A stretch of 64,000 bases of DNA from a virus (Duplodnaviria; Caudoviricetes): positions 28,783-92,782 of IMG/VR virus record IMGVR_UViG_3300048803_000071. One strand, written 5' to 3'. The number at the start of each line of letters is the position of its first letter. The stretch's first letter is position 1. This document shows positions 1-64,000 of the stretch, piece after piece. A model generated the notes under the pieces. The model was not told where the DNA came from, ran no database searches, and was given only the letters and a program-made list of their open reading frames with translations. Made by a program: the position numbers and the translations under genes.

Positions 1-137
1 AGCTACATAATATACAACTTCATTTTTTAATACTTTCAAAACATAAAACGAAGTTAAGTTGTATTTTAAATTAACATCAAGAATCGGAGATACTGAATCC
101 CCTATCTTAAAAATGGTCTTTATAAATATGCTTGAAT

Positions 138-842
138 TCATGGTTGATAATCGTTTTCTAACTCCTGAAATTCATCCTGATATAATTTTGTGTAATCCAC
201 TTCCCCGGGTTGTTTTATCTCTTCAAAATACTCAAGCATCTCTCCCCACGTCTTTCCTTTAATAAATTTCTTGTAATCGAATTCCGGATTCCATTGGTTT
301 ATTTCGTAAATCAGACAGCTTATTTTATACATTTGGACAGCTAAAAAGTAATTATCGAGAATTGTCTGTTTTTTCTTTAATTCTTTTATTGTCTGTTCTC
401 TATCTGCACTTTCTATGTTATCGGATGGTTTCTCTAATTCTTTAATCCTGTTGTCATAATCGTATGCGTTTGAAAACCACGTTGTTTCCATCTGTCCGTA
501 TGTTACACATTGTAAAAAAGGATTATCTTCTATCAAATATTTATTAAAGGATTCCCATTCCTCGACTGTTATTTTATCCGGATATTGCTCTGTGTAAATT
601 TTATCTTCTTCGTTTATACCGGCTTGCTGCTCACCCGCTTTTATTCCCTGAGCCTGTGCTTCTGATGTCGATAACCATCTCCTTACGCCAGACGGCGCAT
701 ATCCTAAAACTCTTTGTGAACCGTCCGGGAAGTCCTTAGTATCACCAATGTTATATCCGCTTGTATCTTCCCAGGTGTGCGGTTGACCCTTTTTCCTTAG
801 TGCTCCGGATAGCGCCTTCAATATTTTTAATTTGAACTTCAT
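138..842 (-). CDS. hypothetical protein, possibly head-packaged and protease-processed
   Basis: 234 aa; N-terminal ILK-AL matches the K-[S/A]-hydrophobic motif of the head proteins; lies downstream of the neck gene. Confidence 0.45.
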   Translation of the reverse strand: MKFKLKILKALSGALRKKGQPHTWEDTSGYNIGDTKDFPDGSQRVLGYAPSGVRRWLSTSEAQAQGIKAGEQQAGINEEDKIYTEQYPDKITVEEWESFNKYLIEDNPFLQCVTYGQMETTWFSNAYDYDNRIKELEKPSDNIESADREQTIKELKKKQTILDNYFLAVQMYKISCLIYEINQWNPEFDYKKFIKGKTWGEMLEYFEEIKQPGEVDYTKLYQDEFQELENDYQP

Positions 843-907
843 TTTTTATAAAATTCGTATAAATAAAGGTATATTGACCCTCACTGCTTCTGCCACTGCC
901 ACTTCCT

Positions 908-1966
908 TTACGCTGTTATCATTTTTATATGCTTATTGTATCTTCTCTTATAAGTTTCTACCCAGTCCTTTTCATTTCCTTTTAACTCCTGTAAATATGC
1001 AAATCCGTTTCTCGTTACTCCATATGACGCTCCATCTACGCTCTTTTGAACACTCTGGTTCAATACTGCCGGTGATATTGACCCTAAACCATTCAATAAC
1101 GCCCTTCTTGCGATGGCTAATCTTATTTCAGCTTGTTCTTCTTCCGGAATGTTCATAAAATCTATTCCATAGGTGTATGATATTCTGAATACTGCCGGTA
1201 ATCTTGGTGCTCCTAATCCTCTGGAGAATAGTTGTAACTGAGTCGATTCAATTCCTAAGTTTTGGAATATCAGAAAGAATGGTTGATTTGGTGCAGGTAA
1301 ATATTCTACTGTTCCCATAATCTTCTCCAGCAGCAAATATTCTGTTGGGATCTCTACCACTTTTGAAGTGCCAAAATAGAGTTGATAACTTTGAACGGAT
1401 ATTATAGGATAGTTGAAAAACTGTATCATCCATGATGTCTCTCTGAGATTGTCCTGGAACCAGTCATGAGCTTCGTTTTCTATGGTCTTGGGGGTGAATG
1501 ACATTTCACAATCTGTTTGTAATTGTCCCGTGGCAGATAATAAAAGTTCTTTTACTGCATCATCTGGGTAAGCTAATATCGTTTGTCTGAATTCATCGAT
1601 TAAATTAGCATTTAAAGTGTAATCTCTGAAATACTCATTCGGTACTAATTGTATACTGTTGCTCTCTATGATTAAATTAACAAGAGCGTAATTCGATACG
1701 ATGTAAATACCATCTGCATCTGTAATATCAAATACTAATCTGTAATATTTACCCTTTGATGTGCTCGATAATTGGAATGAAGCGTAATATCTATTAAACG
1801 TATCGTCAAATTCCGCATCTTTATTCTCGATGGGATCATCCTCATTGTTAAGTGCTACCTGGCCTAATTCGTTTAAGACTCTGTATTTAACCGTATAATC
1901 GTCCGTTGCTATGTCGGTGTCCTCGAGCAGTAACTTATTAAGGCTGTATTTCGTGATTGATTTCAT
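908..1966 (-). CDS. putative head-tail adaptor/neck protein
   Basis: 352 aa, located after the capsid genes; C-terminal ...PIISV...FRISYTYG...SVDGAS pattern resembles myovirus neck/adaptor proteins. Confidence 0.55.
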   Translation of the reverse strand: MKSITKYSLNKLLLEDTDIATDDYTVKYRVLNELGQVALNNEDDPIENKDAEFDDTFNRYYASFQLSSTSKGKYYRLVFDITDADGIYIVSNYALVNLIIESNSIQLVPNEYFRDYTLNANLIDEFRQTILAYPDDAVKELLLSATGQLQTDCEMSFTPKTIENEAHDWFQDNLRETSWMIQFFNYPIISVQSYQLYFGTSKVVEIPTEYLLLEKIMGTVEYLPAPNQPFFLIFQNLGIESTQLQLFSRGLGAPRLPAVFRISYTYGIDFMNIPEEEQAEIRLAIARRALLNGLGSISPAVLNQSVQKSVDGASYGVTRNGFAYLQELKGNEKDWVETYKRRYNKHIKMITA

Positions 1967-1984
1967 TCTTTTACTCTTTTAACT

Positions 1985-2019
1985 AAAAAAGGGCTCAAAT
2001 AAATATATACTTGAGCCCT
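1985..2019 (-). terminator. intrinsic terminator
   Basis: AGGGCTCAA/TTGAGCCCT stem followed by a U-tract on the minus strand. Confidence 0.75.
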
Positions 2020-2048
2020 GTAAATTCAAAGTTTTATTTTAGAATATG

Positions 2049-2525
2049 TTATTTTTTCTTCTCATCTTTATCTTTTAACGGTTTTGGCGGTGGCGGCTCA
2101 TCGTCTTTAATCGATTTTGGCGGTAGCTCATCAATTAAAGACTTTAAATCCTCAACTTCTTTTTTTAGAGCATCGTTTTCTTCCGTCAGAGCTTTCACGG
2201 TTTTTGGAATATTTGTATCAACTTCCTCAAGTTTCTTCTTGAGACTAGCATTTTCTTCCCTGAGTTTTTTCATATCTATCTCTAACTGAGCAACATAAAT
2301 CTTATTCTTTTTATCGTCTGCTTTTAATTTTGGGAATTTCCAGTCCGGGTGACCTTCCTCGATTATGTTCTTTTTATCTTTATCTGAATCAAGTAACGCC
2401 TTCATTTGAGCTTCGTTTTCAACAGTAAATGTTCCTTCGGAGTCAATATTTTTTATAACCAGATCTCCGTCAAGTAAGCTGACGTTTTTTTTGCTTTTGA
2501 GTTTAGTGTGTTGTAGCTTAAACAT
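2049..2525 (-). CDS. hypothetical coiled-coil protein in capsid operon
   Basis: 158 aa; heptad-rich central part and Pro/Lys-rich tail. Confidence 0.5.
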   Translation of the reverse strand: MFKLQHTKLKSKKNVSLLDGDLVIKNIDSEGTFTVENEAQMKALLDSDKDKKNIIEEGHPDWKFPKLKADDKKNKIYVAQLEIDMKKLREENASLKKKLEEVDTNIPKTVKALTEENDALKKEVEDLKSLIDELPPKSIKDDEPPPPKPLKDKDEKKK

Positions 2526-2553
2526 AATGTTTATATTTGTTTTTTAAAAAAAA

Positions 2554-3072
2554 TTATTTAAATGTCGCTGCGTCCAGGTCGTTTTCAGGAATGTTTAAAT
2601 ACCCGTAAAGATTCCTGTCATACTTCTCTGATTTCAGCTGTAATGTGATATACCAAAATGGCACCTTATAATTCGGCTGTATATTTACTATGCCTTTTCC
2701 TCCAAGTAATAGTATAGTATCAAGAGGTATTCCTTTCACAGTTTCATCCCAATAAGCGTAAATTGTCATGGTGATAGTATCTGTCTTTGTAATACCCGCA
2801 CTATCTATTTCATAAGTATATGGGAAACTTGTTTTGTTATCTGCCCACGATACTTCTATTTTTGGTAATGTTATAAGTTTTAAAGAATCAATGTTTGTAA
2901 CGAAGGTTCTTATAAACATCCCGCTCCCGCTGTTTGGGAGAGATTGATATCTTATCGAATAAGATGCTCCGTTATTTGTCCCGGATATTGAATTACCCGG
3001 CTTTATACCTGACCCGGTGAATGCCATTAATATTAATGACAAGGATAATACTATAAGAATTAATTTTTTCAT
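2554..3072 (-). CDS. Sec-signal, D-(S/T)-sequon-rich protein at the capsid-decoration gene position
   Basis: Likely start MKKLILIVLSLSLILMAFT (ATG 3072; ORF track starts at 3093); sequons DSL, DSA, DTI, DTI; first gene after the major capsid gene. Confidence 0.65.
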   Translation of the reverse strand: MKKLILIVLSLSLILMAFTGSGIKPGNSISGTNNGASYSIRYQSLPNSGSGMFIRTFVTNIDSLKLITLPKIEVSWADNKTSFPYTYEIDSAGITKTDTITMTIYAYWDETVKGIPLDTILLLGGKGIVNIQPNYKVPFWYITLQLKSEKYDRNLYGYLNIPENDLDAATFK

Positions 3073-3121
3073 TTTTAATACTCCCGCAACCATTTTTTTA
3101 AAAGATCGTTTTTAAAGAATT

Positions 3122-3168
3122 GGAGAAGTCCCGATATTGGTGTTTAAGCACGATATTAGAACTTCTCC
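3122..3168 (-). terminator. hairpin after major capsid gene (partial terminator or mRNA stabiliser)
   Basis: GGAGAAGT/ACTTCTCC stem; only a weak U-tract. Confidence 0.5.
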
Positions 3169-3179
3169 CTGAATTTTAT

Positions 3180-4592
3180 TTAACTGTTCGGTAAATCTCC
3201 GACGTTTTCAAATACAACAATCCTGTTTGGATTGAAGACTTGAAGTACAACGTATATCTTTTGAAGCCATTCTTTCTTATCATACCTGGTGCCGTAAGGT
3301 AATTTCATCATATCCGATAATTGAGAGCAGCATATTGTTTGGTCTGAATCCCATTCGATAAGAGCACACGATGTGGTCCCGGGGATATATTGACCGTCGT
3401 CAAATACGGTTATTTCTGCTGCTGTCTTTTTATATGTTTTTACAAGAAAATATCTTCTGATATCCGTTAATTCACCCGACCTTCTGTAAATCTTGTAGCC
3501 CAGTGTGGCTTCTCCTGTAGCTGCTGCTGTTATTACAAACTGACTTTTTTTCCCGCCACCGGAATGCTCGATAGTGCTCTCTAATGCAGTCCCTTCACCA
3601 TATTGGTTAAATGGTACAACCGCATAATCGTAAAATCCGTCATCCAATTGGTAATCTGTATCGGTTACAACCGATGTTAAAGCTACAGTTGGAGCATCAG
3701 GAGCCTTTGTGTGGTTTTTCTTGAAAGCATCGCCTATTGCGGTTACGATCCTATTGCTGTTTGGATTTTCCGCTCTTAAGAAGACGTCTGTTTTCACTTC
3801 ACCTTCACCGTTTGCAACTTCAAAATTTCTGAAGGTTTGTGTTGGATTTAAATCCCCACCGGCATTTGTGAAGTAAGTTTTATTTAAAATCTTTTCTTTT
3901 ACATAACCGTTTTTAGCATTTAAACTCATCCAGAATTTTAATTGACCTTCACCGTAATTGTCTTTAATGCAAGTAACTGCATCGTTGACATCTTCATCGG
4001 TTATCCTTTTTCCTCTTTTATCGATGACATTTTGGGATGGGTTTTTACAGCTGTCTTTTACGATTTTAAATACTCCGTCAAATTCAAGTACATTAATTGA
4101 CGAATCACCTTTCCATAATCCTATATCAAGTCCTCTGCACATGCTTCTCATCTTGTTGTTCGTCTCGGTAATTTCTGCATCTTGTATCATCTTTACCGAT
4201 TTTGCGGCATAAGTGACCGTTCCTTTTACACCCATGTACTTTATCAGGTCATACTTTCTATCCATATCGTCGTCTTGATTATCAACATCTCCGCCTTCAG
4301 AATAAAATACTGAATTAGCGACTTCGTTAATTCTTGCATATTCGAGTACTGTCGAACTTACTTTCTTTTTTGGAATTTCCTTCCAAAATCTTGCTGCTTC
4401 CTCCTTGAATGTGATTACCTTAAAGGTTTCTTCAAGGGATTGGACTCTTCCTGCTTGACCACCGGTTAAGCTGGATATGTCGATATCATGACCTGCTTCA
4501 AAAGCTTTCTGGATCTCTTGCAGTATCGATATATTATCTGCAAAATCCGGAGCATCATAAGCGGTTACGGATTCAGGACTGTCAAATCTCAT
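3180..4592 (-). CDS. major capsid protein, SPO1/Twort(Herelleviridae)-like
   Basis: N-terminal K-AFEAG...GGQAGRVQSLE arm; EFDG motif; inserted FN3/Ig-like segment (YDYAVVPFNQYGE...YKIYRR) ending IPGT; follows the protease gene. Confidence 0.9.
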   Translation of the reverse strand: MRFDSPESVTAYDAPDFADNISILQEIQKAFEAGHDIDISSLTGGQAGRVQSLEETFKVITFKEEAARFWKEIPKKKVSSTVLEYARINEVANSVFYSEGGDVDNQDDDMDRKYDLIKYMGVKGTVTYAAKSVKMIQDAEITETNNKMRSMCRGLDIGLWKGDSSINVLEFDGVFKIVKDSCKNPSQNVIDKRGKRITDEDVNDAVTCIKDNYGEGQLKFWMSLNAKNGYVKEKILNKTYFTNAGGDLNPTQTFRNFEVANGEGEVKTDVFLRAENPNSNRIVTAIGDAFKKNHTKAPDAPTVALTSVVTDTDYQLDDGFYDYAVVPFNQYGEGTALESTIEHSGGGKKSQFVITAAATGEATLGYKIYRRSGELTDIRRYFLVKTYKKTAAEITVFDDGQYIPGTTSCALIEWDSDQTICCSQLSDMMKLPYGTRYDKKEWLQKIYVVLQVFNPNRIVVFENVGDLPNS

Positions 4593-4651
4593 TAATAAAA
4601 TCTCCTATAATTGATTTTTAATAAAAGTTATTTTAATTTATTTCCTTAAAC

Positions 4652-6049
4652 TTACTTGCTTAATTCATCGAGAATTTCTTCTTGAATCGATTTTTCAACC
4701 TTGTCTAATTTGAAGCCGTCGAATTCATAACGGGTTAATGCTTTTTGATATGCATCTGCTCTTATTGTATCTTTAGATGATTCAATCGATTTGGATAAGA
4801 AGCTTTTTACCCTGTGGGAATCTAAGCTTTCAATCTTTTCTTTTCTCTCTTTTGTTTCTTTTTCCTTCTGAACATCCAGTTTATTCAGCTTTGAAGGGTC
4901 GGTAACTATCCCCGGATCAGCTTCGAATGATTTCAAAATCTTTTCATTATCTTCGATGATAAGTCTGGTGTCCTGCGTTAATTCAACGAGATCTTCGTGT
5001 AATGATTTTATCATCTCAAGTTCAGACTGCGCTACGGATAATGTTATTCCGAGCACTTTTGTCAACTCAGCATTTTGTGCAGGAATTGATTTTTGGATTG
5101 TTAACAGCGTGTTACCAATCGCTTCTAAGAATGGCATAGGATCTATACCTTCGTCTTTTGAACCGGTCTTTAAAGAGTCTTCGAGAGATTTCTTTAAAGT
5201 ATCACCGGCTTTGTTTTCCTCAAGTGATGCGCTAAACACTTTAATGGTTTCGAGAGCTGAAGAAATCGTGTTCATACTTTTTGTATAATTTTCTGTTCTG
5301 TTCTTTTCTTTTGTGTTTGCTTCTTCCCATGCTGCGGCTTTTGCATCAGCTGCGGCTTCCGGCAAACCCTGTTCGATAAAGAATTTCTTTGCTTCGGCTT
5401 TGTTTGAAAATTTCATTGGTTTTACTCCTTTAAGGTTTACTGATAATGTTTTATGTGTTTTATCTAAATGCTGTTTTCTTCCGGCTTCTCCACCCGACAT
5501 ATCTCCGGGATTTATATCACTGCCGGCACAAAAACTTTTTATTAATTCTGCGTAAGTTCGTGGATTTTTGGGGTTGGCGGTTAATACAACATTTGTTACT
5601 ACGGCTTTTAATACCTGATTGCCTTTTCTTTGGCGTACACCGCCTTCTATTGAAAAACCGATTCTTCTCTGGTCTTTAGGATGAGTTTTGTTGTATTCCA
5701 TCATATTTTGTAAATCACCTACAGCCTGTTGCGCTATCTCATACTGCGGAGTTCCCGGTCTGGCATAAATAACCCCTTCCATCTTTGTTTCTACACCTTT
5801 GTTTAATGCAAGTTGAGGATAACCGATGTGATACTTTGGGTCTTTGTTGTGCTCGTACTTTAATTTCCCGTATCCCTTTTTCCACATGCTGAAATCTAAT
5901 CCATCCTGAGAAACTTCCTCTTTGTCAAAATCTTCTTTATTATCGGATATTATTCCGCTGATTTTAACGTCTATTATCCCATTCTTCCCATTGTCAGGAC
6001 CTTTGATTAAATCGTCAACCGGTGCAAAAAATTCGAAGTTATCTTCCAT
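4652..6049 (-). CDS. prohead protease with C-terminal scaffold region
   Basis: D.D.E.V...GLD, KYEH, GFSIEG and VVLTANPKNP motifs of herpes/HK97-type phage protease; helical K-S-rich C-terminus. Confidence 0.88.
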   Translation of the reverse strand: MEDNFEFFAPVDDLIKGPDNGKNGIIDVKISGIISDNKEDFDKEEVSQDGLDFSMWKKGYGKLKYEHNKDPKYHIGYPQLALNKGVETKMEGVIYARPGTPQYEIAQQAVGDLQNMMEYNKTHPKDQRRIGFSIEGGVRQRKGNQVLKAVVTNVVLTANPKNPRTYAELIKSFCAGSDINPGDMSGGEAGRKQHLDKTHKTLSVNLKGVKPMKFSNKAEAKKFFIEQGLPEAAADAKAAAWEEANTKEKNRTENYTKSMNTISSALETIKVFSASLEENKAGDTLKKSLEDSLKTGSKDEGIDPMPFLEAIGNTLLTIQKSIPAQNAELTKVLGITLSVAQSELEMIKSLHEDLVELTQDTRLIIEDNEKILKSFEADPGIVTDPSKLNKLDVQKEKETKERKEKIESLDSHRVKSFLSKSIESSKDTIRADAYQKALTRYEFDGFKLDKVEKSIQEEILDELSK

Positions 6050-6081
6050 TAATGTTTGTTAGTGTTTTGTCTTTTATGGTA

Positions 6082-6113
6082 CAAAAATCTCGATGTGCGT
6101 GAGGAAATTACAA
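6082..6113 (-). promoter_or_regulatory. Bacteroidota-like promoter for protease-capsid operon
   Basis: TTG-N21-GATTTTTG, close to the TTG...TAnnTTTG consensus. Confidence 0.4.
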
Positions 6114-6165
6114 GGGGGGGTGGTTCTTTTCTGAATTTTGAGTTTTTATTCTGAAATCTTTAAAT

Positions 6166-6199
6166 AAAAAAAGCCGGGAATCATTATAATTTCCGGCTT
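6166..6199 (-). terminator. intrinsic terminator
   Basis: AAGCCGG/CCGGCTT stem with U-tract on the minus strand. Confidence 0.75.
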
Positions 6200-6272
6200 A
6201 AGAATGAGTAGAAGTATTTTTGAATACGTTTTTAATCTAATGGATAAATAATTTATTTCAAAGGATTTTCTT

Positions 6273-6485
6273 TTATAAGTAATTTATAAAACTCAATGTC
6301 AATCCTAACATATAAAAAAGTGTCAAAATTATGATTATGAATATACTCAAAAAAAGCAAAAGTGAATATGGTCTCGGACCGCCTAACTCTTCATACCGCT
6401 GCTTGCATCCGTCATATCTGATTAGAGAACAGACTGCAATACAATATGCAATATTCATTGAGCCGCATTTTATTTTTTCTTTCAT
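6273..6485 (-). CDS. small membrane protein
   Basis: 70 aa with a C-terminal hydrophobic helix. Confidence 0.45.
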   Translation of the reverse strand: MKEKIKCGSMNIAYCIAVCSLIRYDGCKQRYEELGGPRPYSLLLFLSIFIIIILTLFYMLGLTLSFINYL

Positions 6486-6492
6486 TCTTATC

Positions 6493-6780
6493 CTATATTG
6501 GAATTTTTAATTTCATAATTTTTCGGACAGTCTTAACACTTATTTTATATTTCTTTGCAATTGTCGTTAGCGGAAGATTGGTGGTGTTAATAGCTTTCTT
6601 TATCTCAACTCTCTTTAAATAATCAATTAACGGTTTGAGTGTGATCTTCTTACCGCCGACTATCTCGAATATCTTTTCAGTATTTTCTTTGCCTATTGCT
6701 TCAAGGATTCCGATATGGTCCTCTGTTACATTTGAACCGTTAGGAAAGCTTTTAAGTATTTCTATTCTCGATTTCGCCAT
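6493..6780 (-). CDS. Mor/C-family transcription activator
   Basis: IG.E...KI....GG..I...R..I plus C-terminal HTH (IAKKYKISVKTVRKI), the Mu Mor/C layout; upstream of the capsid operon. Confidence 0.7.
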   Translation of the reverse strand: MAKSRIEILKSFPNGSNVTEDHIGILEAIGKENTEKIFEIVGGKKITLKPLIDYLKRVEIKKAINTTNLPLTTIAKKYKISVKTVRKIMKLKIPI

Positions 6781-7114
6781 TCAACAACTCTTTTTGATAT
6801 GATAATATACTTTTTGTTAACACTGCTTTGTCAAGTAATGAATCTTTAACTTGAATATTGTTTGTTTCGTGTATGTACCCCAACATTGCAATCGAATCGT
6901 CGATATGCTCAAGTGCCTTTTCTATATTTGCTTTCTTTTCTTTAATTGTCTCATCATCTAACTCCATTATTATTTTAATGGAATCTATTGCCTTTATAAA
7001 ATCATCTGAGTTTTCGCGCTCCTGTAAAACCATATTATCCTCAGAAGCAAAAGATTTTATCATTAAATCCTTTGTTCTTTCGTCCTTTTTTTTCTTCTTT
7101 AATGGAAGTATCAT
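6752..7114 (-). CDS. small helical head-associated protein with five K-[S/A] sites
   Basis: MIKSF, FIKAI, IEKAL, LDKAV, LTKSI in 120 aa. Confidence 0.5.
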   Translation of the reverse strand: MILPLKKKKKDERTKDLMIKSFASEDNMVLQERENSDDFIKAIDSIKIIMELDDETIKEKKANIEKALEHIDDSIAMLGYIHETNNIQVKDSLLDKAVLTKSILSYQKELLNGEIENRNT

Positions 7115-7148
7115 TGTTTTTTATTTTATTCTTTTTAATCTCTGCAAC

Positions 7149-10100
7149 TTATAATATCGGGTCCCTATAAATTGATACAGGTTTATTTTTTTCTTCATCC
7201 CATCCGGCTTCAATTATAGGTAATGATTTTTCAATCTCTTGAAAGTTCGGCTGTCTGATGATATCTTCCTGCCTGTCTAAAAGCAAACAAAACACATATA
7301 AGTTATCCTTAAATGATTTTAAAATTTTATCATAATCATTATTTAAACTGCCGCTTAAATGTATTATCCGGGATAAATTTTCCAATCCTTCTCTCCTGTA
7401 ACTGTCAGCATTTTCCCATACTTCTCTGGGGCTCAAACCTTTTATTAAATCGACAGTCCTTTCCTCTGAATTCCTGATAAGTTTCATTTTTTTGTATTTT
7501 TCGGAAAGATAATAATAAGGCTGTGTTATAGATTTTATAAATGCCCTGACTGCTCCCATTTTATCTTTTGACAATCCTATTTTCCCTTCGTTTTCTAATT
7601 GTTTTAAATGCTTTTTTATCTCAATATCTGTATATCTGTTCGGTTTTATTCCTAATTTGGTTGCTATCTGCTCGGTGTTGTATGAACTGTTTCTTATCGA
7701 GTCAAGATTTTTATAAATATTTTCCTTTGTTATTGTGCTTAAAGGATGCACTTCATCATAATTTCTTGTTTTTTTGTCCAGTTCGTTTAATTTCGATGTG
7801 GAATGAAATCCCATTAAATCAAAATCGGGTTTGGATAATTCTTTTAATTTATAATTTAATTCACTCAATTCTTTTTCATGGGGTTCCGCTAATTTCGCTC
7901 TTTCCTCTTCTACTTTCGCTCTTGCTTCATCTCTCATACCTCTTGCTTTTTTGTCCTGGCTGATATTTATATGAGCTATATTTTGGATTATCTCTTCTTT
8001 TCTGTTGTTTATCTTTTCGATTTTTTCCTTATTTTCTTTCGGTAAATAACTTTTGAAGTTAGGGTTTTTTTCAACGTTTCCTTTGAAGTCCTCAAAGTCG
8101 TGGTTTTCCTTGGCTAAGTTCTGCAGTTCAGGATGTTGCTGCAGTAATTCAGGATCTTTGTTCTCAATCTTATCGTGATAGTCGGGATTTGCAGACGGGT
8201 GTAAAAGATTAAACACTTTATCTTTCTTTTGATTGATTAAATTTTCATAATCTTTCTTTTTATCATTATATTCCTTAACGTTTTTTGCATACTCGCTGTT
8301 AGGGTCAAATTCATTGCCTAAGTTTTTTAAGTTGTCGATATCTTCCGATTTGTAATTTCCCTCGTTATCCAATAGGTTCATTATGCTGCTTTGCTCTGCA
8401 AGTTTTTTCTTTGACTTTTGCCCTCTCTCATATTCCCCGGGTATGGGTTTTTTGCCATTAATATAATTGTGAATCTTTTGCATATCGTCTTTATTGTATC
8501 CTAAACTTTTCAATTTCTTGATAAGAGGCGTTTCTCCCATTTCGTCTATGTCAAAATCAGACGTGAGCATATCCATATCATCTTTTTTCTTACCTCTTAA
8601 TAAATCCTTAAACTTTTCAGAGTGTATGTCGAAATCCGGAGTCGCGTGTTTTATATTTTCGATATCTGCTTTCTTTATGGCTCTTTTCCTACCATCGTCA
8701 CCTTTTGCAAATACAAAATCATCTTTTACATCATTAATAGTGTGGTTTTGACCTGCGTAATTGAATTTATCACCTTTCTTGTAATCTGAATAAGAAACAG
8801 CATTGTTTTCTAATTCCGGATTGATTTTAGGATTAGCTTTGGAAGTCTGATATTCTTTGGAGAAAGGCTGTTTTTTATTCCGTCCGCCTGTTTCTTCTTT
8901 TAAAGCATCAAACATCTCATTACTTATTTTTTTATCGGCTAATCTTTTCAAAAGTACTGTGTTTCTCTTTGCCTTTTCTCTGTCAAATTCACCGCTTTCA
9001 TTAATTGTTTCCCGGTTGCTCATGGTCGGGAATTTAAACCATCTTTTTAAATTATCGGAATCCCATATTTCATCATTCTTGGAATCTTTGCCTTTATACA
9101 TCGTCCAGTCTCTCTTCTTGTTTATTTTCTCATTGTCTTGATTGATATGGTCCGTTTTGAATGTTTTTAAATATTTTTTTAATCCCGGGGATATCTCACC
9201 GCTCTTTACGGCATTTGCAAATTTTTCTCCTGTTCCGAATTTGTCAATTTCTTTTTTATGCTCTTCCGGTAAATCCTGAACTTGTCCGTATTCCGGATTA
9301 TCTGTAAATCTCTCGTGGTCCATTAATGTAGCTCTCTGGTCGGGCATCACCGGTTTTGTATCGTGGTTCCTCCACCTGCCTACTGTATTATTAAAATGTT
9401 CTCTAATCTCATCATCGTTATTGTTGTGTAACTTTTTAACTTCATCAGCTAAAGCTTTATGTTCCGGTTTGGGATTATTTAAAAAGTTTGTGTGAGTGTT
9501 GTATTCGTTAAGTTTCTTTCCTAAACTCCCCCCTTCAAATAAATCTGTTCCTTCTTCGTGCCATTTTCCGTCTTTTATATTTATTTTTACCGGGTTGAAT
9601 TTCTTAGAAACTTCTTCTTCACCTGATAATCCGTTAACATAATTGTTTAAAGTTTCTGCCTTTTCTTTATCTTCCGGAGTATGAGTACCGGCTTTTAATC
9701 TCGGCAGTAGTTGCTTTGTATATTCTTCCTTTATACTCGGGTGTAATTTATCAAATCTCTCGAATGCGTTTAACTGTGTCCCCTTAGGCTCTCCTTGGCT
9801 GCCTACTGCAACTGTTTTCACCGGCTTTATTATATCTTTTAATTTCGGTGTTTCTTCTTTCCCAAATAAACTTAGTTGATTAGGATTCGGTTTTATCGCT
9901 TTCATCAACCTTAGTCCTAAATGCTCTATTAAAGCTTTCGGTTCAATCTTACCGCCAAAATAATCATTAAATTTACTTAAGTGACTCTCTTCTGTTGCCG
10001 ATAAAGGGAAATTATTTTCTTTTTTGTGATTAATCCTTCTGAAGTATTCCCTTTCATCACTTCCTAAATCGTTTAATTTATTATTCCTTTTAAGACTTTC

Positions 10101-10550
10101 TAATAAATGGTCCGATATCTTATTTACATCTTTTATACCGATGGTCTTTTTTTCCTTGTGTTCAACTTTTGCAGGATCAAGTATTGTGATTTTATTTTCT
10201 GATTCCGGTTTATCTTCTCCGAATATATTCCGGGTGTTCTGATAATCTTTTTTTGGAATACTTAAAATTTTTCCTTTTTCTGATACGTTTACCCTTCCCC
10301 TCTTTAAATGGTCCGGAATATTTATTTTTGATACTTCTGAAAACTCGGGTAATTTAAATTTTGTTTCAAGCTCTTCCCTGGAAATTTTTCCATCTAAGAA
10401 ATTGTTGACATGGCTCATCTTTTCATAATCTTTATCATCAGCCATGCCGCTTAGATGTTTCGAATATAAATTTTTATACTCGTTTTTTATAGTCGGGTGC
10501 AGGTTATTGAATATTTCCTGCTTCTCTATTGATTTAAATAATGATTCCAT
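7149..10550 (-). CDS. large polyvalent/internal head protein
   Basis: 1133 aa, highly charged; LFKSI, LMKAI, FIKSI, ILKSF, IEKSL sites; three F..LHP(S/T) repeats; QLSLF motif. Confidence 0.6.
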   Translation of the reverse strand: MESLFKSIEKQEIFNNLHPTIKNEYKNLYSKHLSGMADDKDYEKMSHVNNFLDGKISREELETKFKLPEFSEVSKINIPDHLKRGRVNVSEKGKILSIPKKDYQNTRNIFGEDKPESENKITILDPAKVEHKEKKTIGIKDVNKISDHLLESLKRNNKLNDLGSDEREYFRRINHKKENNFPLSATEESHLSKFNDYFGGKIEPKALIEHLGLRLMKAIKPNPNQLSLFGKEETPKLKDIIKPVKTVAVGSQGEPKGTQLNAFERFDKLHPSIKEEYTKQLLPRLKAGTHTPEDKEKAETLNNYVNGLSGEEEVSKKFNPVKINIKDGKWHEEGTDLFEGGSLGKKLNEYNTHTNFLNNPKPEHKALADEVKKLHNNNDDEIREHFNNTVGRWRNHDTKPVMPDQRATLMDHERFTDNPEYGQVQDLPEEHKKEIDKFGTGEKFANAVKSGEISPGLKKYLKTFKTDHINQDNEKINKKRDWTMYKGKDSKNDEIWDSDNLKRWFKFPTMSNRETINESGEFDREKAKRNTVLLKRLADKKISNEMFDALKEETGGRNKKQPFSKEYQTSKANPKINPELENNAVSYSDYKKGDKFNYAGQNHTINDVKDDFVFAKGDDGRKRAIKKADIENIKHATPDFDIHSEKFKDLLRGKKKDDMDMLTSDFDIDEMGETPLIKKLKSLGYNKDDMQKIHNYINGKKPIPGEYERGQKSKKKLAEQSSIMNLLDNEGNYKSEDIDNLKNLGNEFDPNSEYAKNVKEYNDKKKDYENLINQKKDKVFNLLHPSANPDYHDKIENKDPELLQQHPELQNLAKENHDFEDFKGNVEKNPNFKSYLPKENKEKIEKINNRKEEIIQNIAHINISQDKKARGMRDEARAKVEEERAKLAEPHEKELSELNYKLKELSKPDFDLMGFHSTSKLNELDKKTRNYDEVHPLSTITKENIYKNLDSIRNSSYNTEQIATKLGIKPNRYTDIEIKKHLKQLENEGKIGLSKDKMGAVRAFIKSITQPYYYLSEKYKKMKLIRNSEERTVDLIKGLSPREVWENADSYRREGLENLSRIIHLSGSLNNDYDKILKSFKDNLYVFCLLLDRQEDIIRQPNFQEIEKSLPIIEAGWDEEKNKPVSIYRDPIL

Positions 10551-10553
10551 TAA

Positions 10554-12518
10554 TTAAATAATTTCACTTTCCTTCTGTAATTCTTCAAAAATTTCCGCTA
10601 TCGATTTATACTTGAATTTCCGTGCATTTACAGCGAATTGAGCTTCGCTTATTGTAGATTCATCAAAACCTTCCTTGTGGGATAAAACATGATCTGCAAA
10701 TGCCTGCACTTCCATTTTATGCTCTTTTGCTTTTTTAGTCAGTAATCCCGGGTGTTTTATTTCTATTGATTTGAATAATTCATCGAATAAATTTTCACAT
10801 GGATTCTCCGCCGGCTTTAAATCTGTAAATTTCCTTTTGGGAAACAAAATAAAAGATTTTTTAACCACTTCTTTTTTTTTAATAATTAATGTTTTCATTC
10901 TGTTTGTATTTAATGATTTTTCAAATTTGCTGTTTTCACCGGCTTGCTGTAAATGACTATTAAGTAAATTTTCCATCCGTGTATGTGATATCTCACCTTT
11001 AGAATATTTCCCCAGATGATGTAGTAATTTTTGTTCCTCTTCTGTTGACGTTCTGTTATCGTGTTTTTTATAATAATTTTTATAAATCGCTTTAGGGTCA
11101 GCCATTTCTTTTATTTCCTTGAACCCTATTCCGTTTATGTTCTTTGTCCCTATTGCAAATCTTTTATCGATACTCGGATCTATCTTTTTATGCAGTTCGT
11201 CGATGTTTTGATTGAAATTGTCCGGGTGTAATATCTCTATCTTTTCAGGCTTCACACCAAATAATCCTGTCTGCGATTCGTCAAAGGATTTATCTATGTC
11301 TAAAGTTGTAATTATATGCAGATGTTCTTTTTCTTTTTCATCTGGCTGTAAATCAAGCATCCTCAGTGTTACATTTGGATTGGAATGAAGATTATTTAAT
11401 ATATCCTCCGGTAAACCTTTTTTTACGTCTATCCAGTCCCATTTACTTACTTCTTCATCAGGGTCTTTGGCGCTCGAGGTCCTGTTGAACCTGTCATTTA
11501 AAAGGAATGCGTGAATCATCAACTGCTCACCTTCCTTGTTTGTTATTCTCTCGTGACCCAAATATGTTAATTCATTCTTATCCGCTTTAATACCTGATTC
11601 TTCATGTAATTCCCGCAAAGCACATTCTACAGGGTTTTCGCCTTGCTTCCCGTGGCCCCCCGGTAATACCCATTTCCCGTTATCTTTTCTCTTTCCCATT
11701 AATATAAAACCATCATGCATTACAGCAACACTGCTTACCATGGAATCACTGTCTTTTTCTGATATTGATTTTGAAACTCCTATATATTTTATTGATTTGA
11801 ATACGGCATCTAATGGGTTTTTAACTGCTTTGTCCGCTCCCTTAAATCCATAAGCTGTGTTGTAATCGTCCCAAAGTTTCTTATGATATTTTTCTTCATT
11901 TTCAGATGGTTTTAAGAAACCGGTGTCCCCTTTATTCTTATTTTTGAAATCAACATATCCATGTAAAGCATCTATAAAGTCTAACTTATCTTTAGGCTCT
12001 TTTATTCTGCCGTAAACTGTGTGTGGTTTATAATAACTGCTCTCTGAAACATTAAGCTGTGGAGCATATTTCTCTGTTAATGATTGAAGTGTTTTTCTGT
12101 ATTTCGTCTCCGGTTGAACACTTTTTCCCATCGGCAGCAAGCTTTTAAAGAAAGTTTTAAGCTTTGATTCTTTCTTTAAATATTCACTTGGATTATAATT
12201 CTTTGGTAATGGTCTTTCTGTTGTGGGCTTTGTCCTGATATCGTGATAAAACTTGTTTACATTATGCCACTCATCCATGAAATGACGCGGGTTATTCTGT
12301 CCTTTAACTTTTTGTACTTCGTTATATAAATCCTTGTTTTGTTTGAAATCCTCTTCAATTCCTGCTCCGTGGTATCCTGTGAAAAACTTCCAATCGTCAA
12401 ACTTCGGCTTTATAGCTTCCTTCGCTAATAAGGGATATTTTTTTTCAAGTGCATATCCCGGATGCGTTTTTTCGAATATACTCGGCTGTTCATATGCTTT
12501 TATCAATAATAGTTTCAT
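10554..12518 (-). CDS. polyvalent head protein with Nudix hydrolase domain
   Basis: Perfect Nudix box GHGKQGENPVECALRELHEESGI; about 10 K-[S/A] sites. Confidence 0.8.
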   Translation of the reverse strand: MKLLLIKAYEQPSIFEKTHPGYALEKKYPLLAKEAIKPKFDDWKFFTGYHGAGIEEDFKQNKDLYNEVQKVKGQNNPRHFMDEWHNVNKFYHDIRTKPTTERPLPKNYNPSEYLKKESKLKTFFKSLLPMGKSVQPETKYRKTLQSLTEKYAPQLNVSESSYYKPHTVYGRIKEPKDKLDFIDALHGYVDFKNKNKGDTGFLKPSENEEKYHKKLWDDYNTAYGFKGADKAVKNPLDAVFKSIKYIGVSKSISEKDSDSMVSSVAVMHDGFILMGKRKDNGKWVLPGGHGKQGENPVECALRELHEESGIKADKNELTYLGHERITNKEGEQLMIHAFLLNDRFNRTSSAKDPDEEVSKWDWIDVKKGLPEDILNNLHSNPNVTLRMLDLQPDEKEKEHLHIITTLDIDKSFDESQTGLFGVKPEKIEILHPDNFNQNIDELHKKIDPSIDKRFAIGTKNINGIGFKEIKEMADPKAIYKNYYKKHDNRTSTEEEQKLLHHLGKYSKGEISHTRMENLLNSHLQQAGENSKFEKSLNTNRMKTLIIKKKEVVKKSFILFPKRKFTDLKPAENPCENLFDELFKSIEIKHPGLLTKKAKEHKMEVQAFADHVLSHKEGFDESTISEAQFAVNARKFKYKSIAEIFEELQKESEII

Positions 12519-15500
12519 TTATACTAATAATGTTATAAAATTATTTTCAATTGGATCATAAAATGATTTTTTTACCTGGTTTTTCTTAAAGTCGTAAAAG
12601 TCTGCGTATCTTTTAAAGAAATTGTTCTTGAATTTTTTAATGTCTTTTTCTTCATCTGTTATAGTTCCTGCATATAATGAATCTCCTGCGTTCTTTAAAT
12701 TGTCAACTGACTCTTGATACTTTTTGAATGCTTCCTTCTGCTCATCTGCCGGTAAGTCCATTATGAACTTTATTCCTTTGACAGGTGTGCTCTCTTCATA
12801 TAGTTTATCCTGACCCTTTAATTCTTTTTTTCCTGAATTTTTGTCTTTGATTACTTGCTCTATATCCGGCTTTAAATCGTAATAAGGATTGTTCGTTTTT
12901 AAGTCTATTAAATCCTTAATATGATTGTTCTTGAACTCCAGTATTTGTCGTTTTTCTTTTTCCGGTAATTTATCTATTAAATCCTCAGTCCCTTTACTGA
13001 AATATCCACCCTTGAATATTTCATTTATTTTTTCCTTGCCTTCAGGTGTAAGTCCTTCTTTGTCGTTATAGTAATTCATCTTCTCATCATCGGATACTAC
13101 TCCCATTTTATTGAGTTCGTCTATCATCTTAATCGCATTCTTCGGCTCGTTCAAGTGCCTGTTAATTGTAGTTCCTTTCGGAATCATATTAAATAATTTA
13201 CTCCTGTTTTCTTCCGTTAATGAGGATTGCAGCATCTTATTTTGTGCTTCTTTCGATAAAGTTTTTGTAACATCTTTATCCATAGCAGCTGTAAGTTTTG
13301 TATAATCTTCATTGTGCTTGCCAAAATTGTAAGGCGTTCCGTCTTTATGTATTGCCATTCTTACAAGGTCCGGATTTCCTGCGCCGTCAATTTCTTTATG
13401 TAAATTATTTTTTTGTTCCTCTGATAATTTATCAAAATTTGGCATCTGAGGTAATATGGTTTCCTTAAGATATTTTTTATTATCTGCTATTTGCTCCGGT
13501 GATAATAATTTCTTACTGTTATCCCTGTTCCTGCCTGCCATTAAATCCCCTTTTTCACCTACTACTGAAGTGTTTGTCATTGCCTGCGGTGAAGTGTTTA
13601 TCGCTTCTTCTTTCTTGAATTTATCTGCTACATCTAATGTGAATTTTCTGTTTGCTTCCCCTTCCGTACCAAGATCGTGATAGTTCTTTATCTGAGTATC
13701 TTTTCCTTCTAAAGAAGTTTGTGGAAATTGTTCGTTTTTTATAAATGGTATTTTTTCCGCTTTGTCTGCTCTTTTAAAGTGTGCTTCTGTTGGATTGTGT
13801 GAATTTATTGTGTCTCCCTTTGATAAGTCTATCAGGTGCCATTCTGCGTCTGTATTATCAAAGTCCTTATTTTTCATCGATAATTTTGTCTTGCCAAGGT
13901 CTATACCTAATTTCCCGTTTATCGATCTTTCTTTAAGAGGAGATATTTTGTTGTATACATCTTTTATGTAATCCGTTACCGGTTTTTGTTCCTGTTTCTT
14001 ATTTTCTTCAACTGCCTTTGTTTGTTCTTGTTTTAAGTTTTTTCTTGTTTCTGTTGCTTCTTTCAAATTCTGTTCAGCTTGCTTTTTGTCACTCTCTTCT
14101 TTTTCTCTCACTTTGATTCTATCGGCTACTTTTTCGTGCCATTTATTTTTATCATCACTTAATATTTTATCCAGTTCACCACTTCCGTTCTTTTCATAAT
14201 TATGGTTTACAGGTTTATAATCCGGTGGTTCCGTTAAACCGGTTCCTCTGTTGATTTTGTTTACATTCTCCCCGTATTTATTAACGGCGTCGTGAATATC
14301 TTTTCCTATATCGTTTTCGTGCTTATAAAGTGATTCCTCATTGTAATCTTTGTTTATATCCGGGACATTGTGTTTTTGATGGAGCTCTGCAAGCTTATCT
14401 ACTAATTTTTCTTTTTCTTTCCCTAATTTTGAGACATCCGGCTGGTAATTTTGAGATTGTGAGTTTTTGAAATCATTTATGTTTACGATCTTTAATCCTT
14501 TTATTTTACCGTTAGGTGATTTTTCTACTCCAAATTCTGTCATCGGAGCTATATGCAGCTCACCGTTTTTTAAATCAACATCTACTACTTTAAATTTCTT
14601 TCCAGCAGCTGTTTGTCTTTTGGCAAAATCTTCTTCTCCTTCACCTTCTTTTTTCTTTAATGATTTATTTGGGAATGTGAATTCAGGATTAGTTATTTTT
14701 TTCTTGATCTGATTTGTCTCAGGGTCATACTCGGATTCTATACCTACATCTCCAACTCCTAATTTATGATTGTATTTATTTTCTCCTATTTTCTCCCTGT
14801 TGTGTTCACCCGGGACCAGATTATTTAACTTATCAAGATGATTTTTCATGTCGACACTTTGTGTTTCAGGAGATTCTGTTTGTGCTAATCTCCTCTTAAG
14901 CTCATCAATTTCCATTGTAGGCTGCTCTTCACTGCTTGTTTCAATTGAAGGCTTGGAATTCCTTTTTAAGTTTTCCGATATCTTCTCGTGACCCTTTTCT
15001 CCTGTAAACTTATAATCATCATGCTTTACTAAAAATGGTTCATCGGATTTATTTACCTGGACGATCGCTCCTTCCGGATGCTCCGCTAATACTTCTCTGT
15101 ACTTTTTTGCACCCAGATGATTGAATTCAATTACATCGCCTTTCTCAGCAACTTTATTTCTGTTATATTCATTGTGCTTGAAAGGTTTGTCATAATCTGC
15201 AGCGTCTGTATAATATAATTTGTTGTCTCCTTGTCTTGCCGTTATATGACCCTGGGAATCTGCATAAGTAACGTCATGCTTCTTCCCGTCTTTCATAATT
15301 ACATCACCTTTTTTTAACTCGTGATGATATTTTTTTGTGCCGTTATCTAATGTTACTTTCTCCGATTTCGCAAAGTCAATTCCTTTTTGCTTTACGTTTG
15401 CTCTGTTCACTGAAAATAAATTCCCGGTCTTATCTTTCACTAACATTTTATTGTAGTCCTGTAATCCGTTTTCCGCAGGTAGTGGGTTTATATGTGAATG

Positions 15501-16424
15501 GACCGTATATTCTTTTCCCTGGTGCTCAACTTTTTCACCCGGCAGGAAAATCTTACCCTTGAGAGCAGGGTGGTCAATCGTGGGATTCCCGCTTTCATCA
15601 AGAGGTGTAGTGCTGGTTGTAAAACTATTGCCTTTCTTGTAATGATAATTGTACCTGTCTGTTTCAGATTTCGAATTATTATTTAAAGAAATATGACTAA
15701 GGATATTAGAGGAAGAAGGTGTTTCTTTTGATTTATCGAGCCTTGCTACTTTCCCTGTGTCGAGGTCCATAACTGCCGGATTCAACGGTTTATTTATAGT
15801 TTCTGTACCGGAACTCTTTAATCCTGTTACTAAATTCTTTAATTTCGAACCGAAAGATTGTTTGACTTCCGGAACTTTTTCGATTGATGGTGTCTGGGGA
15901 ACTTGCTTAAACGAACTTTCAGGCTGCTCGGTAAAGCCGGTCTTTGGAATTTTACCTTTCATAGCATCTAACTCGTAATCAAATCCTTTATTTATCCGGG
16001 AAATAAAAGATTTATATATAAACGTATGGTTTTTTCTTTCTTCTTCATTTACTGTTTCTTTTATATCTCGTGCTATTGCAAGAGATTTTAATAAAACATC
16101 TAATCTTACAGGATGTAAATCTTTTCTGTGTAATACTTTGTTTCGAACACCACCTGTATTTACAACTGCGAAACGCTCGGAATAATCGACTAAAATCCCG
16201 GTACAATTATTTATTTCAACAGGAATGCCCTTTTTCAACCAATTGTTTTCTAAATAGAAATATCTGTCTTTGATTTCCGTAACTTCGTATCCTCCTAATA
16301 GTATCTCTTGGTATCCGTCCTTTGGCGTTGAAAATAATTCCACACCTTTTTTAAGGTCCTCTGTGTAGTAATATTTATTTTCAGTCTCTATTATCTTCAT
16401 TTTCATTAAATTTGTACCTGCCAC
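12519..16424 (-). CDS. large polyvalent protein with DdrB-like ParB-superfamily domain
   Basis: 1301 aa; segment INSHNP...NEQFP...TQIKNY...SVVGEKGDLMAGRNR resembles the ddrB-ParB domain of phage polyvalent proteins. Confidence 0.6.
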   Translation of the reverse strand: MAGTNLMKMKIIETENKYYYTEDLKKGVELFSTPKDGYQEILLGGYEVTEIKDRYFYLENNWLKKGIPVEINNCTGILVDYSERFAVVNTGGVRNKVLHRKDLHPVRLDVLLKSLAIARDIKETVNEEERKNHTFIYKSFISRINKGFDYELDAMKGKIPKTGFTEQPESSFKQVPQTPSIEKVPEVKQSFGSKLKNLVTGLKSSGTETINKPLNPAVMDLDTGKVARLDKSKETPSSSNILSHISLNNNSKSETDRYNYHYKKGNSFTTSTTPLDESGNPTIDHPALKGKIFLPGEKVEHQGKEYTVHSHINPLPAENGLQDYNKMLVKDKTGNLFSVNRANVKQKGIDFAKSEKVTLDNGTKKYHHELKKGDVIMKDGKKHDVTYADSQGHITARQGDNKLYYTDAADYDKPFKHNEYNRNKVAEKGDVIEFNHLGAKKYREVLAEHPEGAIVQVNKSDEPFLVKHDDYKFTGEKGHEKISENLKRNSKPSIETSSEEQPTMEIDELKRRLAQTESPETQSVDMKNHLDKLNNLVPGEHNREKIGENKYNHKLGVGDVGIESEYDPETNQIKKKITNPEFTFPNKSLKKKEGEGEEDFAKRQTAAGKKFKVVDVDLKNGELHIAPMTEFGVEKSPNGKIKGLKIVNINDFKNSQSQNYQPDVSKLGKEKEKLVDKLAELHQKHNVPDINKDYNEESLYKHENDIGKDIHDAVNKYGENVNKINRGTGLTEPPDYKPVNHNYEKNGSGELDKILSDDKNKWHEKVADRIKVREKEESDKKQAEQNLKEATETRKNLKQEQTKAVEENKKQEQKPVTDYIKDVYNKISPLKERSINGKLGIDLGKTKLSMKNKDFDNTDAEWHLIDLSKGDTINSHNPTEAHFKRADKAEKIPFIKNEQFPQTSLEGKDTQIKNYHDLGTEGEANRKFTLDVADKFKKEEAINTSPQAMTNTSVVGEKGDLMAGRNRDNSKKLLSPEQIADNKKYLKETILPQMPNFDKLSEEQKNNLHKEIDGAGNPDLVRMAIHKDGTPYNFGKHNEDYTKLTAAMDKDVTKTLSKEAQNKMLQSSLTEENRSKLFNMIPKGTTINRHLNEPKNAIKMIDELNKMGVVSDDEKMNYYNDKEGLTPEGKEKINEIFKGGYFSKGTEDLIDKLPEKEKRQILEFKNNHIKDLIDLKTNNPYYDLKPDIEQVIKDKNSGKKELKGQDKLYEESTPVKGIKFIMDLPADEQKEAFKKYQESVDNLKNAGDSLYAGTITDEEKDIKKFKNNFFKRYADFYDFKKNQVKKSFYDPIENNFITLLV

Positions 16425-16693
16425 TGCTCCTGCAACTTCTTCCTCATCTCAAGTGCCCATAATGTCCAATTATCGTGACACCCCTGGCAGCATAATATTC
16501 CGTTCTCGATGCTTTGAATTTTCTCATTCCCATACTTTTTCCTGTTTGGTTTTGTGTTTGCAACTAAGTGATGTATCGATAATCCATTTTTCTCTCTGCA
16601 ATTAGCGCATTTTCTTCTGTAAAATATCCATATTTCTTTTCTTCTCTCTTCATCAAATGTTTCACTTTTCTTTTTTTGTTTACTTTTTTTCAC
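16406..16693 (-). CDS. HNH endonuclease
   Basis: CxxC...HH...N...CxxCH pattern. Confidence 0.8.
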   Translation of the reverse strand: MKKSKQKKKSETFDEERRKEIWIFYRRKCANCREKNGLSIHHLVANTKPNRKKYGNEKIQSIENGILCCQGCHDNWTLWALEMRKKLQEQWQVQI

Positions 16694-16908
16694 CTTCCTT
16701 CTCCTGCTATTTCCTCACTGCCACTGCTACTTCTTCTATAATCCACTAAATTTGTTTATCTTACTTCTCAAATACTTAATTCTATTTTTTAACGTTCGAT
16801 ATGTAAACCAACCCCTGTAATTATCGATTATATAATTTATTTCCTTTATCCTGAATTGTAACTCGATAATACTTTCAACTCTTTTTTTTATTTTTGGTCT
16901 TTTATCCA

Positions 16909-18645
16909 TTAATTTTTAATTTCTTCCGGCTGCCCATATTTTTGAACTATGTTTTTATCATTATCGCTTAAGTTTCCTTGGCTCGGAGGTTGATTCTGCC
17001 CCGGGGGTTGATTCTGCCCTGCTGGTTGATTCTGTTGCTCAGCAGCTGCTTTTTGCTCTTTCTCAGCTGTTAAAGCCGCTAATTTTGATTTTAAGAATTC
17101 ACCGATTATTGAAGAATCAGCGCCTTTTATATCGTAAATATTAATACCGCCTACCATTAAGACTTGCGGTTCGTCGCCATCTTCAACTATTAAATCGTTA
17201 TATGATTTGGTTGTTGCAAGTTCTTGCTTTCTTACTTCAATCTTTACTCTCTGATCCTCAACTTCTATTCCACGGAATCTGCAAATTATATTCATCCCGG
17301 TCATTTCTTTTAAAACATTCGATTGATTTATTATATCCGATATGTATCTTAAGAATGTGTTTAATCCTTTATCCTTGGATATCTGCAATATTCCGTCGGG
17401 TGCCTGGTCGAAAAGCTTCTTTCCTGTCATAGCGCTTTCGTGCGAACTCATAGATACTTCTTCAGGATTTGTACCGCTCAGCTGGCAAAGGACTGTAAAT
17501 AAGAGTACCATCCATAAATGGAATTCCATTTCTCTTGAATTCGCATTGAAAGGTATAAACTTTGCATCTCCTTTATCATTCAATCCGATGATGGGAAGCC
17601 GGAATCTGTTCTGTGCTCCTGATAAATAAGAGTATAATATCTTTTTAAACTGCTCGATAACTATTCGGTTGGTATTTCCACCTTGGAAGGCAAGCATACC
17701 TTGCGGCGTTCGATTGTTATTGAAGTTACTGCTGTTGTAAGATATGCTGTTCATTATATTAAGGATCATCCGTATTCCCTGCTCGCAAATACTATATCCC
17801 CGGTAAGCATCTCTGAAATCCGAAGCTATAAAGAAGTGACTCTTGATCATATACCTATCTGTAAATCCGGCAAGTCTTACATTATTTTTCTCAAGTACAT
17901 ATCGTATCGCATTGTCTTGGTTCCCGGCAAGTCTGTAATCTGTTGCTCTTTTATAAGCATCCGTTTGTATGTCCCATCTTGGAAATTTCGTCAAACCTTT
18001 GGGTAAAACATGATATATTATAGACGGGTCCACTAAATGAAAACCCAATGGTTTACCGCCTTTAGTTCTTCGGATTTCCGTCGATATATCATCCATATCA
18101 AAAAAATCATTGTATGCAACACCTAACCATTTGGAAAAATTAAATTGATTCCCGTGTTCAAAAGGAGTTACAAAAAAATTCTTTATGAATTTTCTTGAAA
18201 ATTCCTTTAAATTTTGTTTTTCAAGCGATGATGCTTTATATTCCGGATCCTCAAACTCCAATATTAAACCGGCTCTTTTACCCTGTGCTAATCTGCCAAA
18301 CTCTGTGAACTGCAAATCCCTTGTATTCTTGATAAGACGTGCAGCTTCTGTTTTTCCTGCATTTCTTAATATCCTGTATCCTAATGGAATTTGAAATCTT
18401 GTGTCGAGGAAAGTATATTCACTGTCCGATTGTTCACCCGGGACAAATTCATCTGTGTATAGAATGCTCAATAAGTCCTGATTCAAAGATGCATTTAGAT
18501 TGTTGCTTTCCTGCATAGTCTTATACCAGGCATTAAAGTCGCCGTCATTTTCCAGTTTATTGAGTAGTTCTTGATTGTTGTTAACAAGTTCCTCCATAAA
18601 TGGCATAGGATTAACCATAGGGGTATCTTTGGTTGGATTCTCCAT
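16909..18645 (-). CDS. portal protein
   Basis: 578 aa; phage portal motifs (GFHLVDPS, GYS..E, F.NNRTPQGML, REMEF..W, P.E); C-terminal QNQP repeats. Confidence 0.88.
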   Translation of the reverse strand: MENPTKDTPMVNPMPFMEELVNNNQELLNKLENDGDFNAWYKTMQESNNLNASLNQDLLSILYTDEFVPGEQSDSEYTFLDTRFQIPLGYRILRNAGKTEAARLIKNTRDLQFTEFGRLAQGKRAGLILEFEDPEYKASSLEKQNLKEFSRKFIKNFFVTPFEHGNQFNFSKWLGVAYNDFFDMDDISTEIRRTKGGKPLGFHLVDPSIIYHVLPKGLTKFPRWDIQTDAYKRATDYRLAGNQDNAIRYVLEKNNVRLAGFTDRYMIKSHFFIASDFRDAYRGYSICEQGIRMILNIMNSISYNSSNFNNNRTPQGMLAFQGGNTNRIVIEQFKKILYSYLSGAQNRFRLPIIGLNDKGDAKFIPFNANSREMEFHLWMVLLFTVLCQLSGTNPEEVSMSSHESAMTGKKLFDQAPDGILQISKDKGLNTFLRYISDIINQSNVLKEMTGMNIICRFRGIEVEDQRVKIEVRKQELATTKSYNDLIVEDGDEPQVLMVGGINIYDIKGADSSIIGEFLKSKLAALTAEKEQKAAAEQQNQPAGQNQPPGQNQPPSQGNLSDNDKNIVQKYGQPEEIKN

Positions 18646-18655
18646 TAATTAAGGT

Positions 18656-18973
18656 TTAGATTTTTTCAAATTCCGCATCTACGGATAACGAAAAATCAGC
18701 ACTGAAAATAACAAGAAAATGATTTTTTGGTAAAACCATATCTTTTAGAGTTAATGTTTCGTGTGATTCTATAGAATATGCGTAATAAATAGATCCTGTC
18801 TTTGCATTTGCGACACTATCCGGAACGGTAGAATAAAATCCTATAGTCACTTCTGCTTTGGCTGCAGTAGAGTTACAAACCACAATATTGGTTAATTTCA
18901 AATCTGCGCCTTTGTTATTGTAGCAGGTTGTTATTGCAGAACTAATCCCATGAAATAATTTTTTTACGTTCAT
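18656..18973 (-). CDS. small beta-sandwich virion-type protein
   Basis: 105 aa; NIVVCN...VTI...I...ETL pattern typical of small phage structural proteins; no signal peptide. Confidence 0.45.
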   Translation of the reverse strand: MNVKKLFHGISSAITTCYNNKGADLKLTNIVVCNSTAAKAEVTIGFYSTVPDSVANAKTGSIYYAYSIESHETLTLKDMVLPKNHFLVIFSADFSLSVDAEFEKI

Positions 18974-19268
18974 TTTAATTTTCCTTATTTTATTTGATAT
19001 ACCATTGAAAATTTTTGTAAATAAAAGTTTTTGATTGCCATTGAGTATTCCACTTCTCCTCAGATGCTCCGTCTATTAATAATCCGCCTTTTGCTTTTAC
19101 AACTACGTATGTTGCATTTGCATCGATTTTTTTCACCGTACATTCAAACCCATTTGTTATCCCTATGTTAGCTAAATAAACAGTATCATTATTCGAGGCA
19201 TCACAATTTACAAGCATTGTGTTTCTGCCCGAATATATTGTATCGCTTTTATTAGCACCTATTGAATC
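18971..19268. repeat. ~300 bp direct repeat, copy 1 (copy 2 at 22487-22785)
   Basis: Near-identical DNA covering the shared C-terminal domain, stop codon and the start of the next gene. Confidence 0.9.
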
Positions 19269-19760
19269 AATTGCAAGTATCAATGAGGCACCCCTTAATA
19301 AGAACCTTAAGCTGTCAGATTTTGCCATATAGTTAAGAGAATCAGCATTTTTCAAGAACTTTGTACTATCTGCCTTAGCCATATAATTAAGAGAATCAGC
19401 ATTTTTTAAGAATCTTACACTATCTGCCTTAGCCATATAATTAAGAGAATCAGCATTTTTTAAGAATCTTACACTATCTGCCTTAGCCATATAATTGAGA
19501 GAATCAGCATTTTTTAAGAATCTTACACTATCTGCCTTAGCCATATAATTGAGAGAATCAGCATTTTTTAAGAATCTTGTACTGTCTGATTTTGGCATTT
19601 TAGTATCCATATCACCCGGAGTTGATAAATCCGAATACCACTTACCATTAACATAAAAAGAATCAAGAGCAATTATTCTTTTTGCTTTATATTCTCTTAC
19701 CTGCGAAAATAGAGGGACCGAAACCAGTAACAATAAAAATAAAAATATGAACTTTTTCAT
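18990..19760 (-). CDS. Sec-exported fibre-like protein with tandem O-glycosylation sequon repeats
   Basis: Signal MKKFIFLFLLLLVSVPLFS-Q; 5 x KNADSLNYMAKADS(V/T/L)RFL-type units; C-terminal VKKID..IDG..Q.QS..W fibre-type domain. Confidence 0.75.
   Translation of the reverse strand: MKKFIFLFLLLLVSVPLFSQVREYKAKRIIALDSFYVNGKWYSDLSTPGDMDTKMPKSDSTRFLKNADSLNYMAKADSVRFLKNADSLNYMAKADSVRFLKNADSLNYMAKADSVRFLKNADSLNYMAKADSTKFLKNADSLNYMAKSDSLRFLLRGASLILAIDSIGANKSDTIYSGRNTMLVNCDASNNDTVYLANIGITNGFECTVKKIDANATYVVVKAKGGLLIDGASEEKWNTQWQSKTFIYKNFQWYIK
19300..19598. repeat. 54-bp coding tandem repeat, about 5.5 copies
   Basis: Repeating gagaatcagcattttttaagaatcttacactatctgccttagccatataatt, in frame (18 aa). 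Confidence 0.95.
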
Positions 19761-19791
19761 TATAGATTTTTTATTTATAAGTTATTAAAAT

Positions 19792-20115
19792 TTAATTTGT
19801 AATTTCATCTTCAGTTATCTTTCTTAATTCTTCATCTTCTGCCCTTCTTCTTCCCCACTCTTTCTCGAAAGATGCATTTAATGCTTTACCAAATTCAGCA
19901 TAATCACCTTCCATTGTTCTAAATGCGACGATTAAAACATCGAATTTTGTTTGATATAATTTATTTTTAGCTATAACTCTTGCTGTAAACTTCTCATCTT
20001 TTCTTATTTTCCGTATTAAAAGAAAAGTAAACATGGAAAAAATAAAAGATATAAAACCTCCTACTGCGTATAATACAACTATACCTATGGATAATGTTGA
20101 TTCAGAATCTGGCAT
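19792..20115 (-). CDS. putative holin-like membrane protein
   Basis: One N-terminal TM helix followed by a basic stretch and charged tail; near the endolysin. Confidence 0.45.
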   Translation of the reverse strand: MPDSESTLSIGIVVLYAVGGFISFIFSMFTFLLIRKIRKDEKFTARVIAKNKLYQTKFDVLIVAFRTMEGDYAEFGKALNASFEKEWGRRRAEDEELRKITEDEITN

Positions 20116-20716
20116 GTAATAATCTGTTTATATGATGTCTTAAAATAATTGAAATAATTACAAAGATAGTTAAAGTATTAGGTGCTACTCCGGAAGAAAT
20201 ATTTTTGATATACCAAAATAAAATAGATACATTCAAAAAATGACCTATTAAACCTATAATGGATAAAAACATTAAACTGTATATTAAAACTCTGGCTAAA
20301 ACATATTTATCATCTCTGCGAAAAGCTATTAAAAAACTAACAGTTATCAAAATTAGAAATCCTAAGGTTGTCCCGAAAGAACTTGGTGTTTTACCGTCCC
20401 ATACTACAGTCGCTTCTGAATTATCTATTATTGAAACTATCCGTAAAAAATAAGAACTAACTATTAAGAATAATACCATAGTATTCAATCCTGTCACTAT
20501 TGCTAACTTCCAAGTAGGTAATTCAATATTATCATCTATGATTAATATCCAGGTTATCCCGAATAAAATCAAAGATACAGAAGTATTAAATTTCATTGAA
20601 ACTTCTGTTATATGAAATGTCGTATAAAAATCATAACCCAATAACCAAGAAACTGTTACTATTAAACCAAAAATAATAAGTAACATTCCTATTCCATATT
20701 TTATAAATTTAATCAT
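20102..20716 (-). CDS. polytopic membrane protein resembling a signalling-protein membrane sensor domain
   Basis: About 6 TM helices; MKFNTS and GVAPNT motifs. Confidence 0.5.
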   Translation of the reverse strand: MIKFIKYGIGMLLIIFGLIVTVSWLLGYDFYTTFHITEVSMKFNTSVSLILFGITWILIIDDNIELPTWKLAIVTGLNTMVLFLIVSSYFLRIVSIIDNSEATVVWDGKTPSSFGTTLGFLILITVSFLIAFRRDDKYVLARVLIYSLMFLSIIGLIGHFLNVSILFWYIKNISSGVAPNTLTIFVIISIILRHHINRLLHARF

Positions 20717-20864
20717 AGTAAAAATATATTAATTAATGAAATAATTACCATTGTGCAAAAGATGCTCCCAATATAAAAAGAAATGTTGAAATTATAAAAA
20801 ATATTGCAAACGCTATGCCTATTTTTATTTTTTCCATAATTTTATGCTGTTGCCTTATTTTATA

Positions 20865-21620
20865 TTAAAATTTATACCAGTTGCCGTTTCTGTAGATGTA
20901 ATTATTGCTTTGATATTGTGTGTTGAAAATATCATTGGTTACTCCGTCAATCGTTCCTTTTACTACCACATAATTTACACTCGCATCAATTTTCTTAACA
21001 ATTATTATTGCTCCATTAACCGAAGGAGTATGGAGTATTATTGTATCATTCGCATTAGCAGCGTTAACCAATATCATATAACTATCCGCGGTTGTTGTAG
21101 TGTTTACTGCAACACTATCTATTGCCAATGTCAATCCTGTTGTTATAATATTTGATGAAAAAGTATTTAATCCTGTCCAAATATTATTAAGAAGCAAGAG
21201 ATTTCTCCCGAGGGGAGAAAGGACGCCGGAATTTCTTTCGATCCGGATAACTGCCTTTCTCCCTCCTTTTAGAGAGTTTTTAAGTCTTGCAATATATTTT
21301 GTTGTTCCAACATTCAGAATGGAATAACTCTTTGAGGAGCTTGTGAGTGAACCAGCGGATAGAACAAACATATTATAGATTTGTCTATCTCCTTGCTCCA
21401 CTCCAAATAGAAGTATTTCCCTGTATGGATTCGAGAGAACTGCAACTACCTCTATACTGTCATTAGTCCCGGTCAATGCTGTAATTGTAAGTACGAAATT
21501 ATCGCTTACATTTACGCTTGTCAGGTTGACTGAGGTATGGACCGAATCCAATATTATTTCTTGTTGGGGATAGCAAAATGTTGCTACACTTAAAAACAAA
21601 ATTAAGAGTAAAGTTCTCAT
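20865..21620 (-). CDS. Sec-exported fibre-like protein, sequon-rich
   Basis: Likely start MRTLLLILFLSVATFCYP-QQ (ATG 21620; track starts at 21662); DSV, DSI, DSV, DTI; divergent copy of the same C-terminal VKKID..IDG..QYQS..W domain. Confidence 0.7.
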   Translation of the reverse strand: MRTLLLILFLSVATFCYPQQEIILDSVHTSVNLTSVNVSDNFVLTITALTGTNDSIEVVAVLSNPYREILLFGVEQGDRQIYNMFVLSAGSLTSSSKSYSILNVGTTKYIARLKNSLKGGRKAVIRIERNSGVLSPLGRNLLLLNNIWTGLNTFSSNIITTGLTLAIDSVAVNTTTTADSYMILVNAANANDTIILHTPSVNGAIIIVKKIDASVNYVVVKGTIDGVTNDIFNTQYQSNNYIYRNGNWYKF

Positions 21621-21672
21621 TAATTTATTTTTATATTTCGGAAAAAACATAGTCTTTTTCATTAATAAATTT

Positions 21673-22308
21673 TTAATTATTCATAATTTCTTCACAGAAC
21701 TCAATTGTCAGGTCAATTATTTTTTGTTTATTCTCAGGATTGCAAAGCCATATTACTGAGTCAAGATTATCTTGAAATCTGAATTCAATAAGAATTGCCG
21801 GAGGTTTGCAAAGCAGGACTGCAAAATCGCTTTCGTAGTCGATATCACCATCACTATAATCACCCTTAACGGGACAATCGGGTAACTCTTCTTCATACTT
21901 TTCCATATAATTAGTAGCATAAGCATCTGCTCTTGTTTTACCTCTTGTCGTCCATATAGTTACAAAATCTGCTGAATGAAACTTGTCATCTTTATTTGCT
22001 GCGTTCGTATGGAATGACATAAGTAATGCGTCATCGTAAGATTTCGCAATCTGATTAGCAACCCTCACCCTCACAGATAATCCGGGCTCGGTTTCTCCTG
22101 TAACCGTAAGACCTACAGGAATATTCCTTGCCTTCAGTCCCTGATATACACCTGCTACTATCTGATCAGACCATGCATATTCCCGGAATCGGTTATCAAT
22201 GATTTCCGGTTGATCTAAAAACGGAAAGTCATCGGGTAGTACCGGACTTCTTTTTCCCGTAACATTTTCGCCGTGTGCCCTGTCAAGAATAAATACAAAG
22301 TCTTTCAT
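21673..22308 (-). CDS. N-acetylmuramoyl-L-alanine amidase (Amidase_3) endolysin
   Basis: ILDRAHG, E, SFHTNA and ILIE..FQDN zinc-amidase motifs. Confidence 0.9.
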   Translation of the reverse strand: MKDFVFILDRAHGENVTGKRSPVLPDDFPFLDQPEIIDNRFREYAWSDQIVAGVYQGLKARNIPVGLTVTGETEPGLSVRVRVANQIAKSYDDALLMSFHTNAANKDDKFHSADFVTIWTTRGKTRADAYATNYMEKYEEELPDCPVKGDYSDGDIDYESDFAVLLCKPPAILIEFRFQDNLDSVIWLCNPENKQKIIDLTIEFCEEIMNN

Positions 22309-22486
22309 TTTATATTATAGTTAAGTATTGTTGATAAAAATTTTCTACTTCTGCTGTTCTGTCTTCTGGATCTAAAACAAATTTACCGTTTTCTTCGATT
22401 GGTTCTTTCTTTATAATACAATCCATTGCTGATTGATTGTTCACCCAATGAATGAATGTTTTTATTTCTTCTAATGTGTTAAATTC

Positions 22487-22785
22487 CATTTTAATTTTCC
22501 TTTATTTTATTTGATATACCATTGAAAATTTTTGTAAATAAAAGTTCTTGATTGCCATTGATTATTCCACTTATCATCAGATGCTCCGTCTATTGTTAAT
22601 CCGCCTTTTGCTTTTACAACTACGTATGTTGCATTTGCATCAATTTTTTTCACTGTACATTCAAAACCGTTTGTTATTCCTATATTAGCTAAATAAACAG
22701 TATCATTATTTGAGGCGTCACAATTCACAAGCATTGTGTTTCTGCCTGCATATATTGTATCTGATGTTGAAGCACCTATTGAATC
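22487..22785. repeat. ~300 bp direct repeat, copy 2
   Basis: Matches 18971-19268. Confidence 0.9.
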
Positions 22786-23241
22786 TATACCAAGTGTTAA
22801 AGATGCAGTGAAAATATTTCTCCAAAATAAAGCAGATGTTCCTAAATCATAAATTTTATTTAGAATAGGATTTACCAATGATAAATTAAATCTGGACACT
22901 CCGCTTATACTTGAATCAGTTCCGTTCAAATATATACTGCCTACGTTAAGCCTACTCAACCCGCTTATACTTGAATCAATTCCGTTAAGATATATACTGC
23001 CTGCTTTAAAACTTCCTGCTGAATCTATATAATTCATTACAACCGTATCAATAATAACTTTGTTGAATGTATTTATACCTAACCAAACATTGCCTCCACG
23101 AAGGTCTGGTAAAACAGTAAACCAAATTCCGCCAACTTGAACTGAATCCCCTACAATTAAAACCTGTATTGTTTGTTTTCTTATCTGTGCATTTAAACTT
23201 AAAGAAATCAATAAAAATATAATTAAAAATAATTTTTTCAT
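22507..23241 (-). CDS. Sec-exported fibre-like protein, sequon-rich
   Basis: Signal MKKLFLIIFLLISLSLNA-Q; DSV, DTV, DSA, DSI, DTI, DTV plus 2 x DSS in a 60-bp repeat; C-terminal domain nearly identical to 18990..19760. Confidence 0.75.
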   Translation of the reverse strand: MKKLFLIIFLLISLSLNAQIRKQTIQVLIVGDSVQVGGIWFTVLPDLRGGNVWLGINTFNKVIIDTVVMNYIDSAGSFKAGSIYLNGIDSSISGLSRLNVGSIYLNGTDSSISGVSRFNLSLVNPILNKIYDLGTSALFWRNIFTASLTLGIDSIGASTSDTIYAGRNTMLVNCDASNNDTVYLANIGITNGFECTVKKIDANATYVVVKAKGGLTIDGASDDKWNNQWQSRTFIYKNFQWYIK

Positions 23242-23246
23242 ATTCG

Positions 23247-26054
23247 CTATATTAAAGTTATTGTTTTTCCTGTTACTGATGTTCCGCTGCAGCTTAATTT
23301 TAATAAATCCCCTGCTTTGATTGTAAAGGGTAAAGTAGGTTGAGTAAAAGTAGCGCCTTCATCTTCACTTAAATAAATAACAACTGTGCCTTGCCCAAAT
23401 TCAAGCATCTCTTTTATTAATCTTTCGTTTGGTGCGATATAATATTTATCTTGGTCTCCCTCAAACATCATATAAAACAAAGGTTCTGCTTTATCTACTA
23501 CTCCATTTACCGCATATGTACCATTTCCTGTAAAATGTATAGTTGAAATAGGTTTCGCATCAAAAGTATTTAATCCTTTCAAATTGATTGTTGCTGGTAA
23601 TTGAGTAAATCCTGATAAGGCATAATTACACCCCATTATCACAGGAGTAAATCCTGTTAATCTATTGGTTTTATCCCATGCTTCTAAATCACAATTCTCC
23701 AATGTTAAATATTGAGTATTCCAAAAAACTTCACCTTCTGCCCAGTCCGACCTCATCATCAATACATTGCCTTGCCTTGATTTTAATGCAGTGTTCTTTA
23801 TATATACTTTATTTGGGTAATAAGTATTCATCTGAACAGCACACCAATTATATTTGTTTTCTGCAATATCAACTTCCAAAAATAAATCACAACCACCTAC
23901 TGACACAGGACATTCTCCATCAACTTCTATTTTTCTTCCTTTATAAATAATATATCCCATATCAGAACCTAACCCCGTAGCTCCATTATATCTTCCTCTA
24001 TTAAAAATCATCTCATCAACTTCAAAAATTGACGTTGTACCAGTGTTTGCTTGATTAGATATTTGAGCAATAATACCTACTCTATAATCGTCGTTGTTAG
24101 CAGTTGAAATCAATCTTCTCACCTTAAAATGCATAATATTATCTCTATGACTTATACAATGTCCTACATTATTAACAATTATTTCATCTCCTTCATAAGT
24201 CCCATGACATCTTGTAATTAAACCTGTTGAGCCTGTGTCCGGTAATCCTTTAGTTCCCGTTTCAATACTTCTTACCTTCCCTTCAAATCTCCCGTATAAA
24301 CTCCATAACAATATTCCGCAATTTCTTCTACTCAATACTTTGTTACAGTTTAATTTAAGATTTGCGCAAACTACATATAACGCTGGGTCTCCGTTATTGG
24401 GGGTATTATTTGGACCTAATTGGTCTATACTATCAAATTCAAGTTCTATATTTGGTCCTCCATATATAGGTATCCATTGCCTGCCATCAAATCTTTTCAT
24501 TAGATAATATCCATAAGTAAATAAATTATCTCCTACCTTATAAATGTATACATTAGAATAAGCAGTAGTTACACTTATTCCTTTGTTAACACATTCCCAA
24601 TGTTGTTCAGTTGTATTGGTATTTGCACTTTGTAACCTAAACACACCATATTTACTTATGCTTAAAAATACATCTTCATAATTATTATCGTTGTAAGTTT
24701 CAGCATTAGAAATTGCAACTAAACTACTACAAGTTAAAGAAGTTAATGATATCTCAAACGGAATTTCTTCCCATACTGTTGATACCTCTAATACCCATCT
24801 ATAAACTTTATGTTCTGTTGAATTAAAAATATAAACCGTATTTTTAGGTGGGTCAGAAACAAATAACTTTGTACTTACTGTTAAATGAGATATTGTATCC
24901 CCCTCAATCCCGCTATCCATAAGAGTCCATGTAGTAACACTTCCTCCACTGCTTTCAACTCCTCTATATATTTTCCCATCTGCTAAAGCAATTACATCTA
25001 CTCCCACAGTAAATAATTTTGACACAACTGTAAAAGCACCATCACTTTCAAAAGGTTCGGTATATCCTCCTCTTGTTACATATAAACCATTATTTGTTCC
25101 TATATATACATTTTGATTTGCCGAGGTATAAGCCCCACAATTTAAACTAGCTGAAGGAAGACCAACAGAATTTTCAATCCAAGTTTTTCCGTTATCTTCA
25201 CTGTAATAAAATTTATAAATGCTGTTATATGATTTATACCCCAATACTAAATTTGAATCATCTTTATAAAAACTTTGCAAGAAATATGGAACAGAGTATT
25301 CAGTTGCTCTTGCAAAATTCATTCCATCCTGACTTTCATAATAAGGATGAGGGTCAGTATTAGCGTAGTTAGAACTTGGGAATAAAACTAAACCTCCGTT
25401 TAAATCGATGCCTTTGTCATAATATAAATTTGAAAAATCCGAAGTTTTCCCCGTTAAAAATATCCCGCTTGTTGTCCCCGGCTCTGTGTCTGTTATGAAC
25501 TTTCCATTACCTGTCAGTTTAAAATTTGTTAGATTCGTTCCATATAGAGGTTTAGAATTAGTCAAAGGATGAATAACAACACCATCCTCTAAATGTAAAT
25601 GAATTCCGTCTCTTACAACTAATGCTTCATTGTAAGTTCCTTTTTTTACGTAGATTATTACATTATCGGGGGCTTTATCTATATAATCCTGAATTGTTTG
25701 CCCCGGATATACAACAATATCATTCCTACCGTCACCAAATCTTCTTGTTATCCACCCGGGTCTTGGAGTAATTCCATCATCACATAAATTCATAGTATAA
25801 TCATACTCTATGTAATCATTAGGATATAATTCTGAATATACTTGATTAGAAATAATATTATTAGAAAGTGCTAAACAAATTATTGGTTCTACCGGTCCTG
25901 CACCGTTTCTTTGATAATCTGTGATTCTATAATAGTAACCGGCTGAAAGTGATTCACTATTTATGGCAGTTATTAACTGAGCGTATGTTAAATCGATTAA
26001 CATAATACATACGTTTTGATTGGACATTTCACCTCCGAATTTAACTGTTATCAT
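23247..26054 (-). CDS. tail spike/receptor-binding protein (beta-helix with BNR-like propeller insert)
   Basis: N-terminal YRITDY anchor; TIQ..ID...IYVKKGTYNE pectin-lyase-like start; YSEDNGKTW Asp-box. Confidence 0.65.
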   Translation of the reverse strand: MITVKFGGEMSNQNVCIMLIDLTYAQLITAINSESLSAGYYYRITDYQRNGAGPVEPIICLALSNNIISNQVYSELYPNDYIEYDYTMNLCDDGITPRPGWITRRFGDGRNDIVVYPGQTIQDYIDKAPDNVIIYVKKGTYNEALVVRDGIHLHLEDGVVIHPLTNSKPLYGTNLTNFKLTGNGKFITDTEPGTTSGIFLTGKTSDFSNLYYDKGIDLNGGLVLFPSSNYANTDPHPYYESQDGMNFARATEYSVPYFLQSFYKDDSNLVLGYKSYNSIYKFYYSEDNGKTWIENSVGLPSASLNCGAYTSANQNVYIGTNNGLYVTRGGYTEPFESDGAFTVVSKLFTVGVDVIALADGKIYRGVESSGGSVTTWTLMDSGIEGDTISHLTVSTKLFVSDPPKNTVYIFNSTEHKVYRWVLEVSTVWEEIPFEISLTSLTCSSLVAISNAETYNDNNYEDVFLSISKYGVFRLQSANTNTTEQHWECVNKGISVTTAYSNVYIYKVGDNLFTYGYYLMKRFDGRQWIPIYGGPNIELEFDSIDQLGPNNTPNNGDPALYVVCANLKLNCNKVLSRRNCGILLWSLYGRFEGKVRSIETGTKGLPDTGSTGLITRCHGTYEGDEIIVNNVGHCISHRDNIMHFKVRRLISTANNDDYRVGIIAQISNQANTGTTSIFEVDEMIFNRGRYNGATGLGSDMGYIIYKGRKIEVDGECPVSVGGCDLFLEVDIAENKYNWCAVQMNTYYPNKVYIKNTALKSRQGNVLMMRSDWAEGEVFWNTQYLTLENCDLEAWDKTNRLTGFTPVIMGCNYALSGFTQLPATINLKGLNTFDAKPISTIHFTGNGTYAVNGVVDKAEPLFYMMFEGDQDKYYIAPNERLIKEMLEFGQGTVVIYLSEDEGATFTQPTLPFTIKAGDLLKLSCSGTSVTGKTITLI

Positions 26055-26090
26055 TATTTATTCTGTAATTCAGGTCTAATTTGATTTTAT

Positions 26091-26420
26091 TCATATTATT
26101 CTCAACACTTCGTCCGCCACGCCTTTTGCAAACACTCTATATGCCTGATATTCTGTGTATTCTGACTGATGCTCAGTATTGCCATCATCCTTATTATATA
26201 GGAGTGCGAGTTGTCTTCCTGTGGGATATTTATCAAGCAATATTGCCTCGATAATTTCCGACCTTGTGGGTTGGGTTGATACTTTTACCTGTTCGTATTC
26301 AAATCCTTCTTCCGTTACACTTATTCGTTTTTTCGTATATGGAGCAATGTCAAAGTTAATTAACAAGCCGCCTTGTAATTTTTGTAAAGCTTCAGGTCTG
26401 GTATTCGATTGTACTTTCAT
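26091..26420 (-). CDS. small helical protein overlapping RT 3' end (fibre-associated or DGR accessory)
   Basis: 109 aa; overlaps RT by 29 bp; EY..YQAYR..AK..A C-terminus. Confidence 0.55.
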   Translation of the reverse strand: MKVQSNTRPEALQKLQGGLLINFDIAPYTKKRISVTEEGFEYEQVKVSTQPTRSEIIEAILLDKYPTGRQLALLYNKDDGNTEHQSEYTEYQAYRVFAKGVADEVLRII

Positions 26421-27429
26421 TTTTTATGTGGTTTAATATTTGTAAAATTTCGTCTGTTATGTATTTATTCCATAAAGCATGTCTGATTGGTTTTATCCAT
26501 CCCCAATAACTTGCTACGCCGTTTAGTATTTGTTCCCTTGTCATATACCGCCAGTTTTTCTTAACAATCAGTATCTTTTGCTTAAATCTTTTTGCGATGT
26601 TGCCTCTCAGTAATGTTATCCCTTTGAAGAATCTGTATCCGCAGAAGTCGAGACCTCGCGCCTCTAAGGGGAATATCTGATAATTAGACTTTAATGATAA
26701 AATTAATTTACTTTGTAGATAAGTTCTTATTGCTCTTAATAGTCGGTGTAGTTTTTTCTTGAAATTACTTAACACTACTATATCATCGCAGTATCTGAAA
26801 TAATGCTTTATTTTCTGCGTTCCTTTTACCCAATGGTCAAAATATGCCAGATATAAATTGCCGAAATATTGAGATAGATAATTCCCAATTGGCATTCCTT
26901 TTGCGGAGAATACTATTTCGCGGAGTAAAAACAGTGTTTGGCGGCATTTTATTTTTTTCTTTAAAATTTGCATTAAGATAGTATTGTTTATTGACGGGTA
27001 ATATTTTTTTATGTCCAGTTTCAAACAATATTTTGCTTTACCTGTCCTTACCGCCCTTTGCACTCTCCTTCTCGCATCCGATACGCCTCGACCTTTGATG
27101 CTTTGATATGTATCTCGAATTAAAGTTTTCTTCCAAATCGGTTCTAATATCTGCATTATTGCATGGTGTAATATCCTGTCGGGAAAATACGGTAACCTGT
27201 AAATCGTTCTTTTTTTCCCTTTATCCATCTTATCAGATATTTTATATTTGCTGTTTTTAAAAGTTTGTGTGATAAGAGTGTTTTGAAGCTGAGTTAAATA
27301 TTCATCCGGATTTTTATCGATTCTCTTAACTTCAGCGTAATGCGTTTTACCTTTCCTTGCATTTGAATGTGCAAGTCTAAGGTTATTAATGTCGTAAATT
27401 TTATGATATAAGTTGCCGTATCGTTTCAA
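26392..27429 (-). CDS. DGR reverse transcriptase
   Basis: GMPIGNYLSQ and YFRYCDD motifs; 345 aa with no maturase or endonuclease domain; TTG start with AAGGAG upstream; adjacent TR/VR pair. Confidence 0.95.
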   Translation of the reverse strand: MKRYGNLYHKIYDINNLRLAHSNARKGKTHYAEVKRIDKNPDEYLTQLQNTLITQTFKNSKYKISDKMDKGKKRTIYRLPYFPDRILHHAIMQILEPIWKKTLIRDTYQSIKGRGVSDARRRVQRAVRTGKAKYCLKLDIKKYYPSINNTILMQILKKKIKCRQTLFLLREIVFSAKGMPIGNYLSQYFGNLYLAYFDHWVKGTQKIKHYFRYCDDIVVLSNFKKKLHRLLRAIRTYLQSKLILSLKSNYQIFPLEARGLDFCGYRFFKGITLLRGNIAKRFKQKILIVKKNWRYMTREQILNGVASYWGWIKPIRHALWNKYITDEILQILNHIKNESTIEYQT

Positions 27430-27560
27430 GCCGCTGCTCCTTGCCTGTTTTTCGTTCCAGAATCTTCGCTTTCGCTACCAATACTTTGTGGAACTCTACC
27501 CGCTCTTTCGAGCTGGCATAATGTTTTACCAAGAGGTAAGGTTATATAACGCTGTTTGTA
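27430..27560 (-). ncRNA. DGR spacer RNA region downstream of TR
   Basis: Minus-strand hairpins TTACC-TCTT-GGTAA and GCTC-GAAA-GAGC between TR and RT. Confidence 0.6.
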
Positions 27561-27680
27561 ACAGGATAGACGACACCCAATATTCTGATTCGCATTACCA
27601 GAATCATTATTCAGATTCCAATAGAAAGCACCAGCATTCGTACCATTATTCGCATTACCGCCGATTAACGTGACGTGCCT
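27561..27680 (-). repeat. DGR template repeat (TR)
   Basis: Aligns gap-free to 27751-27870 (offset 190); 10 AAT codons; 18 of 21 core mismatches are at TR adenines. Confidence 0.95.
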
Positions 27681-27744
27681 TGCTGCATTATGTAACCCTC
27701 TTACTTTAATCATTTAATTTATTCTATTTATTCAAAAATTTTTT

Positions 27745-29313
27745 TTAAAAGCAGGCAAGACGACACCCAACATACTGATACGCAGGACCAGAATCATAAG
27801 CCAGAATCCAATCGAAAGCACCAGCCTTCGCACCATAATACGCATAACCGCCGAAGCACGCGACGCGCCAACCTTCTGCATCTTCATTGGCTTCATAATA
27901 ATCACAAAGCCCTACGCTTGAACTCCCGTCGGCACTCGTAGGTAAGAAACCACGCTTATTAGGGAGTATTGTTCTTATGTATCCACCACTACTTCCGAGT
28001 GTTCCAAGCAATGTGTAGTTACTGTCTGAATCATCCGTGTATTCGTTCGGTGTGCTATGAACATAAGCAGCGTTTGCATTGATTGATATTCCGTCAACAA
28101 ATTTCATAATATGTCCCCAGAAGTTTTCAATGCCTCTGTAACTTAAATATTTTGTGCTTTCCGTCGCAGCTGATGTACTTCCTGCATTGTTACCACTCGC
28201 ATCGCCGATTGCATTTGAATTACCTGATATTGCTATCGGATTGTAGTTGTTGTAAGCCGCCCAATCATTCACGTTAGTAATCGCTACGCCTAAAACCGAT
28301 TGTGAATTGAAACTTCCGTATTCAATCAAGAATAATAGTTGTATTGCACTTACTGTATCGAAGTCCTGCTGGAACCATCCTGCACCTCTGTTACTTGCAA
28401 GTACTCTTGTATTTGCACGTGTAAGATTCGTTATAGGCATCTTATCGTTTACTGAGGAAAGCTTATCGCCTGTTGTTGCTGTGTAGTCTTTTTGTGTACT
28501 GATTTCGGTATTAGCTTCCGTCGCATCACTAACATCCTCGGTAACTATTATTTTCGTTGCACTTGAAACCGTTGCCACTGTATAAGTACCGTTTAATGCA
28601 CTTGTACCCGTGATAACTAATTTATCACCTGCCTCAAGTCCCGCAAATCCGCCTATTAAACTTGTAGTAATTGAATTATCTGTATCTGCAAAAACTACAC
28701 TATGAGCGGGTAAATACTTTCCGTTTGCATAACGACTTGCAGAAGTGTCGTAAAGCATTCCCTCATAAGCTCCAATGTAGGCAAATGGTTTTTCAGTACC
28801 TGCTTTATTAAACATTGGATGTACTTCATACCCTGAAAGAGGTACAGCGGAAATTTGCCACGTATGAATTGTATCTCCCGCAACAACTGCTATTGAATAC
28901 TTATAGTAGAATTTTGGAATCTCTACCATGACTTGACCATCAGTTCCATCAAGCACAGCACTTGTTACTCCATCTTCTTTTTTTGTTGAATCTGTAGCTG
29001 ATAGATAATATTCTACAACCCCCGCTGCTTTCATAAGACACCGTCTCATTTGTGAATGGATTGGGAGATTAGCATCACCTGCCGAAACTCCAGTTGCTAT
29101 TCCTATAAGACTTCCTGTTCTTGCATAAGTATCATCTGTTTCATTCCACGATAAACCTTGCGGTAATAGGTTTTCAAGAGAGGTCCCGATTAAATTCTTC
29201 GGTGAGATTTTTTTAAGTTGCCCCGTTGATGCGTCAAGAATCTTAAGTAAGTCGTTATTTACGTCAACAGTAATTAATTCTTGTAATTTTTCTACAGGTG
29301 GTTCGTAACTCAT
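27745..29313 (-). CDS. DGR target, putative tail fibre/adhesin with C-type lectin (Mtd-like) fold
   Basis: VMVEIPKFY, YIGAYEG and YRGIENFWG...FVDG motifs; C-terminal VR; N-terminal fibre-anchor-like segment. Confidence 0.88.
   Translation of the reverse strand: MSYEPPVEKLQELITVDVNNDLLKILDASTGQLKKISPKNLIGTSLENLLPQGLSWNETDDTYARTGSLIGIATGVSAGDANLPIHSQMRRCLMKAAGVVEYYLSATDSTKKEDGVTSAVLDGTDGQVMVEIPKFYYKYSIAVVAGDTIHTWQISAVPLSGYEVHPMFNKAGTEKPFAYIGAYEGMLYDTSASRYANGKYLPAHSVVFADTDNSITTSLIGGFAGLEAGDKLVITGTSALNGTYTVATVSSATKIIVTEDVSDATEANTEISTQKDYTATTGDKLSSVNDKMPITNLTRANTRVLASNRGAGWFQQDFDTVSAIQLLFLIEYGSFNSQSVLGVAITNVNDWAAYNNYNPIAISGNSNAIGDASGNNAGSTSAATESTKYLSYRGIENFWGHIMKFVDGISINANAAYVHSTPNEYTDDSDSNYTLLGTLGSSGGYIRTILPNKRGFLPTSADGSSSVGLCDYYEANEDAEGWRVACFGGYAYYGAKAGAFDWILAYDSGPAYQYVGCRLACF
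27751..27870 (-). repeat. DGR variable repeat (VR) at 3' end of target gene
   Basis: Encodes WRVACFGGYAYYGAKAGAFDWILAYDSGPAYQYVGCRLAC versus TR RHVTLIGGNANNGTNAGAFYWNLNNDSGNANQNIGCRLSC. Confidence 0.95.
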
Positions 29314-29328
29314 TATATTCTCCTTGTT

Positions 29329-29895
29329 TTAAGATGTTTTTATAAAATTTGAAATTATTAAGATTAATAACCCGATGATTGCTGAGAGTCGGAAAGTTTG
29401 ATAATTATATTCTTTGAGCATCCAATATCCGGATTGATACCAATGTGTTAACCAGGAAACGCGCCCCCGGTATTTTTTTGCAAATTTAAGTTGTGAGAGC
29501 AATACATAGTACCCGTATTCATTAGTTAGGAAATAGTGTGCCAGCAATAAACCGGCTGCTTCCCCTGCGGACCCGAAAAAATAAGAGATTAAAATAAATG
29601 TGATTTCTAATAACTTCTGGATTATTCTATAGCGTATCGGCTCATATCCTCCGTAAAAGAATTCCGGCTCCATAAGCCAGAGCCAAAATCCCCTGAACTT
29701 CTCATATATTCCCCTCGATAGTTTCCCCCCGAAAATTCCACTCGGATTTTCCACCGCTCCCTTAATACAAATCTCGTTAATGTAACCATAACAAAATGCA
29801 TCGATGAAAATTAATGCCCCAAGTAAAAAAACATTCAGCAACGTCCCGCTAAAACCAAAAAAGAAATTCATGCCGCTTCCCCCCTTGAAGAACAA
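29329..29895 (-). CDS. hypothetical membrane protein
   Basis: Several hydrophobic helices. Confidence 0.55.
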   Translation of the reverse strand: MFFKGGSGMNFFFGFSGTLLNVFLLGALIFIDAFCYGYINEICIKGAVENPSGIFGGKLSRGIYEKFRGFWLWLMEPEFFYGGYEPIRYRIIQKLLEITFILISYFFGSAGEAAGLLLAHYFLTNEYGYYVLLSQLKFAKKYRGRVSWLTHWYQSGYWMLKEYNYQTFRLSAIIGLLILIISNFIKTS

Positions 29896-30128
29896 AAGAC
29901 TACCTTGTTACGCATTATCGTGATATCTTCCCGTACAAAAACATTGTCCCCCAACATGATGTATTCGCTCCCCCTCGTCAACTTCCCCTCAATCGTACGA
30001 ACCCGGGAGCGTGCCTTGCTGCGACTCCGGATTATTCCCCCCAATATCATCCGTTTAATAATATAACTGCTTAAACTTGTTTCATCACATAATTCTGTTA
30101 TCGATTTGTACCCTGAAGGTTTTTCCAT
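29868..30128 (-). CDS. small putative DNA-binding (excisionase-like HTH) protein
   Basis: YKSITELCDETSLSSYIIKRMI..G.I pattern. Confidence 0.45.
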   Translation of the reverse strand: MEKPSGYKSITELCDETSLSSYIIKRMILGGIIRSRSKARSRVRTIEGKLTRGSEYIMLGDNVFVREDITIMRNKVVFCSSRGEAA

Positions 30129-30129
30129 T

Positions 30130-30960
30130 CACCAGTTGACTTAATTTAATGCGAAATTAATACCTCGTTATCCTTAAAGTCAAGTATCATTTTTAAAACC
30201 CTGTTTTTTTCATTGTGAAATTTTTGTCAATCAACTTCTTTTTTAAAAAATGTTTTCCCGCCTTTTTCGTTATTCCCTGTAAAATTTTCAATGTGACCGT
30301 TTTGTCATCTTATACTTTTTTCTATATTTTCCTATAAAATTTTTTATAATAATCCAAACAGGCTTTTTTTTCCTATAGATTTCTTAAAAAATTTTGTAAC
30401 TCTATGTCTTTATTCTCACATATACTCTGCCATTAGGGTGGTCGTGGGTGTCAACTGTTCCCCCTTAGCTCGTGGGCGGGGTGGTGGTGCTTTTTGTGGG
30501 TGCTTTGCCTTTCCTGTAATGCGAATTATAGGAAAGTCAATATTGAGGGGTGGGCTTTGTGCGTGGGGTGGCCTGCGTGATGTTGTTTAATCTGCATCTA
30601 TACGTTATGATTGAACAAATTATTTTTTATCTTTCGGGTTTGGGGTTTGACTTGAGAAATAATAACGGAATTAAAATATAGCTTTAAAAAAGGGGTTTTT
30701 AAAAATGGGGGTTTTGTGGTGGGTTTGGTTGGTTGGTTATGCGTTCGGAATTAAAGAATTTTTGAATTGGTTATTTTTTGGGATTGTGTTTTTATATGAT
30801 GAGTGATTAAAATAAGAAGTTTTATTTATGGTGTGTTTTGTTGTTGTGGTTGGTGTTGTTGTTATGGTGGTTATGTTATGAGTTGTGATATAAAGAGAAT
30901 GTTTTCAAGTCTCCCCCTTCCCTCTGCTCTTATAGGGTTGGGGGGCTTGTGTCGTGTGCG
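30130..30960. other. long non-coding, strongly G/T-skewed region
   Basis: No credible ORF; G-runs and GT-rich tracts on + from about 30430 to 30960. Confidence 0.7.
30152..30183 (-). promoter_or_regulatory. Bacteroidota-like promoter heading the fibre/lysis/portal block
   Basis: TTG-N21-TAATTTCG; same spacing as 6082-6113. Confidence 0.5.
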
Positions 30961-30967
30961 TGGGTTG

Positions 30968-31297
30968 TTATTTCTCGAATTTTAAAAGGTTCTTGTTATC
31001 TTCAATGAATTTTTTAATCTGTCCGCTTTCGTTTAAAAGTGTTACCCATTGAGAGGGGTATAAACTGACAGGAAAACGGGCGTTTATTCCATATACTGAG
31101 ATTACTCCGCTCGGCTGAAGTTTTACGGCTTTGATATGGGGGGCGGTTTTTTGTGCCTGCGTTTGAATTGTTTCCTGTTGTTTCTTAATTACTTCTAAAA
31201 GTTGTTCAGTTGATAAGGTGCTTAAATCGTTGCTTGGTGCTGTTGTTGCTGTTGGTTCAAAAAAATTAACGGGATTAAATAAATTATTGCCTGCCAT
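30968..31297 (-). CDS. conserved small phage protein
   Basis: SVYG..RFPV.LY..QW motif; strong SD. Confidence 0.55.
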   Translation of the reverse strand: MAGNNLFNPVNFFEPTATTAPSNDLSTLSTEQLLEVIKKQQETIQTQAQKTAPHIKAVKLQPSGVISVYGINARFPVSLYPSQWVTLLNESGQIKKFIEDNKNLLKFEK

Positions 31298-31490
31298 TTG
31301 TTACTCTCCTTTTTAAGTTTGTTTTTTAAAGTTAATTAAAGATTATGATTCCTGTTATTATTGCTATCAATGAGACTATCCATATAATAACAACATCATA
31401 AGATTTTTTAATTTGTTCCATTTGTTAAACTCCTCTTTTGATTTCGGAATACAGTAATATAAATATTCGTGTGTGTTTCTTATCCGCTAA

Positions 31491-32099
31491 TTATTCGGAG
31501 ATTGGAGTAATAAACGGATTAATTACTTCTATCCAGGAGTTTAATTCGTTTGCATAAGCTCGGTATACTCTTAATCCTAAGTTATTACTTGCACTTAAGA
31601 AACTTCCATATAAGCTTGAGGTGTCCAATCTCCTGTAATGGTCGCTTAATATTCCCCTTACCTGTCCGTCAATCTCTCTCACTAATACTCTGTTTCTATC
31701 TGAATGGGTTGAATGTTCATTCAAGATGTTAGATAAAAGTTTAATCTGCCATTCTTCCTTACTGTCACTCAAGGATTTAAGGTATCCTGCAAAGTTTGTG
31801 TTATTTGCTTTCAGCTTGTCCCCTGCTTGATAGATTGCGTTTGTATGCAAACTTAATTCTTTCGCTTTTAAATCTTCGCTGTCATATCCTACTCTCATCA
31901 ATACTTGTTTCTTCTCTAAATCCGGTATAAAAGATAATTTCTTGTTACTTCCTAACTCAAGTATATAGTCATTTAATAAACTTCCCTCTTGTTCAATCCT
32001 GTTAATAAAGTGCTTGTTCTTTTCCATTTCTTGAGAAAGTTTCCTGTTAAGGATTTCTTCCTCTTTTGTTACTACTTCAATATTACTTTCTGTAAACAT
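31491..32099 (-). CDS. DUF932-like protein (apparently N-terminal part only)
   Basis: LVREIDGQVRGILSDHYRRLD motif; ends at 202 aa. Confidence 0.5.
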   Translation of the reverse strand: MFTESNIEVVTKEEEILNRKLSQEMEKNKHFINRIEQEGSLLNDYILELGSNKKLSFIPDLEKKQVLMRVGYDSEDLKAKELSLHTNAIYQAGDKLKANNTNFAGYLKSLSDSKEEWQIKLLSNILNEHSTHSDRNRVLVREIDGQVRGILSDHYRRLDTSSLYGSFLSASNNLGLRVYRAYANELNSWIEVINPFITPISE

Positions 32100-32136
32100 T
32101 AAACTCTCCTTTTTAAATTTTTTGGAATACTGTAAA

Positions 32137-32715
32137 CTAATAATTCGTTTGTGTTTGGTGTGTCACTATGAATTCGTTTTTTTCGTTTGCTATGAAATAA
32201 CCTATTAAGATTAACTCGTTATCTTCTGAAATAAGAAAATGGGAGTAATAGGAATTCTTACAAGGAATCTTTTCATCTAAACATTTCAAGTGTAAATAAT
32301 GCTCTCTATTCTCCTGCAAACTATCTACCATAACAAGATAATTCTTTTGTTTATACTTGTTTGCAAGTTCAACAATCTTATTGCAAATGGTATCTTTACT
32401 GAATGTCAATGCTTCTCGTATTATTTCCATTTTACGCAATTCGTATAATTCCTTATCTTCGGGAAATACTATTTTCTTTATCTCTCCTTTTCTGATTAAT
32501 TGTTTGTAGTCTCTTAAGCAAGGAATACCTGAAAAGAAACAATCGAATCCGTTTAATGAGAATAAGAACATTAACTCTATGTTTTCGGCTTGTGTATGTG
32601 GCTTGTTGTCTATTCTTATTGGAATAGTTAATATTTCGTTTGGTTTGTATTCTCCTGTTTGTACTGTGTAGATTACATTTTTTGTTGCTGTGTCCATAAA
32701 GATTGAATATTTCAT
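32137..32715 (-). CDS. hypothetical protein
   Basis: Likely start MKYSIF at 32715 (SD and promoter motif upstream); track starts at 32763. Confidence 0.6.
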   Translation of the reverse strand: MKYSIFMDTATKNVIYTVQTGEYKPNEILTIPIRIDNKPHTQAENIELMFLFSLNGFDCFFSGIPCLRDYKQLIRKGEIKKIVFPEDKELYELRKMEIIREALTFSKDTICNKIVELANKYKQKNYLVMVDSLQENREHYLHLKCLDEKIPCKNSYYSHFLISEDNELILIGYFIANEKNEFIVTHQTQTNY

Positions 32716-32802
32716 TTTTACTCTCCTTTTTGATTTCTGTAATATAAAAAAAGGTCTGTGCATTTCTACACAAACCTTTCATTTTCAAGGATAGGAGAGT
32801 TA

Positions 32803-34227
32803 TTAAGAAACTTTTACTTTTTTCTGTTTCTTATTGGTTTTCACTTTCTTTGTTTTGCTTGTCCTTTTCATCTTACCGCTTGGCGTTACTTCAATATGTT
32901 CTTTCTGTTCCTGTTCTTTCTGTTCCTGTTCTTCTTTGGTTACTTCTTCATCCGTGAATTCTGCATATTCTTTCTGTTCCTGTTCTTCTTCATTATGTGG
33001 CTCTTCAAATTCTGAATGCAGTTCATCAAGTATATCCGTTTTATTTTCATCCTGTCCGTCCTGTGGTTCTTCGGAGTGGTTTTCCTGTTCATTCTCTTGT
33101 TCTTTCTGTCCATTTCCAACATCTACTCTTACCGGCATAATTAAGTATGTTAATATGCTATTGCAGGCAAGGAATGCTTGAGAAGGTGCTGTGAATTCAA
33201 AAGTCAACATTTCATCTTTGAAAAGGTTAAGCATTGCAAGTATATATTTTCCGTTCATTGCGAATTCGAAATTCTCTATTTCTGTCGGCTCTGGTGCTTC
33301 CTGCCCTTCTTCTGCTGTTGGAATGTATTTTGACCTGCAAGCAATTTTATCATAACTTGCAATTCCTTTTTCATTGTTCTCTGCTTTTAAGTATAGTTCA
33401 CTCCCTGCTATTTCAAATTTAATCCTGTGGCTTAATTCATCTGCACTTATTAATACTCCGTTTATAGCATTTATCCAGTCTTTCCTGTTAACTGATAATT
33501 CATAGATATGCTCTTTTGGAATAACGTTTTCATAGGTTGGGAATGAATCATCTATGCTTTTTGTATGAATAGATATTCCTTCCCCTTCCATATCTACTCT
33601 TCCATTTTCGTACGTTTTTATATCCATTGGTATCTCAAGACGTGCTAATATTCTCGATATCGTTTTCGGAAGTAAAATATCCCTGTCGATTTTTGTCCCT
33701 GCTTTGCAAACTACTAACCTGAAGGCGTCCGTTCCTACAATATCACCGGTCTTTGATAATAATACTCCTGATAACTGTCGTCTTACTTCATCTGTTGATG
33801 AACAGGTTAATGCTCTTCCAATGTTGCTTACTGCTATCTTATCCAATGCATAATTATTTGTTTCTTCCCCTGCTTCTTCAAATTCCGGATAGTCTTCAAA
33901 TGATTCTGTCTGTATGGTATGAGAAACATTCCCTGCGGAGATATTAACGTATCTTCCTTGTTCTAATAACTGAAATTCTAAACTGTCCTGGTAAATATTC
34001 TCAAGGATAGTTTTTAAATCTCGTGCTGTTAATAAAAATTTGATGTTATTTGCTGTTAACGGTGAAGATACTGTTATGAATGTCTCAAGGTCTGTCCCTG
34101 TTAAGTATAGAATGTTATCTCTTACTTCAATCAATACCTTATCCAGTATAGGAAGGCTTGATTTAATCGGAATTACTAATAATACTTTGTTTAATAATTC
34201 CATAAATTTTTCTTTTAAAACTTGCAT
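32803..34227 (-). CDS. dnaN: DNA polymerase III beta sliding clamp with acidic/basic C-terminal extension
   Basis: LPIL..VLI, TGTDLE, TDAFRL and YLIMPVR motifs; about 105 aa extra tail. Confidence 0.92.
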   Translation of the reverse strand: MQVLKEKFMELLNKVLLVIPIKSSLPILDKVLIEVRDNILYLTGTDLETFITVSSPLTANNIKFLLTARDLKTILENIYQDSLEFQLLEQGRYVNISAGNVSHTIQTESFEDYPEFEEAGEETNNYALDKIAVSNIGRALTCSSTDEVRRQLSGVLLSKTGDIVGTDAFRLVVCKAGTKIDRDILLPKTISRILARLEIPMDIKTYENGRVDMEGEGISIHTKSIDDSFPTYENVIPKEHIYELSVNRKDWINAINGVLISADELSHRIKFEIAGSELYLKAENNEKGIASYDKIACRSKYIPTAEEGQEAPEPTEIENFEFAMNGKYILAMLNLFKDEMLTFEFTAPSQAFLACNSILTYLIMPVRVDVGNGQKEQENEQENHSEEPQDGQDENKTDILDELHSEFEEPHNEEEQEQKEYAEFTDEEVTKEEQEQKEQEQKEHIEVTPSGKMKRTSKTKKVKTNKKQKKVKVS

Positions 34228-34285
34228 TTTTAACTCCTTTTTTTGATTTGATTTTTGGATTCGCTAATTTAATAAATCGTTTGTG

Positions 34286-34690
34286 TTACAATATTCGGAT
34301 TTTAATATTTCGTATTGCACTCCTGAATTCTTCACTTGCAGATTGCATAACTATTTCCCAGTCATACATAAGTCCCCCTTCTAATCCTTTCTTTATACTA
34401 TGCTCGTGTTCATCAAATATTTCCTTTTTCTTCTCATCCGATAAGCTATTCCATATTTCTGTTTCTTCTTCATCCATTACTCCCAGTACATCATCAAGGC
34501 AAAATGATGTTTCCCATATCTTCGGCTCGTATATCTCAATATTTGTTTCTTGTGTTAAGTTTGGAGTCTGTTTAATCCTATAGTCAAAATAATTGTATAA
34601 GGATTGTATATACTTTGACATAAATTCCGGCTTTATATCCTTACCCTCTTCGTCAAAAGAGAATAAAGTTGTTGCTTTTATCTTTATCAT
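34286..34690 (-). CDS. hypothetical acidic protein
   Basis: 134 aa ORF in an operon-like run. Confidence 0.6.
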   Translation of the reverse strand: MIKIKATTLFSFDEEGKDIKPEFMSKYIQSLYNYFDYRIKQTPNLTQETNIEIYEPKIWETSFCLDDVLGVMDEEETEIWNSLSDEKKKEIFDEHEHSIKKGLEGGLMYDWEIVMQSASEEFRSAIRNIKIRIL

Positions 34691-34869
34691 TTTTTCTTCC
34701 CCTTTCTATTTAGCATATCTAAAATTTTATTTGCTATGCTTTTGGTTATGTTCTCTCTCCTCTTCCCCGTATGTATCATATTCTTAACTGTGATTATCCT
34801 TCCGTTCCCTGTTATTGTATACTCGTCGCTGAAAGTCTCTTGACTTCTTTCAATTTCATAATTTGGCAT
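34687..34869 (-). CDS. hypothetical protein
   Basis: SD present; overlaps the next gene by 4 bp. Confidence 0.5.
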   Translation of the reverse strand: MPNYEIERSQETFSDEYTITGNGRIITVKNMIHTGKRRENITKSIANKILDMLNRKGKKK

Positions 34870-34887
34870 AAATTACTCCTTCCGTTT

Positions 34888-35109
34888 TTAAATATAAATT
34901 ATTTGAATTCCGTAATCATTTTTCATTCCGAATACTATGTTATCCTCGTCGTATATCTTTATCTTTACTCTTTCTATTGTTGCTTCGGGGAACTGTTCCT
35001 TTATCTCATTAAAGGCATCCAGTAACTCTCTTAAAGAAGGATTGTAATATTCGTTCTCATAATGGAATACTTTGCTTATCTCTAATGCGAATTCTTTTAT
35101 ACAACTCAT
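34888..35109 (-). CDS. hypothetical protein
   Basis: SD AAGGAG. Confidence 0.55.
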   Translation of the reverse strand: MSCIKEFALEISKVFHYENEYYNPSLRELLDAFNEIKEQFPEATIERVKIKIYDEDNIVFGMKNDYGIQIIYI

Positions 35110-35134
35110 TTTTTCTCCTTTGCTTTTATTTAAT

Positions 35135-35227
35135 AAAACAAGCGTAACAGTTTTTCGTGTTCCTGCCGTGAAGTCTGTAAGGTTCTACAGGATTTGTTAG
35201 GCTCGTGTTCATTCTACTGTTACGCTC
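35135..35227 (-). ncRNA. candidate structured small RNA or leader
   Basis: 11-bp perfect outer stem (35141-51/35216-26), inner CTGTA/TACAG stem, two GAACACGA copies; begins ~6 nt after a promoter motif and ends in a U-rich tract. Confidence 0.55.
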
Positions 35228-35252
35228 AAAAGAATATAATTAAAGCTCTGTG

Positions 35253-35708
35253 TTAAACTTCAAACTCCAGTTCCTCGTCTGTCCATTTCTTTTCTGTGAT
35301 TAGATAATTTAACCTGTTAACAAAGTGATATCCGGCCTGTAGTATTATTTTCCCGTCACAATCTAATACTGTCCATATTGTTTTGGGATTTTGTTTCTTT
35401 ACAAATTCTAATTCCTCTCCACTTATTTCAAACGCATATCCATCCATTGAAGGATGTTTTACTAATATATTCTTGATAGGCGTATAAGTCTTGCAAAAAT
35501 AATCAAAAGACTTTTTGTGGTTTTTGATTATGTACTCTAAGCTCTCTCTTGAGAATAAAGCATTAGTATTGCTTCCGAATGCTCTCCGGCTGTTTAATTC
35601 TGCATATACTCTCAATAGTACCTTTTCCGTGTTCCCATTAGAAATTAATAAGAATAACTCACTCCAAAACTGATAAGTCTTTCTTTTTTTTATATTTTTT
35701 ATATCCAT
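35253..35708 (-). CDS. conserved hypothetical phage protein
   Basis: FE..GEELEFV...IWT...G.H.VNR..Y.IT motif. Confidence 0.55.
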   Translation of the reverse strand: MDIKNIKKRKTYQFWSELFLLISNGNTEKVLLRVYAELNSRRAFGSNTNALFSRESLEYIIKNHKKSFDYFCKTYTPIKNILVKHPSMDGYAFEISGEELEFVKKQNPKTIWTVLDCDGKIILQAGYHFVNRLNYLITEKKWTDEELEFEV

Positions 35709-35753
35709 AGTTGATATTATTTTAATTTTATGAAAAGTCTATTTGATATTGGC

Positions 35754-36368
35754 TCATTCGTCTTTTATTTTTAGTTTTAATTGATTTATGCTTTTCTTGG
35801 TTGAAAATATATTCCAGTCAAGTATAGCATTAGGGTTTTTAAAGACAAGCCCTTCATCATAAATACAATCAAGTTTACTCCATAACTTATTCCAGTATTC
35901 TTTCGGATATCTTAAAGATAAGTATATTTCTGTGTTCTCTCTTTTTGCTAATAACTCGGTTCCAAAACTCTTTTTATTGTTAACTTCGGGAACATCAGGA
36001 ACACTATAATACTTAAAGCCTGTTAGTTTATAATATCTTTTCACAAGATTTTCTTTTATTAATCTCTCTCCATTCAATATTATAGCATCCCAAATTACTA
36101 TCGTATCAGATACATCCCCTTTCTGTCTTGCACCTATGCATTCTCCGTCAAGATAAAATGGCTGTGGAAATACATCTTTTAACCATTCCCAATTAAAGTT
36201 TTTCCCTGCTTTTAGTGGTGTCCCTTCCCTGCTTAATAACTTTAATTCGTTATCTTCGCATAATATTTCTATCCTGTGTCCGTTCTTTTTTACCTCTACA
36301 AAATACCCTTCCGGTACATCTTCTATCTTTCTTATTCTCATTGGCTTTTCTGGATAAAAGAAAATCAT
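35754..36368 (-). CDS. ATP-dependent ligase, adenylation domain only
   Basis: Motifs I EVKKNGHR, III DGE, IIIa WDA, IV EGLVFK, V LKLK; ends with no OB domain. Confidence 0.75.
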   Translation of the reverse strand: MIFFYPEKPMRIRKIEDVPEGYFVEVKKNGHRIEILCEDNELKLLSREGTPLKAGKNFNWEWLKDVFPQPFYLDGECIGARQKGDVSDTIVIWDAIILNGERLIKENLVKRYYKLTGFKYYSVPDVPEVNNKKSFGTELLAKRENTEIYLSLRYPKEYWNKLWSKLDCIYDEGLVFKNPNAILDWNIFSTKKSINQLKLKIKDE

Positions 36369-36832
36369 ATTTTACTCCTTTCGTTTATTTGTGCTTTTTT
36401 TTCTGGAATGTTGAATATTGTCTCAAGGTTTGCAAATAAAAATTCAAAGATTTTTTTTAGTTCTTCCATAGTGAAACTCTCTAACCATTCATATTTTTTA
36501 GATATTCCTGTTATAGAAATTTCATCTTCACTTTGAAATTTCATAGCATAAGGACAAATTCCTGTTCCCATATCTATTATTATACCAATGCAATTATCAT
36601 TCTTATCCCTTTGAAGTATAGCAAGGTGGTCATAATAAGTTCTGGAATGTCTTTCGTTTCCGTCTCTTCTTTGCAGTATATCATCATTAATGAAGTTCAA
36701 TCTTGCTAATCCATCAACTCTAAATCCTAATTGCTTTTCTACTTCCTGCCCTGCCATAACAGGACTTAAAGCTCCTTTCACTTTTCCGTCAATATCTTTG
36801 TGAAGCATTGAAAATGCTGTTTTTAATTTCAT
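36365..36832 (-). CDS. hypothetical protein
   Basis: SD and promoter motif upstream; overlaps the ligase start. Confidence 0.6.
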   Translation of the reverse strand: MKLKTAFSMLHKDIDGKVKGALSPVMAGQEVEKQLGFRVDGLARLNFINDDILQRRDGNERHSRTYYDHLAILQRDKNDNCIGIIIDMGTGICPYAMKFQSEDEISITGISKKYEWLESFTMEELKKIFEFLFANLETIFNIPEKKAQINERSKI

Positions 36833-36871
36833 TTTTTATTCTCCTTTTTAAGTCTTTCGTTTTTCTAATAT

Positions 36872-36906
36872 AAAAAAAGAGTTGTGTAAATTAATACACA
36901 ACTCCC
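36872..36906 (-). terminator. terminator hairpin overlapping a promoter motif
   Basis: GAGTTGTGTA/TACACAACTC stem plus U-tract; a similar structure lies at 32747-32780. Confidence 0.7.
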
Positions 36907-36926
36907 TTCGTTGAATTAAGGTATTG

Positions 36927-37571
36927 CTATTTTACAGCCGGCTTGTATTGCTTAACAAAGTCTCTTATCTCTTCCGGCAGGCTGAATTGTTCCTCGTTCA
37001 TTCTTTCCGTAACTGCAAGCTCAAGCTTCACTTCGAATATTTCCGTAAATTTATCTCCTAATAATTCTAAGAGTAATTCAATCGTTTCATCTTTGGTGTC
37101 GATAAGCTTGATGTCCCGTTTTTCTTTGAAATAGCCCTCAAACTTATCTCCTAATTTCTCTTCAATTAATCCTTTGTGTTCAATTGGTATCTTACAGAAC
37201 ATATTTTTGTAACTTACAGTCTTTAATCCTTTCGTTCCCTGATACTTTACACTGCTTTCCCTTCCGGTCTTTCCTTTGTACCAGTCATTTGATTTTTCAA
37301 CAAGCTGACTCTCTGCATTGTCATATTTTGCCTGTGCTGAGTCTAACTCTGCTTTGGCGTCAATAACATTGTCAACAATTTCATATAAATCTTTATTGTC
37401 TATTATCTCTACCTTGCTCTTACTCTTGCTCGCTGTCTTTGAATTCATTTTTGCTAATAAATCCGATGCACTTGTCTTTGACTTTTCCGGTGGTGGGGTT
37501 ATTTCTGTTTCCGGTGTTACTAATTCCATTTGATTTACAGGAATTTCTGTTTTCTTTTGCGGTAATCCCAT
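36927..37571 (-). CDS. hypothetical protein
   Basis: 214 aa; SD and promoter motif upstream. Confidence 0.6.
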   Translation of the reverse strand: MGLPQKKTEIPVNQMELVTPETEITPPPEKSKTSASDLLAKMNSKTASKSKSKVEIIDNKDLYEIVDNVIDAKAELDSAQAKYDNAESQLVEKSNDWYKGKTGRESSVKYQGTKGLKTVSYKNMFCKIPIEHKGLIEEKLGDKFEGYFKEKRDIKLIDTKDETIELLLELLGDKFTEIFEVKLELAVTERMNEEQFSLPEEIRDFVKQYKPAVK

Positions 37572-37632
37572 TTTTACTCCTTTTTAATTTTTTGGTTATG
37601 CTAATATAAATACTTGCCTGTGTTATCTCTGG

Positions 37633-37899
37633 TTATAAGTTCCCCCTGCTCTTTAAATAGTCGTCCCATGTTTTCCCACAATGCTCCCCGCAGTCCTTGC
37701 AAATATCTGTCTGTATTATGGTTGCCCCGCAACAGTTGGATGTCTTTTCCATTTCTTTCTTGCAGGGGTCGCAAACAAATACTTCTTCTGTTACTTTCGT
37801 TAATTCTTCCGGCGAATATCCCTTTTTACATTCCTTGCATTTTTCATATTCTGCTACTGCCGGATTGTCGATGTCTATATCCTGTTCGTTGAAGTTCAT
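37633..37899 (-). CDS. small Cys-rich (zinc-binding) protein
   Basis: Multiple CxxC pairs. Confidence 0.55.
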   Translation of the reverse strand: MNFNEQDIDIDNPAVAEYEKCKECKKGYSPEELTKVTEEVFVCDPCKKEMEKTSNCCGATIIQTDICKDCGEHCGKTWDDYLKSRGNL

Positions 37900-37942
37900 A
37901 GAAACTCCTTTCTTTTTTGTTAAGTTAAATACTTTCTTGTGT

Positions 37943-38260
37943 TCATATGAATTTATATTTTATTTTGTGGAATAGTGATATTGCAAATCCTGTTAAGTAA
38001 TTATTCTCTTCCGTCTGTCCGTTCCTGTCCGGGTGGTATTTCATTACCAGTTCCCTGAATACTTTCTTTAACTCGTCATAAGTCCTGCAATTCATATATC
38101 TTTCCTCTATTTCTCCTTCGGTACCCTTGAACTTTGAAGATGAAGTTTCCCTGAAGTCCTTATAATTGAATTTCTTATAGAAACTCCTTATCCATTGTTC
38201 TTTGTTTCCATATCCCTGCTCTTCCGGATTGTATCTCTTATGCTTTATCCAGTCATTCAT
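37943..38260 (-). CDS. J-domain (DnaJ-like) protein
   Basis: ELKKVFRELVMKYHPDRN, containing the HPD motif. Confidence 0.8.
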   Translation of the reverse strand: MNDWIKHKRYNPEEQGYGNKEQWIRSFYKKFNYKDFRETSSSKFKGTEGEIEERYMNCRTYDELKKVFRELVMKYHPDRNGQTEENNYLTGFAISLFHKIKYKFI

Positions 38261-38508
38261 GCTAATTTTTCTAATTGATTATACAAAGGTCTTAATGCAT
38301 CTAGGTGCTTGCAATGCCTGTGCCTTATATATCCAAAACATGAACATTGCAATAAATTCGTTGCTTTTGTTTGTGATACAATATACAATCTATCCGAACT
38401 TTCACTTTTTATCTGTACTCTGTTTTTGTACTTGTCGTTATCAGGCAGTACCGGTAAATCTGTTAAATCACTTAATACAACTCCTGTTTCTACATTTGGA
38501 TTTTCCAT
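38257..38508 (-). CDS. SWIM zinc-finger protein
   Basis: CSC...CKH; likely start MENPNV at 38508 after the promoter motif (track starts at 38607). Confidence 0.7.
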   Translation of the reverse strand: MENPNVETGVVLSDLTDLPVLPDNDKYKNRVQIKSESSDRLYIVSQTKATNLLQCSCFGYIRHRHCKHLDALRPLYNQLEKLA

Positions 38509-38592
38509 AGAATTAGTGGGTTTTAATTTTTGGTTTGTGAAAGTATAATATATATACTGTGGTGTGTAAATAAAAAAAGCGTACAGTTTTAT

Positions 38593-38625
38593 AAAAAAGC
38601 CCGGCATTAAGGTGGGTCCGGGCTT
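38593..38625 (-). terminator. intrinsic terminator after ParB gene
   Basis: AAGCCCGG/CCGGGCTT stem plus U-tract. Confidence 0.75.
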
Positions 38626-38646
38626 CTAAAGTGGAATATGGGAGAA

Positions 38647-40338
38647 CTATTTTTTGACTTTTTTTGCAATCTTTTTGACTTTCTTTGCGGTTTTCTTCGC
38701 TTCCTCTGCAAGCATCATATTCTTAACCTTACCAGCTGATTTTTTATTCTCAAGTTCTTTTTTTGTTTTTTCTGCTTTTTTTAATATCTGTTCAATTGCC
38801 TTTTTTGGATTCTTTGACGGTTTCAACTCTTCCGTTATTTCTTTCTTTATATTCTTTTCATCAATCTTATTGTCAACACATAATCTTTTCAGGTGGTCCC
38901 GATGTATTTCATCTGTGCAAAATACTGACTTATCATCAACTTCCTCAAGTAATAATAAAGTTATAAAGAATTGTTCCTGTTTTCCTTCTGACTCGGCTTT
39001 TTTTAATTCTCTGAGCAGGTCTGTATCGTAATCTCTGTAAAAATTATTACCTTTTTGCTTTGGCATTTCCCATTTAAAAGCAGTTGCAACATCCGGATAC
39101 ATGTAAGCACTCATTCTTTGTATTAATACTAAACATAATTCGTGCAGTGTGGTTTTACCGGTGTATTTATTCGGCACTATCTTCTCTGTTAACTTATTCA
39201 GCATCGCTCCTCGTGTCCTTAACTCAATTAACTTTTCCAGCTTCCTCTTTGCTGCATCTGCTCTTTCCTGTGCCCTTACTTTCTTCTGTTCATCTGTCAA
39301 TTCTTCCTTTGGTCTCCGCAGTGTAACATATATCTTTTTTCCCATTTCTTCTCCCTGATATCCGGAAACTATAAGTGCAGGCTTTGCTCCCTTATCCGTT
39401 TTCTTTGCTTTGTAATATGATTGTGAGCCTAAATATTTCTCTTTTGTCTTTTTATCAATATCATCGCCGTAATTAGTGGTTATCTTTAATACCGAACCTT
39501 CCTTTTCTATTATCTCCTTTTCCTTGCGCTCTATGTGAACCTGTATCTTGTTATTGTAACAACTCGGATTCATACATATTCTTTTCTTTACGTATTCCGG
39601 GAATAGCATTGTTGAACATTGCGTATTGTGAGGACAAACATTGCAGGCTCCCCCCGGATATGTTTCATCCTCAGAAGGAAATGGTGACTTGTCAAGGTCT
39701 ATTTCAATTTGATGTTTTATCCATCGCTTTGTTTCCGAAACTGAAAATTCATCGCCGTCGCTTATTTCATCTTCTATTTCCTTCAGTATCTCTTTTTGCT
39801 TGTCTTCCGGAATCCGGCATATCAAAGATGCAACTCCATATTTTATTTTATCCGTAATCAATAGTTCTGCAATCTTTGGAATGAGCTTTGTGAGTTGTAA
39901 TCTCTGATATACATATTGTACTGATTTTCCTATCTTTCCTGCTATGCTCTCGGGTGTGTAAATTCCTTTTTGTATCAATACCTGATATCCCGTCGCTTCA
40001 TCCATTGGGTTTATGTCTTCCCTCTGTAAATTCTCGATTATTTGGATCTCCCCAGCTTGTTCATCCGTTAATTCCTTGACAATAGACGGTATGTGTAGTA
40101 AACCTGCTAAATCAGCTGCTTTTAACCTGCGGAATCCGGCTACTACTTCAAAATGTGAGTTTACAGGTCTTACTGTTATCGGCTGTATTAATCCTACTGA
40201 CTTAATACTCTCTGCAAGCTCTTCAATCTTTTTCTTATCGTAATGCTTCCTTGGGTTTGCTTTGCTTTCTTTTATTTCTTTCAAACTGATTATTTGAATG
40301 TTCAGTTCGGGTAATACTGCTTCCTTTTTTGTTTCCAT
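38647..40338 (-). CDS. ParB/RepB/Spo0J-family protein
   Basis: NPRK, ELAESIKSVGLIQPITVR, VAGFRR, ENLQRED, HTH, Cys cluster. Confidence 0.9.
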   Translation of the reverse strand: METKKEAVLPELNIQIISLKEIKESKANPRKHYDKKKIEELAESIKSVGLIQPITVRPVNSHFEVVAGFRRLKAADLAGLLHIPSIVKELTDEQAGEIQIIENLQREDINPMDEATGYQVLIQKGIYTPESIAGKIGKSVQYVYQRLQLTKLIPKIAELLITDKIKYGVASLICRIPEDKQKEILKEIEDEISDGDEFSVSETKRWIKHQIEIDLDKSPFPSEDETYPGGACNVCPHNTQCSTMLFPEYVKKRICMNPSCYNNKIQVHIERKEKEIIEKEGSVLKITTNYGDDIDKKTKEKYLGSQSYYKAKKTDKGAKPALIVSGYQGEEMGKKIYVTLRRPKEELTDEQKKVRAQERADAAKRKLEKLIELRTRGAMLNKLTEKIVPNKYTGKTTLHELCLVLIQRMSAYMYPDVATAFKWEMPKQKGNNFYRDYDTDLLRELKKAESEGKQEQFFITLLLLEEVDDKSVFCTDEIHRDHLKRLCVDNKIDEKNIKKEITEELKPSKNPKKAIEQILKKAEKTKKELENKKSAGKVKNMMLAEEAKKTAKKVKKIAKKVKK

Positions 40339-40468
40339 AATTTTTGTTTTAATTTTTAAATTCTCTGGAATATAATTATTTGTTTGTGTTTAAAATTTGG
40401 GGGGATTTTATAAGCTCCTCAACGGCATCCTTTTTTGTTAAGGAAGAATCATATTTTCCCCCACTATT

Positions 40469-40816
40469 TTAAAACGGTAAATCATCATCATCTGCCGGTT
40501 TATTTCCTTTATCCCTGAATTCCTGTTCATTGTGTTGATTATAAGTATCATTATATTCTTCTTTATAGCTTCTGCTTCTGCCTGCATTTCTTTTGTCGTT
40601 CTTATAATCGTCAAGATTAGCATAGTGTGTAAGCCCTGCCTGCGTCGGCTCCCGGCGCTTGTTTATCTCAATAAATATCCATTCGTACTCACCCTGATAC
40701 TCCTTCAATTGCTGTATGAATTCATCTACCTTTATCCCTACCTTTAAAAGTGTGTTCCCGTTCCGGAATGCCTGTTCTTTAATAGTTATCCCGGTTAAAT
40801 AGGTTTTATCTGCCAT
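40469..40816 (-). CDS. putative ssDNA-binding protein
   Basis: Small beta-rich domain with a DDDDLPF acidic tail. Confidence 0.55.
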   Translation of the reverse strand: MADKTYLTGITIKEQAFRNGNTLLKVGIKVDEFIQQLKEYQGEYEWIFIEINKRREPTQAGLTHYANLDDYKNDKRNAGRSRSYKEEYNDTYNQHNEQEFRDKGNKPADDDDLPF

Positions 40817-40843
40817 TTATTATTTTTTAATTTTTTATAAATT

Positions 40844-41692
40844 TTAATTTTTAATTGCAAACGCTTCTATATAAGTCGGTAAATTTTCCTTCGTCTCCAA
40901 TTCGTCATTATATATCTGCAATGTCTCAAGGCTCCTGTGCCTGGTATATTTACTAACCTCAATTAAGTTTCCATTATACGCTTTGATTAATATTGTCGTA
41001 AATAGGTGTCTCCATCCGTGAACAGTTCCCTTGATTTTTAAATGTTTGCATATCCTCATATTGATATTCCTAACTGTACGGTCCGTAATATCGAATAACA
41101 AACCTTCTTTTCTCAATCCGGCATAATCTTTTATCACTTTCAGTGTGACCGGGTGAATATTTGTTAATACTTTATCGTCACATCCCTTTCCTTGTATCTT
41201 TAATGTTGAATGTTCAAAGTCTATATCCTCAATCCTTATTCTTAATAGTTCTACGGTCCGGAGTCCCTGAGTATATAGAACAAATATTACGCACTTATCC
41301 CTGTCACTGCAATATTTTAAAAACTCAATTACTTTTTCAGCTTCCTCTTTTGTGAATCCGAACTTCTTATGTTTCCTGCCCATCTTGAATTGCTTCACAT
41401 TTAAAGTTATATCAGTTGTCAATATCCCTTTCCTCGATAACTCTCTCAAATAGATCCTTGCAGTCGTAAGGTATTTATTCTTAGAAGCTGCGGACAGATC
41501 TATCCTGTGTGCAAGCTCTCTTTTATATTTCAAAAAGGTATCGTGATCCATTTTTACCTTTTCTACAAATACTAAGAAGTTCTTTATCCGTGCTTTGTAG
41601 TCTAACCTTGTTTCCTCAGATACATCTAAACCGTCTATTACCTCAAATGTACGGTCCTGTCTTATCTCCGGGAATAATACTATATTTTCCAT
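40844..41692 (-). CDS. tyrosine recombinase/integrase
   Basis: GLR..E, K, HGWRH, H and Y catalytic residues. Confidence 0.88.
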   Translation of the reverse strand: MENIVLFPEIRQDRTFEVIDGLDVSEETRLDYKARIKNFLVFVEKVKMDHDTFLKYKRELAHRIDLSAASKNKYLTTARIYLRELSRKGILTTDITLNVKQFKMGRKHKKFGFTKEEAEKVIEFLKYCSDRDKCVIFVLYTQGLRTVELLRIRIEDIDFEHSTLKIQGKGCDDKVLTNIHPVTLKVIKDYAGLRKEGLLFDITDRTVRNINMRICKHLKIKGTVHGWRHLFTTILIKAYNGNLIEVSKYTRHRSLETLQIYNDELETKENLPTYIEAFAIKN

Positions 41693-42121
41693 AATTAATT
41701 TTATTTAATATTCATCGATATTTGCCACCCTTAAAATTCCATCTTTATAAATTATAGGTCTGTTTCTCCCTGCCATTTTACAAAATGTTTCATGTAACTT
41801 TTCCGGTAAAAATATTTTGTAATTTTCATATGTTATTATCATTTTACTCCTTTTTTGTTGTAATTTAAATAATCACCTGTGCTTAATAATATCCTTTATA
41901 TTTCCTTAACCCTCTGTCAAATAAAAGCCTCCAACATTCTATCTGCTCTTCGGTAGTTAATCCTGCAGACACATTAAATAAGTCAAGAATGGTCGTGAAC
42001 TCTTTTCTCTGCTTTTAGGGGGTTCATATTCTTTTATTGGTTCCTGTCCGAATATTATTTCCAGACTTTCAAGCGGACCTATTTCATTATTTAATTTTAT
42101 TACTTCCATATGTTCAGTGAT

Positions 42122-43819
42122 TTACTTTTGAATTTGTAATGACCTGTAATCTATATGTATATCTGTGTAATATTTCTCTCTGTCCAGCACTTCTCCGGCA
42201 CCTTCTCTTTTTATGTTGATTAAATTCATCCTGTCCTCGTCGTTGCTGCCCTTGGTATATAAAAGATAAACTCTCACATCTTTCTTGCTTACTATTCTGA
42301 ATATTCTCGCTATTGCCTGGTCCAGTGTCGATGCTGTCCATGGGTAATCCGTAACTATCACATTGCTTGCATTCTGTAAGCTGTGACCTGTGTTTACAGC
42401 TTCTAGTCCTCCTATCAAGACCGGGTATTCCCCTGCCTTGAACTCGTTTATTAATCTCTCCTGAACGGGCGGAGTTAATAATCCGTTTACTAGCCTTGCA
42501 TTATCTCCGAATATTTCCTTATACTTCAACCCTGTATCTACAATCCCGGTAAATACTATTACCTGTTCGTTGTTGACTATACAACTTCTCACAAGCCGTT
42601 TCAATAGCTCAAGCTTCTCATTACCCGGGTAAATAGTAGTTATCTTACAGAATTCATGCCTTTTGCTCGTCGGGTTTATATCGCTTTCTTTTATTCGCTC
42701 ATATTCTAATAGCTGTTCCGGCGTGAAATCACATCCGATTCTATAAACTGAGTTTTTTACCATTTTTACTCCTGTTTCGCTTATACTCCTTCTTAATATT
42801 GCCGGAGCTACTAAATATTGTAGTTCCTCAATGTTGCTTGCCATAGGTATTAACCTGCGGTGACCGTTCTTTATCTCGTAAACTCCGTAATCTTTTCTGA
42901 ATTTATGCTGTTCATTTTCTTTATATGGATAAACCGAACTGTCAAATCCAAATACCCATCCCATTAAAAAGTGCAAATCTTTTACTATATTCTTAATAGG
43001 TGTTCCTGTTAAACACATCTTATATTTTGCCTGTAAACTCCTGATAGCTATTCCCCTCTGTGCTTTACCCGTCTTTATCTTATGACCTTCGTCAAGTATT
43101 ATTAAATTAAACTTATCAGTATATTTTCTATAATTATCCTTAATGAATTCAAAATGCGTGATGTAATCTGCATCTTCTAACTCTTGCTCTCCCGACGTTT
43201 TCTTATTTATCCTTCTTAGATTAATTCCTATCTTCGCCGCTTCTTCAATCCATTGATTTAATAAGTTCTGTTGAGCAATCACTAAAGTTCTCTTAATCTC
43301 CGGATTGAGTATTTTCTTAATCCGCATCCATACTAAGCCCGATATCGTCTTGCCCATGCCCTGATGATGGGATAGTATTGCTCCGTTTACCATTAAAAGC
43401 TTTGCAACATCTTCAATCTGGAACTCATATTCTATTAATTTGTAAGTTTCATATACAGTCTTTACATAGTTATGGTACATTTCATACCTTTTAATATCAG
43501 TTTTATCAATAGTATCAACTTCCGGTACTTCGAAATATTCCGCAAATTCTTCCGGGTTGAATCTCCGGTACTCCCAATTATTATAATAAGCCAGTATCTC
43601 ATAACCCTTAGTCTCCAATGCGCCTTCCTCTGTTATAATTAAAGACTTTGAATTCGAAACCCTGGTCTTATATCTATCACCCGTTTTAAACTGTTCTTTC
43701 CCTGCACTTCCGCTCTGACTGCCCGTGCTACTGCTCCTGCAACTCTTTTTGCAAATGCAGCTATCCCCCGCTAATAAAGCCCTCACTCCTGCCGGTAATT
43801 CTCTAAACGGTGCTATCAT
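42122..43819 (-). CDS. SNF2-family helicase/ATPase
   Basis: GMGKT, DEGH, TGTPI and QAIARIFR motifs. Confidence 0.88.
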   Translation of the reverse strand: MIAPFRELPAGVRALLAGDSCICKKSCRSSSTGSQSGSAGKEQFKTGDRYKTRVSNSKSLIITEEGALETKGYEILAYYNNWEYRRFNPEEFAEYFEVPEVDTIDKTDIKRYEMYHNYVKTVYETYKLIEYEFQIEDVAKLLMVNGAILSHHQGMGKTISGLVWMRIKKILNPEIKRTLVIAQQNLLNQWIEEAAKIGINLRRINKKTSGEQELEDADYITHFEFIKDNYRKYTDKFNLIILDEGHKIKTGKAQRGIAIRSLQAKYKMCLTGTPIKNIVKDLHFLMGWVFGFDSSVYPYKENEQHKFRKDYGVYEIKNGHRRLIPMASNIEELQYLVAPAILRRSISETGVKMVKNSVYRIGCDFTPEQLLEYERIKESDINPTSKRHEFCKITTIYPGNEKLELLKRLVRSCIVNNEQVIVFTGIVDTGLKYKEIFGDNARLVNGLLTPPVQERLINEFKAGEYPVLIGGLEAVNTGHSLQNASNVIVTDYPWTASTLDQAIARIFRIVSKKDVRVYLLYTKGSNDEDRMNLINIKREGAGEVLDREKYYTDIHIDYRSLQIQK

Positions 43820-43820
43820 T

Positions 43821-44078
43821 TTAATCTGTTAATATTAATTCAAATATTTTATTTAATGTTTTAAAATCCGGTATTTCTCCAAAGTAAAGATTCAGTTCTC
43901 CATTCCTGATTCTTAATTTATATCTGCCAACAACCTGTAACTCTTCGTTAAATTCAGTATCTATTTCGATAAAGTGTAAATGATATTTACCTTTGATTAA
44001 ACAGTTATTATCTAGAATGTCCCATCTGCTTTTTAAAAGATGTTTTGTTAATATGTTCTTCTTTTGCTCAGTTGTCAT
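43821..44078 (-). CDS. hypothetical protein
   Basis: Promoter motif upstream. Confidence 0.55.
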   Translation of the reverse strand: MTTEQKKNILTKHLLKSRWDILDNNCLIKGKYHLHFIEIDTEFNEELQVVGRYKLRIRNGELNLYFGEIPDFKTLNKIFELILTD

Positions 44079-44127
44079 TTTTGTTTATCCTTCTCTTAAT
44101 TTTCCTCAATATATATAACCCCCTGTG

Positions 44128-44391
44128 TTACCATAGGAATCCCTTCTCATCCCCCGTAAAAATTCTCTCATTCTTTTTTGCATATATTTTTCCCCCTCTT
44201 TTGCCGCTTTCGATTACCCGCTCCTTTGAAGTTTTACTTTCTATCTTCGGCTTTATCCAGTACTGAACCCTTGGATTCTGGTTCATTTCTATGAGTTCCT
44301 TCTTCCGGGCTTTCAATTGTGTGAAATTCCGGCCCTCCTGAAGTACCTGCGGATCTCCGTCCCCGATCTGCATTTTTAATTCAAATATCAT
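44128..44391 (-). CDS. hypothetical protein
   Basis: Promoter motif upstream. Confidence 0.55.
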   Translation of the reverse strand: MIFELKMQIGDGDPQVLQEGRNFTQLKARKKELIEMNQNPRVQYWIKPKIESKTSKERVIESGKRGGKIYAKKNERIFTGDEKGFLW

Positions 44392-44430
44392 AGTTTTTTC
44401 CTTTTTCCTGAATATATAAAACCCTGTGTG

Positions 44431-44688
44431 TTATAATATTAACTTTGATGGAAAGAATTGAACCTGTTCAATAAGATATTCTTTCTCTAGATTTTCTCTC
44501 ATATTCTGAATTACCCCCTGAATTTCTTTAAACTTTCCTGACCCGCACTTAGGGATCGGATTCCTCACGTATTGATAATAATCTTTACTGCCGACTATTG
44601 CCATTAGCATCTTCGAATACGTTACTTTTTTAACATATCCGCACCTTACACATTTCCCATTTTTATATTTGTGCCTCATTCTTTCCAC
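44431..44688 (-). CDS. hypothetical protein (CxxC)
   Basis: Overlapping gene run. Confidence 0.5.
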   Translation of the reverse strand: MERMRHKYKNGKCVRCGYVKKVTYSKMLMAIVGSKDYYQYVRNPIPKCGSGKFKEIQGVIQNMRENLEKEYLIEQVQFFPSKLIL

Positions 44689-45047
44689 CGGTTTTTATTC
44701 GCTAACTCTAATAAAATATCAGCATGACACTCTACATCTTTACCGCACCAGCAAACAAGATTCTTTCCCTTCAATTCATCTAAGAAATTCGGATCTGCCT
44801 TCAGTTTGCTTTCTATAGCTTTTTCATAGTTTTCAAGGCTTATTCCCCTGTCGCTTTCTTTCTTTATCAGATATGGATTCCCCCATTTTGTGCCTCTGCC
44901 TACATATATATTCTCTAATCCATTCGGAGATATCAGCTTAAATCCCTTCGTTCTTCTCCTCTGTAATCTCACCGGTGCAGGAATCACCTTGAAAGATTTT
45001 TCTAAAGTAACCTTATTTAACTTCATTTTTATTGTTTTTTCTGTCAA
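44676..45047 (-). CDS. DUF4326-like protein
   Basis: YVGRGTKWGNPY...L.GKNL.CWC...CHAD.L motif. Confidence 0.8.
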   Translation of the reverse strand: MTEKTIKMKLNKVTLEKSFKVIPAPVRLQRRRTKGFKLISPNGLENIYVGRGTKWGNPYLIKKESDRGISLENYEKAIESKLKADPNFLDELKGKNLVCWCGKDVECHADILLELANKNRWKE

Positions 45048-45229
45048 TCCTTACAGCAACTAAAACCAACACGATTGTTAACCACTCTACTAATATTCTA
45101 TTAAGTAATAAATCAAACATGTTTTCTTTATATTCAATAGTCCACATTATTAACCACCCGTTGTAAATAAAGATATACGCAACGAAAAACATTATAAGAG
45201 CAGAATGTCTCGTAATAAATATTTCAATT

Positions 45230-45559
45230 TTATTTTTCATCCTTTTTTGGGAACTCCTCCCCCAAGCCAGCTGTTATTCTCATTTGCAAACTCTCCGCAA
45301 TCATAAGGATTGTTGCCTGAAGCATAATGAGCAAATTTAATCTATCCTCCGACTTTAAGACCTGGTTATTTAATCTTGCATTCAATGACATTACCATACT
45401 TTCTAAATATATCTCTTTCTGCATCGGTTCATCTTCTCCTGTCATTGTTAAATCTAATATTTTGCTTAACGTTTCATCCCGGTATTTTAATATTTTCTCA
45501 ATTAATGCGTGCTTTATTTCCGTTTTTGTCCCTGTTTCATTTTGATTTAATTCGTTCAT
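45230..45559 (-). CDS. hypothetical protein
   Basis: ORF in a tightly packed run. Confidence 0.5.
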   Translation of the reverse strand: MNELNQNETGTKTEIKHALIEKILKYRDETLSKILDLTMTGEDEPMQKEIYLESMVMSLNARLNNQVLKSEDRLNLLIMLQATILMIAESLQMRITAGLGEEFPKKDEK

Positions 45560-45836
45560 TTTGTTTCCTTTCTTTTTTTATTTTAAATGTTTAATAATTT
45601 TATTATTTCCTCGGCTATTGCAAAACTTTGTTCTTTATTTTTTAATGATTTCTTAATGTTATATACTTTGAATAATGGGAATGAGAGTTTGAGTATTGTT
45701 ATCTCGTTCTCTATAATCTCTTTAGAACTTATTTTAAGAGTCGTTTCAGTAATTCTTATCGTTATTCCACCTTTTTCATATCTCACCCAATTCCCATCCA
45801 TAGAATTATCCCCTGAACTATGCTTTTTCCACTCCA

Positions 45837-46352
45837 TTATCTGCTCTCCGGTTTAATGAATTTCATATTCAGCAAATCAAATATGGTCTCTTCTGTTTTT
45901 ACCGGGCATATCTCCTGATTTCTATATCGTAAATTCTCATAAAGCTTCGTTTTACCATCAGTACATGCAAAATAGAAATCACTCTTTTTCAACATCTTAA
46001 TTATTAGTTTAACAAAGTCCCTGCGCCCTGTGGTATATAAATGTACCATCCCGAAATTATCACCGTTTGCTAAATAGATATTCATCGGAATTTCTATATC
46101 ACTGAACTTTATAATTTTTTGCAAGTATCCGTTCTTTATAATTTTTAGAGACCCTGCTTTCTTTGATACTCTTAAATAAGTATTTATTTCATTGCTGTTC
46201 AACATTATGTAATCGATAATTTGGATATCCCTCTCAATCCTGCGTATAGAGCCGGTTATCTCGACTCTTTTCGAAAGATTAAGGAAGTTCTCTTTGTATT
46301 CCTGGCTTATTGCAAATGCTTTCCCATACTCCATTAAACATCCTTTCTTCAA
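45837..46352 (-). CDS. minimal DNA polymerase X-like protein with degenerate active site
   Basis: TGSIRR, FG..HLYTTG and TEE.IF.LL...FI.PE.R motifs; the DxD position reads IID. Confidence 0.7.
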   Translation of the reverse strand: MKKGCLMEYGKAFAISQEYKENFLNLSKRVEITGSIRRIERDIQIIDYIMLNSNEINTYLRVSKKAGSLKIIKNGYLQKIIKFSDIEIPMNIYLANGDNFGMVHLYTTGRRDFVKLIIKMLKKSDFYFACTDGKTKLYENLRYRNQEICPVKTEETIFDLLNMKFIKPESR

Positions 46353-46820
46353 ATTTTATAATCGATTGAAATCCGGAAGAAACGTTCCCCCGTTTGCTAA
46401 ATCATCCGCTATTCTGCCTCTTATTATATCATCTAATCCTCCGTTAGCTATAAAGTTCTTAAGCTCCGAATATTCCTCAATTGTTAATCCTAACTTCTGA
46501 CTCATTTCCTTCGGCGGCGGCTCTTCGTGTTTGTCCGTGTATTCATTCAATAACGAGAAATATTTACAGCCTAATTGGTATAAAGCCTGCTCGTTATCCG
46601 GATCAAATAATTCGTAAAATCTCATTTTGCTATTTTTTTATTTTTAACTTCAATTATTCTTTTATCTATTTCACTAGCTTTAGAACATCTGCTATTACAA
46701 TGTTCTTCTTTACATCCGATACAGCATTTCTTAAACTCGCAATCATCCATACCCTCCAAATGTGAACAGCATTCGTTCCCGCTCTCCGCAATTACAATAT
46801 TTTTATCTTTGCAATACATT

Positions 46821-47312
46821 TTAAAATCTTTTTAATTCTAAATCCCCTCTCAAATAAAGAGGGTGTTTTGGTATTCCATTTTTGCTCTTATCGATACAAT
46901 AAGCGTGCGGAAACATAGCTATCACTTCTTCCATCCTTTTTTTATGCTGCATAAAAGAACCCCAGCAAAATACAACTTTAGCACACAATCCATTTATAAC
47001 TTTCAATGTTGTATTATTTAATTGGATATCTTCACCGCTTGTTACTAATTCTTTTGGATTCGTAGAGATATAAGCAAATAAATTAGTCATGTACATTCCC
47101 CCGTATTTCCAAGATTTGGCAAACGATATGCATCTTCTTACCGTCGGATCATCTTCATCTTCCGATGCTTTCGATGGATTTAAACCGATAAACATAACTT
47201 TTGGGAATTCGTTTGTTGTTTCCCATATTCGATATAGAAAATACCTGTACTTTCTATCCTCGCTAAACTTCGCTCCTGTTATCAATATTTCTTTATTTTG
47301 AATTCTCGCCAT
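46821..47312 (-). CDS. DUF1643-family protein
   Basis: YRY.L.R.W, FIGLNPS.A...DDPT.RRC, NLFA, WG, P.HPLY. Confidence 0.85.
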   Translation of the reverse strand: MARIQNKEILITGAKFSEDRKYRYFLYRIWETTNEFPKVMFIGLNPSKASEDEDDPTVRRCISFAKSWKYGGMYMTNLFAYISTNPKELVTSGEDIQLNNTTLKVINGLCAKVVFCWGSFMQHKKRMEEVIAMFPHAYCIDKSKNGIPKHPLYLRGDLELKRF

Positions 47313-47877
47313 TAAATAATTTATTATACATTGTTAAAAAAATCTTTTCTGAAGTAATGGGGGCTAAAGAAATGAAATAAAACACAAATGCTTCTTTAAA
47401 AAATTTAAAGGTATCGGATTCAAAGTAATCTTTATTTTTGTCGACACTCCATCTTGATATATCTTTGAAGAATGTTTTTCCTTCGTAATATAATAATGCC
47501 TCATCTATGGACTTAACTTTGTAATCATAAGGATATTCTAGACCATGTTTATGAAATATTAGATTAAGAAGATGGTCCTCATATTCTTTGTAGTTACCAA
47601 TATGTTGTTTTACAGGTCTTGCAATATCGCAAAGATATGCCTCTGAAGCATCATGCAGTAAAAATTGTTTTGCGTGTTCGTTATCTCCAAGTTTTATAAA
47701 ATATTGAGCTCCAATTAGCGAATGCTGAGCAACCGAATAGAATCTTTTACAATGTCCCGTATATCTACATATATTCGAAAGTGCGTGAGCTATGTCTTCT
47801 ATGTCAATTTTTTCTATTTCCGGCTCTAGCGGATAAAATTCTTTACCGGTATATGTTTGTATCCAATCTGTTTTCAT
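47293..47877 (-). CDS. HD-domain phosphohydrolase (YfbR-like)
   Basis: DIAHALS..CR..GH...YSVAQH...LLHDASEAY..D. Confidence 0.85.
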   Translation of the reverse strand: MKTDWIQTYTGKEFYPLEPEIEKIDIEDIAHALSNICRYTGHCKRFYSVAQHSLIGAQYFIKLGDNEHAKQFLLHDASEAYLCDIARPVKQHIGNYKEYEDHLLNLIFHKHGLEYPYDYKVKSIDEALLYYEGKTFFKDISRWSVDKNKDYFESDTFKFFKEAFVFYFISLAPITSEKIFLTMYNKLFNGENSK

Positions 47878-47890
47878 TATGAATCCTTTC

Positions 47891-48343
47891 TTAATCAGTT
47901 TTTTCAGTGATTATTTTGATTTTCTTCTTCACTCCATCACTCACTAATGAGAATCCTTGCTTTCCTTTAAAATCAAACGGTTCAATCTTTTGTACATTAG
48001 TATAAATGTGACAGAATAAATCCGGATAATAACTCACGAAACATTTTCCCTCGTCCTCCGGAGTCATGACTCTGCAATCTGTTAATTCACCTATCCCAAT
48101 TGCTTTACCTAAGTTTTGTAGCCTTATATTAATGCCCGTATTAATAGCGGAAATATTCCAAATTTCATCTAAATTATATGCTTTTTTCGAACAGCATATC
48201 AATACTAATCCTCTGTATTTCGTGCTCCACGTCCTTGTTTCTATCTTATTGAATGGCGGTAGCATTAAAGTCCCGTACGGCTCCTTCCAGCTTAAAGCTA
48301 ATATCTTTTGCTCCAAATCTATTACCTTATTTATTAATCTCAT
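47891..48343 (-). CDS. ASCH-domain protein
   Basis: LS.K.PY...KIETRTW.T.YRG..LI; KGKQG. Confidence 0.8.
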   Translation of the reverse strand: MRLINKVIDLEQKILALSWKEPYGTLMLPPFNKIETRTWSTKYRGLVLICCSKKAYNLDEIWNISAINTGINIRLQNLGKAIGIGELTDCRVMTPEDEGKCFVSYYPDLFCHIYTNVQKIEPFDFKGKQGFSLVSDGVKKKIKIITEKTD

Positions 48344-48568
48344 TCTTATTTAATTTGTATGTGGTCGTTATCTTCCCGTTCTTAATCACATCGCCGCCTT
48401 CACATATGCTATGATCTCTGTATAATAGATAATTTACGACTACGGAAATCTTACCCGAATCTTGTCTTAGACTCCTTGCCATACCTTCCTTTGTATATCT
48501 CTTCCCGGCTCTCCGCTGTAAAAACTTTAAAACCATGTCAGTTAATGTCCCCTCTTTCCTCCGATTAT

Positions 48569-49327
48569 TCATCCTATTGACTCTAATAATATTTCAGATA
48601 TTAATATATTTCCTATTGTGATATTATCGCCAGTCTTAAGCTTTAAAGTTAATAATATCGTGTCATTCCCAAGGTTTTGTTTATCAACACCATAACATGT
48701 TGCTAAGAATTTTGATCCCATATCTGTAATTTTTTTACTGTGTGAATCAGTATTGTTTTTATGCAAACTTTTTCTCTCAGGGTTTTTCTTAGTATATCCA
48801 TTTTTATTTAATATTTTACCTCCGATATATCCCTTTTCTTTTAAATATATATCAACATGTTTTTGCGGTGCTGAGACTTCCCTCGCCGCTGCAAAAGCAT
48901 ATAAACCGTTAACTTTTGCATAATGTATATTTTTTTCATCTTTGCATTTGTTATGCATTTCCTTTCTACCGTCTTTGAATAATTCATCTAATTGAATTTT
49001 TTGCTCTGAAGTTAATTCCTTTTGTTTGTTCATTTTATTTTGATTTATTTTGTTTTGAAAAATATTTGATTTATTTTCTATCTCTTCACCCTGCTTTAAT
49101 ATCCTGCAGTATTTTTTGTTTACCGTGTGGAAACTGCCTTCATCATCTTGAATCTCCAGAATACCGTCTTTTATAAATTTTAATTTACCTTCAATAAGAC
49201 CTTTCTCCTGATGATATACCCTCACCCGATCACCGACCTTAAACACATCACGGCTCATAATTTCTTCGAACTTTTTATCAATCTTTTTCCAATCTTCTTT
49301 TATTACTATATCATGAATTTTACTCAT
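48569..49327 (-). CDS. hypothetical protein
   Basis: 252 aa; N-terminal KOW/SH3-like segment (FKVGDRVRV). Confidence 0.5.
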   Translation of the reverse strand: MSKIHDIVIKEDWKKIDKKFEEIMSRDVFKVGDRVRVYHQEKGLIEGKLKFIKDGILEIQDDEGSFHTVNKKYCRILKQGEEIENKSNIFQNKINQNKMNKQKELTSEQKIQLDELFKDGRKEMHNKCKDEKNIHYAKVNGLYAFAAAREVSAPQKHVDIYLKEKGYIGGKILNKNGYTKKNPERKSLHKNNTDSHSKKITDMGSKFLATCYGVDKQNLGNDTILLTLKLKTGDNITIGNILISEILLESIG

Positions 49328-49508
49328 GGCTTTTGGTTTTTTATATTTGAATCTCCTGCTAAAAATGCTTTTTCTAAATCAAATAGCATTTGCCATTTCT
49401 TTTTCACCATTGCATTATCCCCTACAATAATCTCGTAAATATCATTTGTTAACTCCCGATTCTTTTTCTTTAATTTCTTGTAGCTCGATAATTTTTTCAT
49501 TTTGTTTT

Positions 49509-50168
49509 TTAACTTCTTAACTTCTTTTCTTTACTACTGCTCTTCTTATCCACTACTCCAACATACACTTTGCCCTGCTCTACATCTTTAACCGGTTTTT
49601 TACCGAACATTGTGAATTCATCCCCTTCTATAAAATAATCGTAAACATAAGGCTCTGAGACTTGTACCCTGCATACCATTGTGTCCCTGCCTATTACTTT
49701 TTCTTTAATAGGAATTGCTACATCTAACATTATAACTCCATGCAAATGATCAACTTCATGTTGAAAAATCTGTGCCTTTTCTTTTATTAATATCATATGG
49801 TTTCTTTTCCACTCTCCTTTAAAAGTTAAGTGTAGATAATTAACCTTGATCCTCGTATCCCTATATGTAACTGTAGTTACTCCGGGAAATGACATACACT
49901 TTTCTTTTTGCATTAGTCTTTTATTTGAGAACTCTATTATTTGCGGGTTAATACAATTCTCTACAGCCAGTCCGTTTCTCCATACAAATACAGGCATTTT
50001 ACTCCCTATTTGTATGGAACTCATCCCGGCTGCTTCGGGGTTTTTTGTCATAAATTCCTCAAGCTCCCGGACCACTTCTGCGATTTCTTTTAATTTTTCC
50101 GAAACGTTTTCTTTTAAATAATCCCGGGTTAACCATTGAGCCTTATCCCTTAATTTCATATACTCCAT
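49509..50168 (-). CDS. def: peptide deformylase
   Basis: AGMSSIQIG, EKCMSFP and QHEVDHLHG motifs. Confidence 0.88.
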   Translation of the reverse strand: MEYMKLRDKAQWLTRDYLKENVSEKLKEIAEVVRELEEFMTKNPEAAGMSSIQIGSKMPVFVWRNGLAVENCINPQIIEFSNKRLMQKEKCMSFPGVTTVTYRDTRIKVNYLHLTFKGEWKRNHMILIKEKAQIFQHEVDHLHGVIMLDVAIPIKEKVIGRDTMVCRVQVSEPYVYDYFIEGDEFTMFGKKPVKDVEQGKVYVGVVDKKSSSKEKKLRS

Positions 50169-50442
50169 TATCTTGACCTATCTTTCATATCAGTTACATC
50201 ACTGCTTATTTTATCACCGGCTTCCTTTTCCGTAATTACAACGGTTGTTAAATCATCGATTTTAAGGACCTTAACTGTGAGATCCCTCGATAATCCGTCT
50301 TTCAGTTCTCCGTTGCCTAATTCCTCGGCACATTGTGAACACCTTATCGCAACTTCATCATTCGGATTCTGTTGATTTAATAATTGCTTTACTTCGAATA
50401 CTTTCATTTCTGTAATCTCCTTTTATTTTAATTTTTAAAAGT

Positions 50443-50976
50443 TTACCTGTGAGCTTTATATTTTGAAATTAAATTGTTACATCTGTTGTCTAACTTATAA
50501 ATCAAACTTTCTAATATTTTATTATCCTGTCTTTCTTTTCTTAAAAGTTTTGCGTGCTTTATTAATCTAAAATTCCTATATCCTAATCTACCGACTTCAT
50601 ATTCGAGACATCCTGCAAATACCGGTATTTCTTCTGCTTTTACTAAACCCTTCGGAATTATATAATAAAATTTATTTACGGTTTTTCCTGATAATAATAT
50701 ATCGTGCTTTGTCTCATCTTTGAATCTTCCAAATCCGTTGTCATTATATTTATATTTCAGGGTACATTTCTTTTTATCTCTTAAAAAATCTGATCTTGAT
50801 ATTTTTAATTCATATTCTATCGCGTAATATTTTGTGAAATCAAACGCTAAGAAATCACATTCAAAACCTTCCCAAAAGAAATTCGAGACAGTAACCCTGT
50901 AATTTCTTTGTGTCCACCGCATAAAATAATATGATATTTCGTCGCTTATATTATTAAATATCTTTTTGCTAATCAT
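50443..50976 (-). CDS. PD-(D/E)xK nuclease-like (MmcB-like) protein
   Basis: ECD...EYELKISRSDF..D..K, FYY..P. Confidence 0.65.
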   Translation of the reverse strand: MISKKIFNNISDEISYYFMRWTQRNYRVTVSNFFWEGFECDFLAFDFTKYYAIEYELKISRSDFLRDKKKCTLKYKYNDNGFGRFKDETKHDILLSGKTVNKFYYIIPKGLVKAEEIPVFAGCLEYEVGRLGYRNFRLIKHAKLLRKERQDNKILESLIYKLDNRCNNLISKYKAHR

Positions 50977-51443
50977 GCTATCTTTATAATTTGTCTCTCA
51001 AATTCTTTTTTAAAATATTTCTTATATACTTTTATAAATTCTCGAATCGCTGTTACTTCCATTTCTATTAAAAAAATCAGTTTCCCGCTTACCTCTTCCG
51101 TTAAATAACTCTCCTTTGGCAGTCTCACTACTAACTCGTTTATAAAATTGTGTCCCTTCTGCTCGATAAAATCTTCCGACTCCAATGTGAAAAAAAGTAT
51201 GTCATATGCTTTTAAATAAACGATTATCAATTATTTTTCATTAATATTACTGTGTCTTTAAATCGCTTTACTATATCAAATTTATTCTTATATTTTGCCA
51301 TTGTCATAAAACTCTGTATGTTTATATCGCTTACCTCAATTGCTTTGCCCGTTTCCAATTCGTCATACATTTTTATTACTTTATTCCAATCATATCTGCC
51401 TCTGCTATCATATGGAATTTCTAATACTTTTAATTTCATTTTA

Positions 51444-52187
51444 TTAAAATTTTGGAAATTCCTGAATTTGTAAATAATCATGGAATCTGCCAATATCCTT
51501 TATTAATTCTATCTTGTGATTTGTTTTAAATATATGGACCTGTTTAACGAACAACGGTACATCAGCATCTTTACATTGCATTGATATCTCCCTGATCCAC
51601 TCCGGCGCACAATATCTTTTTCTTGCCCCGCTCTCACCACCGCAAATAATCCATTCTAATTGTTTTAAATATTTGCTTAAATTTACCCTTTCTATTGACG
51701 GCTCGATTGATACAAATCTATGAACTACCGGAATTTGTAAAAGTATAGGGATTAATTCATCAACATCATTTTGTGTGGAGACGGATACACCGGGAAATAC
51801 ATTATCTGTTGTTTCAACAAAAAACTGTTTCATCCTTTCTATTCTTTTTGTGAGAATAAAAAATCTATGTTTATCGCATTTTTCCATTACTCTAAATACT
51901 TTAGATATAAATTCAAACGGAACCTGTGGATGGAAAAGATCTGACATACTATTTACAAATACCCTTCTCGGCTTTTTCCAGTGCATCGGCTTATCAAGAT
52001 TATGCCTTAATAAATTAACTTTCCCGTTCCAACCCTTTTTTCCTATTACATTTCCGTAACCTTTTATTCTGCTTCCTTTTAACCTGTGAGCAAACTTTTC
52101 AGCCCAACAGTTAAGACAGCCCGGAGCTATTTTTGAGCATCCGGCTGTAACATTCCAGGTCTCGTCGCACCAATTTATTTTACTCAT
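51444..52187 (-). CDS. DUF5131 (phage Gp37/Gp68) family protein
   Basis: I.W.D.TWN..GC.K..PGC.NC.A, FVNSMSDLFH, LTKR, GGESG. Confidence 0.88.
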   Translation of the reverse strand: MSKINWCDETWNVTAGCSKIAPGCLNCWAEKFAHRLKGSRIKGYGNVIGKKGWNGKVNLLRHNLDKPMHWKKPRRVFVNSMSDLFHPQVPFEFISKVFRVMEKCDKHRFFILTKRIERMKQFFVETTDNVFPGVSVSTQNDVDELIPILLQIPVVHRFVSIEPSIERVNLSKYLKQLEWIICGGESGARKRYCAPEWIREISMQCKDADVPLFVKQVHIFKTNHKIELIKDIGRFHDYLQIQEFPKF

Positions 52188-52217
52188 GCTTTTTTATTTA
52201 ATATTTTACTTAACGTC

Positions 52218-52454
52218 TTATCCCGCTGCTCCTGTGGCATCTTCGCCATGAGCTTTGTCAAGAATAAATACATGATCTTTCGGGATTTCTTCTCTTGGTT
52301 TTAAAAATGCTTTTGGCCGAGGGAATAACATTGCCTTTAAAGTATCAAGTTCATATTCAAAAACATCAAAACCTTTCCCTGAAGGCAATAATACATATCC
52401 CTTTGTTTCCTTGAATACTTCCGTTAAATCTTTAATTTCTTCTGTCTTTCCCAT
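52218..52454 (-). CDS. small protein ending in a copy of the endolysin N-terminal strand
   Basis: C-terminal KDHVFILDKAHGEDATG versus amidase KDFVFILDRAHGENVTG. Confidence 0.6.
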   Translation of the reverse strand: MGKTEEIKDLTEVFKETKGYVLLPSGKGFDVFEYELDTLKAMLFPRPKAFLKPREEIPKDHVFILDKAHGEDATGAAG

Positions 52455-53132
52455 AATTTTATTTTATTTTTTTAGACATAAAATACCCATCCAATTGTGC
52501 GCTTAAATAAAAATTTGACAATATTAACTTTACTTTATTAATATCAGTTGGTTGGAATACTATAAATTTCAAAAGTTCATTTATTGTTTTATCCACCTCA
52601 GCAATACGTTTCAATGCCGGTTTTGACATAGGATTTTTAGCTACCTTATTTTTTAGTTCTTTAGATTTCATAATATTTTCTTTTTTCAATTTCTTTAAGT
52701 AAATATCCTCTGATGTCTGAAATGAACTCTTTCCCTTCCATCTTTTCAGCCCAAATCTCTAAAAATATAATTGGGAGCTCTTCACCTCTCCTTAAAATTT
52801 CATATAGCTTCATTTCTTCCCCTTCTTTACATAATTTATAACCGTATTCATTTATCGCTTCTCCATAGATTTTCTCCCAAATTTCAATATTATCAAGAAT
52901 TTCAATCATATGCTTTAAGTTTAATTTTATATTTATTTTTAATTAAACACTTTTATATTGTCCCATTCTTTCAAAAATTCAATTATATTCTCGTATTTCT
53001 TCTTCAAAACTATATCCACTTTTCCGTTCTTAAATTTCACCGAAGTATAATTATTCTCCTGTGTAAGCTTCAGTATCTTCCGATCACCTTTTAGCAAACA
53101 GCAGCCCTTTCCGCAATATGTTGCTTTTATCC

Positions 53133-53618
53133 TCATTCGACCCGGACAGGTACTAAAACGTTTTCGAATAATTCATTGAATACTTTTTCTTGAGTTTCAG
53201 GCCTTTTTACTTCATAAAACTTCTCTACTATGACTTTTAATTTTCCTATAATCTCTTCCCGGGTCTTGCTATCCAAATCTTTCTGGTTATTCCATTCACA
53301 TTCGTCCCAATTGTATTTCGACTTTTCTTTAAATATCCTCTCAAGATAAAAACCCAGCTTGAAGGGCTCTTTTATTTTATGTAATAAAACTCTAATTATT
53401 ATTCTAAGTTTTATTCGAATGAAGGTTCTGATGAAATACAAACTGATTACCTTGTTGCGGATTCTTATGTTCTGTTTTAAAATTTCTGCTCTTTTCTCAA
53501 ATTTCTCATATTCATCTTCCCGCATAATGCGAATTAATCCTGTTCCGCTGTCAACGTTTTGTTTTTTTTCTTCCATCTTGTTTTTTATTTTATTTTGGGA
53601 AAAATACTTCGTATGCAT
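53133..53618 (-). CDS. hypothetical protein downstream of terminase
   Basis: 161 aa ORF. Confidence 0.5.
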   Translation of the reverse strand: MHTKYFSQNKIKNKMEEKKQNVDSGTGLIRIMREDEYEKFEKRAEILKQNIRIRNKVISLYFIRTFIRIKLRIIIRVLLHKIKEPFKLGFYLERIFKEKSKYNWDECEWNNQKDLDSKTREEIIGKLKVIVEKFYEVKRPETQEKVFNELFENVLVPVRVE

Positions 53619-55563
53619 CTTTTATTTTTTTGTACTCTCTGTCCGTTATACCTAATTCGGTGCAAATAAAATCTTTTTCTTTTGTTGGGTGGATTTGTAG
53701 TTTCCGCGCTTTGTTTTCTGCCCTTGCTAATTTATCGCACATATCAATTAACTTAGTATCCGTGAATGTGTCTATACCGGTAGTTGCTGTGAAGTTGATG
53801 AAGTCTTCAGACGTTAATAGTTCGTACAGCTGGACCAGTACATCAGCGCAGTCTTTACTGAATCCCATCGGGTGTTCTATCTTATTAGCTTTCGCTACTT
53901 TCTGTACCCGCTCCAATTCCTCAATTAATAATGGTTCGTTTAAATATGCTACCAGGTTATTGAAAATTGCCGTTCTTATGTTGCTGTATAATCTGAATTG
54001 CTGTGCCTGCGAAAAAACAACTGTTGATGCTCTTATTCCCCTCTGTTCGAATATCGATGCTATAGATTCCGATTGATACCGGTCACCCTTGTAATATACG
54101 CTGTTCGGGAATGCATCTAAGCATTTGTCTATAATCTCAGCTACATTATTAAAATCTACCGGCAAAAGCTTTGTAGGACTCCATATAATTATTAAATCAA
54201 CTATAGCTCTCTTGTTTGCAATAAGATTCTGTGATTTTATTATCTGGTCAGGTGTTGCTTCTATATCTTCAATATATCCGCTCTTTAAAACAAACCGGTC
54301 TTTATTTATTGAAGTATCACAAGCCCAGCACCTAAATCTTTCATCACCTTTTATCTCAAGTATCTCTATCACCGAATATGGTTTTTCTGTTGTGTCTCTG
54401 AATTTCTTCTTGTGGCTCCTCTGAATATATGTTATCCGGTTTTGTACATCTTTCATTGCACATGCCTTTACCATTTCAACATGCGGCTTTAAAAATGCAT
54501 ATTGCGTTCTGCTCTTCACACATTCATACCTTGCCTGCGAATCGTCAGGGTCTTTATCGTAGTCTTTTATTTTATCAGGGTCCGTCTTTGAAACTGAAGG
54601 ATTGAATTGATAAGTCGAAAATACATATGTCTTTGTTGATGTGATGTATTTTTTCTGTTCCTCAGCTGCTTTTTTAGCCAATTCTCTTTCTTCCACTATT
54701 AACTCGTGAGTTAAATCATATTCCGTATTATTTAAATATGAGAATTCAAATAATTTCCCGACCTGTTTTGGAAATCTCGTTGTTATATTACCTATTAAGC
54801 CCTTGCGTAACTTGCTGGCGTTTAAATATGCTATCAGACTATCTGCTCTCGATGGTTCGTCCATTAACGCTAATATTATATTTTTTCCCTCAAAGCTCGA
54901 TACTCCGGAATCTAATGAATGTAATTTTATTCTCCCTGAATCTTTAAAGAATGGCGGGAATTCAATTACTTTCTTCTTCATATCTCCCATACCTTCATCT
55001 CTCAGGTCAAAGTTCATGTATTTTGCGTAATAATTGCTGCCGGTCTCAGGTTCTTTTACAACTTTTAAAACTGCCTTCATCCTGTCAAAGAATACAGTGT
55101 TCGCCTGTTGCTCCCCTACCATGCTGTTATTTGTTATCTCAAAGTTCGTATTGATAGGTATTGTCTTATTACATAAATCTGAAAACACTCTGTAAGGCTC
55201 TACCAGGTTACATAAAAAAAGAAGTGCATAGTTTACGCTTACTTCCATTACTATGTTCTTACCCCCGCCCTGGCCTATGCCTAATACATATTCTATTGCC
55301 GATGTGTCCCATACTTCCGGGTTTAATCCCCAAATATCTACTAGCACGTCTTTCTGCGGATCACTCAGGAATGTATATCCCATAGCAAGCTCTGCAACTT
55401 CCAATACATTTAGAGGCTTGAACTTAAATTCATATTTATCACCCTTAATGTTTTTTACCTGTATCTTTGTAGTGGATGAAATGTGAGAGGAGGGCACAAC
55501 TCTCTTTATACCCTTTTCAATATTATCAATCCGTTTTATTATATCTAATCTGTCGTTTGGCAT
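53590..55563 (-). CDS. terminase large subunit
   Basis: Walker A GQGGGKN, Walker B LMDE; RNase H-like nuclease with CDTS...D, DRYQS and EHP...SKDCAD. Confidence 0.85.
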   Translation of the reverse strand: MPNDRLDIIKRIDNIEKGIKRVVPSSHISSTTKIQVKNIKGDKYEFKFKPLNVLEVAELAMGYTFLSDPQKDVLVDIWGLNPEVWDTSAIEYVLGIGQGGGKNIVMEVSVNYALLFLCNLVEPYRVFSDLCNKTIPINTNFEITNNSMVGEQQANTVFFDRMKAVLKVVKEPETGSNYYAKYMNFDLRDEGMGDMKKKVIEFPPFFKDSGRIKLHSLDSGVSSFEGKNIILALMDEPSRADSLIAYLNASKLRKGLIGNITTRFPKQVGKLFEFSYLNNTEYDLTHELIVEERELAKKAAEEQKKYITSTKTYVFSTYQFNPSVSKTDPDKIKDYDKDPDDSQARYECVKSRTQYAFLKPHVEMVKACAMKDVQNRITYIQRSHKKKFRDTTEKPYSVIEILEIKGDERFRCWACDTSINKDRFVLKSGYIEDIEATPDQIIKSQNLIANKRAIVDLIIIWSPTKLLPVDFNNVAEIIDKCLDAFPNSVYYKGDRYQSESIASIFEQRGIRASTVVFSQAQQFRLYSNIRTAIFNNLVAYLNEPLLIEELERVQKVAKANKIEHPMGFSKDCADVLVQLYELLTSEDFINFTATTGIDTFTDTKLIDMCDKLARAENKARKLQIHPTKEKDFICTELGITDREYKKIKDAYEVFFPK

Positions 55564-55576
55564 CTATCATTCATGA

Positions 55577-57370
55577 TTATATTTTTAAAAGTTCTTGATT
55601 TAATCTTATCAATCCATTTACTCTCTCCGCTAATCCTAAAGTACATAGATTAGATAATGCATTATTAAAACCTCCGCTTCCCGAACTATAGCCGGTTATT
55701 TCTCCTAATTCATCTTTAGTATATTCCTGATTAGAATGATTTAATAAAATATTGTATATTTCTCTCGGGCATTTGTTTAATTTATTAAGCCATTGTTCAA
55801 GCGACTCTTTCGAATTACTGAATAATTTTTCATCAATATTATCTGCAATGTTTTCTGTTGGCATACTCGGATTAATTGTATATTTTGAATTGTCTTTCTG
55901 TATCAAATCTTTTTGCCTGAGCTCCGATAATGCATTATTAAATCCTCCGGAGTTTGGTGAATACCCGGTCATTGCTCCTATCTGTGGTTTTGTAAAACTA
56001 TTACCGGCTCTCAGATAAAGAAATGTGAGAATAGCTTTAGGACATTTGTTAAGACTTCCATTTTCATTTGATTTAAAAGCATGTGGATTTAATAAACCGG
56101 ACCTTGTTACACCAGGTTGTTTGTGTGCATTGTCTAATAAGTTTCTCTGAAAATCCAGGAACCCCGAGGTTTCACTTTTTAATCTTTCAACATGAGTCAT
56201 GGTAGGGACACCTAAGCCTAATTTTTCCATTTTTGCAGAAGGCATACCGTATAGTGATTCAACTAATTTTCTTAAATCATCAATTAGCTTTTGAAATTTA
56301 TCTTTATTATTATTATTCCCAAATTCTAAGAATTTTATTTTTTCTTCTTTTTGTTTAATAATAACTTGTTGTTGATTTAAAAGATGTTTTGCTGTTAATA
56401 GCTGTTCATTGAGTTGTTTATCACTGACACTTTTACTGCCTAAAGGTGTATCCAGGGATTTGATTATTTCTTTTTTAAATTTTTCCTCTAAAGGTTTTAT
56501 CTCCAGTACCTTCTTCATTCGCTCTACAAACTTTGAAATATTTACCGTCTTGCCCTGGTAGTTTATATCATCAACTTTCTTAGGATTCGGATGATAGGTT
56601 TTTTTCTTGCTTACATGGATTCGTAAAGGCTCTCCCTCTAATCCTACACAAAAAGCTTCTCCTGAAGTAAGAGTTGGTAATGCTTTAATTATGCTGTCAA
56701 CATTATTAACCTGGCGAAGGTCCAACCACTTCTTTATCGACATTAAAGAGTTCTTACCGACCTGTTTGTGCAATATGCTGAATTCTGCTATTTCAAGTAT
56801 TGCTTTGTTCACTTCCTCTGCCCTCTGATTGATAAGCGTATATCCTAATTTTGCATTCCTACCCATCCTTGCAAGCCTCTCAATTGAACCGTATACCTTA
56901 CTGTGCTGAGGTTGAAGTCTCTGAGGAATGAATTCTGCTGCCTCTTCTAAAAAGATGTGCCTTAAGTCCTTATTCTCGTACATCAGTATATCAATGCTCT
57001 CCTGAACAATTCTGATCCATTTTGACTTATTCGCGAGGGCAACACTGTATAAATCTATTATTAACGGGATATTCTCATTCATTGCAGCCCTTATTATATT
57101 GGGTGCAGATTCTACCGTTAAATTAAGGTCCGGATAATTACCACCGGCTACTACAACTTCATAACCCTTGTTTCCGTCAATCCCGGATTTCAAATGCCTC
57201 CAGATTCCTACCGGGTCAAATGCAACTATGGGTATCTTCGCTTCCAGGAGCTCCTCTGCTATCTTCATAGCAGTATAACTCTTTCCGGAGTCCCTTATGC
57301 CTAATATCGCATTCCCCTGCGATGCATATTTGAGCGTTTCAATTTTAAGGTTTTTAGCTAAGTTTATCAT
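55577..57370 (-). CDS. HerA/FtsK-like ATPase with two C-terminal winged-helix repeats
   Basis: GIRDSGKS, FDPVG, FLEEA..FIPQ, GR..LG..LINQR; duplicated LNKCP...TGYS..SGGFNNALS.L. Confidence 0.8.
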   Translation of the reverse strand: MINLAKNLKIETLKYASQGNAILGIRDSGKSYTAMKIAEELLEAKIPIVAFDPVGIWRHLKSGIDGNKGYEVVVAGGNYPDLNLTVESAPNIIRAAMNENIPLIIDLYSVALANKSKWIRIVQESIDILMYENKDLRHIFLEEAAEFIPQRLQPQHSKVYGSIERLARMGRNAKLGYTLINQRAEEVNKAILEIAEFSILHKQVGKNSLMSIKKWLDLRQVNNVDSIIKALPTLTSGEAFCVGLEGEPLRIHVSKKKTYHPNPKKVDDINYQGKTVNISKFVERMKKVLEIKPLEEKFKKEIIKSLDTPLGSKSVSDKQLNEQLLTAKHLLNQQQVIIKQKEEKIKFLEFGNNNNKDKFQKLIDDLRKLVESLYGMPSAKMEKLGLGVPTMTHVERLKSETSGFLDFQRNLLDNAHKQPGVTRSGLLNPHAFKSNENGSLNKCPKAILTFLYLRAGNSFTKPQIGAMTGYSPNSGGFNNALSELRQKDLIQKDNSKYTINPSMPTENIADNIDEKLFSNSKESLEQWLNKLNKCPREIYNILLNHSNQEYTKDELGEITGYSSGSGGFNNALSNLCTLGLAERVNGLIRLNQELLKI

Positions 57371-57474
57371 GATTTATGTTCATTATTTGAAAAAAATTAA
57401 ATATAAAACAACAATTAATGAGGCTAAGATGGTCAAATAATCAATAATATCATGATTTTCTTTCTTAAATATTT

Positions 57475-58788
57475 TCATTTGCTGTTTGTTATTTCTTTTT
57501 TATATTTTTCCATTGCTTTTCTATCTTCATCCGGAATTTGGTTTATAATGATAGTCTTTCTGATCGGTACGTATCTTATTGTATTATCTTCTAAAATGTA
57601 ATCTGCATACCTGGCAAATAATGGCTTATCTTTTTCCGGTATAAAGCATATACCATCATTAAAATGAATTATTTGATATTCTATATTTGGATTGTTTTCT
57701 GAATATGCTGCAACTATTGCTCTTTCCAATTTCTCATATTCCTGTGGCGGAAAATCCCCTTCCTCTTTTATACATTGTATAGGTGTGCCGTAGAATCCGT
57801 TTCCCTGTTTTTCTGACTTTATTATATATGATTCTCCGGGGAATATCCTTTGTCTTCTGACTTCTGACTTTCCTCCGGGATGATTCCTGAACACTTCTTC
57901 TATCTCTTCCACCTTAAATTCTGCGCTCCCTTTGTGGCCTCCGCCACCGTATTTCTCTGCAATCTTTGAACAATCAATAGACTTCGAGTTGCTGAATATC
58001 CGGAATACCCATAATTTTTCTTTTCCGTTGTATTGAAAATCTAACATTATCTGGTGCTCCAGCTTTATTACGGTCCTGAATAAATCGCTGTTGAAGCGTC
58101 CCCTGTTTATACAAATAGCCTTATATCCGTCTATTTCTACTTCGAAACTTTTCTTTGCCTCTTTTTCATCTTCCTGTCTTACATATTTTAATATCAATGA
58201 CCCGGTTATTAATATTCCGTTAATTATTTCTGATTCTTCTTTCTTATCTAATGATTTTGTGATTAAGAATATAAGGTTTGATATTGAGTGCCATTCTGCC
58301 CTGATTCCATATTGGAAAGGTAATACTATATTCTCCCAATCGTACTTATTTTTATCATGAATATCATATCTGCCTAAGAGTTCTACTACTTGCGGGATCC
58401 TCTTTTCCGGATAAATAAATTGCCATACAAGTTCGCATGCTGCAAAATTACTTCCTGTCATTGCTGTTATTGTTTGTATCGTAGGACAGGGCACCAATTT
58501 TCCTGCAGGTGGTTTTGTTTGTGTGTCTTTTTCGTATCTTTCTCTCCATTCTTTAATTGAAGAGCGGTGATGATCTATCCAGGTTAAACTCTTTGAACGT
58601 TTTCTTAACTTAATCATATCATCTATTGGGAAACTAATATCTACCATAAATATATCTTCATTGTCCGCAATAATCGGTAATGGCTGTTTATAATCATATC
58701 CGATTAATGAAGCTTCCGGATATTTCAGTTTTACAATTGCCGCTGAACATAAACCGTCCAGGTCCCTTGAATGATAAATGCAAATCAT
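57475..58788 (-). CDS. DHH/DHHA1 phosphoesterase
   Basis: YH..DLDG..SA, VD, IDHH, GGGGH. Confidence 0.88.
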   Translation of the reverse strand: MICIYHSRDLDGLCSAAIVKLKYPEASLIGYDYKQPLPIIADNEDIFMVDISFPIDDMIKLRKRSKSLTWIDHHRSSIKEWRERYEKDTQTKPPAGKLVPCPTIQTITAMTGSNFAACELVWQFIYPEKRIPQVVELLGRYDIHDKNKYDWENIVLPFQYGIRAEWHSISNLIFLITKSLDKKEESEIINGILITGSLILKYVRQEDEKEAKKSFEVEIDGYKAICINRGRFNSDLFRTVIKLEHQIMLDFQYNGKEKLWVFRIFSNSKSIDCSKIAEKYGGGGHKGSAEFKVEEIEEVFRNHPGGKSEVRRQRIFPGESYIIKSEKQGNGFYGTPIQCIKEEGDFPPQEYEKLERAIVAAYSENNPNIEYQIIHFNDGICFIPEKDKPLFARYADYILEDNTIRYVPIRKTIIINQIPDEDRKAMEKYKKEITNSK

Positions 58789-58951
58789 ATAATAAATATT
58801 AAAATTAATAAAAATATTACCATTAAAATTGTTTCTATCTTTAGTCTTTTCAATGACTTCTGTAACAATATTTTGTTTTGCTCACAATTATAAAGTTTAA
58901 CGATAGGACATTTCTTTAAACAGTAATTCCAGTTATTATTTTTACAATTAA

Positions 58952-59920
58952 TCAAAATGGATCTCCTTCTATTATGTTTGTCTGGTCTATAATTGGTGGT
59001 TTAGAGTATTCCCTCATTCTCAATGACTTCTTGTCAAATAGCAAATGCACTTTTGCCTTTTTTCCTGCTTTCTTTTTCAAGATTGAAAAGTCTAAAAGAT
59101 CATATCTTTCTTCTTCTATTTTTTTTCTGATATCATCCGGATAATCTGCCGGGCATTCTATTGTCTCCAGAGAAATAACAATGTTTGCAGCTTCTTCTAT
59201 TTCTCCTGAACCCTTTCCTGCGTGAAGGGTCAATTTCCCTTCCTTCCTTCCTATCTGTGATACATCGATTATAGGTGTTTTATGGTGTAATGCAATTTCT
59301 TGCTCTTTCCTTGCATTCACAGAGATTCTTGAGTATTCATTAGCTTTTGGGTTGTCGATTATTTGCAGATAATCAATAAGCATAAGTCTTGTTCTTTTAC
59401 CGGTTATCTCTTCCAAACTTTTATTATATAATCCTATTTCATCTATACCTATCCTGTAGACAATAGCCGTCATAGATTGATATTTTTTCAAAATCTCTTT
59501 TGAGTTTCTTATAAAATCTTGGTCTCTAGTTTCAGCTTTTTTCTCAATCTCAGATGTTGACATTTCCATTTCCATTTGAATTAATCGTTCAAATATTTCC
59601 TCTTCCGATATTTCCAGAGAGAACATTAGTATTTGTTCTTTTTTTGGATCGAATGTTCCTACTTGATTGGCTAATATGTTAGTAATTACTGATGTCTTAC
59701 CTACGTTTGTTCTTGAATTAATAGTTACTTTTTGTGTGGGCCTTATGCCGCCCATCGCTCTATCAATAGTTGGAAATCCAAAGAATACTTTTTTCTGTTC
59801 CAGATTTTCAGCATATTTTAAATAGATCTCCGGTAAATCAACTATATCTATTATTCTTCCGAATTTAAGATGTTTGTAACTTTCTTTTAAATCGTCCGTT
59901 ATGCTTTTGTGCTTAATCAC
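58952..59920 (-). CDS. DnaB-like replicative helicase (C-terminal domain)
   Basis: RTNVGKT, FSLE, IDYLQ, SQ..R, GSGEIEE. Confidence 0.85.
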   Translation of the reverse strand: MIKHKSITDDLKESYKHLKFGRIIDIVDLPEIYLKYAENLEQKKVFFGFPTIDRAMGGIRPTQKVTINSRTNVGKTSVITNILANQVGTFDPKKEQILMFSLEISEEEIFERLIQMEMEMSTSEIEKKAETRDQDFIRNSKEILKKYQSMTAIVYRIGIDEIGLYNKSLEEITGKRTRLMLIDYLQIIDNPKANEYSRISVNARKEQEIALHHKTPIIDVSQIGRKEGKLTLHAGKGSGEIEEAANIVISLETIECPADYPDDIRKKIEEERYDLLDFSILKKKAGKKAKVHLLFDKKSLRMREYSKPPIIDQTNIIEGDPF

Positions 59921-60332
59921 CGTATATTTTCTTTTGTATAAATTTCAGTTCCGCTAATTTTACTTTCAGTTTATTTGTTCCCCAACTCCATAAAGTAACA
60001 TCCCAACATCTTTTTGGTCTTGTACTTTCTCTGTATCTTAATTCTGCTTCAATTTCTAATATTTCATCCATTAGTCTCACTTCTTTGTTGATATGCTCAG
60101 TTATATTCATTAGTTTAATTTCATCACATTTATCCAAATACTTTTCTATTAAATCCTCAGTTTTTGTATCTATCATCTCTTTCCATTCTTTGTAATCCCT
60201 TAAACTGCCTTTTCTATCAGTAGTAGCAATATCTTTCATTTCATTTAATAGATTTGAAATTAGCAGTTTTGCAATAATTTCAGATGCGTATTCCTGATCG
60301 TATTTTTTCTTAATTATTGTTTTCGTACTCAT
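59913..60332 (-). CDS. hypothetical protein in replication operon
   Basis: Overlaps both neighbours. Confidence 0.55.
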   Translation of the reverse strand: MSTKTIIKKKYDQEYASEIIAKLLISNLLNEMKDIATTDRKGSLRDYKEWKEMIDTKTEDLIEKYLDKCDEIKLMNITEHINKEVRLMDEILEIEAELRYRESTRPKRCWDVTLWSWGTNKLKVKLAELKFIQKKIYGD

Positions 60333-61056
60333 CCGGACGGTAATCTTTAATTTTTAAGTTTTCTGTGATTTCAATTATTCTCTCATTATTTATCCTCGAT
60401 GATATTCTTGAGTCTATCTTTTCAATATCTGAGAGGAGCAAATTGGAGGTTAAAATAGTCGGTAATGATCTCCATTCACTTCTATCATTCAATATTCCGT
60501 AAATTATTCGTCTTGCGAGGTCTGAATTTTTTGTAGAAAATACATCTTCGATTAAGAGAATATCGAACTCTCTGTACTTTTTTATTACATCATAATCGTT
60601 TACTTCTTTCCAGTCAATTTCTTCGTAAATCATTGTATCCGGTAAACAACAGGTTTTGGGTTTATAATATTCTGTTTTTTGAGTATCCATATTTTCCGCT
60701 CCGGAATTAATAGCTTCGTATACCCTGTAGTTATCGGAGGAGTGCTTTTCATAAAATTCGTATATGAATTTTTTATAAAGACAAAATGCCATATGACTCT
60801 TTCCAATACCATTTAGAGGACTCAGAAAAGCAGCAATTGCAGGTTTCTTGAAATCCCATCCTTTGAAATACTCCACCTGCGACGGCCAGAACTTCTCTCC
60901 CTTTTTAGGTCCGTCTAAAATTAGACCCTCAAGATCGGAGAGTTTTTTAAGTCGAAACTTCTCAGGGATATCTATGATATGCTCATAATAGAGTATATCT
61001 GTCAGTTCCTTCTCAGTAACTACGCTTGGTCGGAGTTCTTTGTTCGGTTCTTCCAT
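60310..61056 (-). CDS. DnaC/IstB-like helicase loader ATPase
   Basis: GIGKSH, LLIED, R...LPTILTSN, RI.SR. Confidence 0.82.
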   Translation of the reverse strand: MEEPNKELRPSVVTEKELTDILYYEHIIDIPEKFRLKKLSDLEGLILDGPKKGEKFWPSQVEYFKGWDFKKPAIAAFLSPLNGIGKSHMAFCLYKKFIYEFYEKHSSDNYRVYEAINSGAENMDTQKTEYYKPKTCCLPDTMIYEEIDWKEVNDYDVIKKYREFDILLIEDVFSTKNSDLARRIIYGILNDRSEWRSLPTILTSNLLLSDIEKIDSRISSRINNERIIEITENLKIKDYRPDEYENNN

Positions 61057-61960
61057 TCTTTTTTATATAATTCATATATTGGTTAATTTGCGAATCAAGA
61101 AAAGCCATGGATATCTTTGAAAGAAATAAATCATCTTTTTCTGTTATAGCTGTGCATTTACCGAAAAAATCATAATACCAAATAATCGCTTCTTCCGTAT
61201 TCATAGGTTTTTCAAGTTTTTTGATAGTCGATACTAATATCCCCAGATGCTTTGTATCAATCCCCTCACGCCACGCATAATGATATCCCCGGCTTCGGAA
61301 ATATTGCATCCGGAATATCACCCTGAGTTTATCCATAAAATTCGGCTCTTTCTTTAAGAGTTCTTTATCATATTGTTCTATAAACTCTTTTATTTTTTCT
61401 TCAATGTTAGTAATTGGGATAGTTACTTCATTAGTTTTAAAAAAATTATTTGAATTTTCTAAAGCATTTATATTATCTGTACTTAAAGCATTTATACTAT
61501 CTGTACTTAAAGCATTTGTCTGCTGAAAACCACTTGTGGGGTTATCCACTATATTAGAATCGTTATTGTGGATAATTTCATTAGTTTTAGCCTTTCTCCA
61601 CATAAAGTTGATTTTGATATAATAACCTCTAATTATACCTTTATTATCTTTCCGTGTTATTCTTTCAATCAATCCACTCTTAATGAGTGTTTCTTGAGCA
61701 TTATGAAGCCGGTCATAACCAATATTCAAACATTTCTTTAAATAAGAATTAGTTGCTTTCACCTGGTTGGTTTTCTGCCATTTAGCCGTATAATAATAAA
61801 AGTTATATAAACCCATAGCATCCAGAAAATTATCTTCTCTTAAAAGGTCTTTTATGAGATATGTTGAAATAACAAGAGGTTCATCACTCGGATCGTAAAT
61901 GACAGTGGTATCTTCTTCTTTTTCCTCATTTAAAATATCAGTAGGATTTGAGTCTTGCAT
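61013..61960 (-). CDS. putative replication initiator
   Basis: N-terminal wHTH-like region; upstream of loader and helicase; internal repeats. Confidence 0.65.
   Translation of the reverse strand: MQDSNPTDILNEEKEEDTTVIYDPSDEPLVISTYLIKDLLREDNFLDAMGLYNFYYYTAKWQKTNQVKATNSYLKKCLNIGYDRLHNAQETLIKSGLIERITRKDNKGIIRGYYIKINFMWRKAKTNEIIHNNDSNIVDNPTSGFQQTNALSTDSINALSTDNINALENSNNFFKTNEVTIPITNIEEKIKEFIEQYDKELLKKEPNFMDKLRVIFRMQYFRSRGYHYAWREGIDTKHLGILVSTIKKLEKPMNTEEAIIWYYDFFGKCTAITEKDDLFLSKISMAFLDSQINQYMNYIKKNGRTEQRTPTKRSY
61461..61602. other. candidate replication origin (24-bp iterons plus DnaA-box-like sites)
   Basis: aaagcatttata(t/c)tatctgtactt x2.4 at 61461-61517; TTATCCACt 61542, TGTGGATAA 61567, TTcTCCACA 61594. 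Confidence 0.55.
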
Positions 61961-62000
61961 ATTTTTATTTTTTAAAAAATTTATTGTTTTGTATTATTAT

Positions 62001-62279
62001 TTAGAATTTGTCGCATCGTTCTGTAATTCTTAAATATGAAGTTTCAGTTTCTCTCTCTATTATGTTCTTTTCTATAAGTTTATTAATAATCGAATGAATA
62101 GTTTGTCGGCTAAGAGATAAAGTATTGGCTAAATATTCCTTAGAGCCATAAAACCATCCCGGAGCAACTGTATTGTTATCTCTTGAAAGAGTTTTGATAA
62201 CAGCAGCAACGCAATATTCATTCAATGTAATATTTAATTGTTTTAAAACTTTTAGGTGTATAATTATTTCTTTCATCAT
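62001..62279 (-). CDS. winged-helix DNA-binding protein
   Basis: SKEYLANTLSLSRQTIHSIINKLIEKNII. Confidence 0.7.
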   Translation of the reverse strand: MMKEIIIHLKVLKQLNITLNEYCVAAVIKTLSRDNNTVAPGWFYGSKEYLANTLSLSRQTIHSIINKLIEKNIIERETETSYLRITERCDKF

Positions 62280-62310
62280 TTTTAAGAATTTATTTTTGTT
62301 TTTAACTTTT

Positions 62311-62868
62311 CTACTTACTACCGTCTACTGTCTTCTGTTTCTTATATTGTTCCAAAAACGAACTTAATCTTTTATTGTCTGTATTCATTGCATCTATAAA
62401 TTCTATTGTGTGTGATGTCTTTTTCTTGTTAATCCAGGAATCGAGATCATTCAAGTTCTCACACAATTCAAACAGCATCACATTGAAAGGAATATCTTTA
62501 TCCCAATTATAAAAACCGACGGGTACATTGTTTTTATATTTTACATCATTTTCTTTTTGGTGCTCAGTTCTTGCATTTACATAACAAGCAAAACATGGGA
62601 CAAAAAATCCTCTGCCGTCAAACAGAAGTTCTTTTAAGGATTCGCATATTATTCTTTCTTCTGATAAAAATGCGGTTTGTGATATGATTTGTTCAGATAT
62701 CTCTTCTAAAAACTCATCGAATTCTTTTTCTTCAAAAATAGGGTCCTGAGCTTTGTTTGTTATCGGGTCAATTGTTAAATTTAAGAAAGGAGCCACATAT
62801 GAGCCATTTTTTAAGTGTTCGTTGTAGCAGATCGTTTTTATTACGTTTTTTAATTTGCTTTTATCCAT
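62311..62868 (-). CDS. hypothetical protein
   Basis: 185 aa ORF. Confidence 0.55.
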   Translation of the reverse strand: MDKSKLKNVIKTICYNEHLKNGSYVAPFLNLTIDPITNKAQDPIFEEKEFDEFLEEISEQIISQTAFLSEERIICESLKELLFDGRGFFVPCFACYVNARTEHQKENDVKYKNNVPVGFYNWDKDIPFNVMLFELCENLNDLDSWINKKKTSHTIEFIDAMNTDNKRLSSFLEQYKKQKTVDGSK

Positions 62869-62878
62869 AATTATTATT

Positions 62879-64000
62879 TTAAGGTTGGTCGATATCGTTT
62901 TCTTCTATAATTTCAGTTTCAATTATAACAGGTGATTGCTCATCTTCTTTCTTTTCATCGAGAAGAAGTGTTTTCTGGATATTTTTCTCGATCAATTTAT
63001 CTATACTGTAGGGTAAATGGAGATATACAAAAGGAAATATTTTTTTAACAGAATTTTTACTTTTCCTTTCTTCCATCCGTACCTTTAAAAATAGAGGTAT
63101 ACTGCCGACTGTATGAAAGCTGTTAAATAACTGAATAATTGAGCGTATCAGGGAAATCAAATTATCATAACTTTTCCCTTCAATTGCGTAAAGATTAATT
63201 CCTTCAACTGCCGGACAAACAAATCTTAAAGAATATAGGACATTACAGCTTTGTTCTAATTCTTCAAATTCAACAATGTTTGTATCTTTATTATAAGATT
63301 TTTTTGTTCTCCACGCTCCTTGCCATAGAAGTTGTTTTTTCTCAGCTTTATCATCAGGTCTTGATCTATCCGGAATATATTCGATAGTTCGATGAGGAAT
63401 GGTTTTATTAAAAAGAGCAGAGTTTTCTATTTCGATACCGGTTAATCTTTTATAGTTTTTATTGAATGCACAAGGACATTCATTAAATTCTATATATTTA
63501 TTTGTATCTTTATCATATCTTCTGGCATCATTGTTTCCGTTACCATAGCAATCTATTCCTCCGAAAGTATATTTTTTGAAACTGTTAGGTATGATCTCAT
63601 TTACATCATAATCTATTTTTGTCGGCTTATCTTTTTCTGCAATTTCTTTTCTGATAATATCACCTAAGAACATGATTTTTATGGCTGTGGCTCTTTTACC
63701 GTAGATAGCTTCGAGTTCAGGAGGTAAAACAAAGAATGGCAGAGAAGTGGTTGTAGATCCGGGTTCTTTCTCTTCTAATTTTATGTACCATTTTTCTTTA
63801 TCTTTGGATTCTTTTAAAACTTCACATCTTTTTCCTTTATAGGTTACATATATAATTTTATTACTTTTAACATCTTCAACAGTTTCAGTTTCAGTTTCAT
63901 AATTCTTTTTTGGGATTCCGATAATTATAGCTCCAACTTTAATTTTCGATTCTATTATATCGGAATGTTTCCCTGCTTCTTCAATAATATTATTTATCAT
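62879..64000 (-). CDS. recombination-directionality-factor-like (Gp3-like) protein; may extend beyond the window
   Basis: G.I.IG, YG......I.F, C.G.G, CPC, L.F..P....G pattern; start sits at the window edge. Confidence 0.5.
   Translation of the reverse strand: MINNIIEEAGKHSDIIESKIKVGAIIIGIPKKNYETETETVEDVKSNKIIYVTYKGKRCEVLKESKDKEKWYIKLEEKEPGSTTTSLPFFVLPPELEAIYGKRATAIKIMFLGDIIRKEIAEKDKPTKIDYDVNEIIPNSFKKYTFGGIDCYGNGNNDARRYDKDTNKYIEFNECPCAFNKNYKRLTGIEIENSALFNKTIPHRTIEYIPDRSRPDDKAEKKQLLWQGAWRTKKSYNKDTNIVEFEELEQSCNVLYSLRFVCPAVEGINLYAIEGKSYDNLISLIRSIIQLFNSFHTVGSIPLFLKVRMEERKSKNSVKKIFPFVYLHLPYSIDKLIEKNIQKTLLLDEKKEDEQSPVIIETEIIEENDIDQP

Follow-up and report, generated by a model that had tools for sequence, protein, structure and literature searches.

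Described systems closest to the locus

The sequon of the general O-glycosylation system of the Bacteroidota, D-(S/T)-(A/I/L/M/T/V), operates only on proteins outside the cytoplasm, shows nearly complete occupancy and functions on foreign proteins (PMC12871550), whilst the presence of Gln at the +1 position of the signal peptidase I site in Bacteroidetes is known as the Q-rule (PMC5837995); on both points the literature agrees with what the initial annotation of the DNA analysed here had taken as established. The known substrates of this system are signal-peptide proteins in which D-(S/T)-(A/I/L/V/M/T) lies in soluble extracytoplasmic regions (PMC12871550, PMC8729774). These are cellular, whereas those described below are phage late proteins, and P. 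gingivalis glycoproteins carry ~1.8 sites each (PMC8729774), compared with densities of 1.5-5.5 per 100 aa in the phage proteins. Neither the review (PMC12871550) nor the P. gingivalis glycoproteome (PMC8729774) mentions phage.

Prophage-encoded proteins of unknown function, with Sec signal peptides exposing an N-terminal Gln, have been described in P. gingivalis (Matrishin et al. 2023, PMC10367356); unlike the present analysis, that work proposes modification of the outer membrane, and does not mention glycosylation, sequons or a fibre-type fold. The MAT fibres of Bdellovibrio bacteriovorus (PMC10769870) also resemble the proteins considered here, being trimers similar to phage tail fibres, having Sec signal peptides and being mosaic, one end conserved and the other variable. 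However, MATs are cellular, and have a conserved N-terminal beta-rich domain of ~130 aa after the signal peptide and a variable C-terminal tip. This description sets the present proteins apart, as in these it is the C-terminal domain that is conserved and the N-terminal parts that vary; they are also encoded in a phage late operon, and bear a sequon load specific to Bacteroidota. XepA of PBSX and YomS of SPbeta (PDB 6i56, 6i5o) represent another exported beta-rich protein without a known role, the gene neighbours of which are a holin and an amidase, but the fold match is weak (Z 2.8), the host is Gram positive and no glycosylation motif is involved.

No published description of exported, sequon-packed phage fibre proteins was found. 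Freeman et al. 2023 are said to have shown that mycobacteriophage virion proteins are glycosylated in the cytoplasm by phage-encoded glycosyltransferases. Glycan-decorated structural proteins, in this case predicted, would be common to those tailed phages and the one analysed here, but the latter has no detected glycosyltransferase, and its route would be the periplasmic system of the host.

Predicted exported proteins and their genes

The window, meaning the whole stretch of DNA analysed, comprises 64,000 nt (positions 28,783 to 92,782) of the 92.8-kb viral record IMGVR_UViG_3300048803_000071. The phage is best explained as a prophage of ~98 kb, temperate and myovirus-like, residing in a member of the Bacteroidota; its integrase is located past the right end of the window. 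The host is probably a member of the Bacteroidota on the basis of the Q-rule leaders of the phage and of a NuoM in the host flank at the prophage junction, the nearest Atlas cluster of which has Bacteroidota as its commonest phylum. No members of the glycosyltransferase and OTase families GT2, GT1, Wzy_C and PMT_2 were found in the 92.8-kb record, extending to its full length the absence of a recognisable glycosyltransferase previously noted for the window.

Signal peptides were called using an in-house heuristic based on hydrophobicity and charge, rather than a trained predictor, which identifies n-h-c leaders in four proteins of the window and three more in the 92.8-kb record. The four ORFs, all on the minus strand, are those originally annotated, and the predicted signal peptides and shared C-terminal domain ascribed to them were likewise recovered. 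SP1 (18990..19760; 256 aa) is a predicted exported fibre-like protein, with a leader ending in LFS, followed by Q, and 14 sequons. Its stalk is an 18-aa repeat with two sequons per unit, encoded by a 54-bp tandem repeat on the minus strand (19324..19578; 4.7 copies, 96% matches), which contributes 11 of the 14 sequons. SP3 (22507..23241; 244 aa), also a predicted exported fibre-like protein, has a leader ending in LNA before Q and six sequons; two conserved sequons lie in its neck, and it also has a tandem duplication of 20 aa and a C-terminal domain similar to TSP4-XD and gp10. SP2 (20865..21662; 265 aa) is a divergent paralogue with four sequons, the probable start of which, at 21620, is Met15 of the longer ORF and is that chosen in the initial annotation. 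Its leader is hydrophobic, with an ambiguous cleavage site (…FCYPQQ…); hence the assertion that leaders in all three late genes are followed by Gln holds for SP1 and SP3, with SP2 ambiguous. Gln is also at +1 of the predicted site in a further exported protein of the phage (G000 857-1396; SYS before Q), and follows the leader in all 11 members of alignment A2. SP4 (2554..3093; 179 aa) is an orphan, predicted by the same heuristic to be exported, and lies directly after the major capsid gene, as had been reported; its probable start, 3072, is Met8 of the longer ORF and again the one first annotated. Its leader lacks a following Gln, and it has four sequons where 0.66 are expected.

The C-terminal ~100 aa of SP1 and SP3 are 87% identical, and both share 45% identity with SP2 in this domain. 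The similarity extends to the DNA, with a 300 nt direct repeat consisting of the SP1 C-terminal domain coding sequence plus 17 nt (18973..19272) and the corresponding SP3 coding sequence (22490..22789; 90% identical). These two copies flank the lysis genes, all on the minus strand: an Amidase_3 endolysin between SP3 and SP2 (21673..22308); a 204 aa protein for which about six TM segments are predicted (20102..20716), which has no family match and forms part of the lysis and membrane cluster; and a 107 aa protein with one TM segment and a charged C-terminal tail (19792..20115), the topology of which suggests a holin. Downstream of the cluster, the head module begins with the portal gene (16909..18645, minus strand), whilst just upstream of SP3 is a non-exported spike-like protein (23247..26054, minus strand; 935 aa) with weak beta-helix and BNR-type matches. 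No promoters or terminators specific to the fibre genes were detected, and these genes lie on the same strand within the late operon. Other exported proteins of the phage include a 326 aa virion-type, pectin-lyase-like protein, encoded in the tail-fibre module after Baseplate_J, a homologue of which (P0152) likewise combines a leader with sequons, and two spanin-like proteins (G000 857-1396 and 1393-1755).

SP1-SP3 were themselves considered as spanins and rejected: the cleavage sites of SP1 and SP3 have no Cys nearby, the …ATFC… of SP2 has Phe at -1 and constitutes no lipobox, and, at 244-265 aa with a beta-sandwich end, none is a small coiled-coil protein.

Fold and family of the C-terminal domain

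The C-terminal domain, modelled with a pLDDT of 86.2, best matches residues 51-175 of CBA120 TSP4 (Z 12.4), consistent with the fibre-like character originally proposed for it; the Foldseek search gave an E value of 2e-5. Further matches were to the Solidus gp83 tailspike C-terminus (Z 11.3), the KP1 baseplate (Z 11.1), the Pa223 capsid spike (Z 9.5), the Mu tail fibre (Z 8.9) and T4 gp10 and gp9, the best being virion proteins in every case. As judged from the model, the domain is of the CBA120 TSP4-XD/T4 gp10 fold, a virion type. It shares with TSP4 XD, gp10/gp9, the Mu fibre and gp83 a beta-sandwich of ~100 residues (Z 8.9-12.4), found at the end of trimeric fibre or spike proteins; however, identity is 12-21%, and these comparators lack a signal peptide, their synthesis and assembly taking place in the cytoplasm. 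Phage fibres are usually cytoplasmic and lack a secretion signal, whereas SP1, SP2 and SP3, paralogues of one another, carry leaders, as do their nearest relatives.

The domain family comprises 9,019 representatives, most of which are fibre-like and lack a signal peptide, many of them apparently from high-GC organisms on the basis of amino acid composition. The nearest relatives of the window proteins (P0003, 4, 7, 8, 10, 11, 13, 14 and 15) all have a signal peptide, then Gln, and an excess of sequons. Signal peptides and conserved sequons occur together only in a Bacteroidota-type subclade, and across homologues the sequons track the leader: one of the two neck sequons is found in 11/11 exported members and the other in 10/11, compared with 4/294 copies of the domain elsewhere. 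The domain is 70-75% identical between the window phage and an unrelated, Mu-like phage, which suggests a binding partner on the host side rather than on the particle.

Sequon enrichment

Using the published sequon definition (PMC12871550), the counts of 14, 4, 6 and 4 previously given for SP1, SP2, SP3 and SP4 are exact, totalling 28 in 944 aa; so too are those for the non-exported structural proteins, with none in the capsid (470 aa), two in the spike-like protein (935 aa) and three in the DGR target (522 aa). Across the 92.8-kb record, the seven exported proteins have 41 sequons in 1569 aa (2.61 per 100 aa), a density 13.6-fold higher than that of the 104 other proteins (0.19 per 100 aa), and the ratio of observed to expected (O/E) sequons given composition is 7.2 for the exported set and 0.81 for the remainder. 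Asp is followed by Ser or Thr in 47/87 instances in exported proteins and 178/1606 in others (p 7e-21), with the third residue being an allowed one in 41/47 and 52/178 of these respectively (p 6e-13).

Cellular exported proteins do not share this property. Among 88 Bacteroidota signal-peptide proteins, drawn from secondary replicons of other Bacteroidota rather than from the true host, the pooled O/E was 0.6-1.2, with a median density of 0.08 and a maximum of 1.66 per 100 aa, placing the phage exported set above these controls. The pattern of the window phage does recur in three phage contigs unrelated to it (L012, L014 and L004), where exported proteins have an O/E of 5.1 and others 0.99. The spanin-like exported proteins of these phages and of the window phage are equally rich in sequons, making the enrichment a property of the phage's whole exported set, and dense sequons therefore no specific mark of virion proteins.

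It is conceivable that nothing here is special, with the leaders being non-functional and the motif excess arising from composition, repeats or gene-calling artefacts. The tandem repeat origin of most SP1 sequons and the heuristic calling of signal peptides are compatible with this, but we regard it as very improbable. Every exported protein exceeded 5000 composition shuffles (p 0.0002-0.022); with SP1 left out, 27 sequons are observed against 4.5 expected (Poisson p 5e-13); and five control motifs, including reversed, Glu-for-Asp and disallowed third residue versions, showed no enrichment (0.2-0.9x). Furthermore, only leader-bearing proteins show the excess at each of four independent phage loci, and it tracks the leader across homologues, whilst the leaders have n-h-c structure with Ala or Ser before Gln, as in the Q-rule. 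The sequon load is under strong selection; proteins that the phage does not export lack it, as do members of the domain family that are not exported and the ordinary exported proteins of cells.

Roles of the exported proteins

The combination of a host secretion signal with approximately seven times the chance number of sequons implies that these proteins are very probably exported and coated with sugar outside the cytoplasm. Export and host O-glycosylation of the sequon-rich late proteins are well supported in silico, the leaders are presumably cleaved, and we have high confidence that the exported proteins do become glycosylated. Following export from the cytoplasm through host-type Sec signal peptides, signal peptidase I would cleave the leaders, mostly before Gln, and the exposed N-terminal Gln would cyclise to pyroglutamate, whilst the general O-glycosylation system of the host would add glycans at the dense D-(S/T)-(A/I/L/M/T/V) sites. 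SP1, SP2 and SP3 would then be short proteins resembling trimeric fibres, each with a variable glycosylated stalk, a two-sequon neck and a conserved C-terminal beta-sandwich. We tentatively favour these being accessory appendages of the virion, which would mature in the periplasm and meet the particles built in the cytoplasm only once the adjoining holin and endolysin cassette breaches the inner membrane, producing a particle with fibres coated in host glycan; for this account as a whole, exported, host-glycosylated and added at lysis, the chances seem to us a little short of even. Its attachment step is equally tentative.

Export and glycosylation might instead not lead to incorporation into the particle, with the proteins acting in the envelope or after release as accessory factors of the lysis cassette, as lectin-like trimers, periplasmic or released, masking the receptor of the phage, or as soluble glycoproteins freed at lysis. 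We consider this a real, if rather doubtful, possibility. In the window, endolysin, holin-like and multi-TM genes lie in between the fibre genes, and fibre genes adjoin endolysin or holin-type genes at three of the four loci (the window, L004 and L014); at the fourth, L012, where no endolysin was found, the neighbours are a small exported coiled-coil protein and a 2-TM protein. The sequon enrichment common to spanin-like proteins, and the high conservation of the C-terminal domain across unrelated phages, as expected of a binder of host ligands, also fit such a role, as does the phage already having ordinary cytoplasmic fibre and spike candidates. P. gingivalis glycosylation, moreover, mainly serves periplasmic proteins, which it is thought to stabilise (PMC8729774). 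However, no known lysis or exclusion protein has this fold or family, which belong to virion fibres and spikes; SP1-SP3 have no lipobox, and hence are not o-spanins; leader-bearing fibre or spike proteins are recorded in the virions of Cellulophaga phage phi18:3; and a periplasmic protein cannot reach a receptor on the outer surface before lysis. Receptor masking would amount to superinfection exclusion, or to guarding progeny from adsorption to debris.

That the proteins form surface fibres on the lysogen or infected cell, as adhesins of lysogenic conversion crossing the outer membrane by the T9SS or another route, with the C-terminal domain as a sorting or anchor signal, appears unlikely, although the phage is temperate and the arrangement of a signal peptide, a variable passenger and a conserved C-terminal beta-sandwich of ~90 aa resembles T9SS cargo. 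The MAT fibres (PMC10769870) provide a precedent for Sec-exported phage-fibre-like trimers decorating a bacterial surface, and the P. gingivalis Q-rule phage proteins have been proposed as surface modifiers (Matrishin et al., PMC10367356). Against this, no T9SS sorting-domain (type A or B CTD), lipoprotein or other family model matches any of the exported proteins in Pfam at E<=0.01 or in NCBIfam at E<=0.05. No T9SS CTD appeared in the lists of fold-search matches of the C-terminal domain, which does not exclude one. The domain is also found in ~9,000 mostly leaderless proteins, many apparently from high-GC organisms, the genes lie in a same-strand late operon with no promoters or terminators of their own detected, and abundant P. 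gingivalis surface proteins tend not to be O-glycosylated (PMC8729774).

Leader-bearing proteins of Cellulophaga phages

The accessory appendage reading has a parallel in cultured Cellulophaga phages. Proteins gp085-087 of phi18:3 (KC821620.1) and gp079-083 of phi46:3 are, like those of the window, late fibre- or spike-type proteins with a leader, Gln next, encoded directly upstream of the lysis cassette; in phi18:3, all three begin with a signal peptide then Gln. They differ in being large (547-785 aa), of pectate-lyase type and depleted in sequons (O/E about 0.2-0.3), and no sequence relationship to the window proteins was detected. As phi18:3 gp085-087 are annotated as 'structural protein, experimental MS/MS', virion loading gains support by analogy. 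The MS/MS label could reflect proteins that co-purify, and those proteins carry few sequons.

More generally, some Bacteroidota tailed phages could conceivably assemble in two compartments, with heads and tails made in the cytoplasm and certain fibres or spikes exported by Sec, trimmed to pyroglutamate, heavily O-glycosylated by the host in the periplasm in the window's lineage, and added only when the holin opens the inner membrane; this we hold to be possible, if somewhat more doubtful than the appendage reading itself. It counts against the appendage reading that tailed phages are not known to put together any part of the virion across the inner membrane. If assembly in two compartments is true, the virion would wear the protein glycan of its own host without needing a phage glycosyltransferase.

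In phi46:3, the exported proteins are depleted in sequons (O/E 0.19, p 9e-5), whereas its other proteins are not (1.01). Together with the enrichment in the window phage, this indicates that sequons in leader-bearing phage proteins are selected in both directions, which implies that such proteins are genuinely exposed to the periplasm.

Organisation of the fibre and lysis cluster

Comprising 64 kb, the window covers the right-hand part of a 92.8 kb IMG/VR provirus record, nearly all genes of which are on the minus strand. The phage is temperate: a related contig has an integrase approximately 5 kb past the right end of the window. It is also myovirus-like, since the part of the record upstream of the window encodes a tail-fibre module and a Baseplate_J protein. 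The prophage is present in samples JGI 3300048804 and 3300046508 and in SRR35912769. At its opposite end the phage finishes with a PD-(D/E)XK nuclease gene, which adjoins a host NuoM gene, the nearest protein-atlas cluster of which is commonest in Bacteroidota; the host phylum was inferred from this one flanking gene and the style of the leaders (signal peptides) and sequons.

In transcription order, the cluster runs from a 935 aa spike-like protein (23247-26054) through SP3 (22507-23241), a 59 aa ORF, an Amidase_3 endolysin (21673-22308), SP2 (20865-21662), a protein with about six transmembrane (TM) segments (20102-20716), a single-TM holin-like protein (19792-20115), SP1 (18990-19760) and a 105 aa ORF to the portal gene (16909-18645), all features with coordinates being on the minus strand. 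SP1, SP2 and SP3 are leader-bearing, fibre-like paralogues; a fourth leader-bearing gene, SP4 (2554-3093, minus strand), follows the capsid gene (3180-4592). As the initial annotation had proposed, all four N-termini are textbook leaders, as called by a heuristic on ORFs from simple ATG-only greedy calling. It had also placed a Gln after the leaders of the three paralogues: this residue follows LFS in SP1 and LNA in SP3, the position is less clear in SP2 (…FCYPQQ…), and the SP4 leader has no Gln following it. The C-terminal domain said to be common to SP1-3 spans around 100 aa, with 87% identity between SP1 and SP3 and 45% for SP2. The stalk of SP1 is encoded by 4.7 copies of a 54 bp repeat.

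The C-terminal coding sequences of SP1 and SP3 form a 300 nt direct repeat of 90% identity, with lysis genes in between; the copies (18973-19272 and 22490-22789) comprise the domain coding sequence and 17 nt past the stop codon. Were the copies to recombine, the genes for the endolysin, SP2 and the membrane proteins would be lost; gene conversion of the paralogues is another possible outcome. Coinciding with the exported-protein and lysis cluster, positions 18001-26000 have an AT skew of -0.10 to 0.00, as opposed to -0.2 to -0.34 elsewhere, and a GC content down to 0.30-0.33, which may reflect amino acid usage or a separately acquired module. Scans of 18.5-26.2 kb for promoters, using a sigma-70 model rather than one of Bacteroidota promoters, and for terminators scored no better than shuffled sequences. 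No match to the region was found among 50,697 GenBank phages by nucleotide and protein searches, and the fibre paralogues, SP4 and the wider domain family belong to no family in Pfam, PHROGs or NCBIfam; an Atlas search with SP4 returned only sub-threshold orphan clusters. A diversity-generating retroelement (DGR) occupies 26392-29313, comprising a reverse transcriptase-like ORF (26392-27429), a 95 aa ORF (27426-27713) and the non-exported 522 aa target protein (27745-29313), to the C terminus of which the 95 aa ORF is 54% identical.

Sequon excess in exported proteins

The counts originally reported for the Bacteroidota O-glycosylation sequon, D-(S/T)-(A/I/L/M/T/V), were exact, both for the four leader-bearing proteins (14, 4, 6 and 4) and for the non-exported capsid, spike-like and DGR target proteins (0, 2 and only 3, respectively). 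Calling ORFs across the whole 92.8 kb record revealed three more leader-bearing proteins with an excess, all upstream of the window (G000 857-1396, 1393-1755 and 4692-5672). Together, the seven exported proteins have 41 sequons in 1569 residues, or 2.61 per 100 aa, an observed/composition-expected ratio (O/E) of 7.2; the 104 other proteins have 52 in 27128 residues (0.19 per 100 aa; O/E 0.81). The proposed enrichment over shuffled sequences was borne out for every exported protein, each exceeding 5000 composition shuffles, and the excess persists when SP1 is left out (27 observed, 4.5 expected; p = 5e-13).

Control motifs (reversed, with Glu for Asp, with a disallowed third residue, or in swapped order) occur at 0.2-0.9 times expectation. 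Ser or Thr directly follows Asp in 54% of cases in the exported proteins, compared with 11% elsewhere (p = 7e-21), and an allowed residue then follows D-S/T in 87% compared with 29% (p = 6e-13). This is the signature expected of selection on the whole tripeptide, and it agrees with the published sequon rule, even to Glu not being tolerated in B. fragilis (PMC12871550). The chance that the pattern is an artefact is very slight.

The sequon load is also not ordinary for exported proteins. Among 88 leader-bearing proteins from two Bacteroidota replicons, neither of which is from the true host (a 200 kb portion of a Segatella hominis replicon and a 395 kb Persicobacter plasmid), sequon density has a median of 0.08, a 90th percentile of 0.56 and a maximum of 1.66 per 100 aa. 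The minimum among the exported phage proteins, 1.5 per 100 aa, is attained by just 3.4% of these cellular proteins. The P. gingivalis glycoproteome contains 257 sites in 145 proteins (PMC8729774). Taken jointly, export, cleavage and host O-glycosylation of the phage proteins are, on these sequence features, highly probable.

In the Persicobacter sp. JZB09 plasmid 4, sequons are under-represented in all proteins (pooled O/E 0.60 for those with a leader, 0.44 for the rest), in contrast to Segatella (1.20 and 0.95), neither being a replicon of the host. The Segatella replicon (NZ_CP137560.1), a 317 kb 'plasmid', contains a Mu-like prophage at around 85-126 kb (35000 of segment L019 to 25700 of L020), in which a DGR-type reverse transcriptase adjoins the tail-fibre genes; an amidase and a lipoprotein, the latter not sequon-rich, lie beside it.

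Relatives in other phages

The suggestion that leader and sequons might co-occur in homologues held true. All nine of the nearest relatives of SP1-3 (P0003, P0004, P0007, P0008, P0010, P0011, P0013, P0014 and P0015), which are low-GC in composition, have a leader ending in Ala, Ser or Gly and then Gln, with sequons at 2-5 times expectation, whilst leaderless members of the domain family have sequons at or below expectation. The neck of the exported members has the sequon IDS(I/T/V)G in 11/11 cases and D(S/T)(I/V/M)Y in 10/11; elsewhere neck sequons are found in 4 of 294 domain copies, most of these copies having no neck, which rules out a structural trait of the whole family. A second family pairing leader and sequons is represented by an exported 326 aa pectin lyase-like protein of the tail-fibre module, the one full-length homologue of which (P0152) likewise combines a leader with about six sequons. 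Pattern scans found no exported-subclade members in IMG/VR, and species-representative genomes yielded a single distant Bacillota MAG.

The relatives reside in phage contigs unrelated to this phage. In the Mu-like contig L012, the gene lies between those for Mu gp36 and Mu F; in L014, an endolysin is 1 kb downstream; and in L004 the order is holin, Amidase_2, fibre and small exported protein. Across these three loci the O/E is 5.1 in ten leader-bearing proteins and 0.99 in 34 others, and the leader-bearing proteins outside the fibre family alone give 5.9 (p = 3e-11). Also encoded in L014, at 2166-2810 and in one cluster with P0008, is a 214 aa protein that has a leader, four sequons and a BclA_C (C1q-like trimer tip) domain; it is another exported fibre-tip type. 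The excess is evidently lineage-specific rather than universal, being absent from the cultured Chryseobacterium phage MA9V-3, which is distantly related through its baseplate protein and encodes one leader-bearing protein.

Fold of the C-terminal domain

A profile search with the C-terminal domain retrieved 9,019 representatives, 335 of them at E <= 1e-10. It is frequently C-terminal or tandemly repeated, one 3238 aa protein having 23 copies; most of the proteins have fibre-like N-termini without a leader, and many have a high-GC type of amino acid composition. No Pfam model describes the domain, and the family has the look of a very common fibre or adaptor module of phages that is as yet undescribed. 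AlphaFold run on SP3 as a single sequence reached a pLDDT of 37.5; a usable model (pLDDT 86.2) was obtained for the domain only, from a 32-sequence alignment. This model justifies the original 'virion-type' label for SP1-3: Foldseek and an independent VIA-align search concur in matching it to residues 51-175 of CBA120 TSP4 (Z 12.4), the C-terminal domain of the Acinetobacter phage Solidus tailspike (Z 11.3), a Klebsiella KP1 baseplate protein (Z 11.1), the Pseudomonas phage Pa223 capsid spike (Z 9.5) and the Mu tail fibre (Z 8.9), with T4 gp10 and gp9 matched in Foldseek only.

Precedent in cultured Cellulophaga phages

Leader-bearing fibre or spike proteins are recorded in the particles of one cultured Bacteroidota phage, with synteny as in the window. 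In the Cellulophaga Pachyviridae phage phi18:3 (KC821620.1; locus L038:1392-7084), gp085, gp086 and gp087 are annotated as structural proteins with experimental MS/MS, a label that may include co-purifying proteins and is silent on N-terminal processing. All three have a leader ending GYS, VSA or LNA before Gln, with small TM proteins, a glycosyl hydrolase endolysin and small exported proteins encoded directly downstream. The corresponding set in phi46:3 (L034:30343-38945) is gp079-083. Several Cellulophaga phage genera have such proteins, annotated as structural protein or pectate lyase, and conservation among them is about 90% over the first 100 or so residues, of which the leader is part.

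The leader-bearing structural proteins of these Pachyviridae are depleted in sequons, significantly so for the exported proteins of phi46:3 (O/E 0.19, 3 against 16.0 expected, p = 9e-5; others 1.01). With sequons enriched in one lineage and depleted in the other, and non-exported proteins near 1 in both, the pattern is what one would expect of real contact with a periplasmic glycosylation machinery.

Possible routes from the periplasm

No lipobox is detectable in SP1-3, and Pfam and NCBIfam searches gave no match to a T9SS sorting domain, which rules out T9SS sorting at the sequence level; hence, after cleavage, these proteins should stay soluble in the periplasm until lysis. Display on the surface of a lysogen is improbable, the T9SS route to it having no detectable sorting domain. 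The claim that no glycosyltransferase is recognisable stands for the four families that were found to be absent from the record (GT2, GT1, Wzy_C and PMT_2), and a phage-encoded glycosyltransferase or oligosaccharyltransferase (OTase) is ruled out for those only; as no such family was found in the record, the host system would do the glycosylation. On the favoured reading, SP1-3, and perhaps also the 326 aa and capsid-adjacent proteins, would be accessory appendages with periplasmic maturation, added to particles once the inner membrane no longer separates the two, owing to the neighbouring holin/endolysin cassette. By analogy with phi18:3, such loading onto virions has a chance only a little short of even.

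A role in the envelope or after lysis, without virion association, is somewhat less probable. Several observations speak against a purely virion reading. Sequon enrichment extends to exported proteins that resemble lysis components, all such annotations, in this phage and in L012, L014 and L004, being inferences from sequence. The last three late genes (G000 857-2153) are a second lysis-like set, encoding a 133 aa holin-like protein with 2-3 TM segments, a 120 aa N-terminally anchored coiled-coil (i-spanin-like) protein and a 179 aa protein with a leader, a coiled coil and an outer-membrane-type beta-signal end (…GYRIF); the set could include a spanin pair with an outer partner that is beta-strand-anchored rather than a lipoprotein. 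L012 and L014 have leader-bearing proteins with a C-terminal TM segment, like unimolecular spanins, and L012 and L004 have small leader and coiled-coil proteins after the fibre gene. Homologues of the small exported coiled-coil and 2-TM proteins found alongside the fibre gene of L012, L014 and L004 were not detected in this phage. Of the four loci, three (the window, L004 and L014) have fibre genes adjoining genes of endolysin or holin type; no endolysin was found in L012, where the neighbours are small exported coiled-coil and 2-TM proteins. In addition, the C-terminal domains of this phage and of the Mu-like phage, which is otherwise unrelated to it, have 70-75% identity, suggesting a ligand on the host side. 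The cultured Cellulophaga phages, with their existing MS/MS data, make the key question of virion loading directly testable.

Q-rule leader proteins of unknown function have been described in P. gingivalis prophages by Matrishin et al. 2023 (PMC10367356), the text of which has no occurrence of 'glycosyl'; conversely, neither a review of Bacteroidota O-glycosylation (PMC12871550) nor the P. gingivalis glycoproteome paper (PMC8729774) contains 'phage'. Literature searches for glycosylated phage proteins in Bacteroidota found nothing relevant. The nearest exported fibre-like trimers are the MAT fibres of Bdellovibrio, which differ in being cellular and in having the opposite end conserved (PMC10769870). 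If SP1-3 are glycosylated, the phage exploits a phylum-specific host protein glycosylation pathway for its own late proteins, a use of which we found no published description. If they are also on the particle, the assumption that tailed-phage virions assemble wholly in the cytoplasm would be overturned and there would be a second, enzyme-free route to glycan-coated virions, bearing on host recognition, mucus and lectin binding, and immune visibility in gut and environmental Bacteroidota phages.

Obtained from sequence alone, the sequon O/E of a phage's leader-bearing proteins acts as an indicator of their exposure to the periplasm and could be surveyed across all Bacteroidota phages: it stands at 7.2 here and 0.19 in phi46:3, with non-exported proteins at about 1.0 in both.
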